From assembly GCA_963674755.2 (NCBI GenBank), contig CAXXVS010000001.1:480001-544000 (forward strand): a stretch of 64,000 nt of DNA, given 5' to 3'. Numbering within the stretch: the stretch's first letter is position 1; the number at the start of each line of letters is the position of its first letter. The position numbers were made by a program, and so were the translations under genes. Under the pieces are notes generated by a model. It was not told the origin of the DNA. It ran no database searches and was given only the letters and a program-made list of their open reading frames with translations. This document shows positions 1 through 64,000 of the stretch, piece after piece. This stretch comes from Desulfobacterales bacterium. GTDB taxonomy: Bacteria; Desulfobacterota; Desulfobacteria; Desulfobacterales; UBA5852.

Positions 1-379
1 CGGCGCCCATGTGGGCTTCAACGACTACTACAAGATCCGGATCAATGAACCGAAAAACGTTCGCATCAATGTTACCCATGCAGGCTTGGCAGCGGGCAAA
101 CGGGTAACGGTTGCCCTCTACGACCCGAACGGCACCCTCGTCAGTTCGGAGAATTACGCCGGGAATGCCAACGGCTGCCTTTTCAACTACGACCTCAGAC
201 CGGACTGGGATGACCCTTCCTATCCGGTGCCGTTTCCGGCCGGTGACTGGCGCATCCTGGTCAGCGAATACAGCAGCAACACCAGCGGTATCGGCTCTCC
301 GTCAGCCTATGGCCTGGGAGATCCACCAGCGGCCTATACCCGCACGGATCATTGGATTACAACAGACCTGACGCCCTGA
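1..379 (+). CDS. 3' end of a probable secreted protein (beta-rich C-terminal domain), partial at window edge
   Basis: Open frame with host-like codon usage ending TGA at 379; sequence DYYKIRINEP..VTVALYDPNG..GDWRILVS resembles pre-peptidase C-terminal-type beta sandwiches. Confidence 0.55.
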   Translation, partial: GAHVGFNDYYKIRINEPKNVRINVTHAGLAAGKRVTVALYDPNGTLVSSENYAGNANGCLFNYDLRPDWDDPSYPVPFPAGDWRILVSEYSSNTSGIGSPSAYGLGDPPAAYTRTDHWITTDLTP

Positions 380-504
380 GAACTGCCGCAGGGCCTGGGC
401 TCGATCAGGTCGTCCCAACCAAAGACAAAGGCAGCCTTTATTGTTCGGGTGGCGGCTTACTGCGAGTTGGCGGTTTTCGGATTTTGTCGATCGATGGGTT
501 AGGA

Positions 505-548
505 GAAAAAACGCCCACCGCACCTTCAGGCCAAGGGCGATGGGCGTA
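505..548 (-). terminator. Intrinsic terminator of the Hsp20 gene
   Basis: ACGCCCAcCGC...GCGaTGGGCGT stem followed by a T-run on the minus strand (AAAAAA on plus). Confidence 0.6.
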
Positions 549-589
549 ATCCGTCTACGCGTCTTACATCGGATGGCAGGGTTTGGTGG

Positions 590-1036
590 CTACTCCACGC
601 TGATGTTGACCTGGCGTGGTTTTTCTTCTTCCGGTTTGGGGATGGTGATCTTGAGCACGCCGTTCTTGAAATTGGCCTTGATGTTGTCGGAGCGCACCAT
701 GGCCGGCAGGGCGAAGGAACGCCCGAATTTGCCGAACACGCGTTCGCTGCGGTAGTAGCTGCCGTTGCCGATGCAACTGTCCACCACCCGCTCGCCCTGG
801 ATGGACAGGACGTTGTCTTTCACTTCGATGGCGACCTCCTCCTTGTCCACCCCCGGGATCTCCACAAAGATCAGGATCGCCTCCTGGGTGTCCACGATAT
901 CCACGGCCGGCCGCCAGGCCACCGTGGCATCGGAATCATAGCCGCCCGGCTGGGCAAAGACATCCTCGAATAGCCGGTTGATCCCCTGTTGCAGACTGGC
1001 AATTTCCCGTGCCGGACTCCATTTGATGATGGCCAT
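590..1036 (-). CDS. Small heat shock protein (Hsp20/alpha-crystallin family)
   Basis: WRPAVDI, EIPGV, ER.FGKF.RSF.LP and A.F.NGVL.ITIPK motifs; start MAIIKW preceded by GGAGG. Confidence 0.95.
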   Translation of the reverse strand: MAIIKWSPAREIASLQQGINRLFEDVFAQPGGYDSDATVAWRPAVDIVDTQEAILIFVEIPGVDKEEVAIEVKDNVLSIQGERVVDSCIGNGSYYRSERVFGKFGRSFALPAMVRSDNIKANFKNGVLKITIPKPEEEKPRQVNISVE

Positions 1037-1085
1037 GCTTTCCTCCCGTGTTGCTGGTGCCAATGTCGTTTTCAGATAGAACGAT

Positions 1086-1139
1086 CTAAAATCATTAATA
1101 AATTTAGCTTAAAAATAATCATGGGCACGTTTCTGTCAA
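1086..1139 (-). promoter_or_regulatory. sigma-70 promoter of hsp20 with a palindromic operator near +1
   Basis: TTGACA (1139-1134), 16 nt, TATTTT; 22-bp near-perfect palindrome CTAAAATCATTAATAAATTTAG at 1086-1107. Confidence 0.55.
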
Positions 1140-1383
1140 TGGACCATGAAGAAGGGCCCGATGTCGTAGGATATAGGCGAATCCCTTGTCTCCGGGGTGT
1201 GCATGTGATAAAGGGAGCAGAGTCAAAGAAGAGCTCCAATGGCTGTTCCCATTGGCTTTTCCTGGAGAGCCGGCCTACCCCACCATCCCATACCAGACGA
1301 AGCGTCACGGTGTTTTGGGGCTACGCTAAAACACCGCTGCCTTTTTATAGATATCAAAACGAATTGCGCGAGGCGCTGGTTTT

Positions 1384-1455
1384 TCATTCCCGTGAAGGCA
1401 GGGGATCCACCCACAATGCAACGACGTAGTTTCCTGGACTCTCGCCTGCACTATG
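1384..1455. repeat. Degenerate TCATTCCC-N8-GGGAT-type intergenic palindromic repeat
   Basis: TCATTCCCGTGAAGGCAGGGGATCCA followed by the decayed inverted half CTGGACTCTCGCCTGC. Confidence 0.4.
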
Positions 1456-1518
1456 TCACGATTGAAAAAGTTTTCTCGAGTGTATCTTTCATTGTTTTTT
1501 CTAAAGAAGGGGCGAGTT

Positions 1519-1580
1519 GGGGACGTGGTTGATGAAAAACGTAAAAAAACTTGTTGGTACTCTTTGTCAACAAGATCCCC
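1519..1580. repeat. REP-like palindrome at the left boundary of the AT-rich island
   Basis: GGGGACGTGGTTGA ... TCAACAAGATCCCC imperfect inverted repeat. Confidence 0.45.
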
Positions 1581-1627
1581 ATGATCTCCATTATATTAAA
1601 TCTGTTTCAAGATAACTTGTTTTTGTA

Positions 1628-1840
1628 ATTATCATGCAGCCTGATAATTACGATAATAAGCGCGAAAAGCTGCAATCGATGCACATAAAATTGGGCGGCA
1701 AGAATTGTAGATTCTATATAATCCATTGATAGCCGTAGATTTTGTGGTATTTTTGTCGAAAAAGATGGACAATTGTATCGTATGTATCTTGATACAATTA
1801 TCCGTCAAAAAGCTGCAGCATGATAATATTATAGTTATAC
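1628..1840 (+). promoter_or_regulatory. Candidate integron attI/Pc platform (no integrase gene adjacent)
   Basis: GTTATAC at 1834-1840 is the exact complement of cassette-1 attC inverse core GTATAAC; no compact attC stem precedes it; candidate promoter TTGATA-N16-TATTTT with a TG extension; direct repeat AAAAGCTGCA (1665, 1808). Confidence 0.5.
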
Positions 1841-1852
1841 TCAAAAATTCTT

Positions 1853-2221
1853 ATGGAACTAAAAGAGCCAATCTATAATGGGTTTTACAAATTTAGCTTT
1901 GAGGAAGCATTTTCGAGATTTAGCGAATATTTTGGTCAATATAAGATCAAAAGAGCGAACAAAAAGATTGGTGAAATAATCTTAGAAGCAGCATACCCAT
2001 ATAGTTTGGGTCTTTGGTCTACTTGGATCAAACATATTGTAATAAATATTGAACAAAGAGGTACAAATTTGTCCGAGATCGAAATTTATGGAAAGCCTGT
2101 ATTATCTCCTCATCATTTATTTAAAGAGCTGTATTATCGGAGGATTAGAATAGACATCATTAAATTCAAAGATGATTTTATAAAGTCTTTTCAAGAGTTT
2201 GAATTGCGTCATTTAAAATAA
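1853..2221 (+). CDS. Integron cassette 1, hypothetical protein (122 aa)
   Basis: AT-rich ORF filling the space between the GTT core at 1834 and attC1. Confidence 0.75.
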   Translation: MELKEPIYNGFYKFSFEEAFSRFSEYFGQYKIKRANKKIGEIILEAAYPYSLGLWSTWIKHIVINIEQRGTNLSEIEIYGKPVLSPHHLFKELYYRRIRIDIIKFKDDFIKSFQEFELRHLK

Positions 2222-2226
2222 AGTTA

Positions 2227-2290
2227 GTATAACAAGCGGCTGCTGCAGACCGCGATAGCCCGCCGCGGCTGCAGAGCCGCGACGTTATGA
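2227..2290 (+). other. attC site 1 (64 bp)
   Basis: GTATAAC ... GCGGCT/CTGCAG/CCGCG palindromic arms ... GTTATGA. Confidence 0.9.
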
Positions 2291-2306
2291 AGTTGAATAT
2301 TTGAAT

Positions 2307-2612
2307 ATGAAAATTCCAGAAATAAAAATTGTTCTAAATCCAGAAACTGACGAGGCAAAAAGAGCTATAGGCTTCAAATGGGCTGGTGAGGATAGCGAAG
2401 GTCGCACTGTCGGCTGCCGCCATAAAATTGGAGGAGAACCGGATTGGCTACAATCTGATGAAAGTCCTGATTGTGAGTGTGGAAAAAAAATGGCCTTTTA
2501 CGGTCAATTCGATTCAATTGGTGATGAATTTTGCCTTGGGGACTGTGGGATTATTTATGTATTCGTTTGTTTCGACTGTTTTACAACCAAAAGTATCCTT
2601 CAGTCATATTGA
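2307..2612 (+). CDS. Integron cassette 2, small Cys-rich protein resembling the YwqG/DUF1963 C-terminal module
   Basis: HKIGGEPDWLQ...C.CG..M.FYGQFDS...GD.G.IYVFVC..C motif pattern. Confidence 0.7.
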   Translation: MKIPEIKIVLNPETDEAKRAIGFKWAGEDSEGRTVGCRHKIGGEPDWLQSDESPDCECGKKMAFYGQFDSIGDEFCLGDCGIIYVFVCFDCFTTKSILQSY

Positions 2613-2625
2613 AAAATAAATAATT

Positions 2626-2751
2626 TCATAACCATGCAGTCCAGGTGACAGCCAGGGCCGATGCGTTCGAAGAAAACCGTTATAAACAGACAATTATCAT
2701 CTTTTAAAAGGTCAGTGGAAGCCCTGGCTGCCCCTGACCGCCACGTTCGGT
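2626..2751 (+). other. attC site 2 (126 bp)
   Basis: TCATAAC (complement of cassette start GTTATGA) ... CAGCCAGGGC/GCCCTGGCTG arms ... GTTCGGT. Confidence 0.88.
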
Positions 2752-2759
2752 GTAATGAA

Positions 2760-3242
2760 ATGAAGATTATCATAATTGTCGTTTTTGTCTTAGCAGCTAT
2801 CGGTGTTTCAGCATGGCTATTAACCCATCGCTTTCGACCTATAATTGGTGAGATTGCACCAGCGCATGTTCTCCAAGAAAAATATGGACTGTACGCTGAG
2901 AACCGTCCTGACATCAAACTCAATCCTGAAAATGTCCCAGAGGATCTTCGTATACTCATTCCCCACGCTGAGAAGTGGGGAATAGGTGACGATATTATAA
3001 GAAATGATTTCATCGAAAAAACTAAAGATGGCGAGAAGCAGGAGTTGCACGACGCACTTTACGAACCATATGAGCGGATAACTGCATGGTTGGATAGTTT
3101 TGGCAACAACGCTATGTCTGATGAAGCAGCAGCTTTCATGTACATGCAACTCGCGCTTGATGAGATGGGGATTTACATTCTCGAAGAAAAAAAGATGGCA
3201 AAGGGAAGCACCCAACAAACGAATACACCTGACAAAAAATAG
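2760..3242 (+). CDS. Integron cassette 3, hypothetical protein with N-terminal membrane anchor
   Basis: MKIIIIVVFVLAAIGVSAWLL hydrophobic N-terminus; ORF ends inside attC3. Confidence 0.75.
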   Translation: MKIIIIVVFVLAAIGVSAWLLTHRFRPIIGEIAPAHVLQEKYGLYAENRPDIKLNPENVPEDLRILIPHAEKWGIGDDIIRNDFIEKTKDGEKQELHDALYEPYERITAWLDSFGNNAMSDEAAAFMYMQLALDEMGIYILEEKKMAKGSTQQTNTPDKK

Positions 3243-3279
3243 CTGCGCAATTTTTTGAAGGTGATTCTGGCCGTTCGCC
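3210..3279 (+). other. attC site 3 (70 bp)
   Basis: ACCCAAC ... GAATaCACCT..CAAAAAAT/ATTTTTTG.AGGTGATTC ... GTTCGCC. Confidence 0.88.
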
Positions 3280-3401
3280 AATAAATAATACAACAAGTGA
3301 GGCAATTATGGCTGATGCAAAGGTTCAGAGAGAACTTTCAATAAGAAGTGAATCAGTTCAACGTGTGTTTAATTTCCACATAAGTAGCCTTTTTTATGTT
3401 A

Positions 3402-4516
3402 TTAACCCGGCAATAATAGTTGCCAATTATGCTGCGTAAGCAATCTTAGGATGTTTAAAGTATTTTGCAACGCGCCTTGGCAATTTTTGTAGCATGCGAA
3501 GGTGGCTTAGCGCCTTGCTCTTTAATTGGGATTTTGACCTGGCTGGCGCACCGGAATGAACCCCGGCCTTCAAATCACAGTTCAAATATTCATCTGGATT
3601 CAATTCGGGCGAATACGAGGGCAAAAAGAACAGTTCGATTTTGTCTTTATGCTGATCGATCCAGTCTTTGACAATATGACTATGATGAACTCGCAGATTG
3701 TCCAAAATCAAAAATACCTTTTTGTCGGCATCTTTTATCAATCGTTTGCAAAATTTGATAAAGGTCTGCGAGTTCATTGTCTGATTGTAGATCATGAAAC
3801 GGACTTTACCCTGATTGGTAATCGAAGAGATCAGGTTGACCCTTTCCCTTTTTGCATTGAGCCGTATGGCAGGCGTTTTTCCTCTTGGCGCATAGCTTCT
3901 GCCATGCTGACTGTCGCTGCAAAGCCCGGTCTCATCCCCCCAATTTATCTCAGCGTCTTCTTTCTTGGCCCTGACTGCAATGGCGGGATACTCTTCGTCA
4001 AGCCATTTTTGAACCAATTTTGGGTTCTGTTCATAGGCTCTGCGCAAAGGCTTTTGGGGGGTAAAGCCCCAGCGGTTGAGGTACTCACCTACGGTGCGAA
4101 TCGGCATATTGATGGAAAAAAGCTGCGTGATCAACTGCTGGACAGCCCGACGGGTCCAAAGGGCAAATGGGAACTTGAGTTGATCAGGGGTTTTATCGGT
4201 AATTACCTTTTTCAGCTGCTTTTCCTGCTCTGGATCAAGCGTTCGGCAACTACCGGTTTTGCGCCCCCGTTTCTTTGCCTTAATCGCATTTTGACCGCCT
4301 TTTTCGTAGGCTTTAAATATCTTGCACGCATTAGTGTAGTGAATGCCAACAACCTCACCGATCTCTTTGTAAGTTTTGCCAGCTTTGCGAAGCCTTACAA
4401 CTTGTCGGCGCAGTTGCTCTTGAACCTCTGGTTTAAGCTTTCTGGTGTCTGTTGTTTCCATGCGAAGTACTATACCATACTTCGCAGTATTTTGGTATGA
4501 ATAATCGCCGGGTTAA
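3402..4516 (-). mobile_element. IS630-family insertion sequence (1115 bp)
   Basis: Terminal IRs TTAACCCGGCAATAAT / ATAATCGCCGGGTTAA flanked by a TA duplication (3400-3401 and 4517-4518). Confidence 0.95.
3427..4461 (-). CDS. IS630-family DDE transposase (single ORF)
   Basis: N-terminal HTH, WGDETG, LILDNLRVH and LPSYSPELNPDE motifs. Confidence 0.96.
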   Translation of the reverse strand: METTDTRKLKPEVQEQLRRQVVRLRKAGKTYKEIGEVVGIHYTNACKIFKAYEKGGQNAIKAKKRGRKTGSCRTLDPEQEKQLKKVITDKTPDQLKFPFALWTRRAVQQLITQLFSINMPIRTVGEYLNRWGFTPQKPLRRAYEQNPKLVQKWLDEEYPAIAVRAKKEDAEINWGDETGLCSDSQHGRSYAPRGKTPAIRLNAKRERVNLISSITNQGKVRFMIYNQTMNSQTFIKFCKRLIKDADKKVFLILDNLRVHHSHIVKDWIDQHKDKIELFFLPSYSPELNPDEYLNCDLKAGVHSGAPARSKSQLKSKALSHLRMLQKLPRRVAKYFKHPKIAYAA

Positions 4517-6203
4517 TAACAGGCGTTATCAACGCAAGCTTATATGGACAGAAGATGAAAAACGACAATTTATTGATTCAATCGTAAAAGGATACCCAGT
4601 ACCTATAATTTTGCTTGCTGAAGCTGAGATTGAAGGGAAGAGATCATTTGAAATTATTGATGGAATGCAAAGATTGAATGCAATTGTCGCTTTTATAGAG
4701 GGTGAGTTTCCATATCAAGACAGCTTTTTCGATTTGAATACTATGGTTGAATCTAAATCTTTGTTGGATGATGGAAGTCTCTCCCAAAAAGAGCCTAGGT
4801 TAGCCCGTAGTATTTGTGAATCAATAGCCAGTTATATTTTACCTCTCTCCGTTTATTCGTTTGATGACGCAAGAAGAGTTGATGATATATTTAGGAGAAT
4901 TAATGCCGGTGGAAAACATCTTTCTAGACAAGAATTGAGAGCTGCTGGATCTTTGAGAACTTTTGCAGATATAGTTCGGGAACTCAGTGCTGAAATCAGA
5001 ACAGATGTAAGCCAAAGTACAATTCTACCGCTATTTATGATGAAGGAGATAAGTATCACAGATGTTAATTTGCCATACGGGATACCCGTCAATTCACTAT
5101 TTTGGATCAACAACTCTATCATCACTAAGGAAATGATAAGAGATTCAAGAGATGAAGAAATCGTATCGGATATTGTGGCATCGATGGTCTTAGATGAATA
5201 TCCGGGATCGAGTTCGGCAATCCTTGATGAATATTACGGGCTGAATGAAAGTGATAGAACAAGTGCAGTTGATACCGCATTGCTTAAGCGTCAACTTGAT
5301 AGAATTCGCTATGAATTTCTCCAAGTTTATGATGAGCTGAGGACTATCATTGAAAATTCTTCAAAAACTTTTCAACAGCTAGTTTTTCGTGATCCCGCAC
5401 AAAGGCTACCTCGATATTTTGAAGTTTTATTCTTGGCTATTCACAACTTAATGTTCATTGAGAACAAACGTGTAAGCGATTATAAGGGGCTGATAAATTC
5501 ACTTAGCGGTATTGCAACTCATATTCAAATTACTGCCGGAGGAAATTGGAGTTCAAAAAATAAGACGGACAATATTAATGCAGTAAAAGGTATTATTTCA
5601 CAGCATTTTCAACCAGCGGGGGAAGACGATCCAGGCTCTAAAAAATGGGTCACAGAATTTGAAACAATTCTAATGCAGTCTCGTACAGAGCAAAATTTAT
5701 ATGATTTCAAACAAGGGTTTTTAAGTTTAGATGGTAACGATACTTTTAATACTGCTCTAATAAGCAAAGTTGTAAAGACCTTAACAGCAATGGTTAATAA
5801 GTCTGCGATATCTGTGGGCTATATTTGCATAGGGATTCCAGATAAAGAAGAAGACTTTGAAAGACTAAAAACACTTTTCAATATTACCCCTTATATATTT
5901 CGAAATTTCACGGTTACAGGCGTAAGACATGAACCCGATGCCTTAGGCATCTCGATTGATGAATATTTTAAAAAAATATTGGATTCTATTAAATCAGAGC
6001 CAATACAAGAAGAATATAAGGACATTATTTGTAAAAATGCGCGCCTTATTCAATATTATGATAAAGATATATTAATTTTAAAGATTGTATCGACCGGAAC
6101 CCCTGCTATCTATGACAGTAAATACTATACAAGACATGGTTCGCATCTTCAGGAAATTTCTCCAGAAAATTATTCCCAGTTTTTTTTAACATATCAAAAA
6201 AGT

Positions 6204-6289
6204 GGCGAACAACAGCATTAACTCGGGCTGGTAAAAGCTGCGCGCTCCGCTTTGCAGCTTTTACCAGCCGTTTATGCAGAGCGTTCTGT
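6204..6289 (+). other. attC site 4 (86 bp)
   Basis: GGCGAAC (complement of cassette start GTTCGCC) ... GGCTGGTAAAAGCTGC/GCAGCTTTTACCAGCC ... GTTCTGT. Confidence 0.92.
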
Positions 6290-6298
6290 GAATAGATT

Positions 6299-6757
6299 AT
6301 GAAAATATTGCTTATAGTCATAGCTGCTGTGATATTGGGTATATTTATATTCGGATGTTCGAGAAAAACTGTGGAGATTCCAAAAATTCATGGAAGTCTA
6401 AAAGACATCGAAACTCATCTTAGAAAATTAATGAATAGCGACAACGATTATGCCTTCCTGATAATTGAGATTTCAGGAACAGATGATTTTATTCAAATTT
6501 CAGGCGATAAGAAAAGTGTTCAATTAGATTTTCCTTTGGCAACAGACCGTCAGAAGAATTTAGAATCGAAATTCAAGCAAATTGCAAAGCAACATAATTT
6601 AGATGTCGTTAACAGCAACGGCACAGATGGTACGAGACTCCTTGATATTAATATGCATGGCAGTCCATCTGAAGTTGCGAAGGCTTCAATAAGGTTTATG
6701 AAAGGCCTGTTTGGTGTCAGCGAAAATACAGAAATTGATTTTCAATTAAACATCTGA
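6299..6757 (+). CDS. Integron cassette 5, probable lipoprotein of unknown function
   Basis: Signal peptide ending IFGC; lies between attC4 and the truncated attC5. Confidence 0.75.
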   Translation: MKILLIVIAAVILGIFIFGCSRKTVEIPKIHGSLKDIETHLRKLMNSDNDYAFLIIEISGTDDFIQISGDKKSVQLDFPLATDRQKNLESKFKQIAKQHNLDVVNSNGTDGTRLLDINMHGSPSEVAKASIRFMKGLFGVSENTEIDFQLNI

Positions 6758-6759
6758 CC

Positions 6760-6780
6760 ACAGAACAAGCGCCTATACAA
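6760..6780 (+). other. Truncated attC site 5 (inverse core only)
   Basis: ACAGAAC (complement of cassette start GTTCTGT) + AAGCGCCT, with no matching right arm. Confidence 0.65.
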
Positions 6781-6788
6781 AAGTAATT

Positions 6789-6877
6789 GGGTCAAGTCTG
6801 CCCATGATCCAATTAAATTTCAAGATGAGTCATGAGCAGACTTGACCCCAAGGACTCTGACCCCAAGGACCCCAAGA
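6789..6877. repeat. REP-like palindrome with tandem GACCCCAAG end copies
   Basis: GGGTCAAGTCTGCCCATGA ... TCATGAGCAGACTTGACCC (19 bp, 1 mismatch); GACCCCAAG occurs three times at its right end. Confidence 0.75.
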
Positions 6878-6942
6878 ATGAATCGCTTTACAAATGCAAT
6901 TTGCCTTTTCAAAATGGTTATGCTTTTCAACTTGGAGAAATC

Positions 6943-7848
6943 ATGAAACAATTAAGGAAATTAAATTTTTTAATCAGTGTAATGGCTATGATTATTTTAA
7001 TATTTATTGGTTGTAACGGAACTACTGCCGTGAGGCCGAATGAAGCTAATTATGATCAAAGCAGCGGGAAATTTATTACACAGGATGGATATACCTTTTC
7101 TTATCGATACTATCCAGCGGCTTCAAAAGGCCCCTCGGTTATATTTATCCCCGGGATGGGCGGGCGATCAACATGGCACGGTTCGGGGGCTTATGCACTT
7201 ACAGACGGATTAAACACAATAAATGTTAATTTCATCGGTTTTGACCGTGCTGGCGCATTATCAAGCGGTTCGCAGCCAGAGCACATTCGTAATACAATGA
7301 AGCGAAGCAAAGGTGGCGCTCTGAACTTCCCGACAGTCGACGGCAAAGAATCGGCTGCCCAGAATATTGTCAAAAATGAAATTGCGGCATTGCTCGAATT
7401 CGCCGAATCCTCACCAACACATGATCCTCAGAAAGGGGTGTATTTAATAGGTGGGAGTTTTGGTGCAATGATTGCCTTAGAATCCGTGGCATCTTTTCCC
7501 GATAAGCTAAAAGGGGTCATTTTTGTTTCACCCTCTGTTCTTCCCGTATGGTTTACAGAAGAGACGCAATCCCGGGAAGCAAAATTTGATATAATCAATC
7601 ACTTTCAGTCGCTTGTTAAAGCCTTTGGATCAAGACCCGGTCTTGCAATTGGGAGCGATAAAGACAAGATTTCTACAAAATTCCCAGGTACCTCACTTGA
7701 TGGAGCAAAATTCTTAGAAATTGAAATAGGTGATAATATAGAGGTTTTGGATGTTGATTCATCATTGCATTCTTGGGAACTTATTGGAGGTAACAAGAAG
7801 GTAAGAGATCAAATTGTCCTATGGTTGGAACAAAAAGCAAGTATATAG
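6943..7848 (+). CDS. alpha/beta-hydrolase lipoprotein
   Basis: Lipobox IFIGC; GGSFG nucleophile elbow; IFIPGMG oxyanion segment; C-terminal His (SLH); GGAG RBS. Confidence 0.75.
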   Translation: MKQLRKLNFLISVMAMIILIFIGCNGTTAVRPNEANYDQSSGKFITQDGYTFSYRYYPAASKGPSVIFIPGMGGRSTWHGSGAYALTDGLNTINVNFIGFDRAGALSSGSQPEHIRNTMKRSKGGALNFPTVDGKESAAQNIVKNEIAALLEFAESSPTHDPQKGVYLIGGSFGAMIALESVASFPDKLKGVIFVSPSVLPVWFTEETQSREAKFDIINHFQSLVKAFGSRPGLAIGSDKDKISTKFPGTSLDGAKFLEIEIGDNIEVLDVDSSLHSWELIGGNKKVRDQIVLWLEQKASI

Positions 7849-8006
7849 GCCAAGATCTCGATTGCATAACCTACCTTATCCTTTTGCCGAGGCTGCCTGA
7901 TGCCTCTTTCTCTATCCAATCGTCCTCGGCTTACAGCTTGTCTTTACCATCAGGCTGTCCAACTTTTGGGGTCCACCGCCGTTTAGTTCGATGCAGGAGG
8001 AAATGA

Positions 8007-8552
8007 ATGCTATGCCCGGTTTGTAAAAGAGCGACCTTATTTTCGAAGACGGTTTTGGAATCCCTTGCGATGGCATGTTGTACCGAATGCAAAGGGAAAT
8101 GGCTTTCTTCCGCTTCATATTGGTCCTGGCATGACACACTGAAGGGCGAGCGGCCTAAAAAGGAGTATTCGGATTTCACGTGTGAGGTGCATGACGCGCC
8201 CGAGGCGAAAATTTGTCCGGATTGCGGCCGGATTCTCATCAAGTTTAAAGTCGGACACGGGATCGATTTTAAGCTCGACCATTGCAACGGCTGCAACGGC
8301 GTTTGGTTTGATGAGAACGAGTGGGAAATGCTGGAGAGTCGAAATCTCCATGACGAAATCCATAAAATCTTCACGACCGCTTGGCAAAATGAAATTCGTA
8401 TAGAAGAAAAAAACAACTATTTCGATGAGATGTATCAGCAGAAGTTCGGCAGCGACTATTTGAAGATAAAAGAATTCAAAGCATGGATGGACGAGCATCA
8501 ATTGAAAACGACCATCCTGGCCTTTCTATCGGATCCCAAACCCTACGCATGA
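8007..8552 (+). CDS. Tandem zf-TFIIB-like zinc ribbon protein
   Basis: CPVC..C..C.GKW and CPDC..DHC..C.GVWFD..E; AGGAGG RBS. Confidence 0.85.
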   Translation: MLCPVCKRATLFSKTVLESLAMACCTECKGKWLSSASYWSWHDTLKGERPKKEYSDFTCEVHDAPEAKICPDCGRILIKFKVGHGIDFKLDHCNGCNGVWFDENEWEMLESRNLHDEIHKIFTTAWQNEIRIEEKNNYFDEMYQQKFGSDYLKIKEFKAWMDEHQLKTTILAFLSDPKPYA

Positions 8553-8660
8553 GCCACTGGACAAGGCGGAACAGGGTGATGGCAGCAGACGAGTCTGCCC
8601 TTTTGAAAGAACGATGCATCTGGTCAACCTTTTATTCCCAGCCTTTCCTCAGGTGATTCT

Positions 8661-9104
8661 ATGAAAAAGCTGGCTGTCTTAGCGGCACTTGGCCTGGCTT
8701 TATACGCCATCTTCCTTCTCAGTCCCGCTGCCCTTCACCATTTCGACGCCCCCCAGATCCGGCAACCCTCCGATAACCGTCTGATCGAACAAGCCTTTCA
8801 AAACAGGCAAAGCAACTTGCAGGTTCGGGGGGAGGGGATCGTTGTCGCCATTCTGCCGGACGACACCAAAGGCCGGCGGCACCAGCGCTTCATTATCCGG
8901 TTTGCTTCCGGACAGACCTTGCTGGTGGCCCATAACATCGACTTGGCCCCCCGCGTCGATTCCCTGGCCAAGGGCGATGCGATCGAATTCTATGGCGAGT
9001 ACGAGTGGAACGAAAAGGGCGGGGTGGTTCACTGGACCCACCACGACCCGGACGGCAGGCATGCGGATGGGTGGGTAGTTCATAGGGGGCGGAAGTATCG
9101 TTAG
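8661..9104 (+). CDS. DUF3465 family exported protein
   Basis: LPDD..G.RHQRFI, AHNIDLAP, GEYEWN.KGGVVHWTHHDP motifs. Confidence 0.85.
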   Translation: MKKLAVLAALGLALYAIFLLSPAALHHFDAPQIRQPSDNRLIEQAFQNRQSNLQVRGEGIVVAILPDDTKGRRHQRFIIRFASGQTLLVAHNIDLAPRVDSLAKGDAIEFYGEYEWNEKGGVVHWTHHDPDGRHADGWVVHRGRKYR

Positions 9105-9250
9105 TGCCCATCCAGAGATGGCATCTTTTGGCCCAGCCCAGCGTTCCCGCTCTTCTGAAATCCTCGCTCTAGCTCGCTGCGGTCTTGGCGTTCGAAAAAT
9201 TTTGCTCTTTGCGGTTTTCCACTTATCTTTAGCCGATTGGGCCAGATATG
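9104..9250. repeat. Degenerate copy of a MITE-like palindromic repeat (same family as 35246-35389)
   Basis: GGCATCTTTTGGCCC...GCGTT...AATCCTCG motifs shared with the 35.3-kb copy; internal IR TGGCCCA/TGGGCCA. Confidence 0.5.
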
Positions 9251-9329
9251 TTTTTCGCAAGCCGCAAGCCGCGGCCGGGTTTCAGGCGACCGTAAACAGA
9301 CACGCTATTTTTAAAAATAAGGAGCTAAA

Positions 9330-9800
9330 ATGAGACGTCGTTACATGGTAATTGGAATGTTGGCGGTGGTGGCATGCATGCTTGGTATCGGAACAACGCC
9401 CGTTTGGGCGGCCGACCTGAGCCTGGTCGGCCTGTTGACCCAAAATCTGGGGGTGACGACGGAACAGGCCGAGGGGGGCGCCGGGGCGATCTTGAATGCC
9501 GCGTCCAAGAATATGAGCAGCGATGAGTTCACGCAAGTTACCGATGCGCTGCCCGATGTGGCCCCATTGGTGAAAAATGCATCGACGAGCGATTCGGGCG
9601 CCGGTTCCTCGGGGGGGCTATCTTCACTGTTGGGTAATAGCCAAAGCTCCCTGTCGTCCCTGGCCGGTTTGGCCTCCACCTTTTCCGATCTGGGGCTTAG
9701 CAGCGATATGATTGGCAAATTTACTTCGGTCATATTGGAATATGCCCAATCCGAGGGGGGCAGCGAGATCGCCAATTTGCTTAAAGCGGCCTTGCAGTAG
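9330..9800 (+). CDS. DUF2780-like exported protein
   Basis: Signal peptide; LGVT.EQA.GGAGA.L and F..LGL...M motifs; AAGGAG RBS. Confidence 0.75.
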   Translation: MRRRYMVIGMLAVVACMLGIGTTPVWAADLSLVGLLTQNLGVTTEQAEGGAGAILNAASKNMSSDEFTQVTDALPDVAPLVKNASTSDSGAGSSGGLSSLLGNSQSSLSSLAGLASTFSDLGLSSDMIGKFTSVILEYAQSEGGSEIANLLKAALQ

Positions 9801-9989
9801 CCAGATTTTAAGGGAAACGAAAAACCGCCGACCGGTTTTTCGTAACCGGCCATCCCCACGAAATTCCAGGATTCGGAAGTCACCCGCTGGCTGGGCGACT
9901 TCCGGAAAATTCCCGCGGACATAAAACCGCAAATCTGTTTCCCGCGTTTTTCAATATTTTAGCAAACCAGTCCACGTTCCAAAGCCATA

Positions 9990-11240
9990 TCAGCGCGACG
10001 GCCGCAGGTAAGCGCCCCAATAGCCCAGGCCCACGAAGACGCCGCCGCCGATGACATTGCCGATGGTCACGGGGATCAGGTTCTTCACCACGAAAGCCCC
10101 CCAGGTGATGGTGGATGTGTCGATCCCCTCGGGCGCCAGACCGGCCCACCGGCTGAGGAAGATGCCCACCGGGATGAAGTACATGTTGGCGACGCAGTGC
10201 TCGAAGCCGATCGCCACGAAGCCCATGATGGGAAAGAAGATCGCAAAAATCTTACTGATCGTCTGGCGGGCCGCCAAGGCCATCCAGACCGCCAGGCAGA
10301 CCAGCCAGTTGCAGCCGATGGCCCGCACGAACGCTTCCCCGGCGTCCAGGTGCACCTTGGCGTAGGCGGTTTTCAAGGCCACCACCCCCAGCGCGCCGTT
10401 GCCCGTCTTCCAGAGCCCCGAGCCATAGAACAGGAGCGCCAGCAGAATGGAGCCCAGGAAATTGGCGCAATAGACCAAGCCCCATTTGGCGAGCACTTTC
10501 TGCCAGGTCGTGCGTCCGGTAACGACGCTGGACACCATGAGATTGTTGCCCGTAAACAGCTCCGCCCCGGCGATGACCACCAGCATCAGACCGAGGCTGA
10601 AGGCGGCGCCGGTGACCAGTTTCTTCAGGCCCAGTCCCAGGGACGGCGACATGTCGAACGTTACCGAGGCGGAGAACAGGCCGCCGAAGCCGATGTAGGC
10701 GCCGGCCATCACCCCCAGCACGAACAGAGACAGCCAGGGGGACGTGGCCTTGGCGACGCCCACCGTTTGGGCCACGGTTTCGGCGATGATCTTGGGCCCC
10801 TTGTCATCCAGGCTCGGGGTGGGGAATTTCTCCATGAATTTTTCGAAGAGCCCCAGGGTCTTTTTCTCCTGCAGCAGTTTGGCCGAGATCGCCTTGGCCA
10901 CGGCGGCCGAAATCTCCTCGGGCGTGAAAGGCTTGGGCAGGTAGTCCATGGCCCCCCGTTTCATGGCTTCGGTGGCGCGCTCCATGGCAGGGTACCCGCT
11001 GATCATCACCACCGCCGATTCCGGCGCATGGGTCTGGAGCTGCGAGACGACGTTCATGCCGTCCAGCTCCGGCATCTGCCAGTCGCACAGGATCACCGTG
11101 TAGGCTTTTGCTTTGGCCAGTTCGAGGCCGTCCCGCGGGTTCGTGGTGGTGGTCACCTCGAAGCCCTCCTGGCTGAAAATGCGCTGGCAGGAAGCCAGCA
11201 CCGCCGTATCGTCGTCTATGATCAACATCGTCTGTGCCAT
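9990..11240 (-). CDS. Receiver-domain / formate-nitrite transporter (FNT, FocA/NirC-like) fusion
   Basis: REC: IIDDD, ILCDWQMP, ISG, YLPKPF; FNT: AGAYIGFG, GAELFTGN, GCNWLVCLAVW, GFEHCVANM, PVTIGNVIGG; GGGAG RBS before MAQTML. Confidence 0.9.
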   Translation of the reverse strand: MAQTMLIIDDDTAVLASCQRIFSQEGFEVTTTTNPRDGLELAKAKAYTVILCDWQMPELDGMNVVSQLQTHAPESAVVMISGYPAMERATEAMKRGAMDYLPKPFTPEEISAAVAKAISAKLLQEKKTLGLFEKFMEKFPTPSLDDKGPKIIAETVAQTVGVAKATSPWLSLFVLGVMAGAYIGFGGLFSASVTFDMSPSLGLGLKKLVTGAAFSLGLMLVVIAGAELFTGNNLMVSSVVTGRTTWQKVLAKWGLVYCANFLGSILLALLFYGSGLWKTGNGALGVVALKTAYAKVHLDAGEAFVRAIGCNWLVCLAVWMALAARQTISKIFAIFFPIMGFVAIGFEHCVANMYFIPVGIFLSRWAGLAPEGIDTSTITWGAFVVKNLIPVTIGNVIGGGVFVGLGYWGAYLRPSR

Positions 11241-11311
11241 CTTCTTCTCCCTCCCGATATAGCGACTGTTGACGATCCTATCTGGTGCCCCTTTATACCG
11301 GTGGCTGGAGG

Positions 11312-11665
11312 CTACTGGCGCGTGTTGTGAACGGCCCGCAGCAGCTCCTCCGGCGTGAATGGTTTGGCGATGTGGTTGTCCGCCCCCAGGCGACGGCCGT
11401 TGGCGATGGTCTCGGCGGTGGAATAGCCGCTCATCATCAGGATCGGCAGGTTCGGCCGCAGCTGCCGGGCCCGGGCGATCATCGCGAACCCGTCCTGGCC
11501 GGGCATCTTGATGTCGGTGAGCATCAGGTCGAAATCGGCATCCGCCAGCAGCGAAGCTCCTTTCGCGACCGTGTCCGCCGTATGGATGTCCATGCCTTCC
11601 GCCTCCAGCACCCGCCGGCAACTCCTGACCACAATGGCATCGTCATCGACGATCAGCACCCGCAT
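11312..11665 (-). CDS. Single-domain response regulator
   Basis: LIVDDD, LTDIKMP, MSG and IAKPF conserved. Confidence 0.92.
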   Translation of the reverse strand: MRVLIVDDDAIVVRSCRRVLEAEGMDIHTADTVAKGASLLADADFDLMLTDIKMPGQDGFAMIARARQLRPNLPILMMSGYSTAETIANGRRLGADNHIAKPFTPEELLRAVHNTRQ

Positions 11666-13590
11666 GGTTGGCCCTCCGGGAGTCGCTGACCCCCCTCATC
11701 CAAAGGGTGGGTGGGCAGCCAGATGGTAAAGGTGGATCCTGCGCCGGGTTGGGATGTGACCGTGATGGTCCCGCCATGGCGCTGGATGATCCCCGCGGAT
11801 ACGGCCAACCCCAGTCCAGTGCCCTTGCCCACCGCCTTGGTCGTGAAGAAGGGATCGAACAGCTTGTCCATGTGGTCGGGCAGGATCCCCGTGCCCGTAT
11901 CGGCGACAATGATCTCCACCCCGCCCGCGTGATCCGCCCCGGCCTTGCAGGTCTCGATCCCGATGCGTCCACCGGCGTCCGTGGCGTCGAAGGCATTGAG
12001 CAGCATGTTGATCAGCACGCTTTGGCACTGGTTCCGGTCAAGAACCAGAACCGGGAGATCTGCCCCGGCCTTGAAGACCAGATCGATCCCCTTGATCAGG
12101 GCTTGGTTTTCCATCAGGCGCACACTGTCCGCTACCAGCCGGTTGATATCCAGGGCCGTGGGGCAGAGCTCCGTCTGGCGGGAAAAATCGAGCAGGCTCT
12201 TGACGATAGTCCGGACCCGTTCGGTCTGCTCGGCGACGACGGCCAGATCTTCACGCACTGCTTCGGGCAGGTCCGTGCGGCGCAGGATCAAGTGGGTAAA
12301 GGTCAGCACCGCCGTTAGCGGGTTGTTGATCTCGTGGGCCACCCCGGCGGCCAGTTTGCCGACGCTGGCCTGTTTTTCCGACTGGATCAGACGGATCTCA
12401 CTTTCCTTGTGCAACAGCTTTTCACGCTCGCGCAGGGCTGCCACCATGGTCATGAATTTCTCTTGCAGTTGACCGATGTCGTCGCTGGAAATCGGACCGA
12501 TGTCCGGATTGAGATTGCCACTGGAAATCTCCGAACTGGCACGGATCAGATGGCTTAACGGCCGCATGATGCGTCCGGTGAACAGCCAGCTGAGCCCAAT
12601 CGCGAGGATAACCCCCGCCAGGGTGATGCCGGCAAAAAGGGCGATGGCTTCGTTGCGGATGTCCACATACTTGGACTCCAGCACCCCCACATAGAGCATC
12701 CCCACCCGCCGGCCGTCGATATCGCTGAGCGGCTCATAGGCGGTGATATACCAGTCGTCCAGAACCCGGGCGCGGTCGGTCCACTTCTTCCCTTCCCCCA
12801 GCACCCGGCGGGCCACCGCCGGCGAGGAAAGGGTCCCCAGGGCGCGCCGCCCCGCGGGATCCTTGACGCTGGTGGCCACCCGCAGGTCGTTGTAGAAGAT
12901 CGTCGCCGTGCCCACATGGCGGTCTTTGTAGATCTCGTTCTTGAAAACGGTTTCGCCGATCTTGTCGACGATCGTGGTGTCGCCATTGAGCAGGAAGCCG
13001 CCGTAGAGCACACCGATCAGGCGCCCGTCTCCGGTGATGGGGACGGCTGCCCCGATGGTCAGACCGGCGGCCGTCGGAGGCACCGCCGCCATACGGCGAT
13101 TGGTGTCAAGGACCAGCTGCGGATTCTCAGCCCGCAGCTGGTCGCCGTTCAAGGCAACGGTTCCCGCCGCGGTGCGGTGGTTTGCCAGGACCCGTCGCAC
13201 CAGCGGATTGTCGCTGGGGGCGCCATCCGGGGCAGCGGCGGATGCGGTGCGGTAGATGATCCGGCCCTGGGAATCGACGATGCCCAGGAAATCAATCCGG
13301 ATACGATCGGCCAGGGCGGGGAGCGATGCCGGAACCAACGCGGGCCGGTCGGCCTGCACAGCTCTTGTCAGGCCCGGCGCCATGGTCTCCAGGACCCGTC
13401 GCACGGTGTTGACGCGGTCGTCGTAGATCAACCGCGCTACATTGAGATCCTGCCGGATGCGGTTGTTGGCTTCGTCGAGAACCGATTGGTAAAGCAGATT
13501 GCCGCCGACCAGGATCGATATCAGGGCGACGAGCAGTGAAACGGCAATCAGGCTGGCGATCAATTTGAACCGTATCGAGTGGATTTGCAT
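11653..13590 (-). CDS. Sensor histidine kinase (TM-Cache-TM-HAMP-HisKA-HATPase)
   Basis: AHEINNPL H-box, N box, DTGTGI, FDPFFTTK, GTGLGL; periplasmic ATIF..D.RVAT..GRRA.GT Cache-type motif. Confidence 0.93.
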   Translation of the reverse strand: MQIHSIRFKLIASLIAVSLLVALISILVGGNLLYQSVLDEANNRIRQDLNVARLIYDDRVNTVRRVLETMAPGLTRAVQADRPALVPASLPALADRIRIDFLGIVDSQGRIIYRTASAAAPDGAPSDNPLVRRVLANHRTAAGTVALNGDQLRAENPQLVLDTNRRMAAVPPTAAGLTIGAAVPITGDGRLIGVLYGGFLLNGDTTIVDKIGETVFKNEIYKDRHVGTATIFYNDLRVATSVKDPAGRRALGTLSSPAVARRVLGEGKKWTDRARVLDDWYITAYEPLSDIDGRRVGMLYVGVLESKYVDIRNEAIALFAGITLAGVILAIGLSWLFTGRIMRPLSHLIRASSEISSGNLNPDIGPISSDDIGQLQEKFMTMVAALREREKLLHKESEIRLIQSEKQASVGKLAAGVAHEINNPLTAVLTFTHLILRRTDLPEAVREDLAVVAEQTERVRTIVKSLLDFSRQTELCPTALDINRLVADSVRLMENQALIKGIDLVFKAGADLPVLVLDRNQCQSVLINMLLNAFDATDAGGRIGIETCKAGADHAGGVEIIVADTGTGILPDHMDKLFDPFFTTKAVGKGTGLGLAVSAGIIQRHGGTITVTSQPGAGSTFTIWLPTHPLDEGGQRLPEGQPCGC

Positions 13591-14198
13591 GGCCGCCCGT
13601 AAACAAGGATGGATTAGGGTCGTTCCCGGTTCCCGTGTCGTCCTTATTTGCAAAACTTACGCCTTACCCGGCAGGAGTGGATAGAAGGGCATATGCTCAA
13701 AACGATCGGGGTTGGTCTGGGAAGTTCGCGGACATGGGCGGGATGCAGGAATTAACCTGAATATTGAATGGGATCGGTGCCGCCGTCAGGTTTCGCTAAA
13801 CGATTGAGATGCGGTTATAAAAAACGCGACGCGCCGTCTGGCAGGGAGGCGCCGCCGGCCGGCAGTGTCAGGAAAATTTGCAGGTCGCTAAAAGTTCGGT
13901 CAGGGACGGTTACCAATAAACCGTCCGGTCAGCCCCGGGTCCGACAACCGGCCAGTGAAACACAGATGGCGCCAGCCCTTGATCATCGGCCAGGTAGCTT
14001 GAGGGCCCGGCCCGGGGGCAGGGGCTGTTGTCGCGGAAAGAGAGATTGAGTGCCAATCCGCTACGCATTTCGGGAAGCAACTGCCTACCAGGTTTACGAC
14101 TTTTTTGCTCGATCGATAACCGGGAGCAATTCCTGTTTTATGAAAAACAGACCTGAAACCAAAAGGTTAGATAGGCATTTCGGATGAGGGCCACCCGC

Positions 14199-14214
14199 TG
14201 GCACAAAATATGCT
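14199..14214 (+). promoter_or_regulatory. sigma-54 (-24/-12) promoter
   Basis: TGGCACAAAATATGCT, ~60 bp upstream of the 14275 ATG. Confidence 0.65.
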
Positions 14215-14274
14215 CTGGTGACACGTTCAACTGGCGACACGGCTAAATCGGCCACCATAAGCGGGAGAGGAACG

Positions 14275-14634
14275 ATGCAGGAGCACAGGGCAGTCAAGCT
14301 GAATGAGGGACCGGGGCGGCGGTTCGTGCGCAACTTCGACGTGCTGGAGCATATCGATCCCGAGCCGGACAGCTATGTGGACCTGGCCTACGAAACCCAC
14401 CAGAACCCTGAATACGTTCGCGTTTGCGCCTGCAACCATCACCCGAGCAAATCCATCCACGCCTACTTCTATACCCTTCCAGAAAACAGCGGCAATTTCA
14501 TTCCCGCCGACTTTAACGGGCGCACCATCAAAGCCTGCCTGAAGCCCTCCGAGAGCACGGTCATCCATTTCGAGGAAAAGAAACACAATCCGCGGCTGTT
14601 CCTGTTCAACGCGTTCTTCGCCGATGACCATTAG
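14275..14634 (+). CDS. Hypothetical protein (119 aa)
   Basis: Host codon usage; GGAGAGG RBS; downstream hairpin. Confidence 0.7.
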   Translation: MQEHRAVKLNEGPGRRFVRNFDVLEHIDPEPDSYVDLAYETHQNPEYVRVCACNHHPSKSIHAYFYTLPENSGNFIPADFNGRTIKACLKPSESTVIHFEEKKHNPRLFLFNAFFADDH

Positions 14635-15017
14635 CAGGATGTGAATAAAGGGCGCCGCAAGCCGAAATACGGCGTTGCCCGCCTAGTGGGAATTCGTATC
14701 CGGTTATTTGGGCTAAAGGGAGGGACCTTTCGTGAAGCCGCCGTTTCCCCTCTCTTGGGATGGTTGCGCTTTTCGCATCGGACGGCGCCTTGTTTTTCAC
14801 CCCTGTGGTTATTCACGGCCTGTTGATTTTGTGACGGCGCCTTACCGGAGAAAACGTCTTGAAAATATGAGCGCTCCAGGTGGACGACCGGATTGGGCCC
14901 GCAGCGGATACTGCTTGGCCGGAGGAAGCCCAATTCCACCACCCATTTCCCCCACGGCCGTGGGGGCGATATCGAAAAGCGGCCTTATCCCCCCCCCATA
15001 TAAAGGAGGACTTTGCA

Positions 15018-15686
15018 ATGCAACCCAAACGCCTCGCTATCCTTTTGGTCGGTTTTTTCCTTTTTCCGGCCTCCCTTTGGGCGCAGCCCGGAAACACTCA
15101 CATCAGTTTAAGGTATCAATTTACAGGCTGCCCGGTGCTGCAAACCGGCATTGAAACGGCCTGGGCGGCCGGGGCCGCCATGATGGTGGGATGGAAGGAG
15201 AACACGTGCCCTGATATTCACAGCGTTTTGCAGCGGGCGGGCGGACCGTATCCATCATACTACAGCAGCAACCGGACGCCCTCCTGCGAGGAGTTGTTCG
15301 AACTCTACAAAATTTTAGGGATGAAGACGGTTGAAGCGTTCAATCCCACCATCGAAGGATGGCGCACCATTTTAGCCGGCGGCCCGGTTTTAACGACGTT
15401 AGCCCATTATGACGCGCCAAGTCATGTCGTATTCCTCAACCGGCTGTATGAAGACACCGAGCAAGACCAAGCCTACTTTGGGTTTTTCGATCCATCCCGC
15501 GGTCGTCAAGCGGCGCTTCCTGTTGAAAATTTCCTTAATAATTTTGGAACCACGGCGGCCTATTGCAATGCCCATTTCGCTTATTGGCCGAATGCGTCTT
15601 TAGACGAGATGTTCAGACTGCTGCTGGAGCCCGAAGACACCATCGATGCGCCGGCGAATTTTGGTGTGGTACCCAATCGGCAATGA
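15018..15686 (+). CDS. Secreted papain-fold (C39/C70-like) protein lacking the catalytic Cys
   Basis: Signal peptide; Q.....AWAA...M in place of Q.....CWAA; SHVV and FDP motifs; AGGAGG RBS. Confidence 0.6.
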   Translation: MQPKRLAILLVGFFLFPASLWAQPGNTHISLRYQFTGCPVLQTGIETAWAAGAAMMVGWKENTCPDIHSVLQRAGGPYPSYYSSNRTPSCEELFELYKILGMKTVEAFNPTIEGWRTILAGGPVLTTLAHYDAPSHVVFLNRLYEDTEQDQAYFGFFDPSRGRQAALPVENFLNNFGTTAAYCNAHFAYWPNASLDEMFRLLLEPEDTIDAPANFGVVPNRQ

Positions 15687-16079
15687 CGTTGTGCGTGAAG
15701 GCGCGGTGGCGGAGACGCAGTCGACAGACCCCAAGGTGATCGGCGTGCAACCCTATTGCCGGACCCTGCGGCCGGCGGGCTTGCTTGCGACCGGTAGCCA
15801 GACCATCGGGCGCAAAGGGTATGATGGCTTCGCGATCTCGATCGTACGCGGCAGAGCACGATCTCCCCAAGAATGATCCTCCATATAACGTATTGACATG
15901 AATTGAGATTTCCCGTATCGAGCGGAAGACCTGAACCGGGCATTCCGTTTTACTGGTTGGAGAGTAAAAAGAGCCTCCCAGGGAGCGTTTCCCACCGGTC
16001 GTGCGGCACACGACCCTGCGTCTTGGTTGTTGGTCTGCCGGGCCTTCAGCCGGCCACTTTTATAAGGACACGCTGGATC

Positions 16080-17495
16080 ATGCGCGAATTTCTCGTCGTA
16101 TGCCGGGATTCCAGCCTCAAAGCGGATATCGTGGCGGCCATCGGAAACGATGCCGGGCCGGAAGGCCTGGCCTTCGAGGCGGTCGTGCCGCTGCTGGAGT
16201 CCCATCCCTATGAATATCTCTTTATCGAGTTTTCCGCCATTCCCGGGGCGGAGGGGGGAGCCGGCACCCGGGCCGACCTGCAGGCCCGTTTTGAACCCAT
16301 CTGGCGCCTGCGGCCTTCGCTTAAAATTATCGTGATCGTTACCCCGGAGCAGATCCGGGCCGGCATCGCCGCCATGGAGGCCGGTGCGGCCGGGTATCTG
16401 AAACTGCCCCTGAGCCAGGAGGAGATTCGCTTCATCACCCGGGATGTCTACGAAGGCGAGATCCTGGAATCGGAGCTGGATTATCTCCGGGAGCAGTTCT
16501 GGGAAGCGGACGTGCGGGAAATCGTGCGCACCCGCTGCGCCAATATGAACAAAGCCTACGACCTGGTGCGGTCCGTTGCGCCCACCCGCACCACGGTGCT
16601 GCTGACGGGCGAAACCGGCACCGGGAAAAACCTTCTGGCCAAACTGATCCATCGGCATAGCAATCGACGGGAGGCTCAGTTCATCAGCGTTCACTGCGGG
16701 GCCATCCCGGACACCCTTCTGGAAAGCGAACTCTTCGGTCACGAGAAGGGGGCTTTCACCGGGGCGGTGCGCCGCAAGATGGGCAAGTTCGAGATCGCCA
16801 ACGGGGGCACCATTTTCCTGGACGAGGTGGGCACCCTGACATCCGCCGCCCAGGTTAAGCTCCTGATGGTGCTGCAGGAAGGCCTGTTCGAACGGGTGGG
16901 GGGGGAGACGACCCTCAAGACGGACGTGCGTGTGATTGCCGCCACCAATGCCGACCTGAAACAAATGACCGAGGAGGGGCTGTTCCGCAAGGATTTGTTC
17001 TACCGTTTGAACGTTTTCCCCATCGAGCTGCCACCGCTCAGGGACCGCAAGCCCGACATCCCCCAGCTAGTGGAGGGTTTTCTCAAAAAGATGAGCGATT
17101 TCGGTCCCAAGGCCATCCGCAACGTGCATCCGGCGGTGGTCAATGCCCTCGGAGGATATCCGTGGCCGGGCAATATCCGCGAGCTGGAAAATCTGGTGGA
17201 AAGGGCCTATATCCTGGAGCCTTCCGATACCCTCACGCCGGAGAGTTTCCCGGCGGAATTTTTCGAAGACGAAAACGCTTCTGCGGAACTGGCCACTGAC
17301 ATGCACAACACGCTGGCCCAGGTCCGCGCGAGCGGTGTGGAAGAAATCGAGCGGCGCTACCTCAAGGACCTTCTCAGGCGCCACAAGGGCCGTATCAACG
17401 CTTCCGCGGAAGAAGCCGGCATTACCACCCGCCAACTGCACAAGCTGATGAAAAAATACGGCTTCCGCAAGGAAGCCTTCAAACACATGGCCTGA
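16080..17495 (+). CDS. sigma-54-dependent transcriptional activator with degenerate receiver domain
   Basis: GETGTGK, ESELFGHEKGAFTGA, FLDEV, WPGNIREL and a C-terminal Fis-type HTH. Confidence 0.93.
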   Translation: MREFLVVCRDSSLKADIVAAIGNDAGPEGLAFEAVVPLLESHPYEYLFIEFSAIPGAEGGAGTRADLQARFEPIWRLRPSLKIIVIVTPEQIRAGIAAMEAGAAGYLKLPLSQEEIRFITRDVYEGEILESELDYLREQFWEADVREIVRTRCANMNKAYDLVRSVAPTRTTVLLTGETGTGKNLLAKLIHRHSNRREAQFISVHCGAIPDTLLESELFGHEKGAFTGAVRRKMGKFEIANGGTIFLDEVGTLTSAAQVKLLMVLQEGLFERVGGETTLKTDVRVIAATNADLKQMTEEGLFRKDLFYRLNVFPIELPPLRDRKPDIPQLVEGFLKKMSDFGPKAIRNVHPAVVNALGGYPWPGNIRELENLVERAYILEPSDTLTPESFPAEFFEDENASAELATDMHNTLAQVRASGVEEIERRYLKDLLRRHKGRINASAEEAGITTRQLHKLMKKYGFRKEAFKHMA

Positions 17496-17693
17496 TAGTT
17501 TCCCCCCATGCAAAAGTGAATTTTCGATTCCGATTCTGCGGGAATCGGATCTGCCTGTACCCGTTTTGGAGAGAGGGGCGGCCTGCGCCAGGCTCACGGT
17601 GTGCGGGCGGGCACCTTTTGCCGGAACGGTTTACAAGTCATCCCGGCCCTGAACGGCGACGGCCCGCCCCCCGTGTCATCGAATTAGAGCGGA

Positions 17694-17709
17694 TGGCATA
17701 CCTGTTGCT
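17694..17709 (+). promoter_or_regulatory. sigma-54 promoter
   Basis: TGGCATACCTGTTGCT. Confidence 0.75.
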
Positions 17710-17769
17710 AAAAGTTTACTTCGAAGGACGGCTTCCCTCCCCCAGGCAACGGAAAGAGAGCACGGCAGC

Positions 17770-18015
17770 ATGGTCCAGGAAATTCATCTCACAGGGCTTC
17801 TGATACCGGTGGACTGGTATGGCAACGGCCGTGTCAAGGCGGTCGCCCTGGCCACCGACGACGAGAAGGAAATTTCCATCGGCGGGCCGTTGCGGGATCA
17901 TATCATCCATCACCTGCGCCAGCAGGTGGACCTCTGGGGGACCTACGAAGACCCGCTCGGGCAGACCGTTTTCCAGGTCAATCGTTTCCAGCCCAAACCG
18001 CCTCCCCAGAACTAG
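17770..18015 (+). CDS. Small hypothetical protein (OB-fold-like pattern)
   Basis: 81-aa ORF directly downstream of a sigma-54 promoter; host codon usage. Confidence 0.7.
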   Translation: MVQEIHLTGLLIPVDWYGNGRVKAVALATDDEKEISIGGPLRDHIIHHLRQQVDLWGTYEDPLGQTVFQVNRFQPKPPPQN

Positions 18016-18220
18016 GCATCGCCGGCCCCGCGGTTTTCCAATTCACAGGGCCAGGGAACCGGTCAGCGCGAAATTCAAAGGGGAGATAACGGGAAACAAC
18101 GGGGGTTGGCCGTCGCCGGCTGCTCCGGCAGCGGTGGGGCAACACGGTTTCCGACAACCAATGAAGGCAGGGGCTGACATCGTGCAGGCGGCTCCCCAAC
18201 CCGGCAGCGCCTTGGGCCGC

Positions 18221-18427
18221 TTATTCCTCCAAACGCCGGTCCCCTTTCTGGGATCGGCGATCGCCCCGGGCCGCGCCACCGGCCTCGCCGAGTTTTACCT
18301 TGTGTTGCCGGCAGGACGGGCAGCGGCGCGGCGGGTCGAACCCCTGGCGCTCGTGCCGCAGCTGCTCCTTGACGGTATATGCGAAGGGTTCATCACACTG
18401 CACACAAAAAAGCATTTGATCCTGCAT
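18221..18427 (-). CDS. Zinc-ribbon domain protein (CxxC-x17-CxxC type)
   Basis: LFCVQC...F.YTV.EQ......GF.PPRRCPSCR; GGAG RBS. Confidence 0.85.
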   Translation of the reverse strand: MQDQMLFCVQCDEPFAYTVKEQLRHERQGFDPPRRCPSCRQHKVKLGEAGGAARGDRRSQKGDRRLEE

Positions 18428-18517
18428 GGACGTTCTCCACAGATTGATCGCTAGACCGAATCTTTTCCTGACCGGCATTAGAGCATGAGGCCTGCTATCC
18501 AGAGTCCAAATTGATCC

Positions 18518-18533
18518 AGCAAAGACAATGCCA
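18518..18533 (-). promoter_or_regulatory. sigma-54 promoter for the zinc-ribbon gene
   Basis: TGGCATTGTCTTTGCT on the minus strand. Confidence 0.7.
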
Positions 18534-18923
18534 ACCTTGCCCTTGGCAAGCGATCCTGCAGCCGATCCCAGCCCGACTTTGGGCGTTTAGCGCTAAAGCC
18601 CATAACTATATTAAATCTCAATATATTATTACGCTGAAACAAGGCATGCGGTGTCAGGTAAGGGCCGCTGGAACGGATTTTAGCGGCGACCGTTAATGGA
18701 GGTGGCCGGTTCAGGGCAGTGGAATCGGAATCCTTCATCATTCCCGGGGAGAAAACGGAACCATTGCTTCCTGATTAATATAACAAATAAAAACAATAAG
18801 ATATGGTCATTAAGGGCAGGATCGGTGTTGATTGTCAGGGCGGAATGCGGCGGAAAAAGAACTGTTGGTTCTCATTTTGGAGCGATCCGCAAAATAAATG
18901 AATTATAACAATAGGATATAATT

Positions 18924-18939
18924 AGGCATGAGAGTTGCT
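18924..18939 (+). promoter_or_regulatory. sigma-54 promoter for the 19003-21463 operon
   Basis: AGGCATGAGAGTTGCT preceded by an AT-rich tract. Confidence 0.7.
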
Positions 18940-19002
18940 AATAAGTGAATGCTCCGCGCTGCGGGAGTGTTTTTATACGGCATCTTTAAGGAAAAAGCAG
19001 GT

Positions 19003-19296
19003 ATGCAATCTTTGACGAAACTTCGTGTCGGTCTGCTGGTGGTGATGGCCCTTATGTTAACCGGCGCTGCGGGCCTGGCCATGGCCCCATCCCGCGTGAC
19101 CTTTTTGGCGACGGTGACCGATGGCTATCAACTGGTCGACGATGAGGGGCAGCCCTACGAAGTCGAAAACACCGCCAAGGGCAACGAGCTCGTCCTGAAC
19201 CATGTGGGCCGCAAAGTGGAAGTCACCGGCACGGTTCAGGATGAGGTCGACTACAAGCTTATCGTGGTGGAATCCTATCGGGTGGTGGAGGAATGA
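19003..19296 (+). CDS. Small exported OB-fold-like protein
   Basis: Signal peptide; HVGRKVEVTGTV motif. Confidence 0.75.
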   Translation: MQSLTKLRVGLLVVMALMLTGAAGLAMAPSRVTFLATVTDGYQLVDDEGQPYEVENTAKGNELVLNHVGRKVEVTGTVQDEVDYKLIVVESYRVVEE

Positions 19297-20306
19297 TGGA
19301 TCGGCACAAGATGTTCCTGAAGACGGCGCTTCCCAAACAGGGGGGCTTTGGTGCCGCCGGCGTCATGACCCTGCCGGGCGAGGTGCCCCCAGCACATTAT
19401 CTGCCGCTGCGCATGACCGGCCGCCTGCGGGCCTGGATGATGGACATGGCCTACATCATGGCGGGCTGCATCGTCTTCGTGGTGGGCATGAACGGTCTGC
19501 TCATTCCGCACCAGCTCATTGCCGGCGGTTTGACCGGAGCCGCTCTTCTGCTTCACTATGCCGTGCCGGTTGGCGATGTGGGCGGATGGTATTTTCTCCT
19601 TAATATTCCCCTGCTGTGGCTTGGCTGGCGGTACATCGGCCGGCGTTTCATGGTCTTGACGGCCTTCGGCATGGTGTTTTTCTCCCTGGCCGCCAGCTGG
19701 ATCCCCCTGACGCCCCTGGCCGTGCAGGATCCCATCACGGCCGCCATCGGAGCCGGGGTGCTCTGCGGATTGGGGGCGGGGCTGATCCTGCGGTCCCGCG
19801 GATCGGCGGGCGGACTGGATATCCTTTCGATCTATCTGCGGGAGAAATTCGGATTTTCGCTGGGTTCCCTGGGGTTTGCCATGAACGGGGCCATCCTTCT
19901 GGCGGGCGCCTGGTTTCACGACCTGCAGACCGCCCTCTATTCGGGAATTTTCATTTTCGTGTGCGCCCGGGTGGTGGATGGCGTCCTAGTGGGCATTAAT
20001 CCCCAAAAAATCGTTTTGGTGATTTCCGACCGTTGGGAGGAAGTGGCGCAGACCGTGATGGGTCAAATGAAATGCGGGGTGACGCTTCTGCAGGGTGAGG
20101 GCGGATTTGCCCACCGTGAGAAGAAGGTCATCTGCTCGGTGGTGCGGCTGACGGATGTCCCGCGCTTCAAGGCCCTGGCCCTGGCGGTGGATGCGGGTGC
20201 CCTGCTGGTGGTCAACGATGTCTGCGAAGTGGCGGGCCAGCGGACGTTTGCCGGTATCAGCACCCAGGCTGGCCGCCCTGAAGGAAGTCTGCCCCATGTC
20301 CGATGA
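19293..20306 (+). CDS. YitT family membrane protein (start uncertain)
   Basis: GGLTG, LNIPLL, GSAGGLDI, GVT.L.GEGG and C-terminal DUF2179-like motifs. Confidence 0.88.
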   Translation: MMDRHKMFLKTALPKQGGFGAAGVMTLPGEVPPAHYLPLRMTGRLRAWMMDMAYIMAGCIVFVVGMNGLLIPHQLIAGGLTGAALLLHYAVPVGDVGGWYFLLNIPLLWLGWRYIGRRFMVLTAFGMVFFSLAASWIPLTPLAVQDPITAAIGAGVLCGLGAGLILRSRGSAGGLDILSIYLREKFGFSLGSLGFAMNGAILLAGAWFHDLQTALYSGIFIFVCARVVDGVLVGINPQKIVLVISDRWEEVAQTVMGQMKCGVTLLQGEGGFAHREKKVICSVVRLTDVPRFKALALAVDAGALLVVNDVCEVAGQRTFAGISTQAGRPEGSLPHVR

Positions 20307-20541
20307 CCTGCTTTGCTGCCCCCGCGATCCGCACAGCTTTTACCAACGCCGGGTGTGTGAGGAAGTGTTTCGCAACCATTCGATGCGCCGCTGGTGCCGT
20401 GATTGCGTGCATTTCCGTGAATCTACTGCAAAAGAAGGGAGGCCGCCGGATGCTGAGCAAGGAAGATCTTCACTACTTCAGGGAGCTTTTGACCAGCCAG
20501 CTGGAGGAACTCCAGCGCAAGGCGGGCGGGACGGTCAGTGA
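20296..20541 (+). CDS. Possible small Cys-rich protein overlapping the dksA start
   Basis: MSDDLLCCPR...C...WCRDC; AAGGA RBS; 92-nt overlap with the next gene. Confidence 0.35.
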   Translation: MSDDLLCCPRDPHSFYQRRVCEEVFRNHSMRRWCRDCVHFRESTAKEGRPPDAEQGRSSLLQGAFDQPAGGTPAQGGRDGQ

Positions 20542-20818
20542 TCTGCTGCTGCTGTCCATTTATGCAGCGGACCCGCTGGATACCTCGGCTATGGATGTCG
20601 ATCGGAACTTTACGCTTCGCATTCGGGATCGTGAGAGCAAACTGATCAACAAGATCAAAGCCGCCCTGGACCGCATCGAAGAGGGAGAATTCGGTGAGTG
20701 TGACATGTGCGGCGAAGATATCGGTCTGGCCCGTCTGCGGGCGCGCCCGGTGACGACCTATTGCATCCGCTGCAAGACCAAACTGGAAAACCAGGAGAAG
20801 CTCGTCAGCGGGTTTTAA
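20450..20818 (+). CDS. dksA: DksA/TraR C4 zinc-finger protein
   Basis: DPLD coiled-coil tip; R.RDRESKLI.KI..AL.RI; CDMCGEDI..RL.ARP....CIRC. Confidence 0.9.
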   Translation: MLSKEDLHYFRELLTSQLEELQRKAGGTVSDLLLLSIYAADPLDTSAMDVDRNFTLRIRDRESKLINKIKAALDRIEEGEFGECDMCGEDIGLARLRARPVTTYCIRCKTKLENQEKLVSGF

Positions 20819-20846
20819 AACCGTTCTTTTGGAAAGGATACCCACC

Positions 20847-21191
20847 ATGAGCTGGAAATTCTGGCAAAAACAAGATGCGTCCCAAGGCGCCGGGAGTCTG
20901 TCAAAACCCAAGGACCTGCCCGAAGCCGTGGGCCGCTCCCTGGTCATCGATTTGAAGATGGACCCGGACTACGTCTGGTCGCTCAAGGCGGTTATGCGTC
21001 CCCGGCCGGAAAACCGTGACGTCAGGGATTTCCGTGTCTTCAGCCCGTCCCGGACGGACGCCGCCGGCGTGACGGTCCGCAATTTTAACACCCTGAACGA
21101 ACACCCCGATCTTATTCTCCATGAGGGCTGGGTAAACAAGAAGACCAGCCAGGTCAAATTTATCACTCCAACAAACGAAAAGGCAGCTTGA
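20847..21191 (+). CDS. Conserved hypothetical protein
   Basis: Host codon usage; AAGGA RBS; lies within the operon. Confidence 0.75.
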   Translation: MSWKFWQKQDASQGAGSLSKPKDLPEAVGRSLVIDLKMDPDYVWSLKAVMRPRPENRDVRDFRVFSPSRTDAAGVTVRNFNTLNEHPDLILHEGWVNKKTSQVKFITPTNEKAA

Positions 21192-21193
21192 GC

Positions 21194-21463
21194 ATGAAAA
21201 AGGCAGACATTATCGAATTGGTGGAACAATCGCTCGGCAACCGCGAGCAGGCCCGCAAGGCCGTGGAGGCATTGCTGGAAGGCATTACCCAGTCGCTCAA
21301 GAAAGGCGAAACCATTTCGCTGCGGGATCTGGGAACTTTCAAGTGCGTGCAGCGCAAGGCCCGCCAGGGCGTCAATCCCCGCACCGGCGAGAAGATCAAG
21401 ATCAAGGCCCGCAAGGCGGTGCGGTTTTCGGCGGGCAGCAAACTCCAGCAGGCCGTCAACTAA
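21194..21463 (+). CDS. hup: HU/IHF-family DNA-binding protein
   Basis: LGTFK...RKARQGVNPRTGEKIKIKA...VRFSAG..L...VN. Confidence 0.93.
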   Translation: MKKADIIELVEQSLGNREQARKAVEALLEGITQSLKKGETISLRDLGTFKCVQRKARQGVNPRTGEKIKIKARKAVRFSAGSKLQQAVN

Positions 21464-21495
21464 AGCATTTCCTCCCGGTCGGAGACACGGATGGC

Positions 21496-21530
21496 AAAGG
21501 GGCCGCACCTGCGGGGTGCGGCCCCTTTTT
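21496..21530 (+). terminator. Intrinsic terminator
   Basis: AAAGGGGCCGCACC stem paired with GGTGCGGCCCCTTT, followed by a T-run. Confidence 0.9.
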
Positions 21531-21760
21531 ATATCGTCTTTTCCAGCCATAGTCGACGTGGATTTGGTATTGCCGATGCTTTGACAGGGGCGCTACGCGG
21601 CACCGCAGGCAAGCCTCAAGCCCTCATTGGACCGCCGCCTCCCGTGAAATCGGCTTGACGCGGGCCGCTAAATCGCTCTATGCATACAAGGCCGTCGTCC
21701 GCCAGACACCCCGTGATCCGTATTCCGATATTTACCCGGCCCGCCTGCTGTGGAGATCGC

Positions 21761-24385
21761 ATGACGTTGCAACGCCACGTGAGAAACGCTTTCCGATATT
21801 TTCCGGTGCTGCTGGCTCTGGCCGGCCTGCTGCTTTTCCGGCCGCCGGGCACGCCAGCGGCCGAAGAGCCTGAGACGGTCAGTCCGGGGCTTGCGGCCTC
21901 TTCATCCACCGTCAAGGATCTACTCGGAGACGCCCTCGACAGCGAGCGTTCGAACCTGGCGGAAATCGAGGAAGGGCTGAAGCGCTGGGAGGCGCTGAAA
22001 GCCGAGGTGACCAAAGAAATCGAAACCGATCGCCTCCAGAACGCCGTTTACAACAATATGCTGCTGGTGCCACAGACCCGGATCGAGGATCTGCAAACCG
22101 CCCTCAACACCAACCGCCTCCTGATCAAAGACCTTTCCGAGCGGATGGCCGAGTTCGAAAAGATCGGCAACATCGCGACGGAGCGCATGAAACAGCTTGC
22201 GGAGCGTATCGCCATTGCCGAAAAGCAGTTGTCCGACCTGTCGCAGGAGACTCTGCCCGCCGCCGATCAAAGGGAGATGCGCGCGAAGCTCAACAATCTG
22301 CTCGGGATCCTGCGTGAAAAGAACCAGCGGGGTGAGACTTTTCTGCAAAGCTACCAAAAGCTTTTCGAGCAGCTCAAGCGCATGATGGCTGATCTGCAGG
22401 AGACCCGCCGACGGCTGGAAGAGCGCCTGCAGATGCAGGTCAATACCAATCTGTACGAACGAGCGCCATGGCCCGCACGGCTGGGTGGCGCGAACCTGTT
22501 GGCCGAACTCAAGATGATTCGGGAGCGTGCCGCAAACCTCTTGAATGTTTCTTTTTGGCGTCAACAATGGATCAACTACCAGCGCAGCGGAGGTGTCACC
22601 CAAGCCGTTTTTGTCCTTTTGTTTGTTTCCGCGATTATCTTTCGCCGCAGGGTGCGGCGGTACGTCAAATCCGTCGAAGAACGGCTGCCAACCCCATCCT
22701 GGCGGCAACGGCGGTTGGCCCTGGTCCTGCTGCGGCGATCCTTCGTTCTGATCTGCGCGGCGGTCCTCGTGTGGCTTTACGACCGGTTGAAACTCCCCCA
22801 CATGAACATCAGTATGGCACGGTTCCTGAGCCAACTCGTTTTTGTTCTGATGCTGGTACGCTGGGGGGTCGATTTTCTCAACTACGGCCTGAATGCTTCC
22901 GGCCGGGCCGTGCCGACCTACACCCAAAAACGCCTGCTGTTCGCGTTTCAGATGTTGCGCCTGTCGATGATCGTTTTTTTGCTCCTGATTTTGGTGGTTG
23001 GCGGCGATAGCCTGCTGACCTGGATCGCGCGCCTGGCGCTGGAGATCGTATTGCTGGCCTGGACCATCAGCTTCTGGCGCCATCGGCAACCCGTCGCCAT
23101 CCAGGGGGTTCGCCAGGGCGAACCCGGGGCGTCCGGGACCCATGCCCTTCTGGTTCAGGGGTGGAGCTATTGCGTGGTCGGTGGTGCGCTTCTGATGGAA
23201 TTGACGGGCTATGGGACCCTGGCGGCCCACTGGCTGGTGTCATGGGGCAAGACCGTTGCGCTGGGCTTGTGGGCCTATATCGGGTGGGGCGTCATCCACG
23301 AATGGTATGCCGCCCAAAGGGTGGCGGCCAAGGGGGGCGAAGACGGTGTCGCCGTCCCGGTGGCGGCGCCGGTGGGCTGGTTCATGGTCCAGATGGCCCG
23401 GCTGCTCTGGCTGGGGACTCTCCTGGCGGGGGGGCTGCTGGTCTGGTCAAGCACGGACTTCATGATCGCAACGCTGGCGCGGTTTTTCAACCTGGCGTTT
23501 GCGGTGGGCAGCCTGACCTTCAGCATCAAAAGCCTGCTGCTGGCCTTGATCATCGTTTGCCTGACCCATGTGGCCACACGTCTCGGGCAAAACCTTTTAC
23601 GTCAAAAGATTCTCGATGCACGGGATTTCGAACGGGGCCTCCGGGACTCTATCGTTTCGATAACAACCTATGTCGTTTGGGGACTGGGCCTCCTGTTGAC
23701 GCTGGGTGTTCTGGGGGTCAACACCACCTCCCTGGCGGTGGTCTTCGGCGCCCTGAGCATCGGCATCGGCTTCGGCCTGCAGAATATCTTCAACAATTTT
23801 ATCAGCGGCCTGATTCTGCTTTTCGAGCGCCCGATCCAGGTGGGCGACTATGTGGAGGTGGGCGGCCTGTGGGCCGAAGTCAAGCAGATCAACGTGCGCT
23901 CCACCATCGTACAGACCTTTGACAACGCCGCGGTCATCATTCCCAATTCGGACTTCATCAGCCAGCAGGTGACCAACTGGAGTTTCAAAGATCCCCGTAT
24001 GCGCCGCCAGGTGAATATCGGCGTGGCCTACGGTTCCGACGTCGAACTGGTGCGCCGGACCCTGCTGGATATTGCCGCGCACGTCCCTGCTATCCTGAAA
24101 TATCCCCGCCCGGACGTCCTCTTTATGGATCATGCCGACAGCGCCCTGCTCTTCCGGCTGCGCTTCTGGACCCATGTGGACAATTATTACAGCACCACCA
24201 CCGACGTGCGCTTCGAGCTGGACCGGCGTTTCCGCGAACTCGGCATCGAAATTGCCTTCCCCCAGCGGGATCTCCACATCCGCAGCATCGATCCGAACAT
24301 TTTCCCCCAGGGCTCGCCCTCCGGGTCCTCCCCTGTTCCCCCCGAACCCCCGACCGTGCCGGCGTCACCCGAAGAAGACGTCTGA
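21761..24385 (+). CDS. Large MscS-family (MscK/MscM-like) mechanosensitive channel
   Basis: Periplasmic coiled coil, multiple TMs, GIGFGLQNIFNNFISGLILLFERPIQVGD, IPNS, GVAYGSD, IAFPQRDLH. Confidence 0.92.
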   Translation: MTLQRHVRNAFRYFPVLLALAGLLLFRPPGTPAAEEPETVSPGLAASSSTVKDLLGDALDSERSNLAEIEEGLKRWEALKAEVTKEIETDRLQNAVYNNMLLVPQTRIEDLQTALNTNRLLIKDLSERMAEFEKIGNIATERMKQLAERIAIAEKQLSDLSQETLPAADQREMRAKLNNLLGILREKNQRGETFLQSYQKLFEQLKRMMADLQETRRRLEERLQMQVNTNLYERAPWPARLGGANLLAELKMIRERAANLLNVSFWRQQWINYQRSGGVTQAVFVLLFVSAIIFRRRVRRYVKSVEERLPTPSWRQRRLALVLLRRSFVLICAAVLVWLYDRLKLPHMNISMARFLSQLVFVLMLVRWGVDFLNYGLNASGRAVPTYTQKRLLFAFQMLRLSMIVFLLLILVVGGDSLLTWIARLALEIVLLAWTISFWRHRQPVAIQGVRQGEPGASGTHALLVQGWSYCVVGGALLMELTGYGTLAAHWLVSWGKTVALGLWAYIGWGVIHEWYAAQRVAAKGGEDGVAVPVAAPVGWFMVQMARLLWLGTLLAGGLLVWSSTDFMIATLARFFNLAFAVGSLTFSIKSLLLALIIVCLTHVATRLGQNLLRQKILDARDFERGLRDSIVSITTYVVWGLGLLLTLGVLGVNTTSLAVVFGALSIGIGFGLQNIFNNFISGLILLFERPIQVGDYVEVGGLWAEVKQINVRSTIVQTFDNAAVIIPNSDFISQQVTNWSFKDPRMRRQVNIGVAYGSDVELVRRTLLDIAAHVPAILKYPRPDVLFMDHADSALLFRLRFWTHVDNYYSTTTDVRFELDRRFRELGIEIAFPQRDLHIRSIDPNIFPQGSPSGSSPVPPEPPTVPASPEEDV

Positions 24386-24569
24386 AAGCGGGCCTGGAGC
24401 GCATGGCCGTTGCTTCGCCCGTGCCGCTGCCGGAAGAGATGGGGGAGGGCATGGTTGCCATGGGTCGACCGATACAGTATAGATCCGGCAGCACCGGGCT
24501 GCACCAATTCCATACCCCGGAATGATTCACGTTGCATTAAGCTGACCGCCATAGGCCGAAAGCCGACCC

Positions 24570-27158
24570 ATGACAGCCGCCAAACTGCCTGACATATCCC
24601 GGTCTGCCGATACCAAGCTGGGAACCTTTGCCGGGGTATTCACGCCCAGCGTTTTAACCATTCTCGGTATCATTCTCTTCCTGCGATTGGGCTATGTGGT
24701 CGGAGAGTCCGGTCTGGCGCGCGCGCTCATTATCATCGCCCTGGCCAACACGATTTCGATCCTGACCAGCCTTTCCCTTTCGGCCATCGCCACCAACCTG
24801 CGGGTGAAAGGCGGCGGCGACTATTACCTGATCTCGCGCACCCTGGGGCCGGAATTCGGGGGGGCTCTGGGACTGGTGCTGTTCCTGGCGCAGTCCGTCT
24901 CGATTGCGTTTTACTGCATTGGCTTCGGCGAGGCCCTAGCAGCTATCGTGCCGGCGGGCTGGGCCCTGAGCCCGCGCCTGGCCGCGGCCGGGGCGGTGAG
25001 CGCCCTGTTTGTCCTGGCCTGGCTGGGGGCCGACTGGGCCACCCGTTTCCAATACGGTGTCATGGTCCTGCTGATGGCCGCCCTGGCTTCCTTCTATGCC
25101 GGGGCCTTCCAGCAATGGCAGCCCCAGCAGGTCGTGCTGGACTGGTCGACTTCCAGCGGCGCCCAGCCTTTCTGGGTGGTCTTCGCCATCTTTTTTCCGG
25201 CCGTGACCGGCTTCACCCAGGGGGTCAGCATGTCCGGCGATTTGAGGGACCCCGGGCGCAGCATCCCCCGGGGCACCTTCCTGGCCGTGGGCATTTCCCT
25301 CGTGGTCTATTTTTCGGTGGCGGTCCTGTTTGCCGGCGTCCTGCCGGAGGAGGTGCTGCGGACCGACAACACCGCCATGAGGGGCGTGGCGCGTTGGGGC
25401 GTTCTTGTAGACGCCGGGGTGGTGGCGGCCACCCTGTCTTCCGCCATGGCCTCCTTTCTGGGCGGCCCCCGTATCCTGCAGTCCCTGGCCGCCGATCGCA
25501 TCTTCGGCTATTTGAACCTGTTCGCCAAGGGCGCCGGACCGGCCGCCAATCCGCGGCGGGCCGTTCTGCTTTCGGCCGGCATTGCCTATACCACCGTGGC
25601 ATTGGGCAACCTGAACCTGATTGCCCCGGTGGTGTCCATGTTTTTTCTGATTTCCTACGGGCTGCTCAATTATGCCACCTATTTCGAGGCCCGCGCGGAG
25701 AGCCCCGATTTCCGGCCGCGCTTTCGCTGGTTTCACCCCTGGCTGAGCCTGGCGGGGGCCCTGGGATGCCTGGGGGTCATGCTGGCGGTGGATTACATGG
25801 CCAGCATCGTCTCCTTGGCCATCATCCTGGCGGTTTTTCAGTACGTGAAGCGGACCGCCGGCCCTTCCCGCTGGGCGGACAGTCGGCGCGGCTACCACCT
25901 CCAGCAGGTGCGCCAGCACCTCCTGGCAGCCGCCGAGGAGCCGGAGCATGATCGGGACTGGCGACCGCTGCTGCTGGCCTTTTCCCGGCGCCCTGAGCGG
26001 CGGGCCAGGCTTTTGCAGGTCGCCCAGTGGCTGGAGGGTCGCAGCGGGATGACCACCCTGGTCAGCGTGCTGGAAGGCCGCGGCCCTGAAATGCGGAAAC
26101 AGCGCGAAGAGGCCGAAAAGGAATTGATCAGGGATATCCAGGGCGGCGGGTTCCGGGCCTTTCCCCTGGTGGTGAGCACCGACGACATCGAAGACGGGAT
26201 CCATCATCTGGTCCAGGCCGCCGGCATCGGTCCTTTGCGGGTCAATACCATTTTGACCAACTGGATTGCGGAAGATCCTTCATCGGACCAGGGCTTTCAG
26301 GAACTTCTTTTCGGCCGCAACCTGCGGGAAGCTTACCGCCAGGGATGCCATGTCGTGATCATGGCGGCGGACGATGCCAAATGGGAGCGTCTGGCCACGG
26401 ACACCGTCCCGCAAGGCATGCTGGATGTCTGGTGGCAGGATGATGCCACCGGACGCCTGATGCTGCTGCTGGCCTATTTGATGACGCGCCATGCACGCTG
26501 GCGGGAAGACCGGCTGCGGGTGCTGATCCCGGTACCGGAAACCGATGCTGCCTCCGACGCGCTCCTGGAAGCGGTCAACCGCGCCCTGGAGGACTATCGC
26601 ATCCAGGCGGAAACCATCGTCATCCAGGCGGCGGCCCGTCCTTTGGAACCCAACATTTTCGAGAAGAGCGATCTCCTCCTCCTGCCCTTTCGCTTTCAGG
26701 GCAATCTGATTCGCCTGCCCTTCGACGGTCCGGTGGACGAGACCCTCGGGAGGCTGCCCGGGACCATGCTGGTGGCCGCCGCCCGGGATATCGACCTGGA
26801 TCCGGCGCCGGAAGAGGGGGAGGCCGCGGCCCGGGCGGAACTGCTGGACCGCCTCGAAGAGCTGCAAAGCCGATACAAACGGGCCGAAAAAGAGGCCGCT
26901 CTGGCAGCGGAAGCCGTGGTCCGAGTGCGCCAGGAGCTCATGGAAATGCTCGGCGCGGAAACCGGATTTATCGATCTGAAAGCCAAAAAGGAGCTGGACC
27001 GTGAGGTCGAGGCGGCCGAGCAGGGGGCCGAGAAGACGCGGCGGCGGGCTCTGAAGCTGATGGCCAAGGTGGCCCAGGCACAAAACGCCGCCGAAGAAGC
27101 GGGTTTGATGGCGCCCCGGGACGGGGAGGATGAAGGAGGCGCGCCGTCAGATGCCTGA
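24570..27158 (+). CDS. Cation-chloride cotransporter-like APC permease
   Basis: GTFAGVF.PS.LTILG.ILFLR, GGG.YYLISR.LGPEFGG, FFPAVTG, NY....WRP motifs of the CCC/SLC12 type. Confidence 0.88.
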   Translation: MTAAKLPDISRSADTKLGTFAGVFTPSVLTILGIILFLRLGYVVGESGLARALIIIALANTISILTSLSLSAIATNLRVKGGGDYYLISRTLGPEFGGALGLVLFLAQSVSIAFYCIGFGEALAAIVPAGWALSPRLAAAGAVSALFVLAWLGADWATRFQYGVMVLLMAALASFYAGAFQQWQPQQVVLDWSTSSGAQPFWVVFAIFFPAVTGFTQGVSMSGDLRDPGRSIPRGTFLAVGISLVVYFSVAVLFAGVLPEEVLRTDNTAMRGVARWGVLVDAGVVAATLSSAMASFLGGPRILQSLAADRIFGYLNLFAKGAGPAANPRRAVLLSAGIAYTTVALGNLNLIAPVVSMFFLISYGLLNYATYFEARAESPDFRPRFRWFHPWLSLAGALGCLGVMLAVDYMASIVSLAIILAVFQYVKRTAGPSRWADSRRGYHLQQVRQHLLAAAEEPEHDRDWRPLLLAFSRRPERRARLLQVAQWLEGRSGMTTLVSVLEGRGPEMRKQREEAEKELIRDIQGGGFRAFPLVVSTDDIEDGIHHLVQAAGIGPLRVNTILTNWIAEDPSSDQGFQELLFGRNLREAYRQGCHVVIMAADDAKWERLATDTVPQGMLDVWWQDDATGRLMLLLAYLMTRHARWREDRLRVLIPVPETDAASDALLEAVNRALEDYRIQAETIVIQAAARPLEPNIFEKSDLLLLPFRFQGNLIRLPFDGPVDETLGRLPGTMLVAAARDIDLDPAPEEGEAAARAELLDRLEELQSRYKRAEKEAALAAEAVVRVRQELMEMLGAETGFIDLKAKKELDREVEAAEQGAEKTRRRALKLMAKVAQAQNAAEEAGLMAPRDGEDEGGAPSDA

Positions 27159-27188
27159 AGACATTGAAAGGGAGGCTATACGGACGGG

Positions 27189-28574
27189 ATGGTGATCACG
27201 AAACGCATCATGAGTGTGGTGATGGTTCTGCTTATCATGGGGGGCGCGGCCCTGGCGGCTGATACGGCTGGCCCGGCCAAGCTTCCACCCAACGCGGACA
27301 ACCCGACACCCGCCACGGAATCGCCCCTTGATATCCAGGATAAACCCATCGACCGGGCCGGCCGGGTGGTGGGCAAGGATATCGAAAAGATAGGGGATAC
27401 GGCGGCCGCCAAGGTCGGCTCCTGGATCACCGCCGAGGCCTTTTACGGGATCCGCTGGTTCAAGCTGCTTCTGTGCCTGGCGGCCGTGTTCGGCGTCTTC
27501 TTGTTCGAGCGGATTCTGCGCCTCGTCATCAATACCAAAATCAAAACCATCCCCCACCAGGAGGGCATCATCTCCTGGCTGCGGATGTTTTTTCAGGCCG
27601 CGGCCCGGCCATTGTCCCTTACGATCTGGGGATACGGCACCTACGCTGCGCTCACCCCGCTTTTCCCTTATTTCCAAGCGGCCCAAGGGGCCAACGCGGT
27701 CCACGCCGTGGCCCAACGATCGACCGATATTGCCGGCACGGTGGCGGTGGTCTGGTTTCTCTATAACATGGTGCAATTGCTCGATGAGCGCCTCAAGCGC
27801 TGGGCCCTTTCCACCCCCAGCGATATCGACGAAATCCTGGTGCCGCTGGTCGGGAAATCCCTGCGGGTCTTTATCGTGATCGTGGGCGGCATGGTGGTGA
27901 TCAAAAACATGACCGGCATCGAGATCGGCCCCCTGCTGGCCTCGCTGGGGATCGGCGGCTTGGCGGTGGCCCTGGCGGCCAAGGATTCCATCGCCAATTT
28001 CTTCGGCACGTTGACCATCCTCTTCGACAAACCCTTCCAGGTGGGCGACCGTATCGTGATCGACAACTACGACGGCACGGTCGAAGAAGTGGGCTTCCGC
28101 AGTTCGCGCATCCGCACCCTGACCGGTCATCTGGTGACGATTCCCAACGAGAAACTGGTGAACTCCACGGTCGAGAATATCGGGAAACGGCCCCATATCC
28201 GCTGGCTGACCAATATCGGCATCACCTACGACACCCCGCCCGAAAAGGTCAGCCAGGCGGTGCGCCTCCTGGAGGACCTCCTGGCGGATCACGAGGGACA
28301 GCATCCTGATTTTCCGCCCCGCGTGTTCTTTAACGGATTCAACGACTGGAGCCTGAACATCATGGTACTCCTGTGGTATCATCCGGCCAACTACTGGGAT
28401 TTCCAGGTCTTTATCCAGCGCACCTGTCTCGAAATTCTCCGCCAATTCCAGGAGGCCGGGATCGATTTCGCCTTCCCCTCGCAAACGGTCTATGCCGCCG
28501 GGGACGACAAGCGTTTGCTGAAACTGATGCTGGCCGGGGCGCAAGCCGACGTCCCGGCGGCGCCGGAGTCTTAA
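27189..28574 (+). CDS. MscS-family mechanosensitive channel
   Basis: LGIGGLAVALAAKD..ANFFG, DKPF.VGD, IPN, FAFPSQT. Confidence 0.92.
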   Translation: MVITKRIMSVVMVLLIMGGAALAADTAGPAKLPPNADNPTPATESPLDIQDKPIDRAGRVVGKDIEKIGDTAAAKVGSWITAEAFYGIRWFKLLLCLAAVFGVFLFERILRLVINTKIKTIPHQEGIISWLRMFFQAAARPLSLTIWGYGTYAALTPLFPYFQAAQGANAVHAVAQRSTDIAGTVAVVWFLYNMVQLLDERLKRWALSTPSDIDEILVPLVGKSLRVFIVIVGGMVVIKNMTGIEIGPLLASLGIGGLAVALAAKDSIANFFGTLTILFDKPFQVGDRIVIDNYDGTVEEVGFRSSRIRTLTGHLVTIPNEKLVNSTVENIGKRPHIRWLTNIGITYDTPPEKVSQAVRLLEDLLADHEGQHPDFPPRVFFNGFNDWSLNIMVLLWYHPANYWDFQVFIQRTCLEILRQFQEAGIDFAFPSQTVYAAGDDKRLLKLMLAGAQADVPAAPES

Positions 28575-28595
28575 TCCGTTCGGGAGAACGTCGCG

Positions 28596-29663
28596 ATGAG
28601 ACGCTTTATCAAGAAGACATCCAAGAAAGCGGGGATGCCGCCGGGCAGCCTGGTCCATATCGGCGAGCGTAAGCAGGAGCATGTCCGTATATCGGTGTTG
28701 GATTACGAAGCCGATCGCTTTGACGAGCAGACGCCCGGCGCGGTGGAGGCGGTCTTTCCCTTACGGGAGGAACCCACCACCTCCTGGATCAATATCGACG
28801 GCGTGCACGACATGGCGGTGATCGAGAAGCTGGGCGCTCATTTCCGGATTCACCCCCTGACCCTGGAAGACGTGGTCAACACCTCCCAGCGGCCGAAGAT
28901 GGAAGAATTCGACGACTACCTCTTTGTGGTGCTGAAGATGCTGCGGCACGACGGGGCCGGCCGGGTGCGTTCGGAACAGGTCAGCCTGGTGGTGGGGGTG
29001 AACTTCCTGTTGTCTTTCCAGGAGGCGGAGGGTGATGTCTTCGATGCCGTGCGGGATCGCATCCGCAAGGGTCAGGGACGGATCCGCCGCAGTGGCAGCG
29101 CCTATCTGGCCTATGCCCTGGCGGACTGCATCGTGGACAATTATTTTCTGATCCTGGAGCAGTTGAGTGAAAAAATTGAAACCCTCGAAGGGCGGCTCTA
29201 CGATGCCATCGACGACGGAACGCGTCTGTTGCATGAAATCTACCACCTGAAGCAGGAGATGATTTACCTGCGCAAACAGATCTGGCCCCTGCGGGATACC
29301 TTGAGCCGGCTGACCAAAACCGAAAATCCGCTGGTGCCGGAAAAAACGAAGGTTTTCTTCTCGGATGTCTACGACCACCTGATTCAGGCCCTGGAAATCA
29401 TCGATTCCCTGCATGCCGTCCTTTCGAGCCTGCAGGATCTCTATCTATCCATGAACAGCCAGCGCATGAACGAGGTCATGAAGGTGCTGACCATCATTGC
29501 CACGATTTTCATCCCCATCACCTTCGTGGCCGGCATCTACGGCATGAATTTCGAGTATATGCCGGAGTTGAAGTGGCATTGGGGGTATTTTGCGGTGTGG
29601 GGCCTTTTCGCCGCCATCACGGCCGGCATGCTGGTCTACTTCAGGCGCCGCAAATGGTTATAG
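28596..29663 (+). CDS. corA: Magnesium/cobalt transporter CorA
   Basis: HPLTLED, QRPK.EE, GIYGMNF..MPEL.W. Confidence 0.96.
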   Translation: MRRFIKKTSKKAGMPPGSLVHIGERKQEHVRISVLDYEADRFDEQTPGAVEAVFPLREEPTTSWINIDGVHDMAVIEKLGAHFRIHPLTLEDVVNTSQRPKMEEFDDYLFVVLKMLRHDGAGRVRSEQVSLVVGVNFLLSFQEAEGDVFDAVRDRIRKGQGRIRRSGSAYLAYALADCIVDNYFLILEQLSEKIETLEGRLYDAIDDGTRLLHEIYHLKQEMIYLRKQIWPLRDTLSRLTKTENPLVPEKTKVFFSDVYDHLIQALEIIDSLHAVLSSLQDLYLSMNSQRMNEVMKVLTIIATIFIPITFVAGIYGMNFEYMPELKWHWGYFAVWGLFAAITAGMLVYFRRRKWL

Positions 29664-30998
29664 TTTTTTCAGCAACTGATTGGCCGCCGTGAGCATGGGG
29701 TCCCAGGTGGGCCCGAAGGGCGGGGCATAGGCCAGATCCGTCATACTGAATTGTTCCACGGTCATGTGGGCGTGCAGCGCCACGGCCGGCGCGTGCAGCC
29801 GATGGGCCACGCCGTCATGACCGACCATCTGGACCCCCAGCAGACGACCCGATCCGCGATCCCCCACCATGGAGACCCAGATATCGGACGCACCGGGATG
29901 GGCATGGGCCCGGGAGCGGGATTTGATCACCACCGATGCCGGTTCCAGGCCGGCGGCCCGCGCTTCGTCTTCATTGAGTCCGGTGCGGGCCACCTGGAAG
30001 CCGAAGACTTTGAAGACCGCCGACCCGGCGACGCCCGCCAGGCGGCGGTTGATGCCGCAGACATTGTCGGCCACAGCCCACCCGGCGCGGTTGGCCCGCA
30101 GCGCCAGGGGGATCCAGGTGCGCTGTCCGGTAACCACGTGAAACGCATCGGCACAGTCCCCGGCGGCATAAATGTGTTTGGCCGATGTCCGCTGCCGGGC
30201 ATCCACCGCGATGGCCCCGGCAACCGAGGTCTGCAACTCCGCCGCGGTGGCCAGATCGCTGGTGGGCCGGATACCGACCGCCACCAGAACCAGGTCGGCT
30301 TCCAGCGTGAGATCGGTACATACGACGGCCAGGTGCCCGTTAGCTTTTTCGATCTTCCCGACGGCCTGGCCGAGATGAACGCCAACGCCTTTGGCGGCTA
30401 CTTCGTTTTCGACCTGCGCGGCCAGACGGCTTTCCATCCAGGGCAGAAACGTTTTACGGGGCTTCACCATGTCCACCGCGATATCGCGCTCCCGCAAGGC
30501 CTCGCACATTTCCAGGGCGATATAGCCCATGCCGATGATGACCGTCCTGCGGACATCCCACTGGTCGATGAAGTGTTTGAGGGCACGTCCGTGGGCCAGA
30601 TTTTTAAGAACCATCACCCCGGGCAGGTCGATCCCCGGGATGGCGGGTTTGACCGGAGCGGCCCCGGTGGCGATCAGCAGGTTGTCATAGGGGAAGGTCT
30701 GTTCCCGGCCGTCGCGGTCGTGTGCCGCGACGCACTTGTTTTCCGGGTCGATGGCCGTGGCTTCGATGCCGGTGCGCAGATCGATGCCCTGTTTGTCCCG
30801 GAACACTTCGGCCCGGCGCACCACCAGGTCTTCGATGGACCGGTCGGGATCCGCGATATTGTAAGGCATGCCGCAGGCACTGTAGGATACGTCAGCGGTT
30901 TTTTCGAGGACGGTGACATTCAGATCGGGCTGGTTGCGTTTGGCCCGGCTGGCGGCGCTCATGCCGGCGGCATCGCCGCCGATGACGAGGAAATTCAT
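29658..30998 (-). CDS. CoA-disulfide reductase / NADH oxidase family flavoprotein
   Basis: IGGDAAG, SYSACGMPY, YAAGDC, DLAYAPPF. Confidence 0.92.
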   Translation of the reverse strand: MNFLVIGGDAAGMSAASRAKRNQPDLNVTVLEKTADVSYSACGMPYNIADPDRSIEDLVVRRAEVFRDKQGIDLRTGIEATAIDPENKCVAAHDRDGREQTFPYDNLLIATGAAPVKPAIPGIDLPGVMVLKNLAHGRALKHFIDQWDVRRTVIIGMGYIALEMCEALRERDIAVDMVKPRKTFLPWMESRLAAQVENEVAAKGVGVHLGQAVGKIEKANGHLAVVCTDLTLEADLVLVAVGIRPTSDLATAAELQTSVAGAIAVDARQRTSAKHIYAAGDCADAFHVVTGQRTWIPLALRANRAGWAVADNVCGINRRLAGVAGSAVFKVFGFQVARTGLNEDEARAAGLEPASVVIKSRSRAHAHPGASDIWVSMVGDRGSGRLLGVQMVGHDGVAHRLHAPAVALHAHMTVEQFSMTDLAYAPPFGPTWDPMLTAANQLLKKL

Positions 30999-31206
30999 GG
31001 AAGCCTCCCATCGTGGAACTTGAGGATGACCGCCTGCAGACGGCCGCGACCGGACAAAAGGGCAGCGCAGGCTTGCAAGCGGATCGGCAACCCGCTATAG
31101 GGCTGTCGCAACAGACAACGCTCCGGCCCAGGCGAGATACCCCATTGGCCGGATGCTGCGAGTCAAAACATAGCACTTATTATAAAGCGTTCCAAACGAA
31201 TATCCC

Positions 31207-34200
31207 ATGACCGCCCCCAACGATCCGCATTCATCGCCACCGCCAGGACGACCCGTCTCCCCGGGGGCCCGTTTGCGCGCCCTGGAAGGCCTGTTGCCGG
31301 AGGCCATGGCCCGGGACCGCCATCAGGCCGGGGAGACGATCGGCCATATCCGCTACCAGTTGCGCAAGCGCCGCCGGGTGAAACGCCTGGCGGAACAGTT
31401 GGATGCGCTGGAGCGGCGCCTGGCCCATTCCGCCGCCATCCGCCGGCAGCGCCAGGCCTCGCGGCCCGGCTGGGAGCCCCTCGAAGCGCTGCCCATTACG
31501 GCCCACCGGGAGGCCATCGTGGCGGCCATTGCCGACCATCCGGTGGTCATCGTGGCCGGGGAGACCGGTTCCGGCAAGACCACCCAGCTGCCCAAATTCT
31601 GTCTGGAGGCCGGGCGGGGTCTGGCCGGGTTGATCGGCTGCACCCAGCCGCGGCGCATCGCGGCTACCACGGTGGCCCAGCGGATCGCCGAAGAACTGGG
31701 AGAGCCTCCGGGAAGATCGGTGGGCTACAAGATCCGCTTCCAGGACCGCACCGACCCCAACGGTTATATCAAGGTCATGACCGACGGCATCCTGCTGGCC
31801 GAGGCCCAGGGGGATCCGTCCCTGACCGCCTACGATACCCTCATCGTGGACGAAGCCCACGAACGCAGCCTCAATATCGATTTCATCCTCGGCATTCTCA
31901 AAAAACTGCTCCAGCGGCGCAAGGATCTCAAGCTCGTCATTACATCGGCCACCATCGATACCGAAAAATTTGCCCGGGCCTTCGATGGGGCGCCGATCAT
32001 CGAGGTGTCGGGGCGTTTGTATCCCGTGGAGGTGCGCTACCGCCCGGTCCAGGAGGGCGAAGAAGGCGAGGGCGAGGAAACCTATGTGGAAGCGGCGCTT
32101 GCAGCCGTGGACGATCTGATCCGGGAGAGCTCCCGGGGGGACATGCTGGTCTTCATGCCCAGCGAGCAGGATATCCGCGACACCTGTGAACTGTTGGAGG
32201 GCCGCGGTTATGGCAAGACCGAGATCATGCCGCTCTATGCCCGTCTCTCGGCCGCCGACCAGCGCCGGGTGTTCACCGGCCGCGGGGCGCGCAAAATCGT
32301 CGTGGCCACCAATGTGGCCGAAACGTCGATTACCATTCCCGGGATCGGCTATGTGGTGGACACGGGGCTGGCCCGTATCCCGCGCTATTCGCCCCGCACC
32401 CGCACGACCGCCCTGCCCATCGCCCCCATCGCCCGCAGCAGCGCCGACCAGCGCATGGGGCGCTGCGGCCGGGTGGCCAACGGCATCTGCGTCCGGCTCT
32501 ATACCGAAGAAGACTACCAGGGGCGGCCCCGCTTTACCCCGCCGGAGATTCTGCGGGCCAACCTGGCCGAAGTCATCCTGCGGATGATCAGCTTGCAATT
32601 GGGGGACATCAGTACCTTTCCCTTTATCGACCCGCCCGATCCCCGCAGCGTGCACGACGGCCTGCAACTGCTGCTGGAGCTGGACGCCATCGAGAAGCAC
32701 GACGGCCCTTCCCGCCGCAAAGGGCTGGCCGGCTACCGGCTGACCGACCAGGGGCGGATCATGGCCCGCATGCCCATCGATCCGCGGCTTTCCAGGATGC
32801 TGATCGAAGCCCGGCACCACGGCTGCCTGCCCCAATTGCTGGTGATCGCGGCAGCCCTCAGCATCCAGGATCCCCGCGAGCGACCGGTGGACAAGGAGCA
32901 GGCCGCCGACCAGGCCCACGGCCGCTTCCGGGATCCGGCCTCCGACTTCGTGACCCTGCTCAACATCTGGGAGCTATCCCGGGAGCACGTGGGCAGCGGG
33001 CCCCTCAGACGGTTTTGCCGGGCGCATTTTCTGTCGTTCCGGCGCATGCGCGAGTGGCGCGATATCCACCGCCAGCTGAGCGCCATCGCGGAAGAGGCCG
33101 CTTTAGGAAACCGCGGCGCCGGCCCGGCCCAAGCCCCCCCGGCGGCCGCTGACGACCGTACGGCGACCTTCGGCGCGCTTTACACGGCGATTCATATGGC
33201 CGTCCTGAGCGGGTTTCTCACCAATATCGCCCACAAGAAAGAGAAGAATATTTTTCGGGCCGCCCGGGGCCGGGAATGCATGCTCTTCCCCGGATCGGGC
33301 CTCTTCAACCGGGCCGGGGACTGGATCGTGGCGGCCGAAATGGTGCACACCTCCCGTTTGTTCGCCCGCATGGCGGCCAACATCGACAGCGCCTGGCTCG
33401 AACGCCTGGCCGGCCGGCAATGCCGCTACACCTACCTGGAACCGCATTGGTCCCGCAAGCGCGGCCAGGTGGTGGCCGACGAGCAGGTCATTCTCTTCGG
33501 CCTCACCATCGTCGAGCACCGCCCGGTGTCCTATGGAAAAGTCGATCCCGAAGGCGCCGCTGAAATTTTTGTGCGCAGCGCCCTGATCGCCGGGGATGTC
33601 CGCCAGCCGCCGGCCTTCATGGCGCACAACCGCGCCCTGATCGAAACGGTGACCGACATGGAAAACCGTCTCCGCCGCCGGGATCTTTTAGTGGATGAGG
33701 AGACCCTCTACCACTTCTATCGCGACCGGCTGGGAACGATCGCCGATACCCGGTCCCTGGCGCGCTTGATCAAAACCAGAGGCGGGGATGCCTTTTTGCG
33801 GCTCCAGCCGGAAGACCTTCTGCGGGCGGAACCCGATGCGGCGGAACTGGCCCTTTACCCGGACGAGATCCATCTGGGAGAGGCCCGGCTCAAGGCCGAC
33901 TACCGGTTCGAGCCGGGAGCCGAAGACGACGGCATCACCGTGGCCGTGCCGGCGGGCAGCGTCCACCGCGTCGATCCGGCCGATGCCGACTGGCTGGTGC
34001 CGGGCCTGCTGGGGGAGAAAATTGCCGCCATGCTCAAGGCTCTGCCGAAACCCTATCGCCGGCAGCTGGTCCCGGTGAATGATACGGCTGACATCATCGC
34101 CCGGGAAATGCCCAAGACCAAGGAGGATCTGGCCACCGCGCTGGGCCACTTCATCCACAGCCGTTTCAAGGTGGACATTCCGGCCGCGGCCTGGCAGGAA

Positions 34201-35247
34201 GTGGTTATCCCGGATCACCTGCGCCTGCGGTTTGCGGTTGTGGCTGCGGACGGCGAGGCCCTGGCCGTGGGCCGCGAGCCGGCGGTGTTGAACACGGTAG
34301 CGCCCGAGCTGCCACCCGACCGCCAACTGGAAAGGGCCCGGCGCCAATGGGAATGCGACGATCTCACGGACTGGCCGGCGGTGGACCTGCCGGAGCAGAT
34401 CGAGATCGGCAACGAGCGGACCGGCCGGCATATCCTGTTCCCGGCCCTGACCGTCACAGGGCCGGCGGAGCACCGCGTCGGGGTACGTTTGCATGGCACC
34501 TTCGAGCAGGCCGAGAAGGCCCAGCGCGCCGGGGTGGCCGCCCTTTTGGAGCAGCGGCTGGCGACTGACCTGCGGCATCTCAAACGGCAGTTGACCCTGC
34601 CCCGGGACGCCGCCACCCAGGTTCGCTTCGAGGGGGGCGCCCGGGCCCTCGAACAGCAGCTCTACGACCGGGTCAAACACGATTTGTTCTATCAGCCGGT
34701 CCGCACCAGGGAGGCCTTTGCATCCCTGGCGGCATCGGCCCAGCGGGCATTGATCACCACCGGGCGACACTATCTGGAAGCCGTGCTTCCGGTTTTGGAA
34801 GCCCTTGATCAGGTGCGCACAACGCTTTTCCGGGTGGAAGGTCAGCTGGGTGCCAAAGGGCCTCTGGCGGACTTCCTCCAGGCCCGGCGGGAGGAGATCC
34901 AGCGCCTGGTGCCGGCCCGTTTTGTCTTCCTCTATGGACAGGAGCGCTTGCCGCACCTGGTGCGCTACCTGCAAGCCGTGGCCCTCCGGGTGGAGCGGGC
35001 CGTGGTGCAATTCGACCGCGATCAGGCCAAAGCCGAAGCGCTCCGGCGCTGGGAAGACGGCCTGCAGGCGCTGCTCGACCAACTCAATGCCCGCTCGTCG
35101 GATCGCAAACGGGCGGCCCTGGAGGAACTGTTTTGGATGATCGAGGAGTACAAGGTCTCCCTTTTCGCCCAGGAGCTCAAGACGGCCGGACCGATTTCGG
35201 CCAAGCGGTTGGAGAAGAAGGTGGCCGAGATCCGGCGCATGGCCTGA
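31207..35247 (+). CDS. hrpA: ATP-dependent RNA helicase HrpA
   Basis: GETGSGKTTQLPK, DEAH, SAT, ATNVAETS, QRMGRCGR and C-terminal WMIEE.KVSLFAQEL. Confidence 0.96.
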   Translation: MTAPNDPHSSPPPGRPVSPGARLRALEGLLPEAMARDRHQAGETIGHIRYQLRKRRRVKRLAEQLDALERRLAHSAAIRRQRQASRPGWEPLEALPITAHREAIVAAIADHPVVIVAGETGSGKTTQLPKFCLEAGRGLAGLIGCTQPRRIAATTVAQRIAEELGEPPGRSVGYKIRFQDRTDPNGYIKVMTDGILLAEAQGDPSLTAYDTLIVDEAHERSLNIDFILGILKKLLQRRKDLKLVITSATIDTEKFARAFDGAPIIEVSGRLYPVEVRYRPVQEGEEGEGEETYVEAALAAVDDLIRESSRGDMLVFMPSEQDIRDTCELLEGRGYGKTEIMPLYARLSAADQRRVFTGRGARKIVVATNVAETSITIPGIGYVVDTGLARIPRYSPRTRTTALPIAPIARSSADQRMGRCGRVANGICVRLYTEEDYQGRPRFTPPEILRANLAEVILRMISLQLGDISTFPFIDPPDPRSVHDGLQLLLELDAIEKHDGPSRRKGLAGYRLTDQGRIMARMPIDPRLSRMLIEARHHGCLPQLLVIAAALSIQDPRERPVDKEQAADQAHGRFRDPASDFVTLLNIWELSREHVGSGPLRRFCRAHFLSFRRMREWRDIHRQLSAIAEEAALGNRGAGPAQAPPAAADDRTATFGALYTAIHMAVLSGFLTNIAHKKEKNIFRAARGRECMLFPGSGLFNRAGDWIVAAEMVHTSRLFARMAANIDSAWLERLAGRQCRYTYLEPHWSRKRGQVVADEQVILFGLTIVEHRPVSYGKVDPEGAAEIFVRSALIAGDVRQPPAFMAHNRALIETVTDMENRLRRRDLLVDEETLYHFYRDRLGTIADTRSLARLIKTRGGDAFLRLQPEDLLRAEPDAAELALYPDEIHLGEARLKADYRFEPGAEDDGITVAVPAGSVHRVDPADADWLVPGLLGEKIAAMLKALPKPYRRQLVPVNDTADIIAREMPKTKEDLATALGHFIHSRFKVDIPAAAWQEVVIPDHLRLRFAVVAADGEALAVGREPAVLNTVAPELPPDRQLERARRQWECDDLTDWPAVDLPEQIEIGNERTGRHILFPALTVTGPAEHRVGVRLHGTFEQAEKAQRAGVAALLEQRLATDLRHLKRQLTLPRDAATQVRFEGGARALEQQLYDRVKHDLFYQPVRTREAFASLAASAQRALITTGRHYLEAVLPVLEALDQVRTTLFRVEGQLGAKGPLADFLQARREEIQRLVPARFVFLYGQERLPHLVRYLQAVALRVERAVVQFDRDQAKAEALRRWEDGLQALLDQLNARSSDRKRAALEELFWMIEEYKVSLFAQELKTAGPISAKRLEKKVAEIRRMA

Positions 35248-35389
35248 CATTCGTTTCCAAGGGGCATCTTTCGGCCCCGGCCGGCGTTCTCGCCTTTCAA
35301 CAATCCTCGGCGTAGACAACTACGCCTGCGGTTGTGGAAAGGCTGCGGCCTTGGCCGGAACCAAAATCTACCCCTTGGAAACGAATGTC
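35246..35389. repeat. 144-bp MITE-like palindromic element
   Basis: Perfect 19-bp terminal IR GACATTCGTTTCCAAGGGG / CCCCTTGGAAACGAATGTC and central GGCGTAG-acaa-CTACGCC hairpin. Confidence 0.85.
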
Positions 35390-35423
35390 TGATGGAAGTA
35401 TGTCCTCCCTCCGGTGGTGCGTA

Positions 35424-36242
35424 ATGGTCGGTCATGCCATAAAAACGAGATCGCTTCTGCTTTTCCTGGGCCTGGCCTATGGGGCTTTGTGGGGCCTCTT
35501 TGGGCTGGGCACCTGGCTGGGGATTCCTTTTTCGATGGATCCGCGAACGCGGGGCGGGCTATTTTTCCTGATCGGCGCTGCTGCGCCGTCGTTGAGCGCC
35601 CTGGGGGCGGTCTTCGTTGTCGAGAAAGCGGAAGGGCTGCGGGGGTTGTTGAAGCGCGCCCTGGCCTGGCGGTTTTCGCCCTTCTGGTATCTGACGGCCG
35701 TTGCCGTCCCCTTCGCCGTCAACGGCCTCAATGCACTGATAGCCGTTGCCTTTCTGGGGCGCGCTTTGCCTTCCCAATGGTATGCGCCGGCCTTCGGACC
35801 GGGGTTTCTGTTGTTCTTTCTGGTCTATAACGGCCTGGGGGAAGAAATCGGCTGGCGCGGGCTGGCCCTGCCGGTTCTCCAGCAGCGGCTGGGATCCCTG
35901 GGCGGCAGCATCGCGGTGGGCGTGCTGTGGGCGCTGTGGCATCTGCCCCTGTTCTGGATGCGGGGGTCCTACCAGTACGGTGATTCGATCCTTTTGTTCA
36001 TGCTGCTCCTGACCTGCTGGTCCATCATCATCGGCATGCTCGTCGACAAAGGCGGCGGCAGTATTCTGCCGGCGATTTTGTTGCATGAAGGGGCCAATTT
36101 CATTGCCTTCAGTTTCCGCTACCCGGGCTCGGGTTACGGTTATCTCGTCTGGATTCTGGCGGCCGGCCTGGCCGCGCTCTGGTTGCCGCGGCCGCGCTGG
36201 AAGTGGCCATGGCAGGCGACGGATTCCCCTGCCATCCGCTGA
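35424..36242 (+). CDS. CPBP (CAAX/Abi) family intramembrane glutamic endopeptidase
   Basis: GEEIGWRG, WALWHLP, H...N motifs. Confidence 0.88.
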   Translation: MVGHAIKTRSLLLFLGLAYGALWGLFGLGTWLGIPFSMDPRTRGGLFFLIGAAAPSLSALGAVFVVEKAEGLRGLLKRALAWRFSPFWYLTAVAVPFAVNGLNALIAVAFLGRALPSQWYAPAFGPGFLLFFLVYNGLGEEIGWRGLALPVLQQRLGSLGGSIAVGVLWALWHLPLFWMRGSYQYGDSILLFMLLLTCWSIIIGMLVDKGGGSILPAILLHEGANFIAFSFRYPGSGYGYLVWILAAGLAALWLPRPRWKWPWQATDSPAIR

Positions 36243-36250
36243 CGACCGTC

Positions 36251-37105
36251 TCATCTGAAATCCGTCGGGCCTCGGTATTGCTCGGCCAGGGCCTCGTAGG
36301 TTTCGGCCTCCCGGATTTTACCCCGTTTGCGGCAGCCCGCCGCATAAATAATGCATTTTTCCACAAGCTTGGCTTTTGCCGCACAGAACTGATCGTCTGA
36401 GAGCGTACCGCTGCCAAGGATCTTGTCGAGGGACTGGATGCGGTAGCGGTCCAGGCTGTGTTGGCGGGAGAGCTGATCCGGGTGGCCGCCGCGTTTGACC
36501 ACCAGGGGCTCTTCGATCAGGTGGATCGGATAATGCGCACTGACCCGCAGCCAGAGATCGTAATCCTCACAGGCGGGCAGTTCCTCGTCGAACAGACCCA
36601 CCGCGTCGAACAGTTCCCGGCGCATCATGACGGCCGATGGACTCACCAGGCAAAGCCCTAAGGAAGGTTCGAAAATCCACCCCGAGGGTTTGCGGTGCCG
36701 CTGCTTGGGATTGACGCGTACGCCCCGGCGAATCCAGATTTCCTCGGTCTGGCAGATCATGGCGTCCGGGTGGGCGTCGAAAAAGGCCACCTGGTGGGCC
36801 AGCTTTTCCGGCTGCCACCAATCGTCCGAATCCAGAAAGGCCAGCAGCCGCCCACATGAAGCCTGGATGCCCCGGTTACGGGCGGCACTGACGCCCTGAT
36901 TCGTCTGTTGCAGAAACCGTACGGGGGGGCCCCAGGACGAGGCGATTCGGGCGGTATCGTCGCGGGAGCCGTCGTTCACGATGATCAGCTCGAAATCCTG
37001 GAAGGTTTGCTCCCTTACGGAGGTCACGGCCTGGGGCAGGCACCAGGCCCGGTTGTAGGTCGGGATGATAACGGACACCGGAACGGCGGGCGTGCTTGGG
37101 GTCAT
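36251..37105 (-). CDS. Glycosyltransferase family 2
   Basis: VSVIIPTYNR, VNDGS, AFLDSDD, EDYDLWLR. Confidence 0.92.
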   Translation of the reverse strand: MTPSTPAVPVSVIIPTYNRAWCLPQAVTSVREQTFQDFELIIVNDGSRDDTARIASSWGPPVRFLQQTNQGVSAARNRGIQASCGRLLAFLDSDDWWQPEKLAHQVAFFDAHPDAMICQTEEIWIRRGVRVNPKQRHRKPSGWIFEPSLGLCLVSPSAVMMRRELFDAVGLFDEELPACEDYDLWLRVSAHYPIHLIEEPLVVKRGGHPDQLSRQHSLDRYRIQSLDKILGSGTLSDDQFCAAKAKLVEKCIIYAAGCRKRGKIREAETYEALAEQYRGPTDFR

Positions 37106-37401
37106 ATGGCGCTTCCACATAAGGTCATGGAACCAAAACGGCTGTCCCGGCCCACTGATAGAAGGACTGGTGCGCAATGTCAATTCGGACGGGCGCTGCC
37201 GCCCGTTCTCGAAAAGGGCTATTGGTCCCGGGGGGTTGCACTTGACGGGCCGATTTGTTACACAGATAGGCCTCAACCCGTTCAATTTTTATTTTGCATT
37301 CATTCCCCGTAGGTTACACCAGAAAGGAGGCCATCTTCAAACGCCATTCTGGCCCCACTGTTCACGCGGGCCATAACCCTTATGTATTCGAGGAGGTTCC
37401 C

Positions 37402-38382
37402 ATGAGAAAAGCACTATTCTTGACGGTTGCCATCGTATTCGGCCTGGCCCTGATAATGGGCGGCACCCCGGCCGACGTCCAGGCCAAAACCACCTTTGTC
37501 ACCATCGGCACCGGCGGGATTACGGGTGTCTACTATCCCACCGGCGGCGCCATCGCCAAGATGGTCAATGCCAAACGCGACGAGTACGGCATCCGTGCCA
37601 CGGTCGAGTCCACCGGCGGATCGGCCTTCAACATCAACGCCGTCATGGCCGGCGACCTGGAGTTCGGCGTAGCCCAGTCCGACCGCCAGTATCAGGCTTA
37701 TAACGGTATCGAAGAGTGGGCCGGTAAACCCCAGAAAGACCTGCGGGCCGTATTCTCGATTCACGCGGAGACGGTCGACCTGATCGCCTCGGTGGATTCC
37801 GGCATCAATACCATCCAGGACCTCAAGGGCAAGCGCGTCAATATCGGCAATTTCGGCTCCGGATTTCGCCAAAACGCCATTGATGCCCTGGAAGCCAACG
37901 GATTGAATTACGAGACCGATTTCACCGCCGAAAACATCGCGGCGCCCGAAGCACCCGGCCTCATTCAGGACGGCCGCCTAGATGCTGCTTTCTACACCGT
38001 GGGGCATCCCAGCGGCTATTACAAGGAAGCCACGGCCGGCAAGGTCAAGGTCAAATTCATCCCGATTCCCAATACGGACAAGATCGTCGCCAAGTATCCC
38101 TACTACGCCAAGGCCAAGACCCTGATGTCCAACTACCCGGGCGCCGCCAACACCGAAGACGCTGTCGAGACGTTCGGTGTCAAAGCCACCTTCGTGACTT
38201 CCGCCAATGTGCCCGATGAAGTGGTCTATGCCATCACCAAGGAAGTCTTCGACAACTTCGATCAATTCGTCAAGCTCCACCCGGCCTATGCCGGCCTGAC
38301 CAAGGAAGACATGCTGACCGGTCTTTCCGCGCCGATCCATCCCGGTGCAATGAAATACTACAAGGAAGCCGGTCTGAAGTAA
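37402..38382 (+). CDS. TAXI-family TRAP solute receptor
   Basis: IGTGG.TGVYYP.G, STGGS..N, QSD, PIHPGA.KYY. Confidence 0.95.
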   Translation: MRKALFLTVAIVFGLALIMGGTPADVQAKTTFVTIGTGGITGVYYPTGGAIAKMVNAKRDEYGIRATVESTGGSAFNINAVMAGDLEFGVAQSDRQYQAYNGIEEWAGKPQKDLRAVFSIHAETVDLIASVDSGINTIQDLKGKRVNIGNFGSGFRQNAIDALEANGLNYETDFTAENIAAPEAPGLIQDGRLDAAFYTVGHPSGYYKEATAGKVKVKFIPIPNTDKIVAKYPYYAKAKTLMSNYPGAANTEDAVETFGVKATFVTSANVPDEVVYAITKEVFDNFDQFVKLHPAYAGLTKEDMLTGLSAPIHPGAMKYYKEAGLK

Positions 38383-38604
38383 TCCGTCATAAGCCCACGG
38401 CGGCGGGTCGCCCTATTCACGCGATTGTCTTTCAGGGGATCTGCCGCCGTACAGGCGCGATATCGCGCCAGAGAGTTACCCCATTTTGGGGGCGTGCAAT
38501 TCCGCCGAATACGACTCATGCCCTGAGCGCTAAACACGTTTCGACTTCCCCAGGAAATGCGGCATCGGAAGCTTCGGATCTTTATTTTGGAGTAGGTGAC
38601 CACC

Positions 38605-40680
38605 ATGAGCAAAGTTGAAATCGACGGACGAGACGACGGTCTGGAACTGGCCAAACGCATGGCCGAGGAGGAAGAAGGCATCGGCCGAAGGCCCCGCGGG
38701 CCCATCCGATGGGTGATTCCCACCATTTGCGTGGCCTGGAGTATATTTCAACTTTCCATTGCCAGCTGGCTGATTGTGGACACCACTTTCATCCGCGCCA
38801 TTCACCTGGGGTTCGCCCTATTGGTGGTCTACCTTAATTATCCCATGCTCAAGAAACCGATCTTGGGGCTCAAATACCTGGCAATCAAGGACCGGATTCC
38901 GATTCTCGATTTTGTTCTGGCCGTGGTGGCCTGCTTTTCGGCCCTCTACATCGCCATCGACTTCGAAGGCATGACAATGCGTTTGGGCCAGCCCATTACA
39001 CGGGATATCGTCATCGGCCTTGCGTTGGTATTCCTTCTGCTGGAGGCTTCCCGCCGGGTTATCGGCCCCGCCCTGACGGTAATCGCCGGGGCGTTCATTG
39101 TTTACGCCTTTGCCGGGCCTTACATGCCGGACCTGATCGCCTTCAAGGGCACGTCCATGGGCCGTTTTGTGGGGCAGATGACCATGTCCACGGCAGGGAT
39201 CTATGGCATTCCATTGGATGTGTCCGCCACCATAGTATTCCTGTTCGTTCTGTTCGGCGCCATGCTGGACAAGGCCGGCGCCGGCCAATATTTCATCCGC
39301 CTGGCCTTGAGCCTGTTGGGTGGTTTCAAGGGCGGCCCGGCCAAGGCCGCCGTCATGGGCAGCGGGCTTACCGGCCTGGTGTCCGGCTCCAGTATCGCCA
39401 ATATCGTGACCACCGGGACCTTCACCATTCCTTTGATGAAAAAGGTGGGCTATCCCGCCAAGAAGGCGGCTGCCGTGGAAGTGGCCGCCAGCACGGACGG
39501 CCAGCTGGCCCCCCCCATCATGGGGGCGGCGGCCTTCATTATCGCCGAGTACGTGAACGTCCCTTACGTGGATGTGATCAAAGCGGCCGCCGTCCCGGCG
39601 TTTGCTTCCTATGCCGCTTTGTTTTACATTACCCACATCGAAGCCTCCAAGCTTGGGTTGCGCGGAATTCCGCGCAACGAATTGCCCGCATTTTTCAAAA
39701 CCCTTTTCGCTGGCGCACATTATCTGATACCCATCTCCATGCTGCTCTGGGAGCTGATTGTGGAACGGCACTCCCCTGAATTGGCAGCCTTCAACGCCAT
39801 TTGGGTGATGGCCATTATTATGCTCTTCCAGCGGCCGATTGTCGCCATGAGCCGCAAGGAGCCCCTCGGACCGGCCGTCAAGCAGAGCATTGTGGACATT
39901 TTCGGGGCCTTGGCGAGCGGGGCCCGCAACATGGTGGCCGTGGCGCTGGCCACGGCGGCGGCCGGGATCATCGTCGGTGTAGTGGCCCTGGGCCTGGGGC
40001 AGCTCATCACCGCCATTATCGATACGTTATCGGGAGGCAATATCTATATAATGCTGGTGATTACGGCGTTGGCCAGCCTGATCATCGGCATGGGACTGCC
40101 CACGACGGCCACCTATATCGTCATGGCCTCCCTGACGGCCCCGGCCATTGTCGAGATTGGGGCGTTTAACGATTTTATCGTACCCCTCATGTCGGCCCAT
40201 CTGTTCTGCTTCTACTTCGGCATCCTGGCGGACGACACCCCACCGGTGGGGCTGGCGGCCTATGCGGCCGCCGCCATTGCCAAATCACCCCCCATTGCGA
40301 CCGGCATCCAGGGCTTCATGTATGACATCCGGACGGCGATCCTGCCGTTCATGTTCATCTTCAATAGTGATCTCATTCTGCACAATGTCGATTCATGGCC
40401 CCAGGGGATTTTGATTTTTATCATGGCCTGCATGGGAAACTTCGCCTTTGCATCGGCCACCCAGGGCTGGTTTGTGGCCCGCAATAAAATCTGGGAACTG
40501 CCCCTTCTCCTGTCGGTAACCCTCTCCCTCATGCGGCCGGACCTGATTGCATCGCTCATCGGTATCCCCCATGAGCAGCGCTACTGGACCTATCTCATCG
40601 GTCTTGGGATCTACGGTCTGATTTATATGATGCAGCGGCCCCGTATGCCGAAAGAAGAGCAGGTACTCGTGGCGGCCTGA
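38605..40680 (+). CDS. TRAP transporter fused permease (4TM/12TM)
   Basis: GGPAKAAV, SGSSIAN.VTTG.FTIP.M, PPIMGAAAF, GMGLPTTA.Y, DDTPPV. Confidence 0.95.
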   Translation: MSKVEIDGRDDGLELAKRMAEEEEGIGRRPRGPIRWVIPTICVAWSIFQLSIASWLIVDTTFIRAIHLGFALLVVYLNYPMLKKPILGLKYLAIKDRIPILDFVLAVVACFSALYIAIDFEGMTMRLGQPITRDIVIGLALVFLLLEASRRVIGPALTVIAGAFIVYAFAGPYMPDLIAFKGTSMGRFVGQMTMSTAGIYGIPLDVSATIVFLFVLFGAMLDKAGAGQYFIRLALSLLGGFKGGPAKAAVMGSGLTGLVSGSSIANIVTTGTFTIPLMKKVGYPAKKAAAVEVAASTDGQLAPPIMGAAAFIIAEYVNVPYVDVIKAAAVPAFASYAALFYITHIEASKLGLRGIPRNELPAFFKTLFAGAHYLIPISMLLWELIVERHSPELAAFNAIWVMAIIMLFQRPIVAMSRKEPLGPAVKQSIVDIFGALASGARNMVAVALATAAAGIIVGVVALGLGQLITAIIDTLSGGNIYIMLVITALASLIIGMGLPTTATYIVMASLTAPAIVEIGAFNDFIVPLMSAHLFCFYFGILADDTPPVGLAAYAAAAIAKSPPIATGIQGFMYDIRTAILPFMFIFNSDLILHNVDSWPQGILIFIMACMGNFAFASATQGWFVARNKIWELPLLLSVTLSLMRPDLIASLIGIPHEQRYWTYLIGLGIYGLIYMMQRPRMPKEEQVLVAA

Positions 40681-40762
40681 TGCCAACGCCGTCGATCCTG
40701 CCATGAAGATTTCGCTGGATACCCCGATCCAGGGGAACAACTATTCAACTTAGGACGATTTC

Positions 40763-41260
40763 ATGAAAACCGTTCGTAAAGTTCTCGTGGCCCTGGCGTT
40801 TTCCGACTACGCCAAGGGCACTTATGCGTTTGCCGCCGATTTCGCCCAGGCGACCGGGGCCGAACTGATTGTGGCCAGTGTAATCAATGAACGCGATGTG
40901 GAATCCGTACGGACGATTTCCGCCATGGGCTACGAAGTCGACGGGGAGCACTACGTCGAAGGTATCAAGGCGGACAGGGCGCGCTTATTGGAAGGGATCA
41001 TGTCCGGCAGCGATTTGCCCCGGGAGCGTGTCCGTACTGTATTTGTGCTGGGCCATCCCATCGACGAACTCCTTAAACTGATTGTGCAGGAAGCTGTCGA
41101 TGTGGTGGTCATGGGGCCCAAAGGGCGTACCGATCTGGAACATGTCCTGGTGGGATCGGTGGCCGAAAAGATTTTTCGACGTTCCCCGGCCACAGTCATT
41201 TCCTATCGCGACGGCCAGGTGGCCGAGCGCTATAAACAACGGATCGAAAAGCACCTCTAG
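40763..41260 (+). CDS. Universal stress protein
   Basis: VVMG..G......LVGSVAEK..R. Confidence 0.92.
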   Translation: MKTVRKVLVALAFSDYAKGTYAFAADFAQATGAELIVASVINERDVESVRTISAMGYEVDGEHYVEGIKADRARLLEGIMSGSDLPRERVRTVFVLGHPIDELLKLIVQEAVDVVVMGPKGRTDLEHVLVGSVAEKIFRRSPATVISYRDGQVAERYKQRIEKHL

Positions 41261-41344
41261 CCCCTGCGCCCACCGGCCTGTCCCGGACGTCGACCTGTTC
41301 CCCGGGGTCGACGACAGACCACCTATTTTCCCAAGGAGGGTTCT

Positions 41345-41833
41345 ATGGCCCGCATGCTTCCAATCGTTCCGATATCCTTTTGGATTGGCATGGTGCTGCT
41401 CCTGGCGGGCGCCGCTGTCGCCGGTGAGCGGTTTGCCGACAACGGCGACGGAACCGTAACGGATCACAAAAACCGATTGATGTGGGCGCGTGCCGACAAC
41501 CAGGGCGATATCGACTGGAAACAGGCCGATCGCTGGATCCGCTTTACCTTCCCCGATACGATTCAGGGCCGTTACGATGACTGGCGCCTGCCCACCCTGG
41601 CAGAGTTGCAAACGCTCTATGTCCGGGATACCGCCTATGACGGCTACGAGACCGACTGCGGCCAGGTGGTGCGTATCGCCCCTCAGATCCGCCTGAGTTG
41701 CGGATGGGTCTGGGCTGCGGATACCCAGCTGATTACGGCCGCTGTTTTCAACTTCCAGCGAGGCATTCATTACACGGACCGCATGGTCCATTTTCGTGGA
41801 TATCGTGCGTTGGCGGTCCGCGATATCGATTAA
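41345..41833 (+). CDS. DUF1566 (Lcl C-terminal) domain exported protein
   Basis: DNGDGTVTD....LMW, DWRLPT..EL..L. Confidence 0.88.
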   Translation: MARMLPIVPISFWIGMVLLLAGAAVAGERFADNGDGTVTDHKNRLMWARADNQGDIDWKQADRWIRFTFPDTIQGRYDDWRLPTLAELQTLYVRDTAYDGYETDCGQVVRIAPQIRLSCGWVWAADTQLITAAVFNFQRGIHYTDRMVHFRGYRALAVRDID

Positions 41834-41934
41834 CCGGGCTGCCGCTCAAGGCCTGTGCCGCAAAGGGTTCGGCAGCCGGACCGCCACCGTTTCCCCGCAT
41901 CAGGAAAAGCCCGGCTCCCGAAGCTTTCACAGGG

Positions 41935-41962
41935 TTGACAAACGACCGCTCAAACCTATCTT
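41935..41962 (+). promoter_or_regulatory. Candidate sigma-70 promoter of htpG
   Basis: TTGACA-N16-TATCTT. Confidence 0.5.
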
Positions 41963-42148
41963 ATATGCCGAAATAAAAGGGCTTTTGCCTGCCATTACGT
42001 CTCCTGCACAGCGGGGGGCGTCTTTTTTGGCGGGCGGGAGAGGCTATCCGTTTGCGCTCCGGCAACCCGGTGCCTCCACGTGGTGCGGCACCATGCGAAC
42101 GTCGGGGTCATCCTACTCATTACCAGGCAAGGAGACGGTAAAATCACA

Positions 42149-44083
42149 ATGACAGTGCGCAAAGAAACACGACAATTCCAGACCGAAGTTCAACAAATCC
42201 TCAAGCTGATCATCAATTCCCTTTACTCCAACCGGGACATCTTCCTGCGGGAGCTCATTTCCAATGCTTCCGACGCCATCGACAAGCTGCGCTTCAAAGC
42301 CCAGACCCAACCCGACCTTCTGGGGGATGACGGTGATTTAAAGATCAAGATCGTGCGGGACGGCATCAAGCGCACCCTGGAGATTGCCGACAACGGGATC
42401 GGCATGACCTACGACGAAGTCAATGAAAACATCGGCACCATTGCCAAAAGCGGGACGGCGGCATTTCTGGAGGCCATGGAAACGCTGCAACAGAAGGATG
42501 CGCCCCTGACACCGGAATTGATCGGGCAGTTCGGCGTAGGCTTCTACAGCGCTTTTATCGTGGCGGACAAGGTCACTCTGATTACCCGGGCGGCCGGCGA
42601 AGACAGCGCCACGCGCTGGGAATCCACCGGCGACGGGGCCTATACCGTCGAAGAGACCACCAAACCCGAGCGCGGGACCCGCATCATCCTCGAACTGTGC
42701 AAGCCCGAAAAGGATGAACCGGACTACACCGACGAATGGACGATCCGGCGCATTATCAAGAAGCACTCGGATTTCGTGGGCTACCCGATTGTAATGGACG
42801 TCGAAAAACAGGAGCCCATCCCCGAGGAAGAGCAGATTCTGGACGGTGACGGCAAGCCCGTGGGCGAGACCACCCGCACGGTGGAGCGGGAAGAGACGCT
42901 GAACTCCATGAAAGCCATCTGGGCCCGCAATAAGAACGAGGTCAGCGAAGAAGAATACAAAGAGTTCTACACCCACATCAGCCATGACTGGAATCCACCC
43001 CTCAAGCACCTGCATGTCAAACTGGAGGGGACCACCGAATATACGGCCCTGCTCTATCTGCCGTCCAAGGCCCCCTTCGACCTGTTCCAGCCCGAGCACA
43101 AGCACGGCGTTCATTTGTACAGCCGGCGGGTGTTCATCATGGACGATTGCCGGGAGCTCCTGCCCGAGTACTTCGGCTTCGTGAAGGGGGTCGTGGACGC
43201 TCCGGATCTCAATTTGAATATCAGCCGCGAGATCCTCCAGCAGGACCGCCTGGTACTCAATATCCGCAAGAATCTCATCAAGAAGCTTTTCGATCTCCTG
43301 AACGGTCTGGAGAAGGAGGAGTACGACAAGTTTTATGACGAGTTCGGCGCTATTCTCAAAATCGGCATATACACGGATCCCGCCAACCAGACGAAACTGG
43401 CGGATCTGGCGCGTTTCAAGACCACGACCTCCGACGGGGCCTGGGTAGCGCTGAAGGATTACGTGGCACGCATGCCCGCGGAGCAGAAGGACATCTACTA
43501 CCTCACCGGGGACAGCCCGGCCACCCTGCTCAACAGCCCGCACCTGGAACGCCTCAAGGCCAAAAACTTCGAGGTGCTGCTGATGACCGATCCCGTGGAC
43601 GAATGGGTCGTGCAGTCCCTGACGGCGTATGACGGCAAAGCCCTCAAGAGTGCCGAGAAGGGGGATCTGGATATCGATGGCGCGGACGCCAAGGAAAAAG
43701 ACGAGCAGTACAAGGATCTCTTCGGTTTCATTCGCAAGACGCTGCAGGATGAGATCAAGGAGGTCAAGCCGTCTTCACGCCTCCTGGACTCCGTGGCCTG
43801 CCTGTCCGGGGAGGACGGCGATATGAGCGGCTACATGGCGAAGATCCTGAAATCGACGGGCCAGGAAATGCCCAAAACCAAGCGTGTCCTGGAACTCAAC
43901 ACCGCGCATCCGGTGCTGCTCAAGATCAAACAGATTTACGACCAGGACCAGAGCGATGCCCGCCTGGAACCCTACAGCCAGCTGCTCTACGACCTGGCGG
44001 TGATCGGGGAGGGCGGCAAGCTGGACAATCCCTCCCACTTTGGCAAGATGATCGGGGAGATGATGGAAGCCGCGCTGGCCTAG
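42149..44083 (+). CDS. htpG: Molecular chaperone HtpG (Hsp90)
   Basis: [43 protein letters not shown]. Confidence 0.97.
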
Positions 44084-44116
44084 CCCTATCCCGGTTATCA
44101 TGATGGGCTGGTTCAG

Positions 44117-44156
44117 CCCGCCGGGCGACCCCGCGAAAGGCGGGGGCCCGGCGGGC
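44117..44156. terminator. GC-rich hairpin between convergent htpG and dodecin genes
   Basis: GCCCGCCGGGC...GCCCGGCGGGC stem. Confidence 0.55.
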
Positions 44157-44164
44157 GTTGTGCT

Positions 44165-44374
44165 TCAGGCCTCGTATTTAAAGGAGAGACTGACGCGCGC
44201 CCGATAAGCCGTTACCTTGCCGTTTTCGATTTTCATATCCAGTTTGGAAATTTCCGCCACGCGCAGATCGCGCAGATTGCTCCCGGCCGTTTCCACTGCG
44301 GCGCGGGCCGCATCTTCCCAGGACTTCGTGCTTGTCCCCACCAGATCGATAACCTTGTAAATGCTCTCCGCCAT
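44165..44374 (-). CDS. Dodecin family protein
   Basis: YKVIDLVGTS..SWEDA...A, YRARV.LSFK. Confidence 0.93.
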   Translation of the reverse strand: MAESIYKVIDLVGTSTKSWEDAARAAVETAGSNLRDLRVAEISKLDMKIENGKVTAYRARVSLSFKYEA

Positions 44375-44696
44375 GGTGTGCCTCCTTTGGTTCGGGTGTT
44401 GAGGGTGGGAGGGCCTCTATATCTTTCGGTGCCGGTTTGGGGTTTCCCGTTTTCGCGATGGAAACGAGATCGGAATGATGCGCAGGGGCAGATGGGGTTT
44501 CAGATCAACAGCGGCGTGGCGGTGCGGGGTAAAGCAGCAAACGGCCAAGTCAGTTGGCGGTCGTTATGGGCGGTAGCCGATAGAAAGGCCCGGATGAGAT
44601 GGTTTCCCAAAACGTCCTTAGCGGGGAACGGACGTCTTGTCAAGAAAATGACGATCGCTGGAGAGGGGCGTCGGAAGGCCGATTCGACCGGGCGGC

Positions 44697-44873
44697 TTAG
44701 CGGGATCCGGCGTAGATCTGCTGCCGTCTCTGGAAGCGGTCCCGGCCCAGGGATTTGCGGACGCCCACCACGAAGTGCGATCGTTCTTCATTCAGCGTGG
44801 CGCGGGGGCTCCCGTCGGCGATGATCCGAACGCCCCGGTCCTCGGGGGTATACGTTGCCGTGTGGGCGCTCAC
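44697..44873 (-). CDS. Possible 58-aa protein translationally coupled to the ECF sigma gene
   Basis: GTG start overlapping the sigma TGA (GTGA) with GGAGG upstream; below the ORF-track cutoff. Confidence 0.3.
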   Translation of the reverse strand: MSAHTATYTPEDRGVRIIADGSPRATLNEERSHFVVGVRKSLGRDRFQRRQQIYAGSR

Positions 44874-45487
44874 GGTTGGACCTCCTTGATATAGGCACGA
44901 AACGCCTGGTCGTTCTTGAATTTTCCCAAGGCCCGATACAAGTGTGTTTTGACCGTGCTTTCACTTTTGTGGAGGACCTCCGCAATTTCCTTTAGGCCGA
45001 GATCGTCCAGAAATCGCAATAAAAAGACTTCCTTCTCCATTTTGGAGAGTCGCGTCAGCATGGTCTCCACCTTTTGCCAGAACTCTTTGCGAACGATGGC
45101 ATCCATGGTGTCGCTTTCCCGCTCCGCCGGGGGATCCGCTTCGCTTTCGCCGTCCGTGTCGTGCAGGACACTGAACAGGGATCTGAATTTCTGGCGACGG
45201 TGGTGGTCGTTCACGCGGTTGACCGCGATCCGGAACAGCCAACTGGCGAAGCGCTCCGGTTCCTTGAGCTTCTTCAGGCTCCGGTAGGCCTGGAGGAACA
45301 CATCCTGGCAGATATCTTCAGCATCTTCCCGCGAGCGGGTGCGGTAAAAAATCATGCGAAAAACCCTGGGTTCCAGCTGCGTCACCAATTGCTGAAAGGC
45401 AAAGCGATTGCCGTCGCGGGCCTCCGCGGCAAGCCGGCTGACATCGGGATCGTGATCTGGGGGCTGGGCTGATGGGGTTTCGGCCAT
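44870..45487 (-). CDS. ECF RNA polymerase sigma factor
   Basis: DAEDICQDVFL, F.SWLFRIAVN, EIAEVL..SESTVKTHLYRA. Confidence 0.93.
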   Translation of the reverse strand: MAETPSAQPPDHDPDVSRLAAEARDGNRFAFQQLVTQLEPRVFRMIFYRTRSREDAEDICQDVFLQAYRSLKKLKEPERFASWLFRIAVNRVNDHHRRQKFRSLFSVLHDTDGESEADPPAERESDTMDAIVRKEFWQKVETMLTRLSKMEKEVFLLRFLDDLGLKEIAEVLHKSESTVKTHLYRALGKFKNDQAFRAYIKEVQP

Positions 45488-45603
45488 GGTGCATCTTAAC
45501 CGTTCCGATCAAACCTGTCCACAAGCGGGCGGCTTGCCGCAGTCTCGCCGCCTGGCTGCCGGCCGCTGCCATCGCCCGGCAGCGGTCGGCGTCCGAAGGG
45601 GCA

Positions 45604-45972
45604 TCAACGCCGCGCGAAGGCGTGGTGACCGCGACGGCAGGCCCGGGGCGGTTCCATCCGGTGCTGGTTGTGTTTATAGCGGTCGATCTGGTCGCTGGCG
45701 CGCGCCAAGTAGACCAGCAGGATGCGCCCTTCCTTGTGGGATAAATGTCCATCGGCCATGGCGTAACGGGTCATCTGGCGCAGCTTGCGCTGGTCCTGAT
45801 AAAGCGTTTCCGCTTCCCGGGGGGTAATCTGGCCACGGGCAATGCCTTGCCGGATCCGTTGCGCCTGCTGCTGCTGACGATCCGAAAAATAATCGGCGCT
45901 GGCGGTTGATACCATTCCCAAAACGGCGGTCAACAGGATGGCGGTGATGACGATGGTGGCTTTCGTTTTCAT
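45604..45972 (-). CDS. Exported helical hypothetical protein
   Basis: Signal peptide; Q..RI.QG...GQIT.REA..L and ADG.LS..E motifs; AAGGAGG RBS. Confidence 0.8.
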   Translation of the reverse strand: MKTKATIVITAILLTAVLGMVSTASADYFSDRQQQQAQRIRQGIARGQITPREAETLYQDQRKLRQMTRYAMADGHLSHKEGRILLVYLARASDQIDRYKHNQHRMEPPRACRRGHHAFARR

Positions 45973-46073
45973 GGGATGTCCTCCTTAAGGGTTGGTATTT
46001 GTCAGGTAAGACGTGCGGGGGAGGAATTTGGTCGACAAGGGGGCACCCGGTTGCGGCCGGGTTTGAAAAATGA

Positions 46074-46101
46074 AGGGGCGGTCCCGTCGGGAACCGCCCC
46101 T
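46074..46101 (-). terminator. Terminator downstream of the acyl-CoA ligase
   Basis: GGGGCGGT.CC/GG.ACCGCCCC stem followed by TTCATTTTT on the minus strand. Confidence 0.6.
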
Positions 46102-46217
46102 GGTTAGGTCGTTAAGGAGGATCGCGGATGCCAATCCGCTTTCCAAACCTTATACTAAGATATCATTTGGATTCGTCAACAGGCTGCGATCCGGAATCGC
46201 TCCGGGCCGTCCACCCG

Positions 46218-48011
46218 CTAGTCCTCCGGATACATGGTATCGATTTCCGCGGCGAAGCGTCGGGCGATGACCTTGCGGCGGATTTTCTGGGTCGGTGTGA
46301 CTTCCCCCTCCTCTTGGGAAAACTCCCGGGGCAGCAAGGTAAAGGCTTTGATGGTTTCGAAACCGGCCAGTTCGCCGGATTGCTGATCGATGCGCTCCCG
46401 AAAGAAGCGGATGATGTCCGGATGTTTAACCAGTTCTTCCCGGGATCGGAAAGGAATGCCCTTTTCCCGGGCCAGCGTTTCGACGACCTCGAAGGAAGGC
46501 ACGATCAAGGCGCTGACGTATTTGCGGCGGTCGCCGATGGTGGCGATCTGTTCGATATAGTGGTCTTTGCCCACCGCGGTTTCGATGTGCTGGGGCGCAA
46601 TATTTTTCCCGCCCGAGGTGATGATCAGATCCTTGATGCGATCGGTGATGACCAAAAAGCCGTCGCCGTCGATCCGGCCTACATCGCCGGTGCGAAACCA
46701 GCCGTCGTCAAAAGCCGCGGCGGTGGCCTCCGGGTTGTTGTAGTAACCCAGCATGACGTTGGGACCCTTAACCTGGACTTCGTCGTTGGGCCCGATGCGG
46801 ACCCGGCAGCCCGGGACCGGCCGGCCGACCGTACCGAATTTGAAGTGCGGGGGGGTGTTGTAGCTGATCATGGGGGCAGTTTCCGTCAGACCGTAGCCCT
46901 GACAGACCAGCAGGCCCACATCCAGAAAGAAATCTTCGATCTCCTTGGCCAGGGGCGCACCTCCGGCCGAGAAGAAATTTTTATCGCCGCCCACGATGGC
47001 GCGGATCTTGCGCAGCACCAGCCGGTCGGCCAGCCGGTACTTGAAGGCTAGAATGCCTCCGGGCTTTCGATCGGCGCGCCGGGCATCCGCCCGCTGCCGA
47101 CCGATGGCAATCGCCCAGCTAAACAGATGCCGGCGCAGTGGGGGCGCCTTCTCAAGGCGGTCCATGATGGCGGCATGGACTTTTTCATAAAGGCGCGGCA
47201 CGCTGACCATGACGGTCGGTTGGACCTCGCCTAACGCCTGGAGGACCTCGCGGGGGTTTCTAATATAGTGGTTCTGGGCGCCCTGGTGGAAAACGAGATA
47301 GGACCAGCTGCGCTCATAGACATGGCTGAGGGGCAGAAAGCATAGGGAACGGTCCTCCGGGCGCACCTGGAAATGGGCATTCACGGCATCGATCTGGTGG
47401 AAGAAGCTCCCGTGGCTGAGCATCACCCCCTTGGGGTCGCCCGTGGTGCCGGAGGTATAGATGATGCTGGCCAGATGTCGGGACGTGTCGCAGGCCGGCC
47501 GTTCGGCGGGCAGGGTTTCATCCCGGGATGAGGGCGATGACGCCAGCAGGTCGCTGAAGGTTTGGGTGCGGTCCCCGTCTGCCGAAGGGGTGTCCGCTGC
47601 GTCGAAGCGGATGATATGGTCCAGCGGACCGTGGCGGTCGGCGAAAGAAGTTATTTTGGCGTACTGGGTTCCATCGCCCACAAAAAGGACCTTTATGCCG
47701 GCGTCGCGTACGATATATTCGGCCTGGCCGGCCGTATTGGTGGCATAAATCGGCACGGTAACAGCATCCACCGTCAGGATCCCGAAATCGGCGATGGCCC
47801 ATTCCGCGCAGTTCTGGGAAAAGATGCCCACCCGGTCCCCGGCCCTGACGCCCATGGCGGTGAGGGCCGCTGCGATGCGCCGGATCCGCTGGCCGAGTTC
47901 CCCATAGGTGATGGCCTGCCAGGCACCATTCGATTTATAGCGCATGGCCACCCGGTCGGCATGGCGGCGGCAGCTTTGGGCGATCATATCGGCGAGATGG
48001 CGCTGTTCCAT
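46218..48011 (-). CDS. Long-chain fatty acid-CoA ligase (FadD15/AMP-dependent family)
   Basis: YTSGTTGDPKGVMLSH, QGYGLTE, GWFRTGD.G, DRIKDLIITSGGKN. Confidence 0.93.
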   Translation of the reverse strand: MEQRHLADMIAQSCRRHADRVAMRYKSNGAWQAITYGELGQRIRRIAAALTAMGVRAGDRVGIFSQNCAEWAIADFGILTVDAVTVPIYATNTAGQAEYIVRDAGIKVLFVGDGTQYAKITSFADRHGPLDHIIRFDAADTPSADGDRTQTFSDLLASSPSSRDETLPAERPACDTSRHLASIIYTSGTTGDPKGVMLSHGSFFHQIDAVNAHFQVRPEDRSLCFLPLSHVYERSWSYLVFHQGAQNHYIRNPREVLQALGEVQPTVMVSVPRLYEKVHAAIMDRLEKAPPLRRHLFSWAIAIGRQRADARRADRKPGGILAFKYRLADRLVLRKIRAIVGGDKNFFSAGGAPLAKEIEDFFLDVGLLVCQGYGLTETAPMISYNTPPHFKFGTVGRPVPGCRVRIGPNDEVQVKGPNVMLGYYNNPEATAAAFDDGWFRTGDVGRIDGDGFLVITDRIKDLIITSGGKNIAPQHIETAVGKDHYIEQIATIGDRRKYVSALIVPSFEVVETLAREKGIPFRSREELVKHPDIIRFFRERIDQQSGELAGFETIKAFTLLPREFSQEEGEVTPTQKIRRKVIARRFAAEIDTMYPED

Positions 48012-48168
48012 GGCCAGTGTCCCCCTGTCGGTGAAAGCTTTTGTAAAGCGTGTCTGTCTTGCAGCCAAAGCCATACCACAGGCCGGGCGGCAGTCCAACA
48101 TCAATTTAAGTGAATACTATACGGTATGGCGGGCCGTCCGATAGACGGATGAAGGCGGCGTGCCGCGG

Positions 48169-48930
48169 TCAGGACACCATGGCGAAGGCGTAACCGGGAA
48201 AAAGCAGATGGGTGGCGAGGGAAAGGGAGGGAACGGGACACCCATCGTGGAAAATGGTGTCGTCCAGGATTTCCACCCGTTTGAGGCTTTCGTGGAACCC
48301 CAGACCGATATACTTGAGGTAGGCTTCCTTGGCGGTCCAAGACCGAAAGAGGGTGGCATCGTCCCGGGATTCGAGGGCTTGGACCTCCCGGGCGCTGAAA
48401 GCGGTGCGCAGGAGCGTTGACCGGTTCTCCGGTCGAATCTGTTCCAGATCCACCCCCAGGAGGCAGGCGGGCGCGAGCCCCATCCCGGCCACGGCAAAGT
48501 TCCCGGAGTGTGAAATGGAAAGACACAGGGCGGGGTCATCGCTGAAATAGGGGGCGCCTTTTTGCCGGTAGGCCACCCGGGTGTGGTCGAGGGGGGGGCG
48601 ATGTGGCCGGAAGTGTGCCGCCAGTTGCTTGGCCGCATAGCGCCCGGCGATCCATTCCACCTGTTTTTTGAGGGCTTTGAAACCATTCAGGAGGATCAAT
48701 TCATCCGACCCCAGGAAACACTCATGGAAATCCTGCGGTACAAAAACGCGCGGCGGCGCCGTGCGAAAGGCGCTTCCGACGGCAACCTTCAAAACGTTGT
48801 GCAATAAAGCGGGGATCGATACGAAGGCCAGGCGGTAACCCGGGCCGGGTCGTCGAAAACTGAGTACGGCGTCAGGTTCCGGCCCTTGGCTAAGGGGGGG
48901 GATGGGTGCGGTCATATGGGTATTCGACAT
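48169..48930 (-). CDS. 4'-phosphopantetheinyl transferase (Sfp-type)
   Basis: AGRYAAK, G.P, SISHS, GVDLE, WTAKEAYLK motifs. Confidence 0.9.
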   Translation of the reverse strand: MSNTHMTAPIPPLSQGPEPDAVLSFRRPGPGYRLAFVSIPALLHNVLKVAVGSAFRTAPPRVFVPQDFHECFLGSDELILLNGFKALKKQVEWIAGRYAAKQLAAHFRPHRPPLDHTRVAYRQKGAPYFSDDPALCLSISHSGNFAVAGMGLAPACLLGVDLEQIRPENRSTLLRTAFSAREVQALESRDDATLFRSWTAKEAYLKYIGLGFHESLKRVEILDDTIFHDGCPVPSLSLATHLLFPGYAFAMVS

Positions 48931-48984
48931 GACCGACGACCGGCCGAGACACATGCTCCGACCGGCCGTCGGCCTTCTATCCTT

Positions 48985-51900
48985 TTATGAGGCGCGCCGG
49001 GCGCTGCCGGTTTGCAGGGCATGCAATATCTGATCTTCCCCGGCCAGCCGGTCCACCTGGACCATCTGGAAGTCGTCGATGGCCATGTGCAGGCGGCCCG
49101 CTTCATCCACCAGACGAAGCTGGTAGGTATTGGTTTCCTCGCCCTGGTCGGTCTTTTCGGTGATGCACAGATAGGGCCTGCCCTTGGCGAGGGGCCGGTA
49201 GAAGCGCATGCGGCCGATGGCGTATGGCAGAACGATGATATTGGTGGTCATGACCTCGAGCATGCCGCCGGTCTGGAACATGGCATCCACCACGGCCACA
49301 TCGGTCAGAAAATCCGGCTGGGGGCAATCCGCAAAGAAAGGCTTCGTGCTGCGATTGACGATGCGGGAGATCAGCCGTTGGGGTTCGAAAGAGACAATGT
49401 CCTCCACCGTCCGGAAAAGGCCGTCCATGAACAGGCGCGACGGGTGGTAGAGCAGTTCCTGGATGTCACCGGCATAGTCCACGGGCCGAAACGGCGGCAG
49501 CGTGACCTGTTCGGAGGGCAGCGGCGTCGGTCCGAACCGGTAGGCGCCCTGGTAGTGCAGGGTGGGTTCGCCCATGGCGATGCCTTTGGGGTTGCGGAAC
49601 TGGGAACGGATGCGGCAGTCGAAGACCTCGTCATCCTTCTCTGATCGAACGGCTTCCACCAGGATTTCCTTGGGGCGTCCCTTGAGGATCTTAATGCCGT
49701 AGGGGATTTTGAAATCCCGCACTTCCTGTAGGGCGGCCTGCGGCGGGACCAGGGTGGCGGCCGCCTCGGCCATGGCTTCAATGCCGGTGGCGCCTAGGAA
49801 AATCGGGATGTCCTCCCGGCTGTGATCCAGCAGGAAAAGGTCCCGCTGGAGATCCAGAATGCGGCGGTAGATCCGGCTGTCCGCCGTTTGTTCCACAAGG
49901 CGATCGAGGAAGGGCGCCTGGGGGCCGGCCGGGGCAGCATCCTCGGGCGCTAAAAGACCGTCGGTGTCAAAGGCGCGGTCGATGCCGGAGAACACCACTT
50001 CGGAAGTGTTTGTGTCCCCCAGTTCTTGCATGAAATGCGCCACACCGTCTTCCAGGGGCAGGAAGGTCAGCCCCCGCTGCTTGAGGACCTTATTGACGGT
50101 TTCGTTGGTGGCCATGCCGGCGCCCTCCCAGGCGGTCCAATCGAAAATCTTGACCATCGTGTCGGGGTGGAGCGCTTGATAGTGCTGCAGCATTTTTCCG
50201 ATGGTGTCGTTGGCGGCCGTGTAATCCACCTGCCCCTCGTTGCCCAAGCGGGCGGTGACCGACGAAAAGGCCATGAGGTAACGCAGGGGATTTCCTTCCA
50301 GGGCTTTCAGGAGATTATGCAGACCGCGAACCTTGGTGTCGAACACCCGATCAAAGGAGGCCATGGTCTTCTTGGTGATGAACTGGCTTTCTTCGATGCC
50401 CGCGGCATGCAGCACGCCGTCCATTTTCCCGGTCCTTGCCAGGACCGCGTGAACGCTCGCGGCATCGGTGACATCCACGGCATGGTAGGTCACTCCGGCC
50501 CCCGAAGCGCGCAGGGTTTCAAGGTTGCGCAGGGAGGCCCGCAGGTTGAGCGTCCGGTTGAGGGCCTGTTTGACGGCCAGCGGCTTGGCCTCCGGCATCC
50601 GGGTTTTCAGCCGGGCCATGAGGGCCGGGAGGTCCAATGCCGGGTCGGCCAGGTCGGCATCCAGGTCGTCGAGGTTGCTGCGGCCCAGGATCACCAGCTT
50701 CACTTTGACGGCGGCAGTCAGCGCTTTCAGAATTTCAAAAGTGATGCCCCGTGCGCCTCCGGTAACGAGGAAGGTATCGCCCTCGCGAACGAAGCGCTTC
50801 CCCGTGTGCGGTGCCTGGGGGGTGAGCTGCAGGACCCATTTATTGCCGTTGGCGTACCCGCATTCCACCCGCGGATCGCCGGAGAGCAGTTCATCGAGCA
50901 GCGTTGTGACAATGGTCTCCGGAGCCTGCCGGAATTCGCTTTCAGCCAAATCCACGACCTTGACCCGGGTGTCCTTAAGTTCTTTGTTGACCGTCTTCAG
51001 CATGCCGGCCAGGCCGGCCATGAGCGGATCGATGGCCGCGCTGGTTTTCCGGTACGGGAATACGGTCGAGTGCACCGTCGGTACGGCGATAAAGGTCCCC
51101 GGGCGATCGAGCTGGTCATAGAGCCCCCGGATCAGGACGAAGAAGGCTTTCAGACTGCCGGCGATCCGCTGGGGCGCCAGGCGATCGGCCGTGCCGTAGG
51201 TTTCCAGGGGGAGCAGATGGATCACGCCGTCGATGCGTTGGCCGCTATCCAGCAGATGGCCGGGCAGGGCGGAAACCTTTTGGCGATCCTGCCAGTCGCA
51301 GGGGAATTCGACACTGTCGCCTGATCCCACAAGCACGGCATGTCCGCCCCGGGCCGTAATGTGCTCCGCCATCACGGCGGCCAGCTGGCTGCCGCCGGTC
51401 GTGATCAGGACCCGTTGCCCTGTCATTTTATCCGCCGGCCTGCTCGATTCATTGGCAGCCGGCACCGCTTCGATCACCAGACGCTTGACTGCGCTGTCCA
51501 GCGGCACGGCCGCGACAGGTCCGCGAGCGGCGGGTTCGGCCGCCGCCGGCGTCTCGGTTGTGGCTTGGGCTTCAGGGGAACCAGGGAGTTGTTTAGCGAG
51601 ATAATCGCTCAATTTGGCGATGGTGTTAAGATCGCGCAGTTTGAGGTCTTCGGGGACCTCGATGCCGAAGCGCTCGGATACCTTTCCGAAGATTTCCACC
51701 TGTTTGACGGTGTCGATGCCCAGATCGGCTTCCAGGTCGAGGCCGTCTTCGAGCATGTCGGTGGTATAGCCGGTCTGCTCGGCGACGATGGCCTTGACCG
51801 TGGCCTGGACATCACCATCGGCGGATTGCATTTCGACGGCCGGGGTCTGGGGCGCTGTAGCGGCGTTGCCCACCGGTACCTTTTGGGCCAGATAATCGCC

Positions 51901-54900
51901 CAGTTTGGCGATGGTGTTGAGATCGCGCAGTTTGAGGTCTTCGGGGACCTCGAGACCGAAGCGCTCGGAGAGTTTGCCGAAGATTTCCACCTGTTTGACG
52001 GTGTCGATGCCCAGATCGGCTTCCAGGTCGAGCGCGTCTTCGAGCATGTCGGTAGTGTAGCCGGTCTGCTCGGCGACGATGGTCTTGACTGTGGCCTGGA
52101 CGTCGGTGACGGCCGGTGTTTCCGTCGCCGGGGCTTGTTGCTGGGTAGCGGCCGTGCTTTGACCGGGCATTTTTGGGGTCAGATAGTCGCCCAGTTTGGC
52201 GATGGTGTTGAGGTCGCGCAGTTTGAGGTCTTCGGGGACATCGAGGCCGAAGCGCTCGGAGAGTTTGCCGAAGATTTCCACTTGCTTGACGGTGTCGATG
52301 CCCAGATCGGCTTCCAGGTCGAGGCCGTCTTCGAGCATGTCGGTGGTGTAGCCGGTCTGCTCGGCAATGATGGCCTTGACCGCGTCCAACATATTCCCGT
52401 CAGCGGCGACTGGCGCCGGTGCCGCCGCCGGCAATTGGTTCTCGGAAAGCGGTTTGGCCTCTGCCGCAGCGACCGGTTGGGACTTGGGCGGCGTGTCGGT
52501 GACCGGCGAAATGACGGTCGGGTCGATACACAGGGTGTTGTTGATGGTCGTCAGGCGGGGCCGTTTGAGGCCACTGATCTTTTGTAGCCAGGCCTGGTAG
52601 CGCGGATTGTCGGCGGCCCGGTTCTCTTCGATACGGCGGATCATGAGAAAAGCGAAGTGGGATCCGAATCCGGCGGCATAGTGCAGACCGAACTCGAAGG
52701 GCCCCTTGGACGCGTCCCGGCTGAAACGCAGGTCCCGGAACTCCTCCGGAATGTTGCTGAGGTTGGCGATGGGCGGCACCTGGTTGTGCTGAAGGGCCTT
52801 GACCATGACGGCGTCTTCGATGGCGGCGCCCAAAGTATGCCCGGTATAGCCTTTGGTATTGGTGATGGTGATGTCGCGGTAGTGTTCCGGAAAGGTCTTC
52901 TTGAGGGAGGCCACCTCGGCCGAGGCGCTTCCGCCCCGGGCAGGGGTGAAGGTCTCGTGGGACATGAAGACCATCTTGCGGGTGTAGTCGCGGCGATCGA
53001 GATCGTGACGGTGTTCCACCCGGCGCACGAAGCCTTCCATCTCCTCGGTCAGATGGCCGAGGTCGATCTGGGTGGCGTGATAGGCGCTGTTGCCGATATA
53101 GGTGCCCAGGATTTCGGCCTGACCGTTCAAGCCCCGCTCCCGGACCTGGTCTTCGCGTTCCACGATGAGGGAAACGGCGCCGGCGCCTAAAATGGTGCCG
53201 TTGCGGTCGGCGTCAAAGGGTTTGGCGGCCTCGGCCACCACGTTTTTGATGCTGGCGGCTCCGAGGGCCAGAAAGCCGGAAGCGATCCACGGACTTTGGG
53301 TTTCCGAGGTGGAGGCCTCGCCGCCGATCACGACGACCCGGTCGCAGCGTCCGGTGCGGATCCAGTCCTCGGCCACTCCGACGGCCTGGGTGGTGGAGGC
53401 ACAGGCGCCGCTCATGAGCATGTTGGGCCCCTTGGCTTTGATCAGCTGGGCGAAGTGGGCCGATCCCAGAGGCACCACATCGAAGAGCAGGTTGCGCTCG
53501 AACTGGTAGGTGCCGTATTTCTTGCGGCGCTCCTTGATTTTGAAAAACCAGTCGGTGATCTGTTCCTTGATGTCCGCGTCCCGCACGGATTCCATCAGAT
53601 GGTAGTAGATGTTCTCCAGCTCCTTGTAGGGCCGCACGTAGAACTTGTTGTAGTAGTATTTGTTGAGTTGCTCGATCAGGGTTTCAAACCCCGGAAAGAG
53701 AGAGGTCATGATGACGCCCGTGCGCCCCTGGAGCTCCCGCGGCAGGGCATAGCCGGCCGGAATCTGCTGCCCGGTGGAGGTTTGCTTGTGCTGCAGAACC
53801 AGGGGGATATGGGCGTCTTTGAGGGCCTCGATGCCGGCGGCGATGGCCAGGGAGATCGTGATGTCGTAGTCATAGTCCACGCCGTACTCGTTTTTCAGAT
53901 TGAAATAGCCGAGTTTGCCGGCTAGCTGGATCACGTCCTGGGTGTCGGTGATCTTGAGAAAGCGGGCATTGCCGTCGGGCTGCTTGAACACCCGGGTGAT
54001 ATTCATGTCGACAATTTTCTCCTTCTCCTGGGCGGAGAGCGGCTCGATAAAATTGTTGCCGCTGAGAAGCTTGTCGAAGTTGTTGGAATTGAAGACTTTG
54101 TTGCCGGTGCCCGGCAGTCCGATGGCGGTTCCGGCCACGACGGTCTTGCCCGTATAGAAGTTGAAGCGCTCCACCTCCTTGAGGGCCTGCTCCCGCTTCT
54201 GCTTCAGAAACTCCTGGTAGAGTACGCCCCGCAGGGCCTCTTCATTCTTCTGAAGAAAGGCTTCGAAGTCCGGGGCTTCCGCCAGGGCGGGTGGGCTGAC
54301 AACCTCCTCCGGCAGGTGGTCCGGGGAGGCCTGTGACGCCGCTTCGGCGGCATCTGTTCTTGCGATCAAGCCTTCTGCTGCCAGATGTGCTTTGAATTCC
54401 GCGAACGATTTGGTTTCACCGGCCTTGGCATCCACCGACGGCCGGGCATGGTAGTCTTCGATGCGGATATTCTTCAGTAGGTTGACCAGAATGCGGCCAG
54501 CGCCGATTTCGTAAAACCGAGCGTGGCCGGACTGGCGCACCCGCTCCACCGAGCGGATGAATTCCACCGGCGAGACGATCTGGCGCACCAGCAGGGCTTT
54601 GATCTCCTCGGTCTCTTCCGGATAGGGCGCAGCCGTCACGTTGGAGATAATCCGGCTGGTGTCCACCGGCCGGAAGGTGACGTCCCGCAGGTAGGCGGCC
54701 ATGCTGTCCGCCGCGCTTTGGAAGAGCGGCGTGTGGAAGGCGCCGGAAAGGGCCAGGGCCTTGAACATGACCTTGACTTCCTTGAGGTAGCCTCCGAAGG
54801 CTTCGATGGCCTCCTGGGCGCCCGAGACGGCGGTCTGGTTGTCGCTGTTCTTGTTGGCCACATAGATGTTGCGGATGCGGGAGGCCCGGATCAGCTGGTG

Positions 54901-57900
54901 GACGCGGTCGGCATTCTTGAAGACCACCATGATGCGGCCCGGCTGAACCTCGGTGGCCGCCTTCATGAAGTCGGCCCGTTTGACGATCAGCTGCATGGCG
55001 GCTTCGAAATTCAGCAGGCCGGCGCAGTACAGGGCGGTGTATTCGCCCACGCTGTGGCCGATAAAGCGGTCCGGTGCAAAGCCCCGGGCGGCCAGATCCG
55101 TATAGATGGCCGCCGAGCTCAAAAAGACCGCCGGCTGGGTGTTTTCGGTCAGGTTCAAACGGGCATCTTTGCCGAACATGATATCCAGCAGGCTGTAGCC
55201 GCGCATCTCCTGGAAGATCCGGTTGCCCTGGTCCAGGGTGGCCCGGATGGAGCGGTTTTCATGGTAGAGATCCTGCAGCATGCCGCCATACTGGGCCCCC
55301 TGGCCGGACACAAGCGCCACCACGCCGTTAGGTTTCGTGGGGATGGCGGCTGCGGGGCGGCGTGTCACCGCCGCGGTGGCTGTTACGGCCGGTTGGACGT
55401 CCGTTTGCAGCCAGGGCGGCAGGGTGCCGACTACGGTGTGGCCGTGGTTGCCGCCCACCCCGTTGACATTGGCGGCGAAGTAGAGGGTCTGCCGATTTTC
55501 CGGCTGTCGCAGGCGGGCGTTGGGCGCGAGACATGAATCGGAGCCCACAATGGCGGTATCGGGTGCGTAGCTGAAGTTGGGCAGCAGGGTTTGGGCACGG
55601 TTCATGAGGAGCAGCTTGGCAAGGGCGACGGCCGGGTTGGCGGATTTGAAATAGCCGAACTCCGGCTTGATGTTGCCGAAATAGACCGGCCGGTCAAAGG
55701 TGCGCTCGATGGCCTGCTTCTCCATCTGATCAAGCAGGCTGTTGGCCACGCCGAAGACGTCCAGGTGATCGATCTGGCGGGTGTTGACCGGCAGGCGGCG
55801 ATAGCTGTCCCGGATGGTGTCCCGATAGACTTTTTCGGACGGGGCCAGAAGATGGTCCGGCACGGAAGAACGGAAGGCGCTGTGGAGGAACTCGCCGATC
55901 ACAGGCATGCGGTGCTTTTTGGCATGGCCGTAGGTGGTCATGACCAGCAGGGCCGCGCCTTCGCTCATAACATAGCCCTTGGCCTGCTTGTCGAAGAAAC
56001 GGCAGTCTCCGTCGGACAGCAGGCTCAGGCGTTTGAAGGCCAGCATCACGGTGGGGTAGAAATTGGCGTCCACTCCGCCGGTTAGCACGCTGTCGAACTC
56101 CCCGCTGCGCAGGCCCATGGCCGCCAGCCGGGTGGCCACGGTGGCCGACGCACAGGAGGCGTCCACCACGAAATTGGCCCCGTTACAGCCGAAGGTGTTG
56201 GCAATGCGTCCGGAAACGATGTTGGACAGCAGACCGGGGATCGTGTCCTCGTTATTTTCAGGAATGCGGTCCCGGATTTGCTCCCCCAGACGGGCGGCGA
56301 TGGCTTTTTTGGTTTTCTCCGCGGTGCCTGCCAGGCGGTTGATGATGCCTTCGATCATCCCCAGGCGGACCCGCAGGATGTTCTGCACCTGGCGCTCCCC
56401 CGGCAGGGTCCCCAGCACCACCCCCACCCGGTTGCCGTGGGCCAGCTGGGATTCCAGGGTGGCGGCGTCGATGGCCTGCCGGGCGGCATCCAGGGCGAAG
56501 AGCTGGGCCCGGTCCAGGGAACGGGCCGTGGCCGGCGGGATGCGGAATTGCACGTTGTTGAAGCGGTAGTCCTTCACCACCCCGGCTTTGACGAGGGGGA
56601 TGTGGTAGCTGGCGTCGGCCGGCTCGGCGGCATAGGCGCTGTTATGAAAGCGTTCTTCCGGGATGGTGGACAGCACCGATCGGCCTTCGGTCAGGTTGTG
56701 CCAGAAGGTATCCACGTCCGGCGATTCCGGCAGTACGACGCCCATACCGGCAAAAACGATGCGGTCGTCGTTGAAGTCGTAGTCCAGGTCGGCAAAGATG
56801 CGGCGCGGCCGGCAGGTGTGTTCGGGAGTGTGCTCGGCCACCACGCAGTGGTAGTTGATGCCGCCGAAGCCGTAGGAGCTCACGGCCGCCATGCGCGGGC
56901 GGCCGGCGTCGGCCTCCCACTCCCGGGCCTCCTCGATGATATAGAGCGGGGTGTCCCTAAGGCTGTGGGCCGGGGCCAGCGTTTCGAAGCGGCCGTTGGG
57001 GGGCAGGGTGTGATGGTTGATGGCCAGAATGGCCTTGATCATGCCGGCATAGCCGGCGCCGCCCAGCAGATGGCCGATCTGGGATTTGATGGAGCTGATG
57101 CCGATGGGGTGCTCGCTCCGGTAGATTTTCTTGAGCGTTTCGATTTCGGCCTGGTCGCCGGCGATGGTCGATGTCCCATGGGCTTCGATATACCCGATGT
57201 CGGAAACCGTCACCGGATCGCGCATGTCCGCAAAGCAGCGTTCCAGCGCCAAGGCTTGCCCGTCGGGGTTGGGGGCGGCGATGGCTTTGCCTTTGCCGTC
57301 CGAGCTGGATCCGATGCCTTTCACCACGGCATAAATCTTGTCTCCGTCCCGCAGGGCGTCTTTCAAGCGTTTGAGGACCACCACGCCGGCGCCTTCCCCC
57401 AGGACGAACCCGTCGGCCCGGGTATCGAAGGGGTAGGAACCTTTGGCCGAAAGGGCTCCCATCTTGGAAAATCCCACGAAGGATTCCGGGGCCAGGTTGG
57501 TGTTGACCCCGCCGGAAATCACCAGGTCGTATTCGCCGCTGAGCAATTCCTTGACAGCACAGTCCAAGGCGGCAAAGGAAGTCGCGCAGGCTGCGTCCAC
57601 CACATAGTTGATGCCCGTGATGCCCAAATGGTGGGCGATGCGGGAGGCTTCGATATTGAGCAACTGGCCGTGCACGGGTTCGTAGTCCATCCCGTTGGCC
57701 ATGCCCTCGCGCAGGGTCGTGAGCAGCGCTTCGCGTTCGTCTTCCGCCAGGGTGTTGAATTCCTCGATCTGCTCCAGGTGATGACGTACTTCGGGATACC
57801 AGTATTTCAGGTGCAGATCGTTGCCCAGTTCGTTGCCCAGGCAGGTGGCCACAATGACGGCCGTGGAGGCCTGGTAGGCCGCATCCAGACTCAAATCCTC

Positions 57901-60300
57901 TTGCAGATAACCGGCGTCGGCCACGGCCCGGTAGGCCGCTTCCAGAACCATTTGCTGACTGCGGGAAAGGCGGGTTGCCTTGTCGGCGGTGTAGCCGTAG
58001 CGGTCGTGGTCGAAATGGAAATCCCGCACCACGCCGGCGATCTTAGTGTAGCTCTTGTCGGTGGCCTTGCGATTCTCGTCGAAATAGAGGGCCGGATCCA
58101 GACGGTCAGCCGGCATTTCACCGATGGCGTAGGCTTTGGCAATGACATTTTCCCAGAGTTGTTCCGGGCTGTCGGCCCCCGGGTAAATGCAGCCCATGCC
58201 GATTACGGCGACGTCGTCTTCAATGGCATGGCGTGGGCTGGTGAGAACTTCAAGCGCGTTGAGCTGCCGGAAGAGATCTTCCTTGCGGTGGAAGAAGGTC
58301 TTGTGGATATCTTCGATGGTGGTGCTGCAAGGGTTGAAGGCCAACCCATCCCCCACCATGAAGTTGCCCTTTTCGAATTGTTCCTTTTCATCGTAATGGA
58401 GAAAGCAGACGTCGCCGCTTGCTTTGTCAAACTTCGGGCAAAAGGCCTTGGCGCCGATCAGCAGGGATCCGATATTGTCTTTTTCAAAGGCTTTCTTGCG
58501 CTCCTCCAGGGAGAGCCCCTCCCGTATGCGCTGGTGCTCGTTTTCGATCATGCGCTGGGAGAAGGGGGTCGCCACCGTGCGGGAGGCCAACCCCACCGTG
58601 GTCCCCATGACGATGGTTTCATCCCGCTCGCAGACCACGTCCTGGTAGATTTTTTTGATGGCGCCGGTTTCGATGATTTCGCAGGAGAAAAGATAGGCCG
58701 TACCCACCTGAATGCCGATCTTGACGCCCCGGCCGGCCAAGCGGGCGGTCATGCCGGAAATGAAGTGGGGCGCCCGGTGGGTGCCGATCCCACCGGCGAA
58801 GATCATGGTTTTGTCCCCCAGCTGGCCGTCCGGCAGCGCGCTCATTTTCTCCATGGCGAGCTCCCACAGCACCAGGCTGCTCAAGGTGCCCACGTGGCCG
58901 CCGGCCTCGGCGCCTTCGAAGATAAACCGCCGGCAGCCTTTCTGCAGGGCGTTTTCGAGCATCATCAGGCTGGGGGTGTGGAGATAGGTCTTGGTTCCGG
59001 CCGCTTCCAGATCCTTCACCTGGGAGGGAATCCCCCCGGCGAAAAGGGCAAAGGGCGCGTTGTATTTCTTTACGGAATCCAGGTGGTGGCTGATGGTGGG
59101 GTTGAAGGCTTCGATGCCGATCATGCCGGCCCCGAAGCGCTCCACCTTGGCTTGGCCGGCGGCCAGCATGTCGTCGGCCAGATTGGCCGGCAGGTTGCCC
59201 AGGGCGAAAAAGGGCAGGCCGCCGGCGGCGAAGACCGCGGCGGCGAAATCGGCATTGTCGCTCACATTGGCCATGGGGCCCTGGATGATGGGGTAGCGCG
59301 TGCCGTGCTCCCGGGCCAGGGCGCTCTCCGCCCGCATGGGGTCATGGGCGTCGACGGCCTGCAGCTGTTCGCCGATATGGGTGAAGAGGCCCGTTATCAT
59401 GGCGGCCAGGGTGGCGCTGTGGCGGGCGAAGTGCCGTGCAAAGACCGCGTCCTGACCCAGGTAGAAGAGACTTTGCAGGGGCGTGTCGCTGGGCGTGCCC
59501 AGATCGGCCATGTTTGCTTCGATGTCGTGGTAGAGCAGGGCATCGGCATCTTCCCCGCCGGCCAGCTGGATTTCCCGATCCCGCAGGGTCTTGACGATGC
59601 GGGTGCCCAGCTTGGCGAAGAAATGGTAGCGGACCTGGAGGGATTGACCGATGATGGTGGCATCCTTTTCCTCCAACTGGCCGATGACATCCTTGTATAC
59701 CGGGGCCAGGGGGGCTTCTTGGGCCAGGAAGAGCTGGTTGTCCAGGACGATGCCTTCCGCGCCCATGGCGAACAGGCCGGCGGCCGTATGCCAGCCCACA
59801 CCGCCGTGGACGAATACGGGCCACTCGCCGTTGTTGAGGTACCACTGCAGCAGGACAAAGGACGAATAGCGGGAAACCTTGCCCGGTCCTTCATGGCCTT
59901 TGACGATCAGGCCGTGGGGGTCGATGCGCGTCAGCGAATCCTTCAGGTTGATGTCGGTGGTTTCGATGAAGAACCGATAATCGCGGTTGTCGAACCGGAA
60001 TCCATCCAGATCGGCGGGGGTGCGATAGGTGAAAACGATCAGGTCCAGGTTGGCGATGCTGTTGGTTTCCAGATAGTCACGCAGGGCCTGGTTATCGACG
60101 GCCAGACGCAGGCCGAAGATCAGCTCGTTTTGGGAGAGGGTTTCGACCATTTGGATGATATCGGTATTGGTGAAAAACTCCGTGTCCAGCATCGGCAGGG
60201 CGCCGGCCGTATGGAGGCTTCGGAAATAAGTGAGGTCGAATACCTTCGATGGATGATAAACCAACAGGGGCAAACGGGCACTGATACGTCTCGCGATCAT
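48985..60300 (-). CDS. Single-polypeptide PUFA-synthase-like iterative type I PKS/FAS (ER'-ER-KS-KS*-MAT-KS-ACPx3-KR-DH), 3771 aa
   Basis: IIQGPM..EG.EAGGH (FabK/PfaD-like ER); DAAC..HGT..GH (KS1); DASC without His (KS2); GQG, GHSVG, AFH (MAT); SGAC..HETFT..GH (KS3); LEADLGIDT x3; TGGARG..Y..AN (KR); LDH..D..FQ (DH). Confidence 0.93.
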   Translation of the reverse strand: MIARRISARLPLLVYHPSKVFDLTYFRSLHTAGALPMLDTEFFTNTDIIQMVETLSQNELIFGLRLAVDNQALRDYLETNSIANLDLIVFTYRTPADLDGFRFDNRDYRFFIETTDINLKDSLTRIDPHGLIVKGHEGPGKVSRYSSFVLLQWYLNNGEWPVFVHGGVGWHTAAGLFAMGAEGIVLDNQLFLAQEAPLAPVYKDVIGQLEEKDATIIGQSLQVRYHFFAKLGTRIVKTLRDREIQLAGGEDADALLYHDIEANMADLGTPSDTPLQSLFYLGQDAVFARHFARHSATLAAMITGLFTHIGEQLQAVDAHDPMRAESALAREHGTRYPIIQGPMANVSDNADFAAAVFAAGGLPFFALGNLPANLADDMLAAGQAKVERFGAGMIGIEAFNPTISHHLDSVKKYNAPFALFAGGIPSQVKDLEAAGTKTYLHTPSLMMLENALQKGCRRFIFEGAEAGGHVGTLSSLVLWELAMEKMSALPDGQLGDKTMIFAGGIGTHRAPHFISGMTARLAGRGVKIGIQVGTAYLFSCEIIETGAIKKIYQDVVCERDETIVMGTTVGLASRTVATPFSQRMIENEHQRIREGLSLEERKKAFEKDNIGSLLIGAKAFCPKFDKASGDVCFLHYDEKEQFEKGNFMVGDGLAFNPCSTTIEDIHKTFFHRKEDLFRQLNALEVLTSPRHAIEDDVAVIGMGCIYPGADSPEQLWENVIAKAYAIGEMPADRLDPALYFDENRKATDKSYTKIAGVVRDFHFDHDRYGYTADKATRLSRSQQMVLEAAYRAVADAGYLQEDLSLDAAYQASTAVIVATCLGNELGNDLHLKYWYPEVRHHLEQIEEFNTLAEDEREALLTTLREGMANGMDYEPVHGQLLNIEASRIAHHLGITGINYVVDAACATSFAALDCAVKELLSGEYDLVISGGVNTNLAPESFVGFSKMGALSAKGSYPFDTRADGFVLGEGAGVVVLKRLKDALRDGDKIYAVVKGIGSSSDGKGKAIAAPNPDGQALALERCFADMRDPVTVSDIGYIEAHGTSTIAGDQAEIETLKKIYRSEHPIGISSIKSQIGHLLGGAGYAGMIKAILAINHHTLPPNGRFETLAPAHSLRDTPLYIIEEAREWEADAGRPRMAAVSSYGFGGINYHCVVAEHTPEHTCRPRRIFADLDYDFNDDRIVFAGMGVVLPESPDVDTFWHNLTEGRSVLSTIPEERFHNSAYAAEPADASYHIPLVKAGVVKDYRFNNVQFRIPPATARSLDRAQLFALDAARQAIDAATLESQLAHGNRVGVVLGTLPGERQVQNILRVRLGMIEGIINRLAGTAEKTKKAIAARLGEQIRDRIPENNEDTIPGLLSNIVSGRIANTFGCNGANFVVDASCASATVATRLAAMGLRSGEFDSVLTGGVDANFYPTVMLAFKRLSLLSDGDCRFFDKQAKGYVMSEGAALLVMTTYGHAKKHRMPVIGEFLHSAFRSSVPDHLLAPSEKVYRDTIRDSYRRLPVNTRQIDHLDVFGVANSLLDQMEKQAIERTFDRPVYFGNIKPEFGYFKSANPAVALAKLLLMNRAQTLLPNFSYAPDTAIVGSDSCLAPNARLRQPENRQTLYFAANVNGVGGNHGHTVVGTLPPWLQTDVQPAVTATAAVTRRPAAAIPTKPNGVVALVSGQGAQYGGMLQDLYHENRSIRATLDQGNRIFQEMRGYSLLDIMFGKDARLNLTENTQPAVFLSSAAIYTDLAARGFAPDRFIGHSVGEYTALYCAGLLNFEAAMQLIVKRADFMKAATEVQPGRIMVVFKNADRVHQLIRASRIRNIYVANKNSDNQTAVSGAQEAIEAFGGYLKEVKVMFKALALSGAFHTPLFQSAADSMAAYLRDVTFRPVDTSRIISNVTAAPYPEETEEIKALLVRQIVSPVEFIRSVERVRQSGHARFYEIGAGRILVNLLKNIRIEDYHARPSVDAKAGETKSFAEFKAHLAAEGLIARTDAAEAASQASPDHLPEEVVSPPALAEAPDFEAFLQKNEEALRGVLYQEFLKQKREQALKEVERFNFYTGKTVVAGTAIGLPGTGNKVFNSNNFDKLLSGNNFIEPLSAQEKEKIVDMNITRVFKQPDGNARFLKITDTQDVIQLAGKLGYFNLKNEYGVDYDYDITISLAIAAGIEALKDAHIPLVLQHKQTSTGQQIPAGYALPRELQGRTGVIMTSLFPGFETLIEQLNKYYYNKFYVRPYKELENIYYHLMESVRDADIKEQITDWFFKIKERRKKYGTYQFERNLLFDVVPLGSAHFAQLIKAKGPNMLMSGACASTTQAVGVAEDWIRTGRCDRVVVIGGEASTSETQSPWIASGFLALGAASIKNVVAEAAKPFDADRNGTILGAGAVSLIVEREDQVRERGLNGQAEILGTYIGNSAYHATQIDLGHLTEEMEGFVRRVEHRHDLDRRDYTRKMVFMSHETFTPARGGSASAEVASLKKTFPEHYRDITITNTKGYTGHTLGAAIEDAVMVKALQHNQVPPIANLSNIPEEFRDLRFSRDASKGPFEFGLHYAAGFGSHFAFLMIRRIEENRAADNPRYQAWLQKISGLKRPRLTTINNTLCIDPTVISPVTDTPPKSQPVAAAEAKPLSENQLPAAAPAPVAADGNMLDAVKAIIAEQTGYTTDMLEDGLDLEADLGIDTVKQVEIFGKLSERFGLDVPEDLKLRDLNTIAKLGDYLTPKMPGQSTAATQQQAPATETPAVTDVQATVKTIVAEQTGYTTDMLEDALDLEADLGIDTVKQVEIFGKLSERFGLEVPEDLKLRDLNTIAKLGDYLAQKVPVGNAATAPQTPAVEMQSADGDVQATVKAIVAEQTGYTTDMLEDGLDLEADLGIDTVKQVEIFGKVSERFGIEVPEDLKLRDLNTIAKLSDYLAKQLPGSPEAQATTETPAAAEPAARGPVAAVPLDSAVKRLVIEAVPAANESSRPADKMTGQRVLITTGGSQLAAVMAEHITARGGHAVLVGSGDSVEFPCDWQDRQKVSALPGHLLDSGQRIDGVIHLLPLETYGTADRLAPQRIAGSLKAFFVLIRGLYDQLDRPGTFIAVPTVHSTVFPYRKTSAAIDPLMAGLAGMLKTVNKELKDTRVKVVDLAESEFRQAPETIVTTLLDELLSGDPRVECGYANGNKWVLQLTPQAPHTGKRFVREGDTFLVTGGARGITFEILKALTAAVKVKLVILGRSNLDDLDADLADPALDLPALMARLKTRMPEAKPLAVKQALNRTLNLRASLRNLETLRASGAGVTYHAVDVTDAASVHAVLARTGKMDGVLHAAGIEESQFITKKTMASFDRVFDTKVRGLHNLLKALEGNPLRYLMAFSSVTARLGNEGQVDYTAANDTIGKMLQHYQALHPDTMVKIFDWTAWEGAGMATNETVNKVLKQRGLTFLPLEDGVAHFMQELGDTNTSEVVFSGIDRAFDTDGLLAPEDAAPAGPQAPFLDRLVEQTADSRIYRRILDLQRDLFLLDHSREDIPIFLGATGIEAMAEAAATLVPPQAALQEVRDFKIPYGIKILKGRPKEILVEAVRSEKDDEVFDCRIRSQFRNPKGIAMGEPTLHYQGAYRFGPTPLPSEQVTLPPFRPVDYAGDIQELLYHPSRLFMDGLFRTVEDIVSFEPQRLISRIVNRSTKPFFADCPQPDFLTDVAVVDAMFQTGGMLEVMTTNIIVLPYAIGRMRFYRPLAKGRPYLCITEKTDQGEETNTYQLRLVDEAGRLHMAIDDFQMVQVDRLAGEDQILHALQTGSARRAS
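51600..52385 (-). repeat. Three near-identical tandem ACP-coding repeats (291-bp period)
   Basis: GATCTGGGCATCGACACCGTCAA repeated, with Thr codons at 52291-52293, 52000-52002 and 51709-51711. Confidence 0.92.
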
Positions 60301-60472
60301 GCGGTCTCTCCTGAATAGAGCTGTTTAGCGATGAAAACCTCCGGCGGATCACGGCATCGCCGGAAAAGGGCCTTGGTTGTTGCGGGTCCTGACCACATCG
60401 GGTAAAGCCTGCGCCAGCCGCCGGACGGCTTAAGTGACGATCGTGTGTGGTCCCGCAAAACCCATCGACACA

Positions 60473-60590
60473 AGCAATTCCGATGCCATGCCGAATAATG
60501 GCCTTAACACATTGATAAAATACAACTAAATTTTAAAATGGGAATGATGGGGAGGATGCAGTTGGATTTCAGGTGTGCATGGCGTGCACA
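60473..60590 (-). promoter_or_regulatory. sigma-54 promoter of the PKS operon with IHF site and candidate activator site
   Basis: TGGCATCGGAATTGCT (60488-60473); TATCAATGTGTTA matches IHF WATCAANNNNTTR (60517-60505); palindrome TGTGCA-N5-TGCACA (60574-60590). Confidence 0.75.
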
Positions 60591-60631
60591 GGCTGTCGAC
60601 ATGCGGTGTGCGGAAGGTGCTGATTTAAGCG

Positions 60632-61597
60632 CTATTTCAGAGGCATGTCGAATTTCAGATGGATTGCGAAATCGCCAAAATAAAGAGGGGTTACGGCCAC
60701 CGTCGCCCCGGTGCGTTCCAGGGTTTGCCGTTTGCCGCCCACCTCCAGGGTGGCCCTGATTTTCAGGTGGCGTCCCAGAAGCATGCGGGCGGCCTTGTCG
60801 GTGGCTTTGATGTAGAACGACAGTCCTGTATTGGATAGGTCGGCCATGTCGCCGCGGAAGGGTTTGCCCAGCAACGCCTTAGCCGTGTCCATCATCTGGG
60901 CCACGATGAGACCCTCGACTTTGATACGGCGGCTCTGGCGTCGCTCGAGTCCTTTGGCGGTGACGAGTTTGCCCACATCCTTCGCCTGGCAGAATTCTCG
61001 TAGTTTGGTTTCCAGGGCGGGCAGGGATTCTTTCCATTCGCCCAAATGCGTATTGTCGATCACCTGAAGCTCCGCATGAGACTGAACCGCCAGGGATGTG
61101 GTGCAGGTGGTGGTGGCGAAAAAAGTGTCCTGGCCGGCGACATCACCCGGTTCCAGGGTGGTGATGAGGCTGTCTTGGCCTTCGCGGGAAAAGTAGAGTT
61201 TCAGTTGGCCCTGCTGAATGAAAAAAAGGCGGGTATTGATATCGCCCTGCCGGTAGAGCACTTCCCCGGCATCCAGCGCCAGCGGCTGTTGGGCGAAATA
61301 GAGGGCGTTGGTCTCCTCTTCGGAGAGCCGGTCGTAAAGCGCCCTGAACCGCTCAATGTGATTCGGGTCGATGGCCCCGCTTTTCTCCGCTTCGATGATT
61401 TCGGCCGCTTTGATGATTTCGGTAAGGGCCATCTCGTCCACGGCCATCAGGCGTTCGCGCATGGCTTCGGCTTTGGGGAAATTCTTGGCCCGGGCATGCT
61501 GTGCGACCAGGTCATAGAAGCATTTGACGGCGGCCTGGGTGTCGCCGTCGCGGGCATATTGCTCGGCCTGTTCTTCCAGTCGGGCGATATCGTCCAT
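60632..61597 (-). CDS. Cyclic-nucleotide-binding + PilZ domain protein
   Basis: GEVLYRQGD...LFFI..G.L (cNMP); ERRQSRR and DLSNTG (PilZ RxxxR, DxSxxG); helical N-terminus. Confidence 0.85.
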   Translation of the reverse strand: MDDIARLEEQAEQYARDGDTQAAVKCFYDLVAQHARAKNFPKAEAMRERLMAVDEMALTEIIKAAEIIEAEKSGAIDPNHIERFRALYDRLSEEETNALYFAQQPLALDAGEVLYRQGDINTRLFFIQQGQLKLYFSREGQDSLITTLEPGDVAGQDTFFATTTCTTSLAVQSHAELQVIDNTHLGEWKESLPALETKLREFCQAKDVGKLVTAKGLERRQSRRIKVEGLIVAQMMDTAKALLGKPFRGDMADLSNTGLSFYIKATDKAARMLLGRHLKIRATLEVGGKRQTLERTGATVAVTPLYFGDFAIHLKFDMPLK

Positions 61598-61895
61598 GCT
61601 ACGCGTCTCCAACGCCGGAGCGGTTGGGAAGCCGAGCGGTGCGCCGGGGTAGAGCTAGTCTAGGTCGCATTGGATTCCGGCGTTGATTCCGATGGACCGG
61701 ACCACCGGCCGCCCGCTCTGCCAGCCTGTTTTGTCGCTGATCTTACAACAAATTCACTATAGACGATAAAATCCGGTTGATCAACCGGCTGTGCCGCAGG
61801 AGGCGTTGTCCGCCCAACTTTGCCCTTGCAAAAACCAGGCATTGCCACTATGAAACAGACTTTTAAGAATTACTCAAAACTAAAGTGGACAAGCC

Positions 61896-62933
61896 ATGAA
61901 CTCATCGGTCATTCGTGCTCGGCAAAATCTTTCCGTCGATATCGAGGCCTTGACCCGCCTGATTCTCGACCAGCAGCGTGCGAGCGGTGAAATTCCCTGG
62001 TGCGACGGGCAGAAAACCGATCCCTGGGATCATGTGGAATCCGCGATCGGATTGACCATCGGCGGCCATTACGAAGCCGCCCGGCGGGCCTACGAGTGGA
62101 TGCGCCGGACCCAGCTGGATGACGGCAGCTGGTATGCCGCCTATCGTGACGGCCGGCCGGAGGACCGCACCCGGGACGCCAATCTTTCCACCTATATCGC
62201 GGTGGGGATCTATCATTATCTTCTCGTCACCGGTGACCGGGCGTTTGCGGAAGCCCTCTGGCCGACGGTGCGTGACGCCATTGAATTCGCCCTGAAGCTG
62301 CAAACCCCGGAAGGCCCGATCCACTGGGCCATCAGCCCCGAGGGCCGGGTGGACGCCATGGCCTTGCGGACCGGGTCGAGTTCGGTGTTCATGAGCCTCA
62401 AATGCGCGCTCAAACTGGCCGAGCTCCTGGGCCGCCCACGGCCCCGCTGGGTTGACGCCCTCGGTCGCCTCCAGGACGCGTTGTGCCGCAAGCCCCATCT
62501 TTTCAACATGACCAAATCGCGTTTTTCCATGGACTGGTTCTACCCGGTTCTCTGCGGTGCCCTGCAGGGTGACGATGCCCGCCGGCGCATCGACAAATAC
62601 TGGAAGAAGTTCGTCGTGGAAGGCCAGGGGGTGCGCTGTGTCTACGATGAGCCCTGGATTACCGTCGCCGAAACCTGCGAACTCGTCCTGTCTTTGGCGG
62701 CCATGGGCAACGAGGCGCTGGCCCGGATCGTCTTCGGCTGGATCAGCACCAAGCGCTTCGAAGACGATACCTACTGGTGCGGCTTTACCTTTCCGGATAT
62801 GGTGATCTGGCCGGAAGACAAGATTAGCTGGACCAATGCCGTCGTCCTCATGGCGCTGGATGCCCTCTATCACCTGACCCCCGCCAGCCAGTTGTTCCAT
62901 CACGCCAGCTGGGATGACCGCGCTCCGGTCTGA
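61896..62933 (+). CDS. alpha/alpha-barrel 'prenyltransferase-like' / GH15-like protein
   Basis: G.IPW..G...DPWDHVE, Q..DGSW, RFSMDWFYPVL, PWITVAETCEL motifs. Confidence 0.75.
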   Translation: MNSSVIRARQNLSVDIEALTRLILDQQRASGEIPWCDGQKTDPWDHVESAIGLTIGGHYEAARRAYEWMRRTQLDDGSWYAAYRDGRPEDRTRDANLSTYIAVGIYHYLLVTGDRAFAEALWPTVRDAIEFALKLQTPEGPIHWAISPEGRVDAMALRTGSSSVFMSLKCALKLAELLGRPRPRWVDALGRLQDALCRKPHLFNMTKSRFSMDWFYPVLCGALQGDDARRRIDKYWKKFVVEGQGVRCVYDEPWITVAETCELVLSLAAMGNEALARIVFGWISTKRFEDDTYWCGFTFPDMVIWPEDKISWTNAVVLMALDALYHLTPASQLFHHASWDDRAPV

Positions 62934-63012
62934 CCGGAGCGCAGCATCCCGGGGCCATTCCCAGACGCTCAAGGGGCGATGTGCGGCGGTCCCTTGCGCG
63001 GGAGGATCCGGA

Positions 63013-63732
63013 TTGCGACGCGACCACCGTCCCTATAGCGTCAAGAAATTATTCCTGAACTGGCAGCGCTTTTATGTACGGCGTTTCCTGCGGCCCCAAT
63101 TCGATGCCCTGGGCCGCGGCCACCATTTCATGCGCCCCTGGTATGTGGAGCTGTTCGGGGCGCCCATCGCGTTGGGGCGCTATGCCACCGTGATTGCCTG
63201 CGCGGATGCCCGGGTGCGCCTCTGTGTCTGGCCCCGGCAGGACGGCGAAGGCCTGATCCGGATCGGAGATTACAGCCTGATCTGCCCGGGCGTGCGCATC
63301 AGTTCCGCCTGTCGCATCACGGTGGGGCACAGCGTCATGCTGGCCAACCGGGTCTACCTGACCGATTCGGACTGGCATGATGTCTATGACCGTACGGCCG
63401 CCGGGCAGGGCGCGCCCATCGCGATCGGCGACAACGTCTGGATCGGGGACAGCGCCATCGTCTGCAAGGGGGTTGCCATCGGTGACAACAGTATTGTCGG
63501 GGCCGGAGCGGTGGTGGTGGATGACGTGCCGCCCAATGTGGTCGCGGCCGGCAATCCAGCCCGGGTGGTCAAGATGCTCGATCCGCAGCGTCCGCTCAAG
63601 GCCCGCCGCGATTGGTTTGCCGATCCGGCCCGTTTGTCACGGGATTTCCGGATCTGGGACCGCGCCCTGCTGGAAGGCAATACCCTGGCCCACTGGCTGC
63701 GCTATCTGGTGCGGCCCAGCCAGCAGGATTAG
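63013..63732 (+). CDS. Hexapeptide-repeat (LbH) acyltransferase
   Basis: IGDNVWIG....V.KGV.IGDNSIVGAGAVV..DVP.N.VAAGNPA; TTG start after GGAGG. Confidence 0.88.
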   Translation: MRRDHRPYSVKKLFLNWQRFYVRRFLRPQFDALGRGHHFMRPWYVELFGAPIALGRYATVIACADARVRLCVWPRQDGEGLIRIGDYSLICPGVRISSACRITVGHSVMLANRVYLTDSDWHDVYDRTAAGQGAPIAIGDNVWIGDSAIVCKGVAIGDNSIVGAGAVVVDDVPPNVVAAGNPARVVKMLDPQRPLKARRDWFADPARLSRDFRIWDRALLEGNTLAHWLRYLVRPSQQD

Positions 63733-64000
63733 ATCGTTTCCATCCAGAGATGGGCAGATAGCATCGGTCTGCAGCACTTCGTCCTTTTCCCCCCATCAGA
63801 CCATCCGCTATTCGATCCATCTCAGGCGCGCTAAAGTGCGCTGCGGGCAACACGCTGCCGCCGCCGATGCCACCCGAACAATGCCCCGCCCCCCAACGCC
63901 AGCAGGCTGCTGGCCAGAAACAGGTTGCGGGCGCCCCAGGCATCGAACAGGACCCCATTGACCATGAAACCCACCATCAACCCCAGTCCATAGGTAACGG

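Follow-up and report, generated by a model that had tools for sequence, protein, structure and literature searches.

All three carrier domains (ACPs) of a single-chain megasynthase encoded in the 64,000 nucleotides analysed here (the window) bear threonine at the position of serine, the usual carrier-protein residue holding the phosphopantetheine cofactor. With good confidence, Thr-linked phosphopantetheine is regarded as the best reading of this locus, because the catalytic domains are intact, Thr is found family-wide and one PPTase lineage is inherited together with the synthase. The protein is likely to be active as a self-contained, iterative synthase of fatty-acyl chains (Type S/R), the ACPs of which would take 4'-phosphopantetheine on the Thr hydroxyl. 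The carrier Ser is treated as invariant and the Ser-to-Thr exchange represents a dead control in E. coli, ACP S36T being described there as not accepting the cofactor and as failing to support growth (PMC3340395, excerpts); this result counts against a Thr-linked cofactor.

The domains and neighbouring genes are compiled in Table 1; no thioesterase was found in the 3771-aa synthase. The initial annotation had placed a Sfp-type PPTase gene directly after that of the synthase, and at this locus it indeed begins 30 bases past the synthase stop. The ligase-like gene adjoins the PPTase gene in close relatives only and was recovered from 5 of 79 related loci. Most of the synthase gene is spanned by contigs (~86–92 % identical) of a single RNA library, in which DNA may have been present.

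Table 1 Features of the synthase locus (positions refer to the window)
Feature	Positions	Strand	Remarks
Single-chain iterative FAS/PKS megasynthase, 3771 aa	48985..60300	(-)	ORF; ER-KS1-KS2(CLF-like)-MAT-KS3-ACPx3-KR-DH
N-terminal FabK/NMO-like enoyl reductase (ER) region	58261..60300	(-)	bounds approximate; His469 conserved; PF03060; TIGR03151 in two stretches
KS1	56806..58218	(-)	Cys905-His1041-His1077
KS2, CLF-like	55411..56766	(-)	lower bound approximate; Cys kept, both His replaced by Phe, Tyr
Malonyl/acyl transferase (MAT)	54481..55311	(-)	Ser1750, Arg1775, His1856
KS3, divergent FabF-like ketosynthase	52501..54183	(-)	Cys2300-His2448-His2488; marker domain of the family
ACP1	52180..52386	(-)	Thr2670 (codon 52291-52293) at phosphopantetheine position; PF00550
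ACP2	51889..52092	(-)	Thr2767 (codon 52000-52002); PF00550
ACP3	51598..51801	(-)	Thr2864 (codon 51709-51711); PF00550; AlphaFold model
Ketoreductase (KR)	50125..50775	(-)	Lys3323, Ser3347, Tyr3360
PKS-type dehydratase (DH)	49021..49923	(-)	bounds approximate; His3493 and Asp3672; PF14765
Sfp-fold PPTase	48169..48954	(-)	lineage co-inherited with synthase
Long-chain acyl-CoA ligase-like protein	46218..48104	(-)	likely start 48011
Intrinsic-terminator-like hairpin	46074..46101	(-)	closes three-gene run; 12-pair stem and T tail; consensus match only

The three ACP repeats are near-identical to one another, and each reads LGID-T-VKQ with ACC as acceptor codon, so that the earlier assignment of Thr to all three carrier domains stands. 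In alignments with solved ACPs, this Thr occupies the column of the cofactor Ser. An AlphaFold model of repeat 3 (pLDDT 88.6), the fold of which matches AcpP (TM about 0.7–0.85), shows helix II beginning with this residue. The repeats thus display the helical bundle of PF00550 with an acceptor that follows Asp and opens helix II, the Ser acceptor of this family being replaced by Thr in 3 of 3 repeats. As proposed earlier, no further PF00550 match occurs within the 64,000 nucleotides; eight others are located elsewhere in the genome, among them a Ser-type AcpP and a Ser-type PfaA.

Near-identical repeats sharing a single codon could in principle stem from a sequencing error, or from an inactivation confined to one strain and copied between the repeats by gene conversion. 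The presence of Thr, encoded by four different codons, in hundreds of homologues across phyla already refutes this explanation by counts and leaves it with next to no probability. Among 278 pooled KS3-bearing relatives, a set reaching down to 37 % KS3 identity, the acceptor site is occupied by 894 Thr, 16 Ser and 1 Lys, i.e., by a hydroxyl residue in 910 of 911 motifs. Thr was likewise found at 331 of 334 ACP matches in 120 homologues collected via a different domain (KS3), and an independent set retrieved with KS1 peptides yielded 120 Thr and 1 Ser in 46 of 80 loci. The acceptor codons of 79 loci comprise every ACN triplet (126/54/30/27) plus one TCA; from the occurrence of all four triplets across phyla, a recoding of ACN as Ser was rejected by inference. 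Ser-bearing members comprise two Ser-only and ten mixed Ser/Thr proteins; with 16 of 911 motifs, Ser is about as rare at the acceptor site as in those columns of the domain where Thr is structural. The Thr acceptor is therefore a family trait and not the strain-specific loss, with DS in the homologues, that would have refuted the earlier proposal, and, judged from these counts, Thr is held at the cofactor position by selection across phyla.

No other conserved Ser or Cys was observed in 1062 Thr-type ACP rows (27 % in the top Ser column), which rules out an alternative acceptor inside the ACP domain. In helix II, positions +1 and +3 are Val and Gln in Thr-type ACPs but Ile and Arg/Lys in the Ser-type ACPs of Pfa systems; PfaA ACPs, including that of the host genome's own PfaA, have Ser-Ile-Lys-Arg/Lys following Asp. 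Steric compensation (Thr-Val versus Ser-Ile) holds true between the families but fails within the present one, where 14 of the 16 Ser forms keep Val.

The PPTase has a Sfp fold (best folds 2cg5 and 4mrt, TM about 0.6) and keeps residues matching H90, D107, E109, K150, E151 and K155 of Sfp, which we take to be the CoA/Mg and general-base residues; the pseudo-dimeric fold together with these residues places it among Sfp-type (group II) PPTases. Co-occurrence of this PPTase clade with the synthase, named earlier as a check, was found in the identical 21 of 121 genomes of the order, which fall into 13 families and, being related, are not independent; PPTase-clade matches in these 21 genomes have E values of ≤2.4e-22, the next best match being at 4.5e-12. 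In a spirochaete class, the 22 genomes that score best against the PPTase profile include all 19 synthase carriers (of 81 genomes). The PPTase is present in 31 of 32 complete metagenome loci and is fused to the synthase in 36 of 375 pooled proteins, 35 of which have Thr ACPs. Adjacency is not general: of the 79 loci fetched, 13 include the PPTase, and distances of 0.4 and 1.3 Mb separate the two genes in two well-assembled genomes; they are thus inherited together even when unlinked. A common origin of all these PPTases, fused and discrete, did not emerge from the tree, in which the discrete group has a support of 81; two rows, L157 and L158, carry the label cognate by default. No PPTase residue tracking Thr use was evident by eye among the alignment output listed.

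The Thr-ACPs might nevertheless never be loaded and be structural or docking elements, while the catalytic domains serve a discrete Ser-AcpP in trans, e.g., with MAT replacing FabD. This would agree with the unmodified E. coli S36T (PMC3340395, excerpts), the discrete ACPs found in 14 of 18 carriers, the FabF-like nature of KS3 and the reported ability of PfaA MAT to replace FabD. An inert site should drift, yet the acceptor hydroxyl is kept almost throughout; furthermore, the repeats number from 1 to 8 in the family, as in working tandem-ACP synthases, and the fusions and the co-inheritance of the unlinked PPTase argue against idle carriers. In two of the 18 genomes (incomplete assemblies), the Thr-ACPs are the sole PF00550 matches and the PPTase is still kept. 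A permanently unloaded state is considered quite improbable, even though a Ser-ACP may act in trans in the present genome.

Alternatively, Thr could carry the cofactor with nothing special being needed, i.e., as an early-fixed, tolerated swap loaded by any broad Sfp-type PPTase, the co-inherited enzyme reading the helix II surface and not the methyl group. Repeated emergence of Ser forms in the family and the accompanying differences at +1 and +3 of helix II are in line with such tolerance, as is the finding that the cognate PPTase is the sole PF01648 match in 6 of 18 genomes which also hold Ser-type carrier proteins (five drafts and one single contig). However, Ser is only one base away and yet remains rare, and the present genome keeps a second, generic Sfp-type PPTase in addition to the cognate one, rendering this an improbable account. 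The same six genomes and the Ser-only and mixed arrays speak against the term "orthogonal" applied to the PPTase in the initial annotation. Because such arrays exist inside the family, the cognate PPTase probably loads both Ser and Thr carriers.

Returning to a synthase loaded on Thr, every aligned catalytic residue of KS1, MAT, KS3, KR, DH and ER is kept in 120 close homologues, which agrees with the intact appearance earlier ascribed to KS1, MAT, KS3, KR and ER. The ER His was found in 114 of these homologues (unaligned in 6) and both DH residues in 106 (unaligned in 14); the KS3 triad is invariant where aligned, and the best solved relatives of KS3 are FabF enzymes. With respect to a primary role in fatty acid synthesis, the domains of a complete reductive cycle are present, acetyl-CoA carboxylase genes are frequent neighbours (16 of 32 complete metagenome loci), and FabD and FabF both score above cut-off in only 2 of 21 carriers versus 79 of 100 non-carriers. 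FabD was not found in 18 of the 100 non-carriers. No FabD-like match was detected in 40 of 81 spirochaete genomes, and the synthase MAT is the sole such match in eight. The host genome also has FabF, FabZ and FabH-like genes and a Ser-PfaA cluster. In most carriers, the synthase probably takes the place of a type II pathway that is incomplete, and bulk membrane fatty acids are somewhat favoured as its product.

A secondary lipid (very long chain, branched, diol or ether-lipid precursor), compatible with the Thr-linked cofactor, is an unlikely though serious alternative. It would accord with a Pfa-like ancestry, two active KS plus CLF, the patchy spread of the synthase (21 of 121 and 19 of 81 genomes), the many distant members without ER and a FabD-level match kept in 5 of 21 carriers. 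Conversely, linked genes encode carboxylase and TetR rather than tailoring enzymes, the FabD and FabF pair is seldom complete in carriers, and the spirochaete genomes with the synthase MAT as sole FabD-like match also speak against it.

By its domain sequence, the synthase is a member of the uncharacterised Type S/R family of Shulse and Allen (2011; PMC3098273, excerpts). Type S was described in silico from the single genome of Desulfobacterium autotrophicum HRM2 as ER-KS-CLF-AT-KS-ACP3-KR with an adjacent PPTase, and the authors suggested a possible core fatty acid synthase. The window synthase shares this domain order and the neighbouring PPTase gene, whereas its C-terminal DH is absent from the 2011 architecture listing. 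HRM2 protein P0071, equated with the published protein by organism and architecture and not by accession number, is 51 % identical over 3878 columns and has Thr in all three ACPs. Type R of Roseiflexus, Solibacter, Koribacter and Elusimicrobium was given as KS-MAT-'CLF'-ACP(3-6)-KR with PPTase and sometimes a carboxylase subunit (PMC3098273, excerpts). Proteins of Roseiflexus, Anaerolinea and Bellilinea share KS3 and Thr-ACPs with the window synthase but, unlike it, Type R proteins are without a CLF-like KS2 and mostly without ER; their so-called CLF keeps Cys-His-His in 154 of 158 cases (4 unaligned), and many of them, records named as archaeal included, carry the PPTase as a fusion.

In common with the window synthase, PUFA synthases (PfaA-E) have MAT, KR, PKS-type DH, FabK-type ER, a dedicated Sfp-type PPTase and tandem ACPs, the helix I-loop-helix II stretch of which is almost the same in sequence. 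They differ in having several genes, FabA-type DHs and no FabF-like KS ahead of the ACPs, and the window synthase, with its extra ER, CLF, KS3 and Thr ACPs, scores 948.5 against the cut-off of 1010.1 for the PfaA model TIGR02813. Fungal and mycobacterial/corynebacterial type I FAS likewise have one polypeptide, an FMN-type ER, no thioesterase and a primary role, with a fused PPTase in fungi, but show another domain order, a single Ser-ACP and an AcpS-type PPTase; this likeness is one of general features and weak PPTase matches. A chemical precedent is provided by ApbE-type enzymes, which attach FMN to a Thr hydroxyl by a phosphodiester, although cofactor, enzyme and acceptor fold all differ.

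Members of the family occur in Chloroflexota and Spirochaetota as well as in records carrying the names Thermoplasmatota and Asgard; one search gave 2788 KS3 matches among the 7997 candidates that it scored. Cultured carriers include D. autotrophicum, Desulfobacula toluolica, Desulfobacter spp. and Anaerolinea thermolimosa. A metagenome scan with an Asgard-named protein as query gave no match, and PDB searches with ACP, PPTase and KS3 retrieved no structure of this family. In the literature searched, no description of a Thr acceptor for phosphopantetheine was found; subscription journals lay outside this scope and may hold a prior remark. The word "Threonine" is absent from the main text of Shulse and Allen (2011; PMC3098273), the alignment figures of which were outside the scope. 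Thr and the co-travelling PPTase, as judged from sequence, suggest an undescribed way of cofactor attachment.

In the proposed mechanism, the co-inherited Sfp-fold PPTase would move phosphopantetheine from CoA onto the Thr that opens helix II, and it would probably load ordinary Ser-ACPs as well. MAT would then load malonyl, often supplied by a neighbouring acetyl-CoA carboxylase, KS1/CLF and FabF-like KS3 would catalyse condensation, perhaps at different chain lengths, and KR, DH and FabK-type ER would finish the reductive cycle. Chain exit without thioesterase could proceed by transfer to CoA or AcpP, or by hydrolysis and re-activation by the adjacent ligase. We tentatively propose that Types R and S may constitute an unrecognised class of primary type I FAS, the synthase-PPTase-carboxylase cassette having been transferred among anaerobic bacteria and archaea, and that O-phosphopantetheinyl-threonine, lying beyond standard PPTases, may partly insulate the carriers from the AcpS and type II machinery of the host.

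If true, natural loading of Thr would represent a new post-translational linkage, annotation rules would be dismissing thousands of synthases as inactive although these are intact, and the PPTase/ACP pair could serve for labelling and pathway insulation. It would also bear on the now testable question of how acyl chains are made where the type II pathway is not complete, as in sulfate reducers, Chloroflexota and some archaea.

The synthase gene is followed by genes for the cognate Sfp-type PPTase and an acyl-CoA ligase and then by a terminator-like hairpin; of its upstream neighbours, the cNMP-binding protein is a possible regulator. The KS1 and KS3 triads, Ser/Arg/His of MAT, Lys/Ser/Tyr of KR, His/Asp of DH and His of ER, which we take to be catalytic from known motifs, are unchanged wherever aligned in 120 close homologues, in agreement with the initial annotation that KS1, MAT, KS3, KR and ER look intact. 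Both His of KS2 are lost in this alignment, and by its sequence the domain is CLF-like. KS3 is nearer to FabF than to PKS ketosynthases.

Synthase gene and upstream features in the window
Feature	Position	Strand	Remarks
Synthase ORF, 3771 aa	48985-60300	-	ER, three KS-fold domains, MAT, three ACPs, KR, PKS-type DH
cNMP-binding protein	60632-61612	-	just upstream of synthase, same strand; also present in the two closest loci
345-aa protein	61896-62933	+	no Pfam match; weak glycoside-hydrolase-like NCBIfam match; conserved upstream of synthase in the two closest loci

The annotated Thr at the phosphopantetheine site was confirmed for all three ACPs (residues 2670, 2767 and 2864; codon ACC in each): it falls on the cofactor Ser in alignments to solved ACPs, and helix II starts at Thr in a single-sequence AlphaFold model (pLDDT 88.6) whose fold matches AcpP structures. 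Helix II is unlike that of Pfa ACPs at +1 and +3 also. Homologues were searched for with KS3, because an ACP query could bias the Thr count. Thr proved conserved: ACP domains were present in 118 of the best 120 of 826 matches, with 331 Thr, 2 Ser and 1 gap. Among 150 representatives listed from a whole-library ACP search, 97 had Thr and 53 were Ser-type, the latter mostly PfaA-like and without KS3. Querying with a Thermoplasmatota member yielded at least 120 further proteins, including records named Chloroflexota, Thermoplasmatota, Kariarchaeaceae and Heimdallarchaeota. KS3 reached at least 300 bits in 278 of 375 pooled proteins, which represent 90% or 50% clusters and not independent events; their well-formed motifs comprise 894 Thr, 16 Ser and 1 Lys, a count leaving out degenerate ACP-like domains of some distant members (per protein: 263 Thr-only, 10 mixed, 2 Ser-only, 1 Thr plus Lys, 2 without motif). 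All four Thr codons are used in 79 genome loci, beside one TCA, and 46 of 80 metagenome loci found by KS1 peptides contained motifs (120 Thr, 1 Ser). In a KS3 tree built with FastTree from 111 of the 278 proteins (midpoint root), the Ser-only forms are two separate tips within Thr clades, pointing to reversions. No other conserved Ser or Cys column was present in 1062 Thr-type ACP rows. Judged from these sequences, Thr is a family trait.

In several mixed arrays (proteins P0266, P0269, P0271, P0273, P0274, P0276, P0277, P0278 and P0280), Ser occupies the first repeat and Thr the rest; the first repeat may have a different job. A KS-KS-AT protein group that lacks KS3 and is partly named Myxococcota (P0158, P0165, P0213) has Thr-type ACPs too. 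Seven synthase records named Heimdallarchaeota, Kariarchaeaceae, Thermoplasmatota, Euryarchaeota or Methanobacteriota (P0177, P0279, P0307, P0181, P0265, P0286, P0293) mostly have a fused PPTase.

In silico catalogues have included this gene family since 2011; the literature found names no product for it. Domain order and PPTase are the same as in Type S, and distant members match Type R, as far as the accessible text of Shulse and Allen (PMC3098273) describes these types; the word threonine is absent from its main text. A D. autotrophicum HRM2 protein shares 51% identity with the synthase. No description of a Thr acceptor was found in the literature searched (subscription papers, bioRxiv supplements and figure files being outside its scope), nor in the accessible text of PMC13291983 and PMC4882568. 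Thr-type ACPs are surprising because E. coli ACP S36T, also used as a variant in PMC13343975, is described as unmodifiable and non-functional (PMC3340395; both papers in their accessible parts), which is the main reason for doubting Thr loading.

The cognate PPTase has a predicted Sfp fold (pLDDT 93.6; best matches 2cg5 and 4mrt) and retains residues aligning with Sfp H90, D107, E109, K150, E151 and K155. The Thr motif co-occurs with this PPTase clade: KS3 is present in 21 of 121 genomes of the order, and the window PPTase as query gave E at most 2.4e-22 in exactly these 21 (next best 4.5e-12), whose first ACPs carry Thr in 18 and Ser in 1, with 2 not captured. Adjacency alone does not account for this: in two well-assembled genomes, 0.4 and 1.3 Mb separate the two genes. 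Of 79 loci fetched, only 13 include the PPTase. Within a spirochaete class, KS3 occurs in 19 of 81 genomes (Thr in 60 of 60 motifs), and the 22 genomes that match the PPTase profile best comprise all 19 carriers and three non-carriers. Of 375 proteins, 36 combine the synthase with a PPTase domain in one chain, 35 of them with Thr ACPs, and 31 of 32 metagenome loci hand-picked as reaching the synthase end have a PPTase, fused in 9. In the PPTase tree the discrete enzymes separate from the fused ones with modest support, and the tree does not demonstrate a common origin. In loci L128 and L143 (genomes G083 and G094), the PPTase match is interrupted by an in-frame TGA in one genome and broken into two pieces in the other.

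The initial proposal of an orthogonal PPTase is not supported. In 6 of 18 carrier genomes no PPTase other than the cognate enzyme was found, though other carrier proteins are present, and one of the six, which has a Ser-type synthase, is assembled completely as a single contig; strict orthogonality is thus very improbable. The complete 2.1 Mb genome G024 (loci L114 and L142) is a natural control: its synthase is Ser-type (TCA), it has one PPTase, and both FabD and FabF stay below the cut-off. The source genome also encodes a second, generic Sfp-type PPTase, a Ser AcpP, a three-ACP Ser PfaA cluster adjoining ole-like genes, and four more ACP matches. By eye, oleA/oleD-like genes come after this canonical Ser-type pfa cluster (G000:C2:832400-858000, contig C2 of the source genome), which therefore probably represents the hydrocarbon pathway. 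On contig C3, acpP (C3:12706) and fabF (C3:61804-63150, adjoined by a quinone-oxidoreductase-like gene) appear by eye as orphans far apart, without fabD or fabG beside them.

No stand-alone FabD was found in the source genome. FabD exceeded the cut-off in 5 of 21 carriers versus 82 of 100 other genomes of the order, FabF in 15 versus 94, and both in 2 versus 79; these counts were made by hand from score tables, with some FabD-level matches belonging to trans-AT enzymes and FabF scoring limited to 13 candidates per genome, and no significance is claimed because the 21 carriers fall in 13 families. In 8 spirochaete carriers the synthase MAT is the sole FabD-like match, though 40 of the 81 genomes of that class have none. 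Of the 32 metagenome loci, 16 have carboxylase genes next to the synthase; in spirochaete loci, TetR genes flank it and an ORF of roughly 1,890 aa follows directly, the one scanned being a single-chain carboxylase. In several bacterial loci (L066:12901-18564, L190:10339-16002, L224:18699-24014), the gene immediately after the synthase encodes a single-chain acetyl-CoA carboxylase of eukaryote-like architecture (about 1,800-1,900 aa, BC-BCCP-CT, with an ACC central domain in one). A FabI-like reductase or acyl-CoA dehydrogenase just upstream in distant members (L226:9194-9970, L232:8168-9877, L245:8206-9852, L261:8151-9863) is a candidate for the enoyl reductase that most of these lack.

The loss of FabD also fits a model in which the catalytic domains work with a separate carrier and the Thr-ACPs are not loaded, since a PfaA MAT can replace FabD in trans (PMC8174602, accessible text). 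Discrete ACPs occur in 14 of 18 carriers and a carrier domain inside an 830-860 aa protein in 2 more (Ser in the one read), leaving Thr-ACPs alone in only 2, both incomplete genomes. Yet an inert site would not be expected to be confined to hydroxyl residues in ACPs amplified one to eight times, nor to be tied by fusion and co-inheritance to a catalytically intact PPTase. The simplest interpretation is that the co-inherited PPTase would place phosphopantetheine on the ACP Thr and that the synthase would run a full iterative reductive cycle. From these sequence patterns, a Thr-linked cofactor appears quite likely, and loading is somewhat more apt to need a special PPTase than not; how chains are released and how KS1 and KS3 share the work is guesswork. 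In view of the missing fabA and fabZ, Type S has been proposed as a possible core fatty acid synthase (Shulse and Allen, PMC3098273, accessible text), and for the present synthase bulk fatty acids are the moderately favoured product.

Follow-up and report, generated by a model that had tools for sequence, protein, structure and literature searches.

What kind of lipid is built by a single protein that contains three different KS domains and lacks a thioesterase? This question is raised by a gene in the window examined here, i.e. the whole stretch of 64,000 nucleotides from a Desulfobacterales bacterium (GCA_963674755.2, contig CAXXVS010000001.1, positions 480,001 to 544,000). Our best explanation is that the protein is a type I FAS whose phosphopantetheine is likely linked to threonine, and that it plays an accessory part in the present genome, while certain relatives probably use it as their primary FAS (probability of approximately 0.58). 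The Thr carrier residue is the main oddity of this synthase, and we could not find it reported before in the literature searched.

Organization of the synthase gene

The domain order of the synthase is ER'-ER-KS1-KS2-AT-KS3-ACPx3-KR-DH (Table 1). Pfam matches comprised NMO/FabK-type ER, three KS, AT, three PP-binding domains, KR and PS-DH, and no thioesterase was present among them, in agreement with an earlier note on this DNA that had described a one-chain enzyme with three KS domains and no thioesterase. In the best 120 of 826 matches, the full identical order was observed in 100 proteins and the remaining 20 were shorter pieces of it; thus, the architecture is neither due to chance nor an assembly artefact. 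Two sequencing runs span the gene with zero insertions or deletions listed. One RNA run, in which the share was small, yielded short contigs only and does not demonstrate expression.

Table 1. Positions of the synthase gene, its domains and downstream features in the window.
Feature	Positions	Strand	Basis or remark
Synthase gene, 3771 aa	48985..60300	(-)	ORF + Pfam
ER', FabK/NMO-type barrel without catalytic His	59365..60288	(-)	approximate boundaries
ER, FabK/NMO-type enoyl reductase, EAGGH (H469)	58246..59337	(-)	Pfam + motif
KS1, type I PKS/Pfa-like, C905/H1041/H1077	56821..58227	(-)	alignment, tree
KS2, Cys-only, C1383 (His to Phe, Tyr)	55426..56769	(-)	alignment, tree
AT, S1750, R1775, H1856, GAFH motif	54376..55323	(-)	Pfam + residues
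KS3, FabF-fold, ~110-aa insertion, C2300/H2448/H2488	52621..54168	(-)	structure model, alignment
ACP1, Thr2670, codon 52291-52293	52171..52395	(-)	Pfam + alignment
ACP2, Thr2767, codon 52000-52002	51880..52104	(-)	Pfam + alignment
ACP3, Thr2864, codon 51709-51711	51589..51813	(-)	Pfam + alignment
Structural KR half + catalytic KR (Y3360)	49966..51498	(-)	Pfam + residue
DH, PKS-type, H3493 + D3672	49021..49923	(-)	Pfam + residues
Sfp-type PPTase, cognate (predicted), intact catalytic motifs	48169..48954	(-)	Pfam; real start possibly a later ATG
Long-chain acyl-CoA ligase-like gene	46218..48104	(-)	Pfam
Terminator-like hairpin 3' of ligase gene	46074..46101	(-)	pattern match only

The catalytic residues of KS, AT, KR, DH and ER are conserved, and the whole cycle is contained in one chain. 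A degenerate ER followed by an intact one had already been noticed, and both parts of this description hold: at the position of the EAGGH His in ER', 93 of 111 homologs have either Arg or Lys and none has His, and H469 of ER is kept in 113 of 115. ER' is likely the catalytically dead, structural half of an ER pseudo-dimer. The two catalytic residues of DH were invariant in 105 of 105 homologs; this domain is of the PKS type and not of the FabA type, and PF07977 had no match in the synthase gene. The GAFH motif of AT is of the malonyl type by its general meaning, and the FabK catalytic His and the Sfp residues were likewise assigned by applying general motif meanings to the Pfam matches.

Three ketosynthase domains and the nature of KS3

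As the earlier note had stated, KS1 has the complete Cys-His-His triad, which was invariant in 117 of 117 homolog domains. KS2 lies directly behind KS1, a position resembling that of a KS-CLF pair; its Cys (codon 56152-56154) is accompanied by F1516 and Y1550 at both His positions, exactly the combination described before. This Cys was present in 110 of 117 aligned domains and was replaced by Asp or Asn in 7 (G017 included), and KS2 as a whole was missing from most distant homologs among the matches listed. For KS3, the Cys had been located correctly (codon 53401-53403); however, the His defect hinted at was not found, since H2448 (in a HET motif instead of HGT), K2483 and H2488 are all present, and for each of them only one of the 120 homolog domains aligned deviates (119 of 120 conserved).

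A structure model of KS3 (mean pLDDT 90) had FabF as its best match (Z 47.1, rmsd 2.4 Å, 399 residues), compared with Z scores of 38.0 for Pks13, 34.2 and 32.4 for the KS of mycobacterial and fungal type I FAS, respectively, 32.6 for FabY and at most 26 for thiolase/KAS III types. KS3 is therefore similar to FabF (KAS II) in fold and in having the triad plus Lys, and differs from it in sitting within a megasynthase, in an identity of 21-26%, in the HET motif and in a private insertion of ~110 aa.

In a midpoint-rooted FastTree phylogeny of 68 domains and 279 columns (20 of 261 family proteins and 12 locus proteins, with Pks13 and OleA sequences absent), the three KS domains had separate placements, consistent with the earlier view that they differ from each other. 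KS1 grouped with type I/Pfa KSs. KS2 formed its own clade apart from two PfaC CLFs, which have no Cys at the position of the KS2 Cys. KS3 also formed its own clade (support 1.0), located among discrete FabF-like enzymes, and support for its exact sister group was weak. With regard to the KS phylogeny that had been suggested as a check, KS3 does fall among FabF-like KSs, which is one part of the outcome that the earlier note had named as refuting its view, but on a long private branch and with the insertion mentioned above. On the basis of the triad, the modelled FabF fold, the tree placement and the non-universal KS2 Cys, KS3 resembles an elongating KS, and a CLF-like partner of KS1 is the likely role of KS2, whose Cys may serve but would not be essential. 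The previous proposal that KS2 is an acyl-holding transacylase may be correct; such a role would not be obligatory, considering the loss of the Cys in some homologs, the frequent absence of KS2 and its CLF-like place.

The earlier note had also proposed a head-to-head condensation by KS3. In this scenario, KS1 would elongate and KS3 (or KS2) would join two acyl chains head to head, releasing dialkyl ketones or a special neutral lipid, and the carriers may be Thr-linked in this case too. Such a reaction could account for the absence of a thioesterase, for the family-wide retention of two intact and phylogenetically distinct KS domains and for the private insertion and HET motif of KS3. In addition, a study on enzymes of Moorella/Clostridium thermocellum reportedly described such products for relatives of the synthase in anaerobic Firmicutes, and may have dealt with the product or the Thr before. 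The literature searched (subscription papers being mostly outside its scope) contained no relevant paper on a three-KS or dialkyl-ketone-forming PUFA-synthase-like enzyme, PMC13291983 included. The complete elongating-type triad and the nearness of KS3 to FabF in both sequence and fold, far from OleA/thiolase types, speak against this reaction, as does the lack of BLAST similarity between KS3 and the OleA-like protein of the same genome (best E 0.96). The synthase scores 462.3 against the Pks13 family NF040607 (cut-off 2100) and does not have the ACP-KS-AT-ACP-TE layout, and a separate Pfa plus OleA-type cluster exists in the genome for such products. Head-to-head condensation thus appears unlikely, and we favor a type I FAS in which KS3 takes part in elongation.

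Threonine at the phosphopantetheine site

Phosphopantetheinylation is taught as serine-specific. In the synthase, PF00550 matched three stretches (83.6 bits), each of which reads LGIDTVK with the codon ACC for Thr. Solved ACP-containing sequences matched numbered 43, and in the alignment of three of them the Thr shares a column with the modified Ser.

The same residue prevails in the family. We found ACP domains in 238 of 261 family proteins, and the 676 domains had 650 Thr, 15 Ser, 5 other residues and 6 gaps at this site, with Ala in none. The ACP profile did not presuppose the site residue, and Ser-ACPs were still recovered even though its seed consisted mostly of Thr-ACPs. In the Thr-ACPs, the flanking LGID and K are nearly invariant and Ser accounted for no more than 27% in every other alignment column. 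A pattern limited to S/T gave 130 matches in loci L005-L056 and the window, all of which were Thr, and all four codons were used (ACG 61, ACC 54, ACA 9 and ACT 6). Thr and Ser were mixed inside single ACP arrays in P0045 and P0146. Ser was present in the AcpP, PfaA, biotin-cluster and modular PKS carriers read from the same genomes. The arrays vary from 1 to 8 copies across the family, and the in-chain malonyl AT is kept.

We predict that phosphopantetheine is probably attached to the ACP Thr. Given that Thr is found at the arm site of all three carriers of the synthase, ordinary fatty acids are likely built on a Thr-linked arm. No relevant paper on Thr phosphopantetheinylation was found in the literature searched, which is mostly without subscription papers, and such work may still be published.

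Two observations count against the Thr-linked FAS. In G024, a complete 2.1-Mb genome, both ACPs have Ser, one PPTase serves all carriers and no discrete FabF/FabZ was found. Furthermore, a Ser-to-Thr change serves as a dead control in E. coli ACP work, in which the S36T mutant is described as unable to take the arm and as non-functional (PMC3340395; PMC13343975).

A probable cognate PPTase

The gene directly downstream of the synthase encodes an Sfp-type PPTase, followed by the acyl-CoA ligase-like gene. Of the 52 loci L005-L056, 22 have the PPTase directly downstream of the synthase, and many of the remaining loci end early; the PPTase was fused at the C-terminus in 36 homologs, 34 of which contain Thr-ACPs and no Ser-ACP. 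The PPTase clade and KS3 matched the same 28 of 151 order-level genomes, also where the two genes are not linked, and the remaining 123 had no match to either, although the search profile itself contained 5 of these 28 PPTases and related genomes are not independent. The profile also matched 15 of 15 further synthase carriers, 14 of them at E < 1e-55. This exact tracking suggests that the PPTase is the cognate enzyme of the synthase. We also sought a PPTase residue by which enzymes with Thr substrates would differ from those with Ser substrates and found none, which counts against the Thr-linked FAS.

Another scenario is that the Thr-ACPs are never modified and have a docking or structural role. 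The chain would then be bound in trans to the Ser-AcpP of the host, and the PPTase would act on AcpP or on Pfa carriers. This PPTase is the only Sfp-type one in the genome and the Pfa cluster has none of its own, which would be consistent with such a function, as would the inactivity of S36T in E. coli, the retention of acpP in all 60 genomes tested and the abundance of AcpP, FabD, FabH and FabG in the published Desulfoluna DBB proteome. However, unmodified carriers would hardly explain why the PPTase follows the synthase so strictly and forms one chain with Thr-only arrays in 34 proteins, why the site tolerates Thr or Ser only between nearly invariant flanks, or why arrays of 1-8 ACPs and the malonyl AT are kept. 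We consider this scenario quite improbable and continue with a type I FAS that would be armed on Thr by its own PPTase.

Distribution of the family and relationship to known systems

A search with the KS3 region identified 826 proteins among 2002 candidates scored, and the best 120 of the 826 belong mostly to Desulfobacterales where named. A profile search from representatives gave 469 proteins at E ≤1e-30, and 150 of the 469 were listed. Among the matches listed, distant homologs share a core of KS1-AT-KS3-ACP-KR-DH, with the ER pair, KS2 and a C-terminal PPTase being optional. Hosts of the loci include Desulfobacterota, spirochaetes, Elusimicrobia, Chloroflexi, Bacteroidales, Rhodothermales and Actinobacteria, and the family is common to many sulfate-reducing bacteria. 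An acyl-CoA dehydrogenase gene was located directly upstream of ER-less homologs in 4 loci, which fits full reduction.

Judged from its sequence, the synthase is a member of the 'Type S' secondary lipid synthases, an uncharacterised group that was listed from one genome, Desulfobacterium (Desulforapulum) autotrophicum HRM2 (Shulse and Allen, 2011, PMC3098273). In that study, Type S was proposed as a possible core FAS of this organism because HRM2 has neither fabA nor fabZ; the word 'threonine' is absent from its main text. Passages of PMC8174602 held no information on Type S. The HRM2 protein (P0071, 3859 aa) is 60% identical to the present synthase over KS3 and has the same Pfam set and three Thr-ACPs, and each of its three KS domains groups with the corresponding domain of P0001. 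Different from Type S as published, the family is now wide and has a cognate PPTase, and the present genome keeps FAS II.

The 'Type R' systems of the same study consist of KS-MAT-'CLF'-ACP-KR plus a PPTase (PMC3098273). They share with our family the core KS1-AT-KS3-ACP-KR-DH, a downstream or fused PPTase and Thr-ACPs, and differ from the synthase in mostly lacking KS2 and often the ER pair. The distant core-only homologs match Type R by position, and the domain named CLF there appears from its position to be KS3, with a full triad.

Similar to Pfa PUFA synthases, the enzyme has tandem ACPs, a flavin-type ER, an adjacent KS-KS' pair, a PKS-type DH and no thioesterase; different from them, it is one chain in which the ACPs are preceded by a third, FabF-like KS, it lacks a FabA-type DH, and it has a Cys in KS2 and Thr instead of Ser in the carriers. 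ER heterodimers have been shown for thraustochytrid Pfa (PMC13311796). A fused PUFA synthase with polyunsaturated products is very improbable despite these shared features and PfaA (TIGR02813) as the best NCBIfam match, because the 948.5 bits of the synthase lie below the PfaA cut-off of 1010.1, it has no FabA-type dehydratase (PF07977 matches lie in the separate, true Pfa cluster elsewhere in the genome), KS2 stands apart from PfaC CLFs and no PUFA appears in the Desulfoluna fatty acid table (PMC7031245), and the earlier note had likewise doubted a PUFA product.

The type I FAS of mycobacteria and fungi have a flavin-type ER and a self-priming PPTase. The synthase family resembles them in its single-chain cycle and, in the 36 fused homologs, in the PPTase, and is distinguished from them by another domain order, no MPT and a KS3 that is closer to FabF than to their KS.

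Fatty acid synthesis genes in synthase-containing organisms

The present genome keeps FabH, FabF, FabZ, AcpP and AcpS, and the synthase is accessory here since FAS II is present. The gene labels oleA-D, bioF/bioD and oadG were assigned on the basis of Pfam matches.

With regard to the loss of FAS II genes, the full set of 28 carriers was compared with 32 non-carriers taken from the 123. Both fabF and fabZ were below the cut-off in 7 of the 28 carriers and in none of the 32 non-carriers. The seven carriers belong to three families only and all contain Pfa-type genes, which could supply chains and count against the FAS assignment. In 20 carriers both genes were above the cut-off, and this coexistence with a complete FAS II in most carriers is also what would be expected if the synthase made ketones by head-to-head joining. 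A FabV search had no match in any control genome and was thus uninformative.

Desulfoluna provides a cleaner case for a primary role. Neither FabF above the cut-off nor a Pfa-type dehydratase (FabA domains) was found in Desulfoluna AA1, MSL71 and a related MAG. Housekeeping FabF/FabZ/FabA and Pfa are missing in both isolates, in which discrete KS, ACP and DH occur solely inside the biotin gene cluster. Every synthase ACP read in AA1 and MSL71 has Thr, with an assembly gap in the ACP array of AA1 and with no completeness given for the Desulfoluna genomes. Some fatty acid source is needed in these organisms, which argues against an enzyme devoted to head-to-head products; on the other hand, that the published Desulfoluna lipid table covers fatty acids only (PMC7031245) counts for the head-to-head scenario. 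On lactate, AA1 and MSL71 contain C16:0 (22-28%), C16:1w7c (19-22%), C18:1w7 (20-23%) and C14:0 (7-12%) (PMC7031245 Table S2), and the isolates on lactate and sulfate also contain C18:1w9 and 3-OH-C14 (bioRxiv 10.1101/630186; PMC7031245 Table S2). About half of the Desulfoluna fatty acids are monounsaturated (PMC7031245), and this counts against the FAS assignment in that the synthase has no FabA-type domain to explain cis double bonds.

DBB_24570 (4175 aa, 448 kDa), which from its size and gene order is the likely ortholog in Desulfoluna DBB, was represented in the proteome of this strain by only 2 peptides (0.77% coverage), and FabH, AcpP, FabD and FabG were well detected (supplement 2). Such weak detection counts against a role as primary FAS, and a 448-kDa protein may have been under-sampled. 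The presence of FabH, FabD, FabG and AcpP without FabF/FabZ would fit 3-hydroxyacyl-AcpP for lipid A being made from megasynthase chains. Desulfoluna also carries modular PKS/NRPS genes, three FabK-like genes and a lone PfaD-like gene, which count against the FAS assignment as well.

Proposed mechanism and implications

In the type I FAS that we propose, the cognate PPTase would arm the ACP Thr with phosphopantetheine, and AT would load malonyl. KS3, located beside the ACPs, and the KS1-KS2 pair would share elongation, probably divided by chain length or saturation as are the two KS centres of PUFA synthases. KR, DH and ER, with ER' as dead dimer partner, would reduce each round, resulting in C14-C18 chains. 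Since the synthase has no thioesterase, we propose that the chains exit by transfer to host AcpP or CoA, perhaps via the KS2 Cys where it is present; for PfaB, a release of chains onto a soluble ACP has been put forward (PMC12895367). Alternatively, release could involve a separate thioesterase plus the neighboring ligase. In Desulfoluna and some other lineages, membrane acyl chains would come mainly from the synthase.

A more far-reaching version, which we put forward tentatively and at slightly less than even odds, is that these cross-phylum megasynthases use Thr-linked phosphopantetheine attached by their own PPTase clade, and that in several sulfate reducers and spirochaetes they have replaced FAS II, making saturated and monounsaturated chains without FabA, FabF and FabZ. 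The FAS assignment offers a testable answer to the origin of membrane fatty acids in Desulfoluna, Desulfobacterium and relatives without FabF/FabZ, a question that the study of 2011 did not settle. If phosphopantetheinylation on Thr is true, its chemistry would be broader than known to date, with a naturally occurring family of Thr carriers and a PPTase of their own, annotation rules that call Ser-less ACPs inactive would be wrong for this family, and an orthogonal carrier/PPTase pair might become available for synthase engineering.

The ligase gene and the downstream boundary

The ligase was also considered as a core part of the system and rejected; it adjoins the synthase in only 5 related loci and is thus accessory. 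Pattern matching found 3 terminator-like hairpins versus 3.6 expected in shuffles; the one located 3' of the ligase gene likely marks the end of a three-gene unit of synthase, PPTase and ligase.

A natural serine counterpart of the synthase

We identified a synthase with Ser in both ACPs in G024, another genome with this synthase, and it is a natural Ser counterpart, useful for comparison with the Thr-ACP synthases. This genome (a single contig of 2.1 Mb) lacks discrete FabF and FabZ, and its only PPTase belongs to the cognate clade. In the source genome (G000), the sole Sfp-type PPTase found is the one adjoining the Thr-ACP synthase. A separate Pfa-type cluster in G000 encodes PfaD-like and PfaA-like proteins and a PfaBC fusion, followed by oleA/B/C/D-like genes; the three ACPs of the PfaA-like protein have Ser, and the cluster itself lacks a PPTase.

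If housekeeping FAS II has been lost in Desulfoluna, a private type II set would be expected in the biotin gene cluster. Both Desulfoluna clusters have such a mini set, consisting of a FabA/Z-like piece, a FabG-like protein, a Ser-ACP and a KS.

Features of the synthase loci and related clusters
Feature	Location	Genome	Orientation or position
Synthase, Ser in both ACPs	L066:8427-19322	G024
Sigma-54 activator	L066:6780-8225	G024	downstream of synthase
Sigma-54 activator	L072:4980-6458	G033	upstream of synthase, divergent
Sigma-54 activator	L049:1906-3429	Desulfoluna	upstream of synthase, divergent
ECF sigma factor and 122-aa protein	window 44870-45972	G000	(-), downstream of ligase
cNMP-binding protein and divergent gene pair	window 60632-63732	G000	cNMP-binding gene upstream of synthase
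Pfa-type cluster	C2, about 832000-858000 (L002, L003)	G000	separate from synthase
Biotin cluster, private mini type II set	L084:4370-10560	Desulfoluna
Biotin cluster, private mini type II set	L085:5614-12925	Desulfoluna
Acyl-CoA dehydrogenase	L048:2713-4377		upstream of Type R homolog

Genomic neighborhoods

The sigma-54 activator flanking the synthase in Desulfoluna, G033 (a further genome with the synthase) and G024 is a candidate regulator. In the window, the genes for the ECF sigma factor and 122-aa protein are kept in four close loci, and the cNMP-binding gene and divergent pair in four to five close loci only. This pair encodes a hexapeptide acetyltransferase and a 345-aa protein, for which Pfam gave no match and TIGR01577 a weak one. 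The GC content of window positions 2001-8000 is 0.39-0.41, versus about 0.6 elsewhere, and this stretch is possibly acquired DNA.

The acyl-CoA dehydrogenase upstream of the distant Type R homologs, likewise present at L005, L050 and L053, may substitute for the enoyl reductase that they lack. Judging from labels assigned by eye, the Nonomuraea cluster (L005) seemingly includes a fused carboxylase, a PPTase, and wax-ester-synthase-like and glycerol-3-phosphate-dehydrogenase-like genes.
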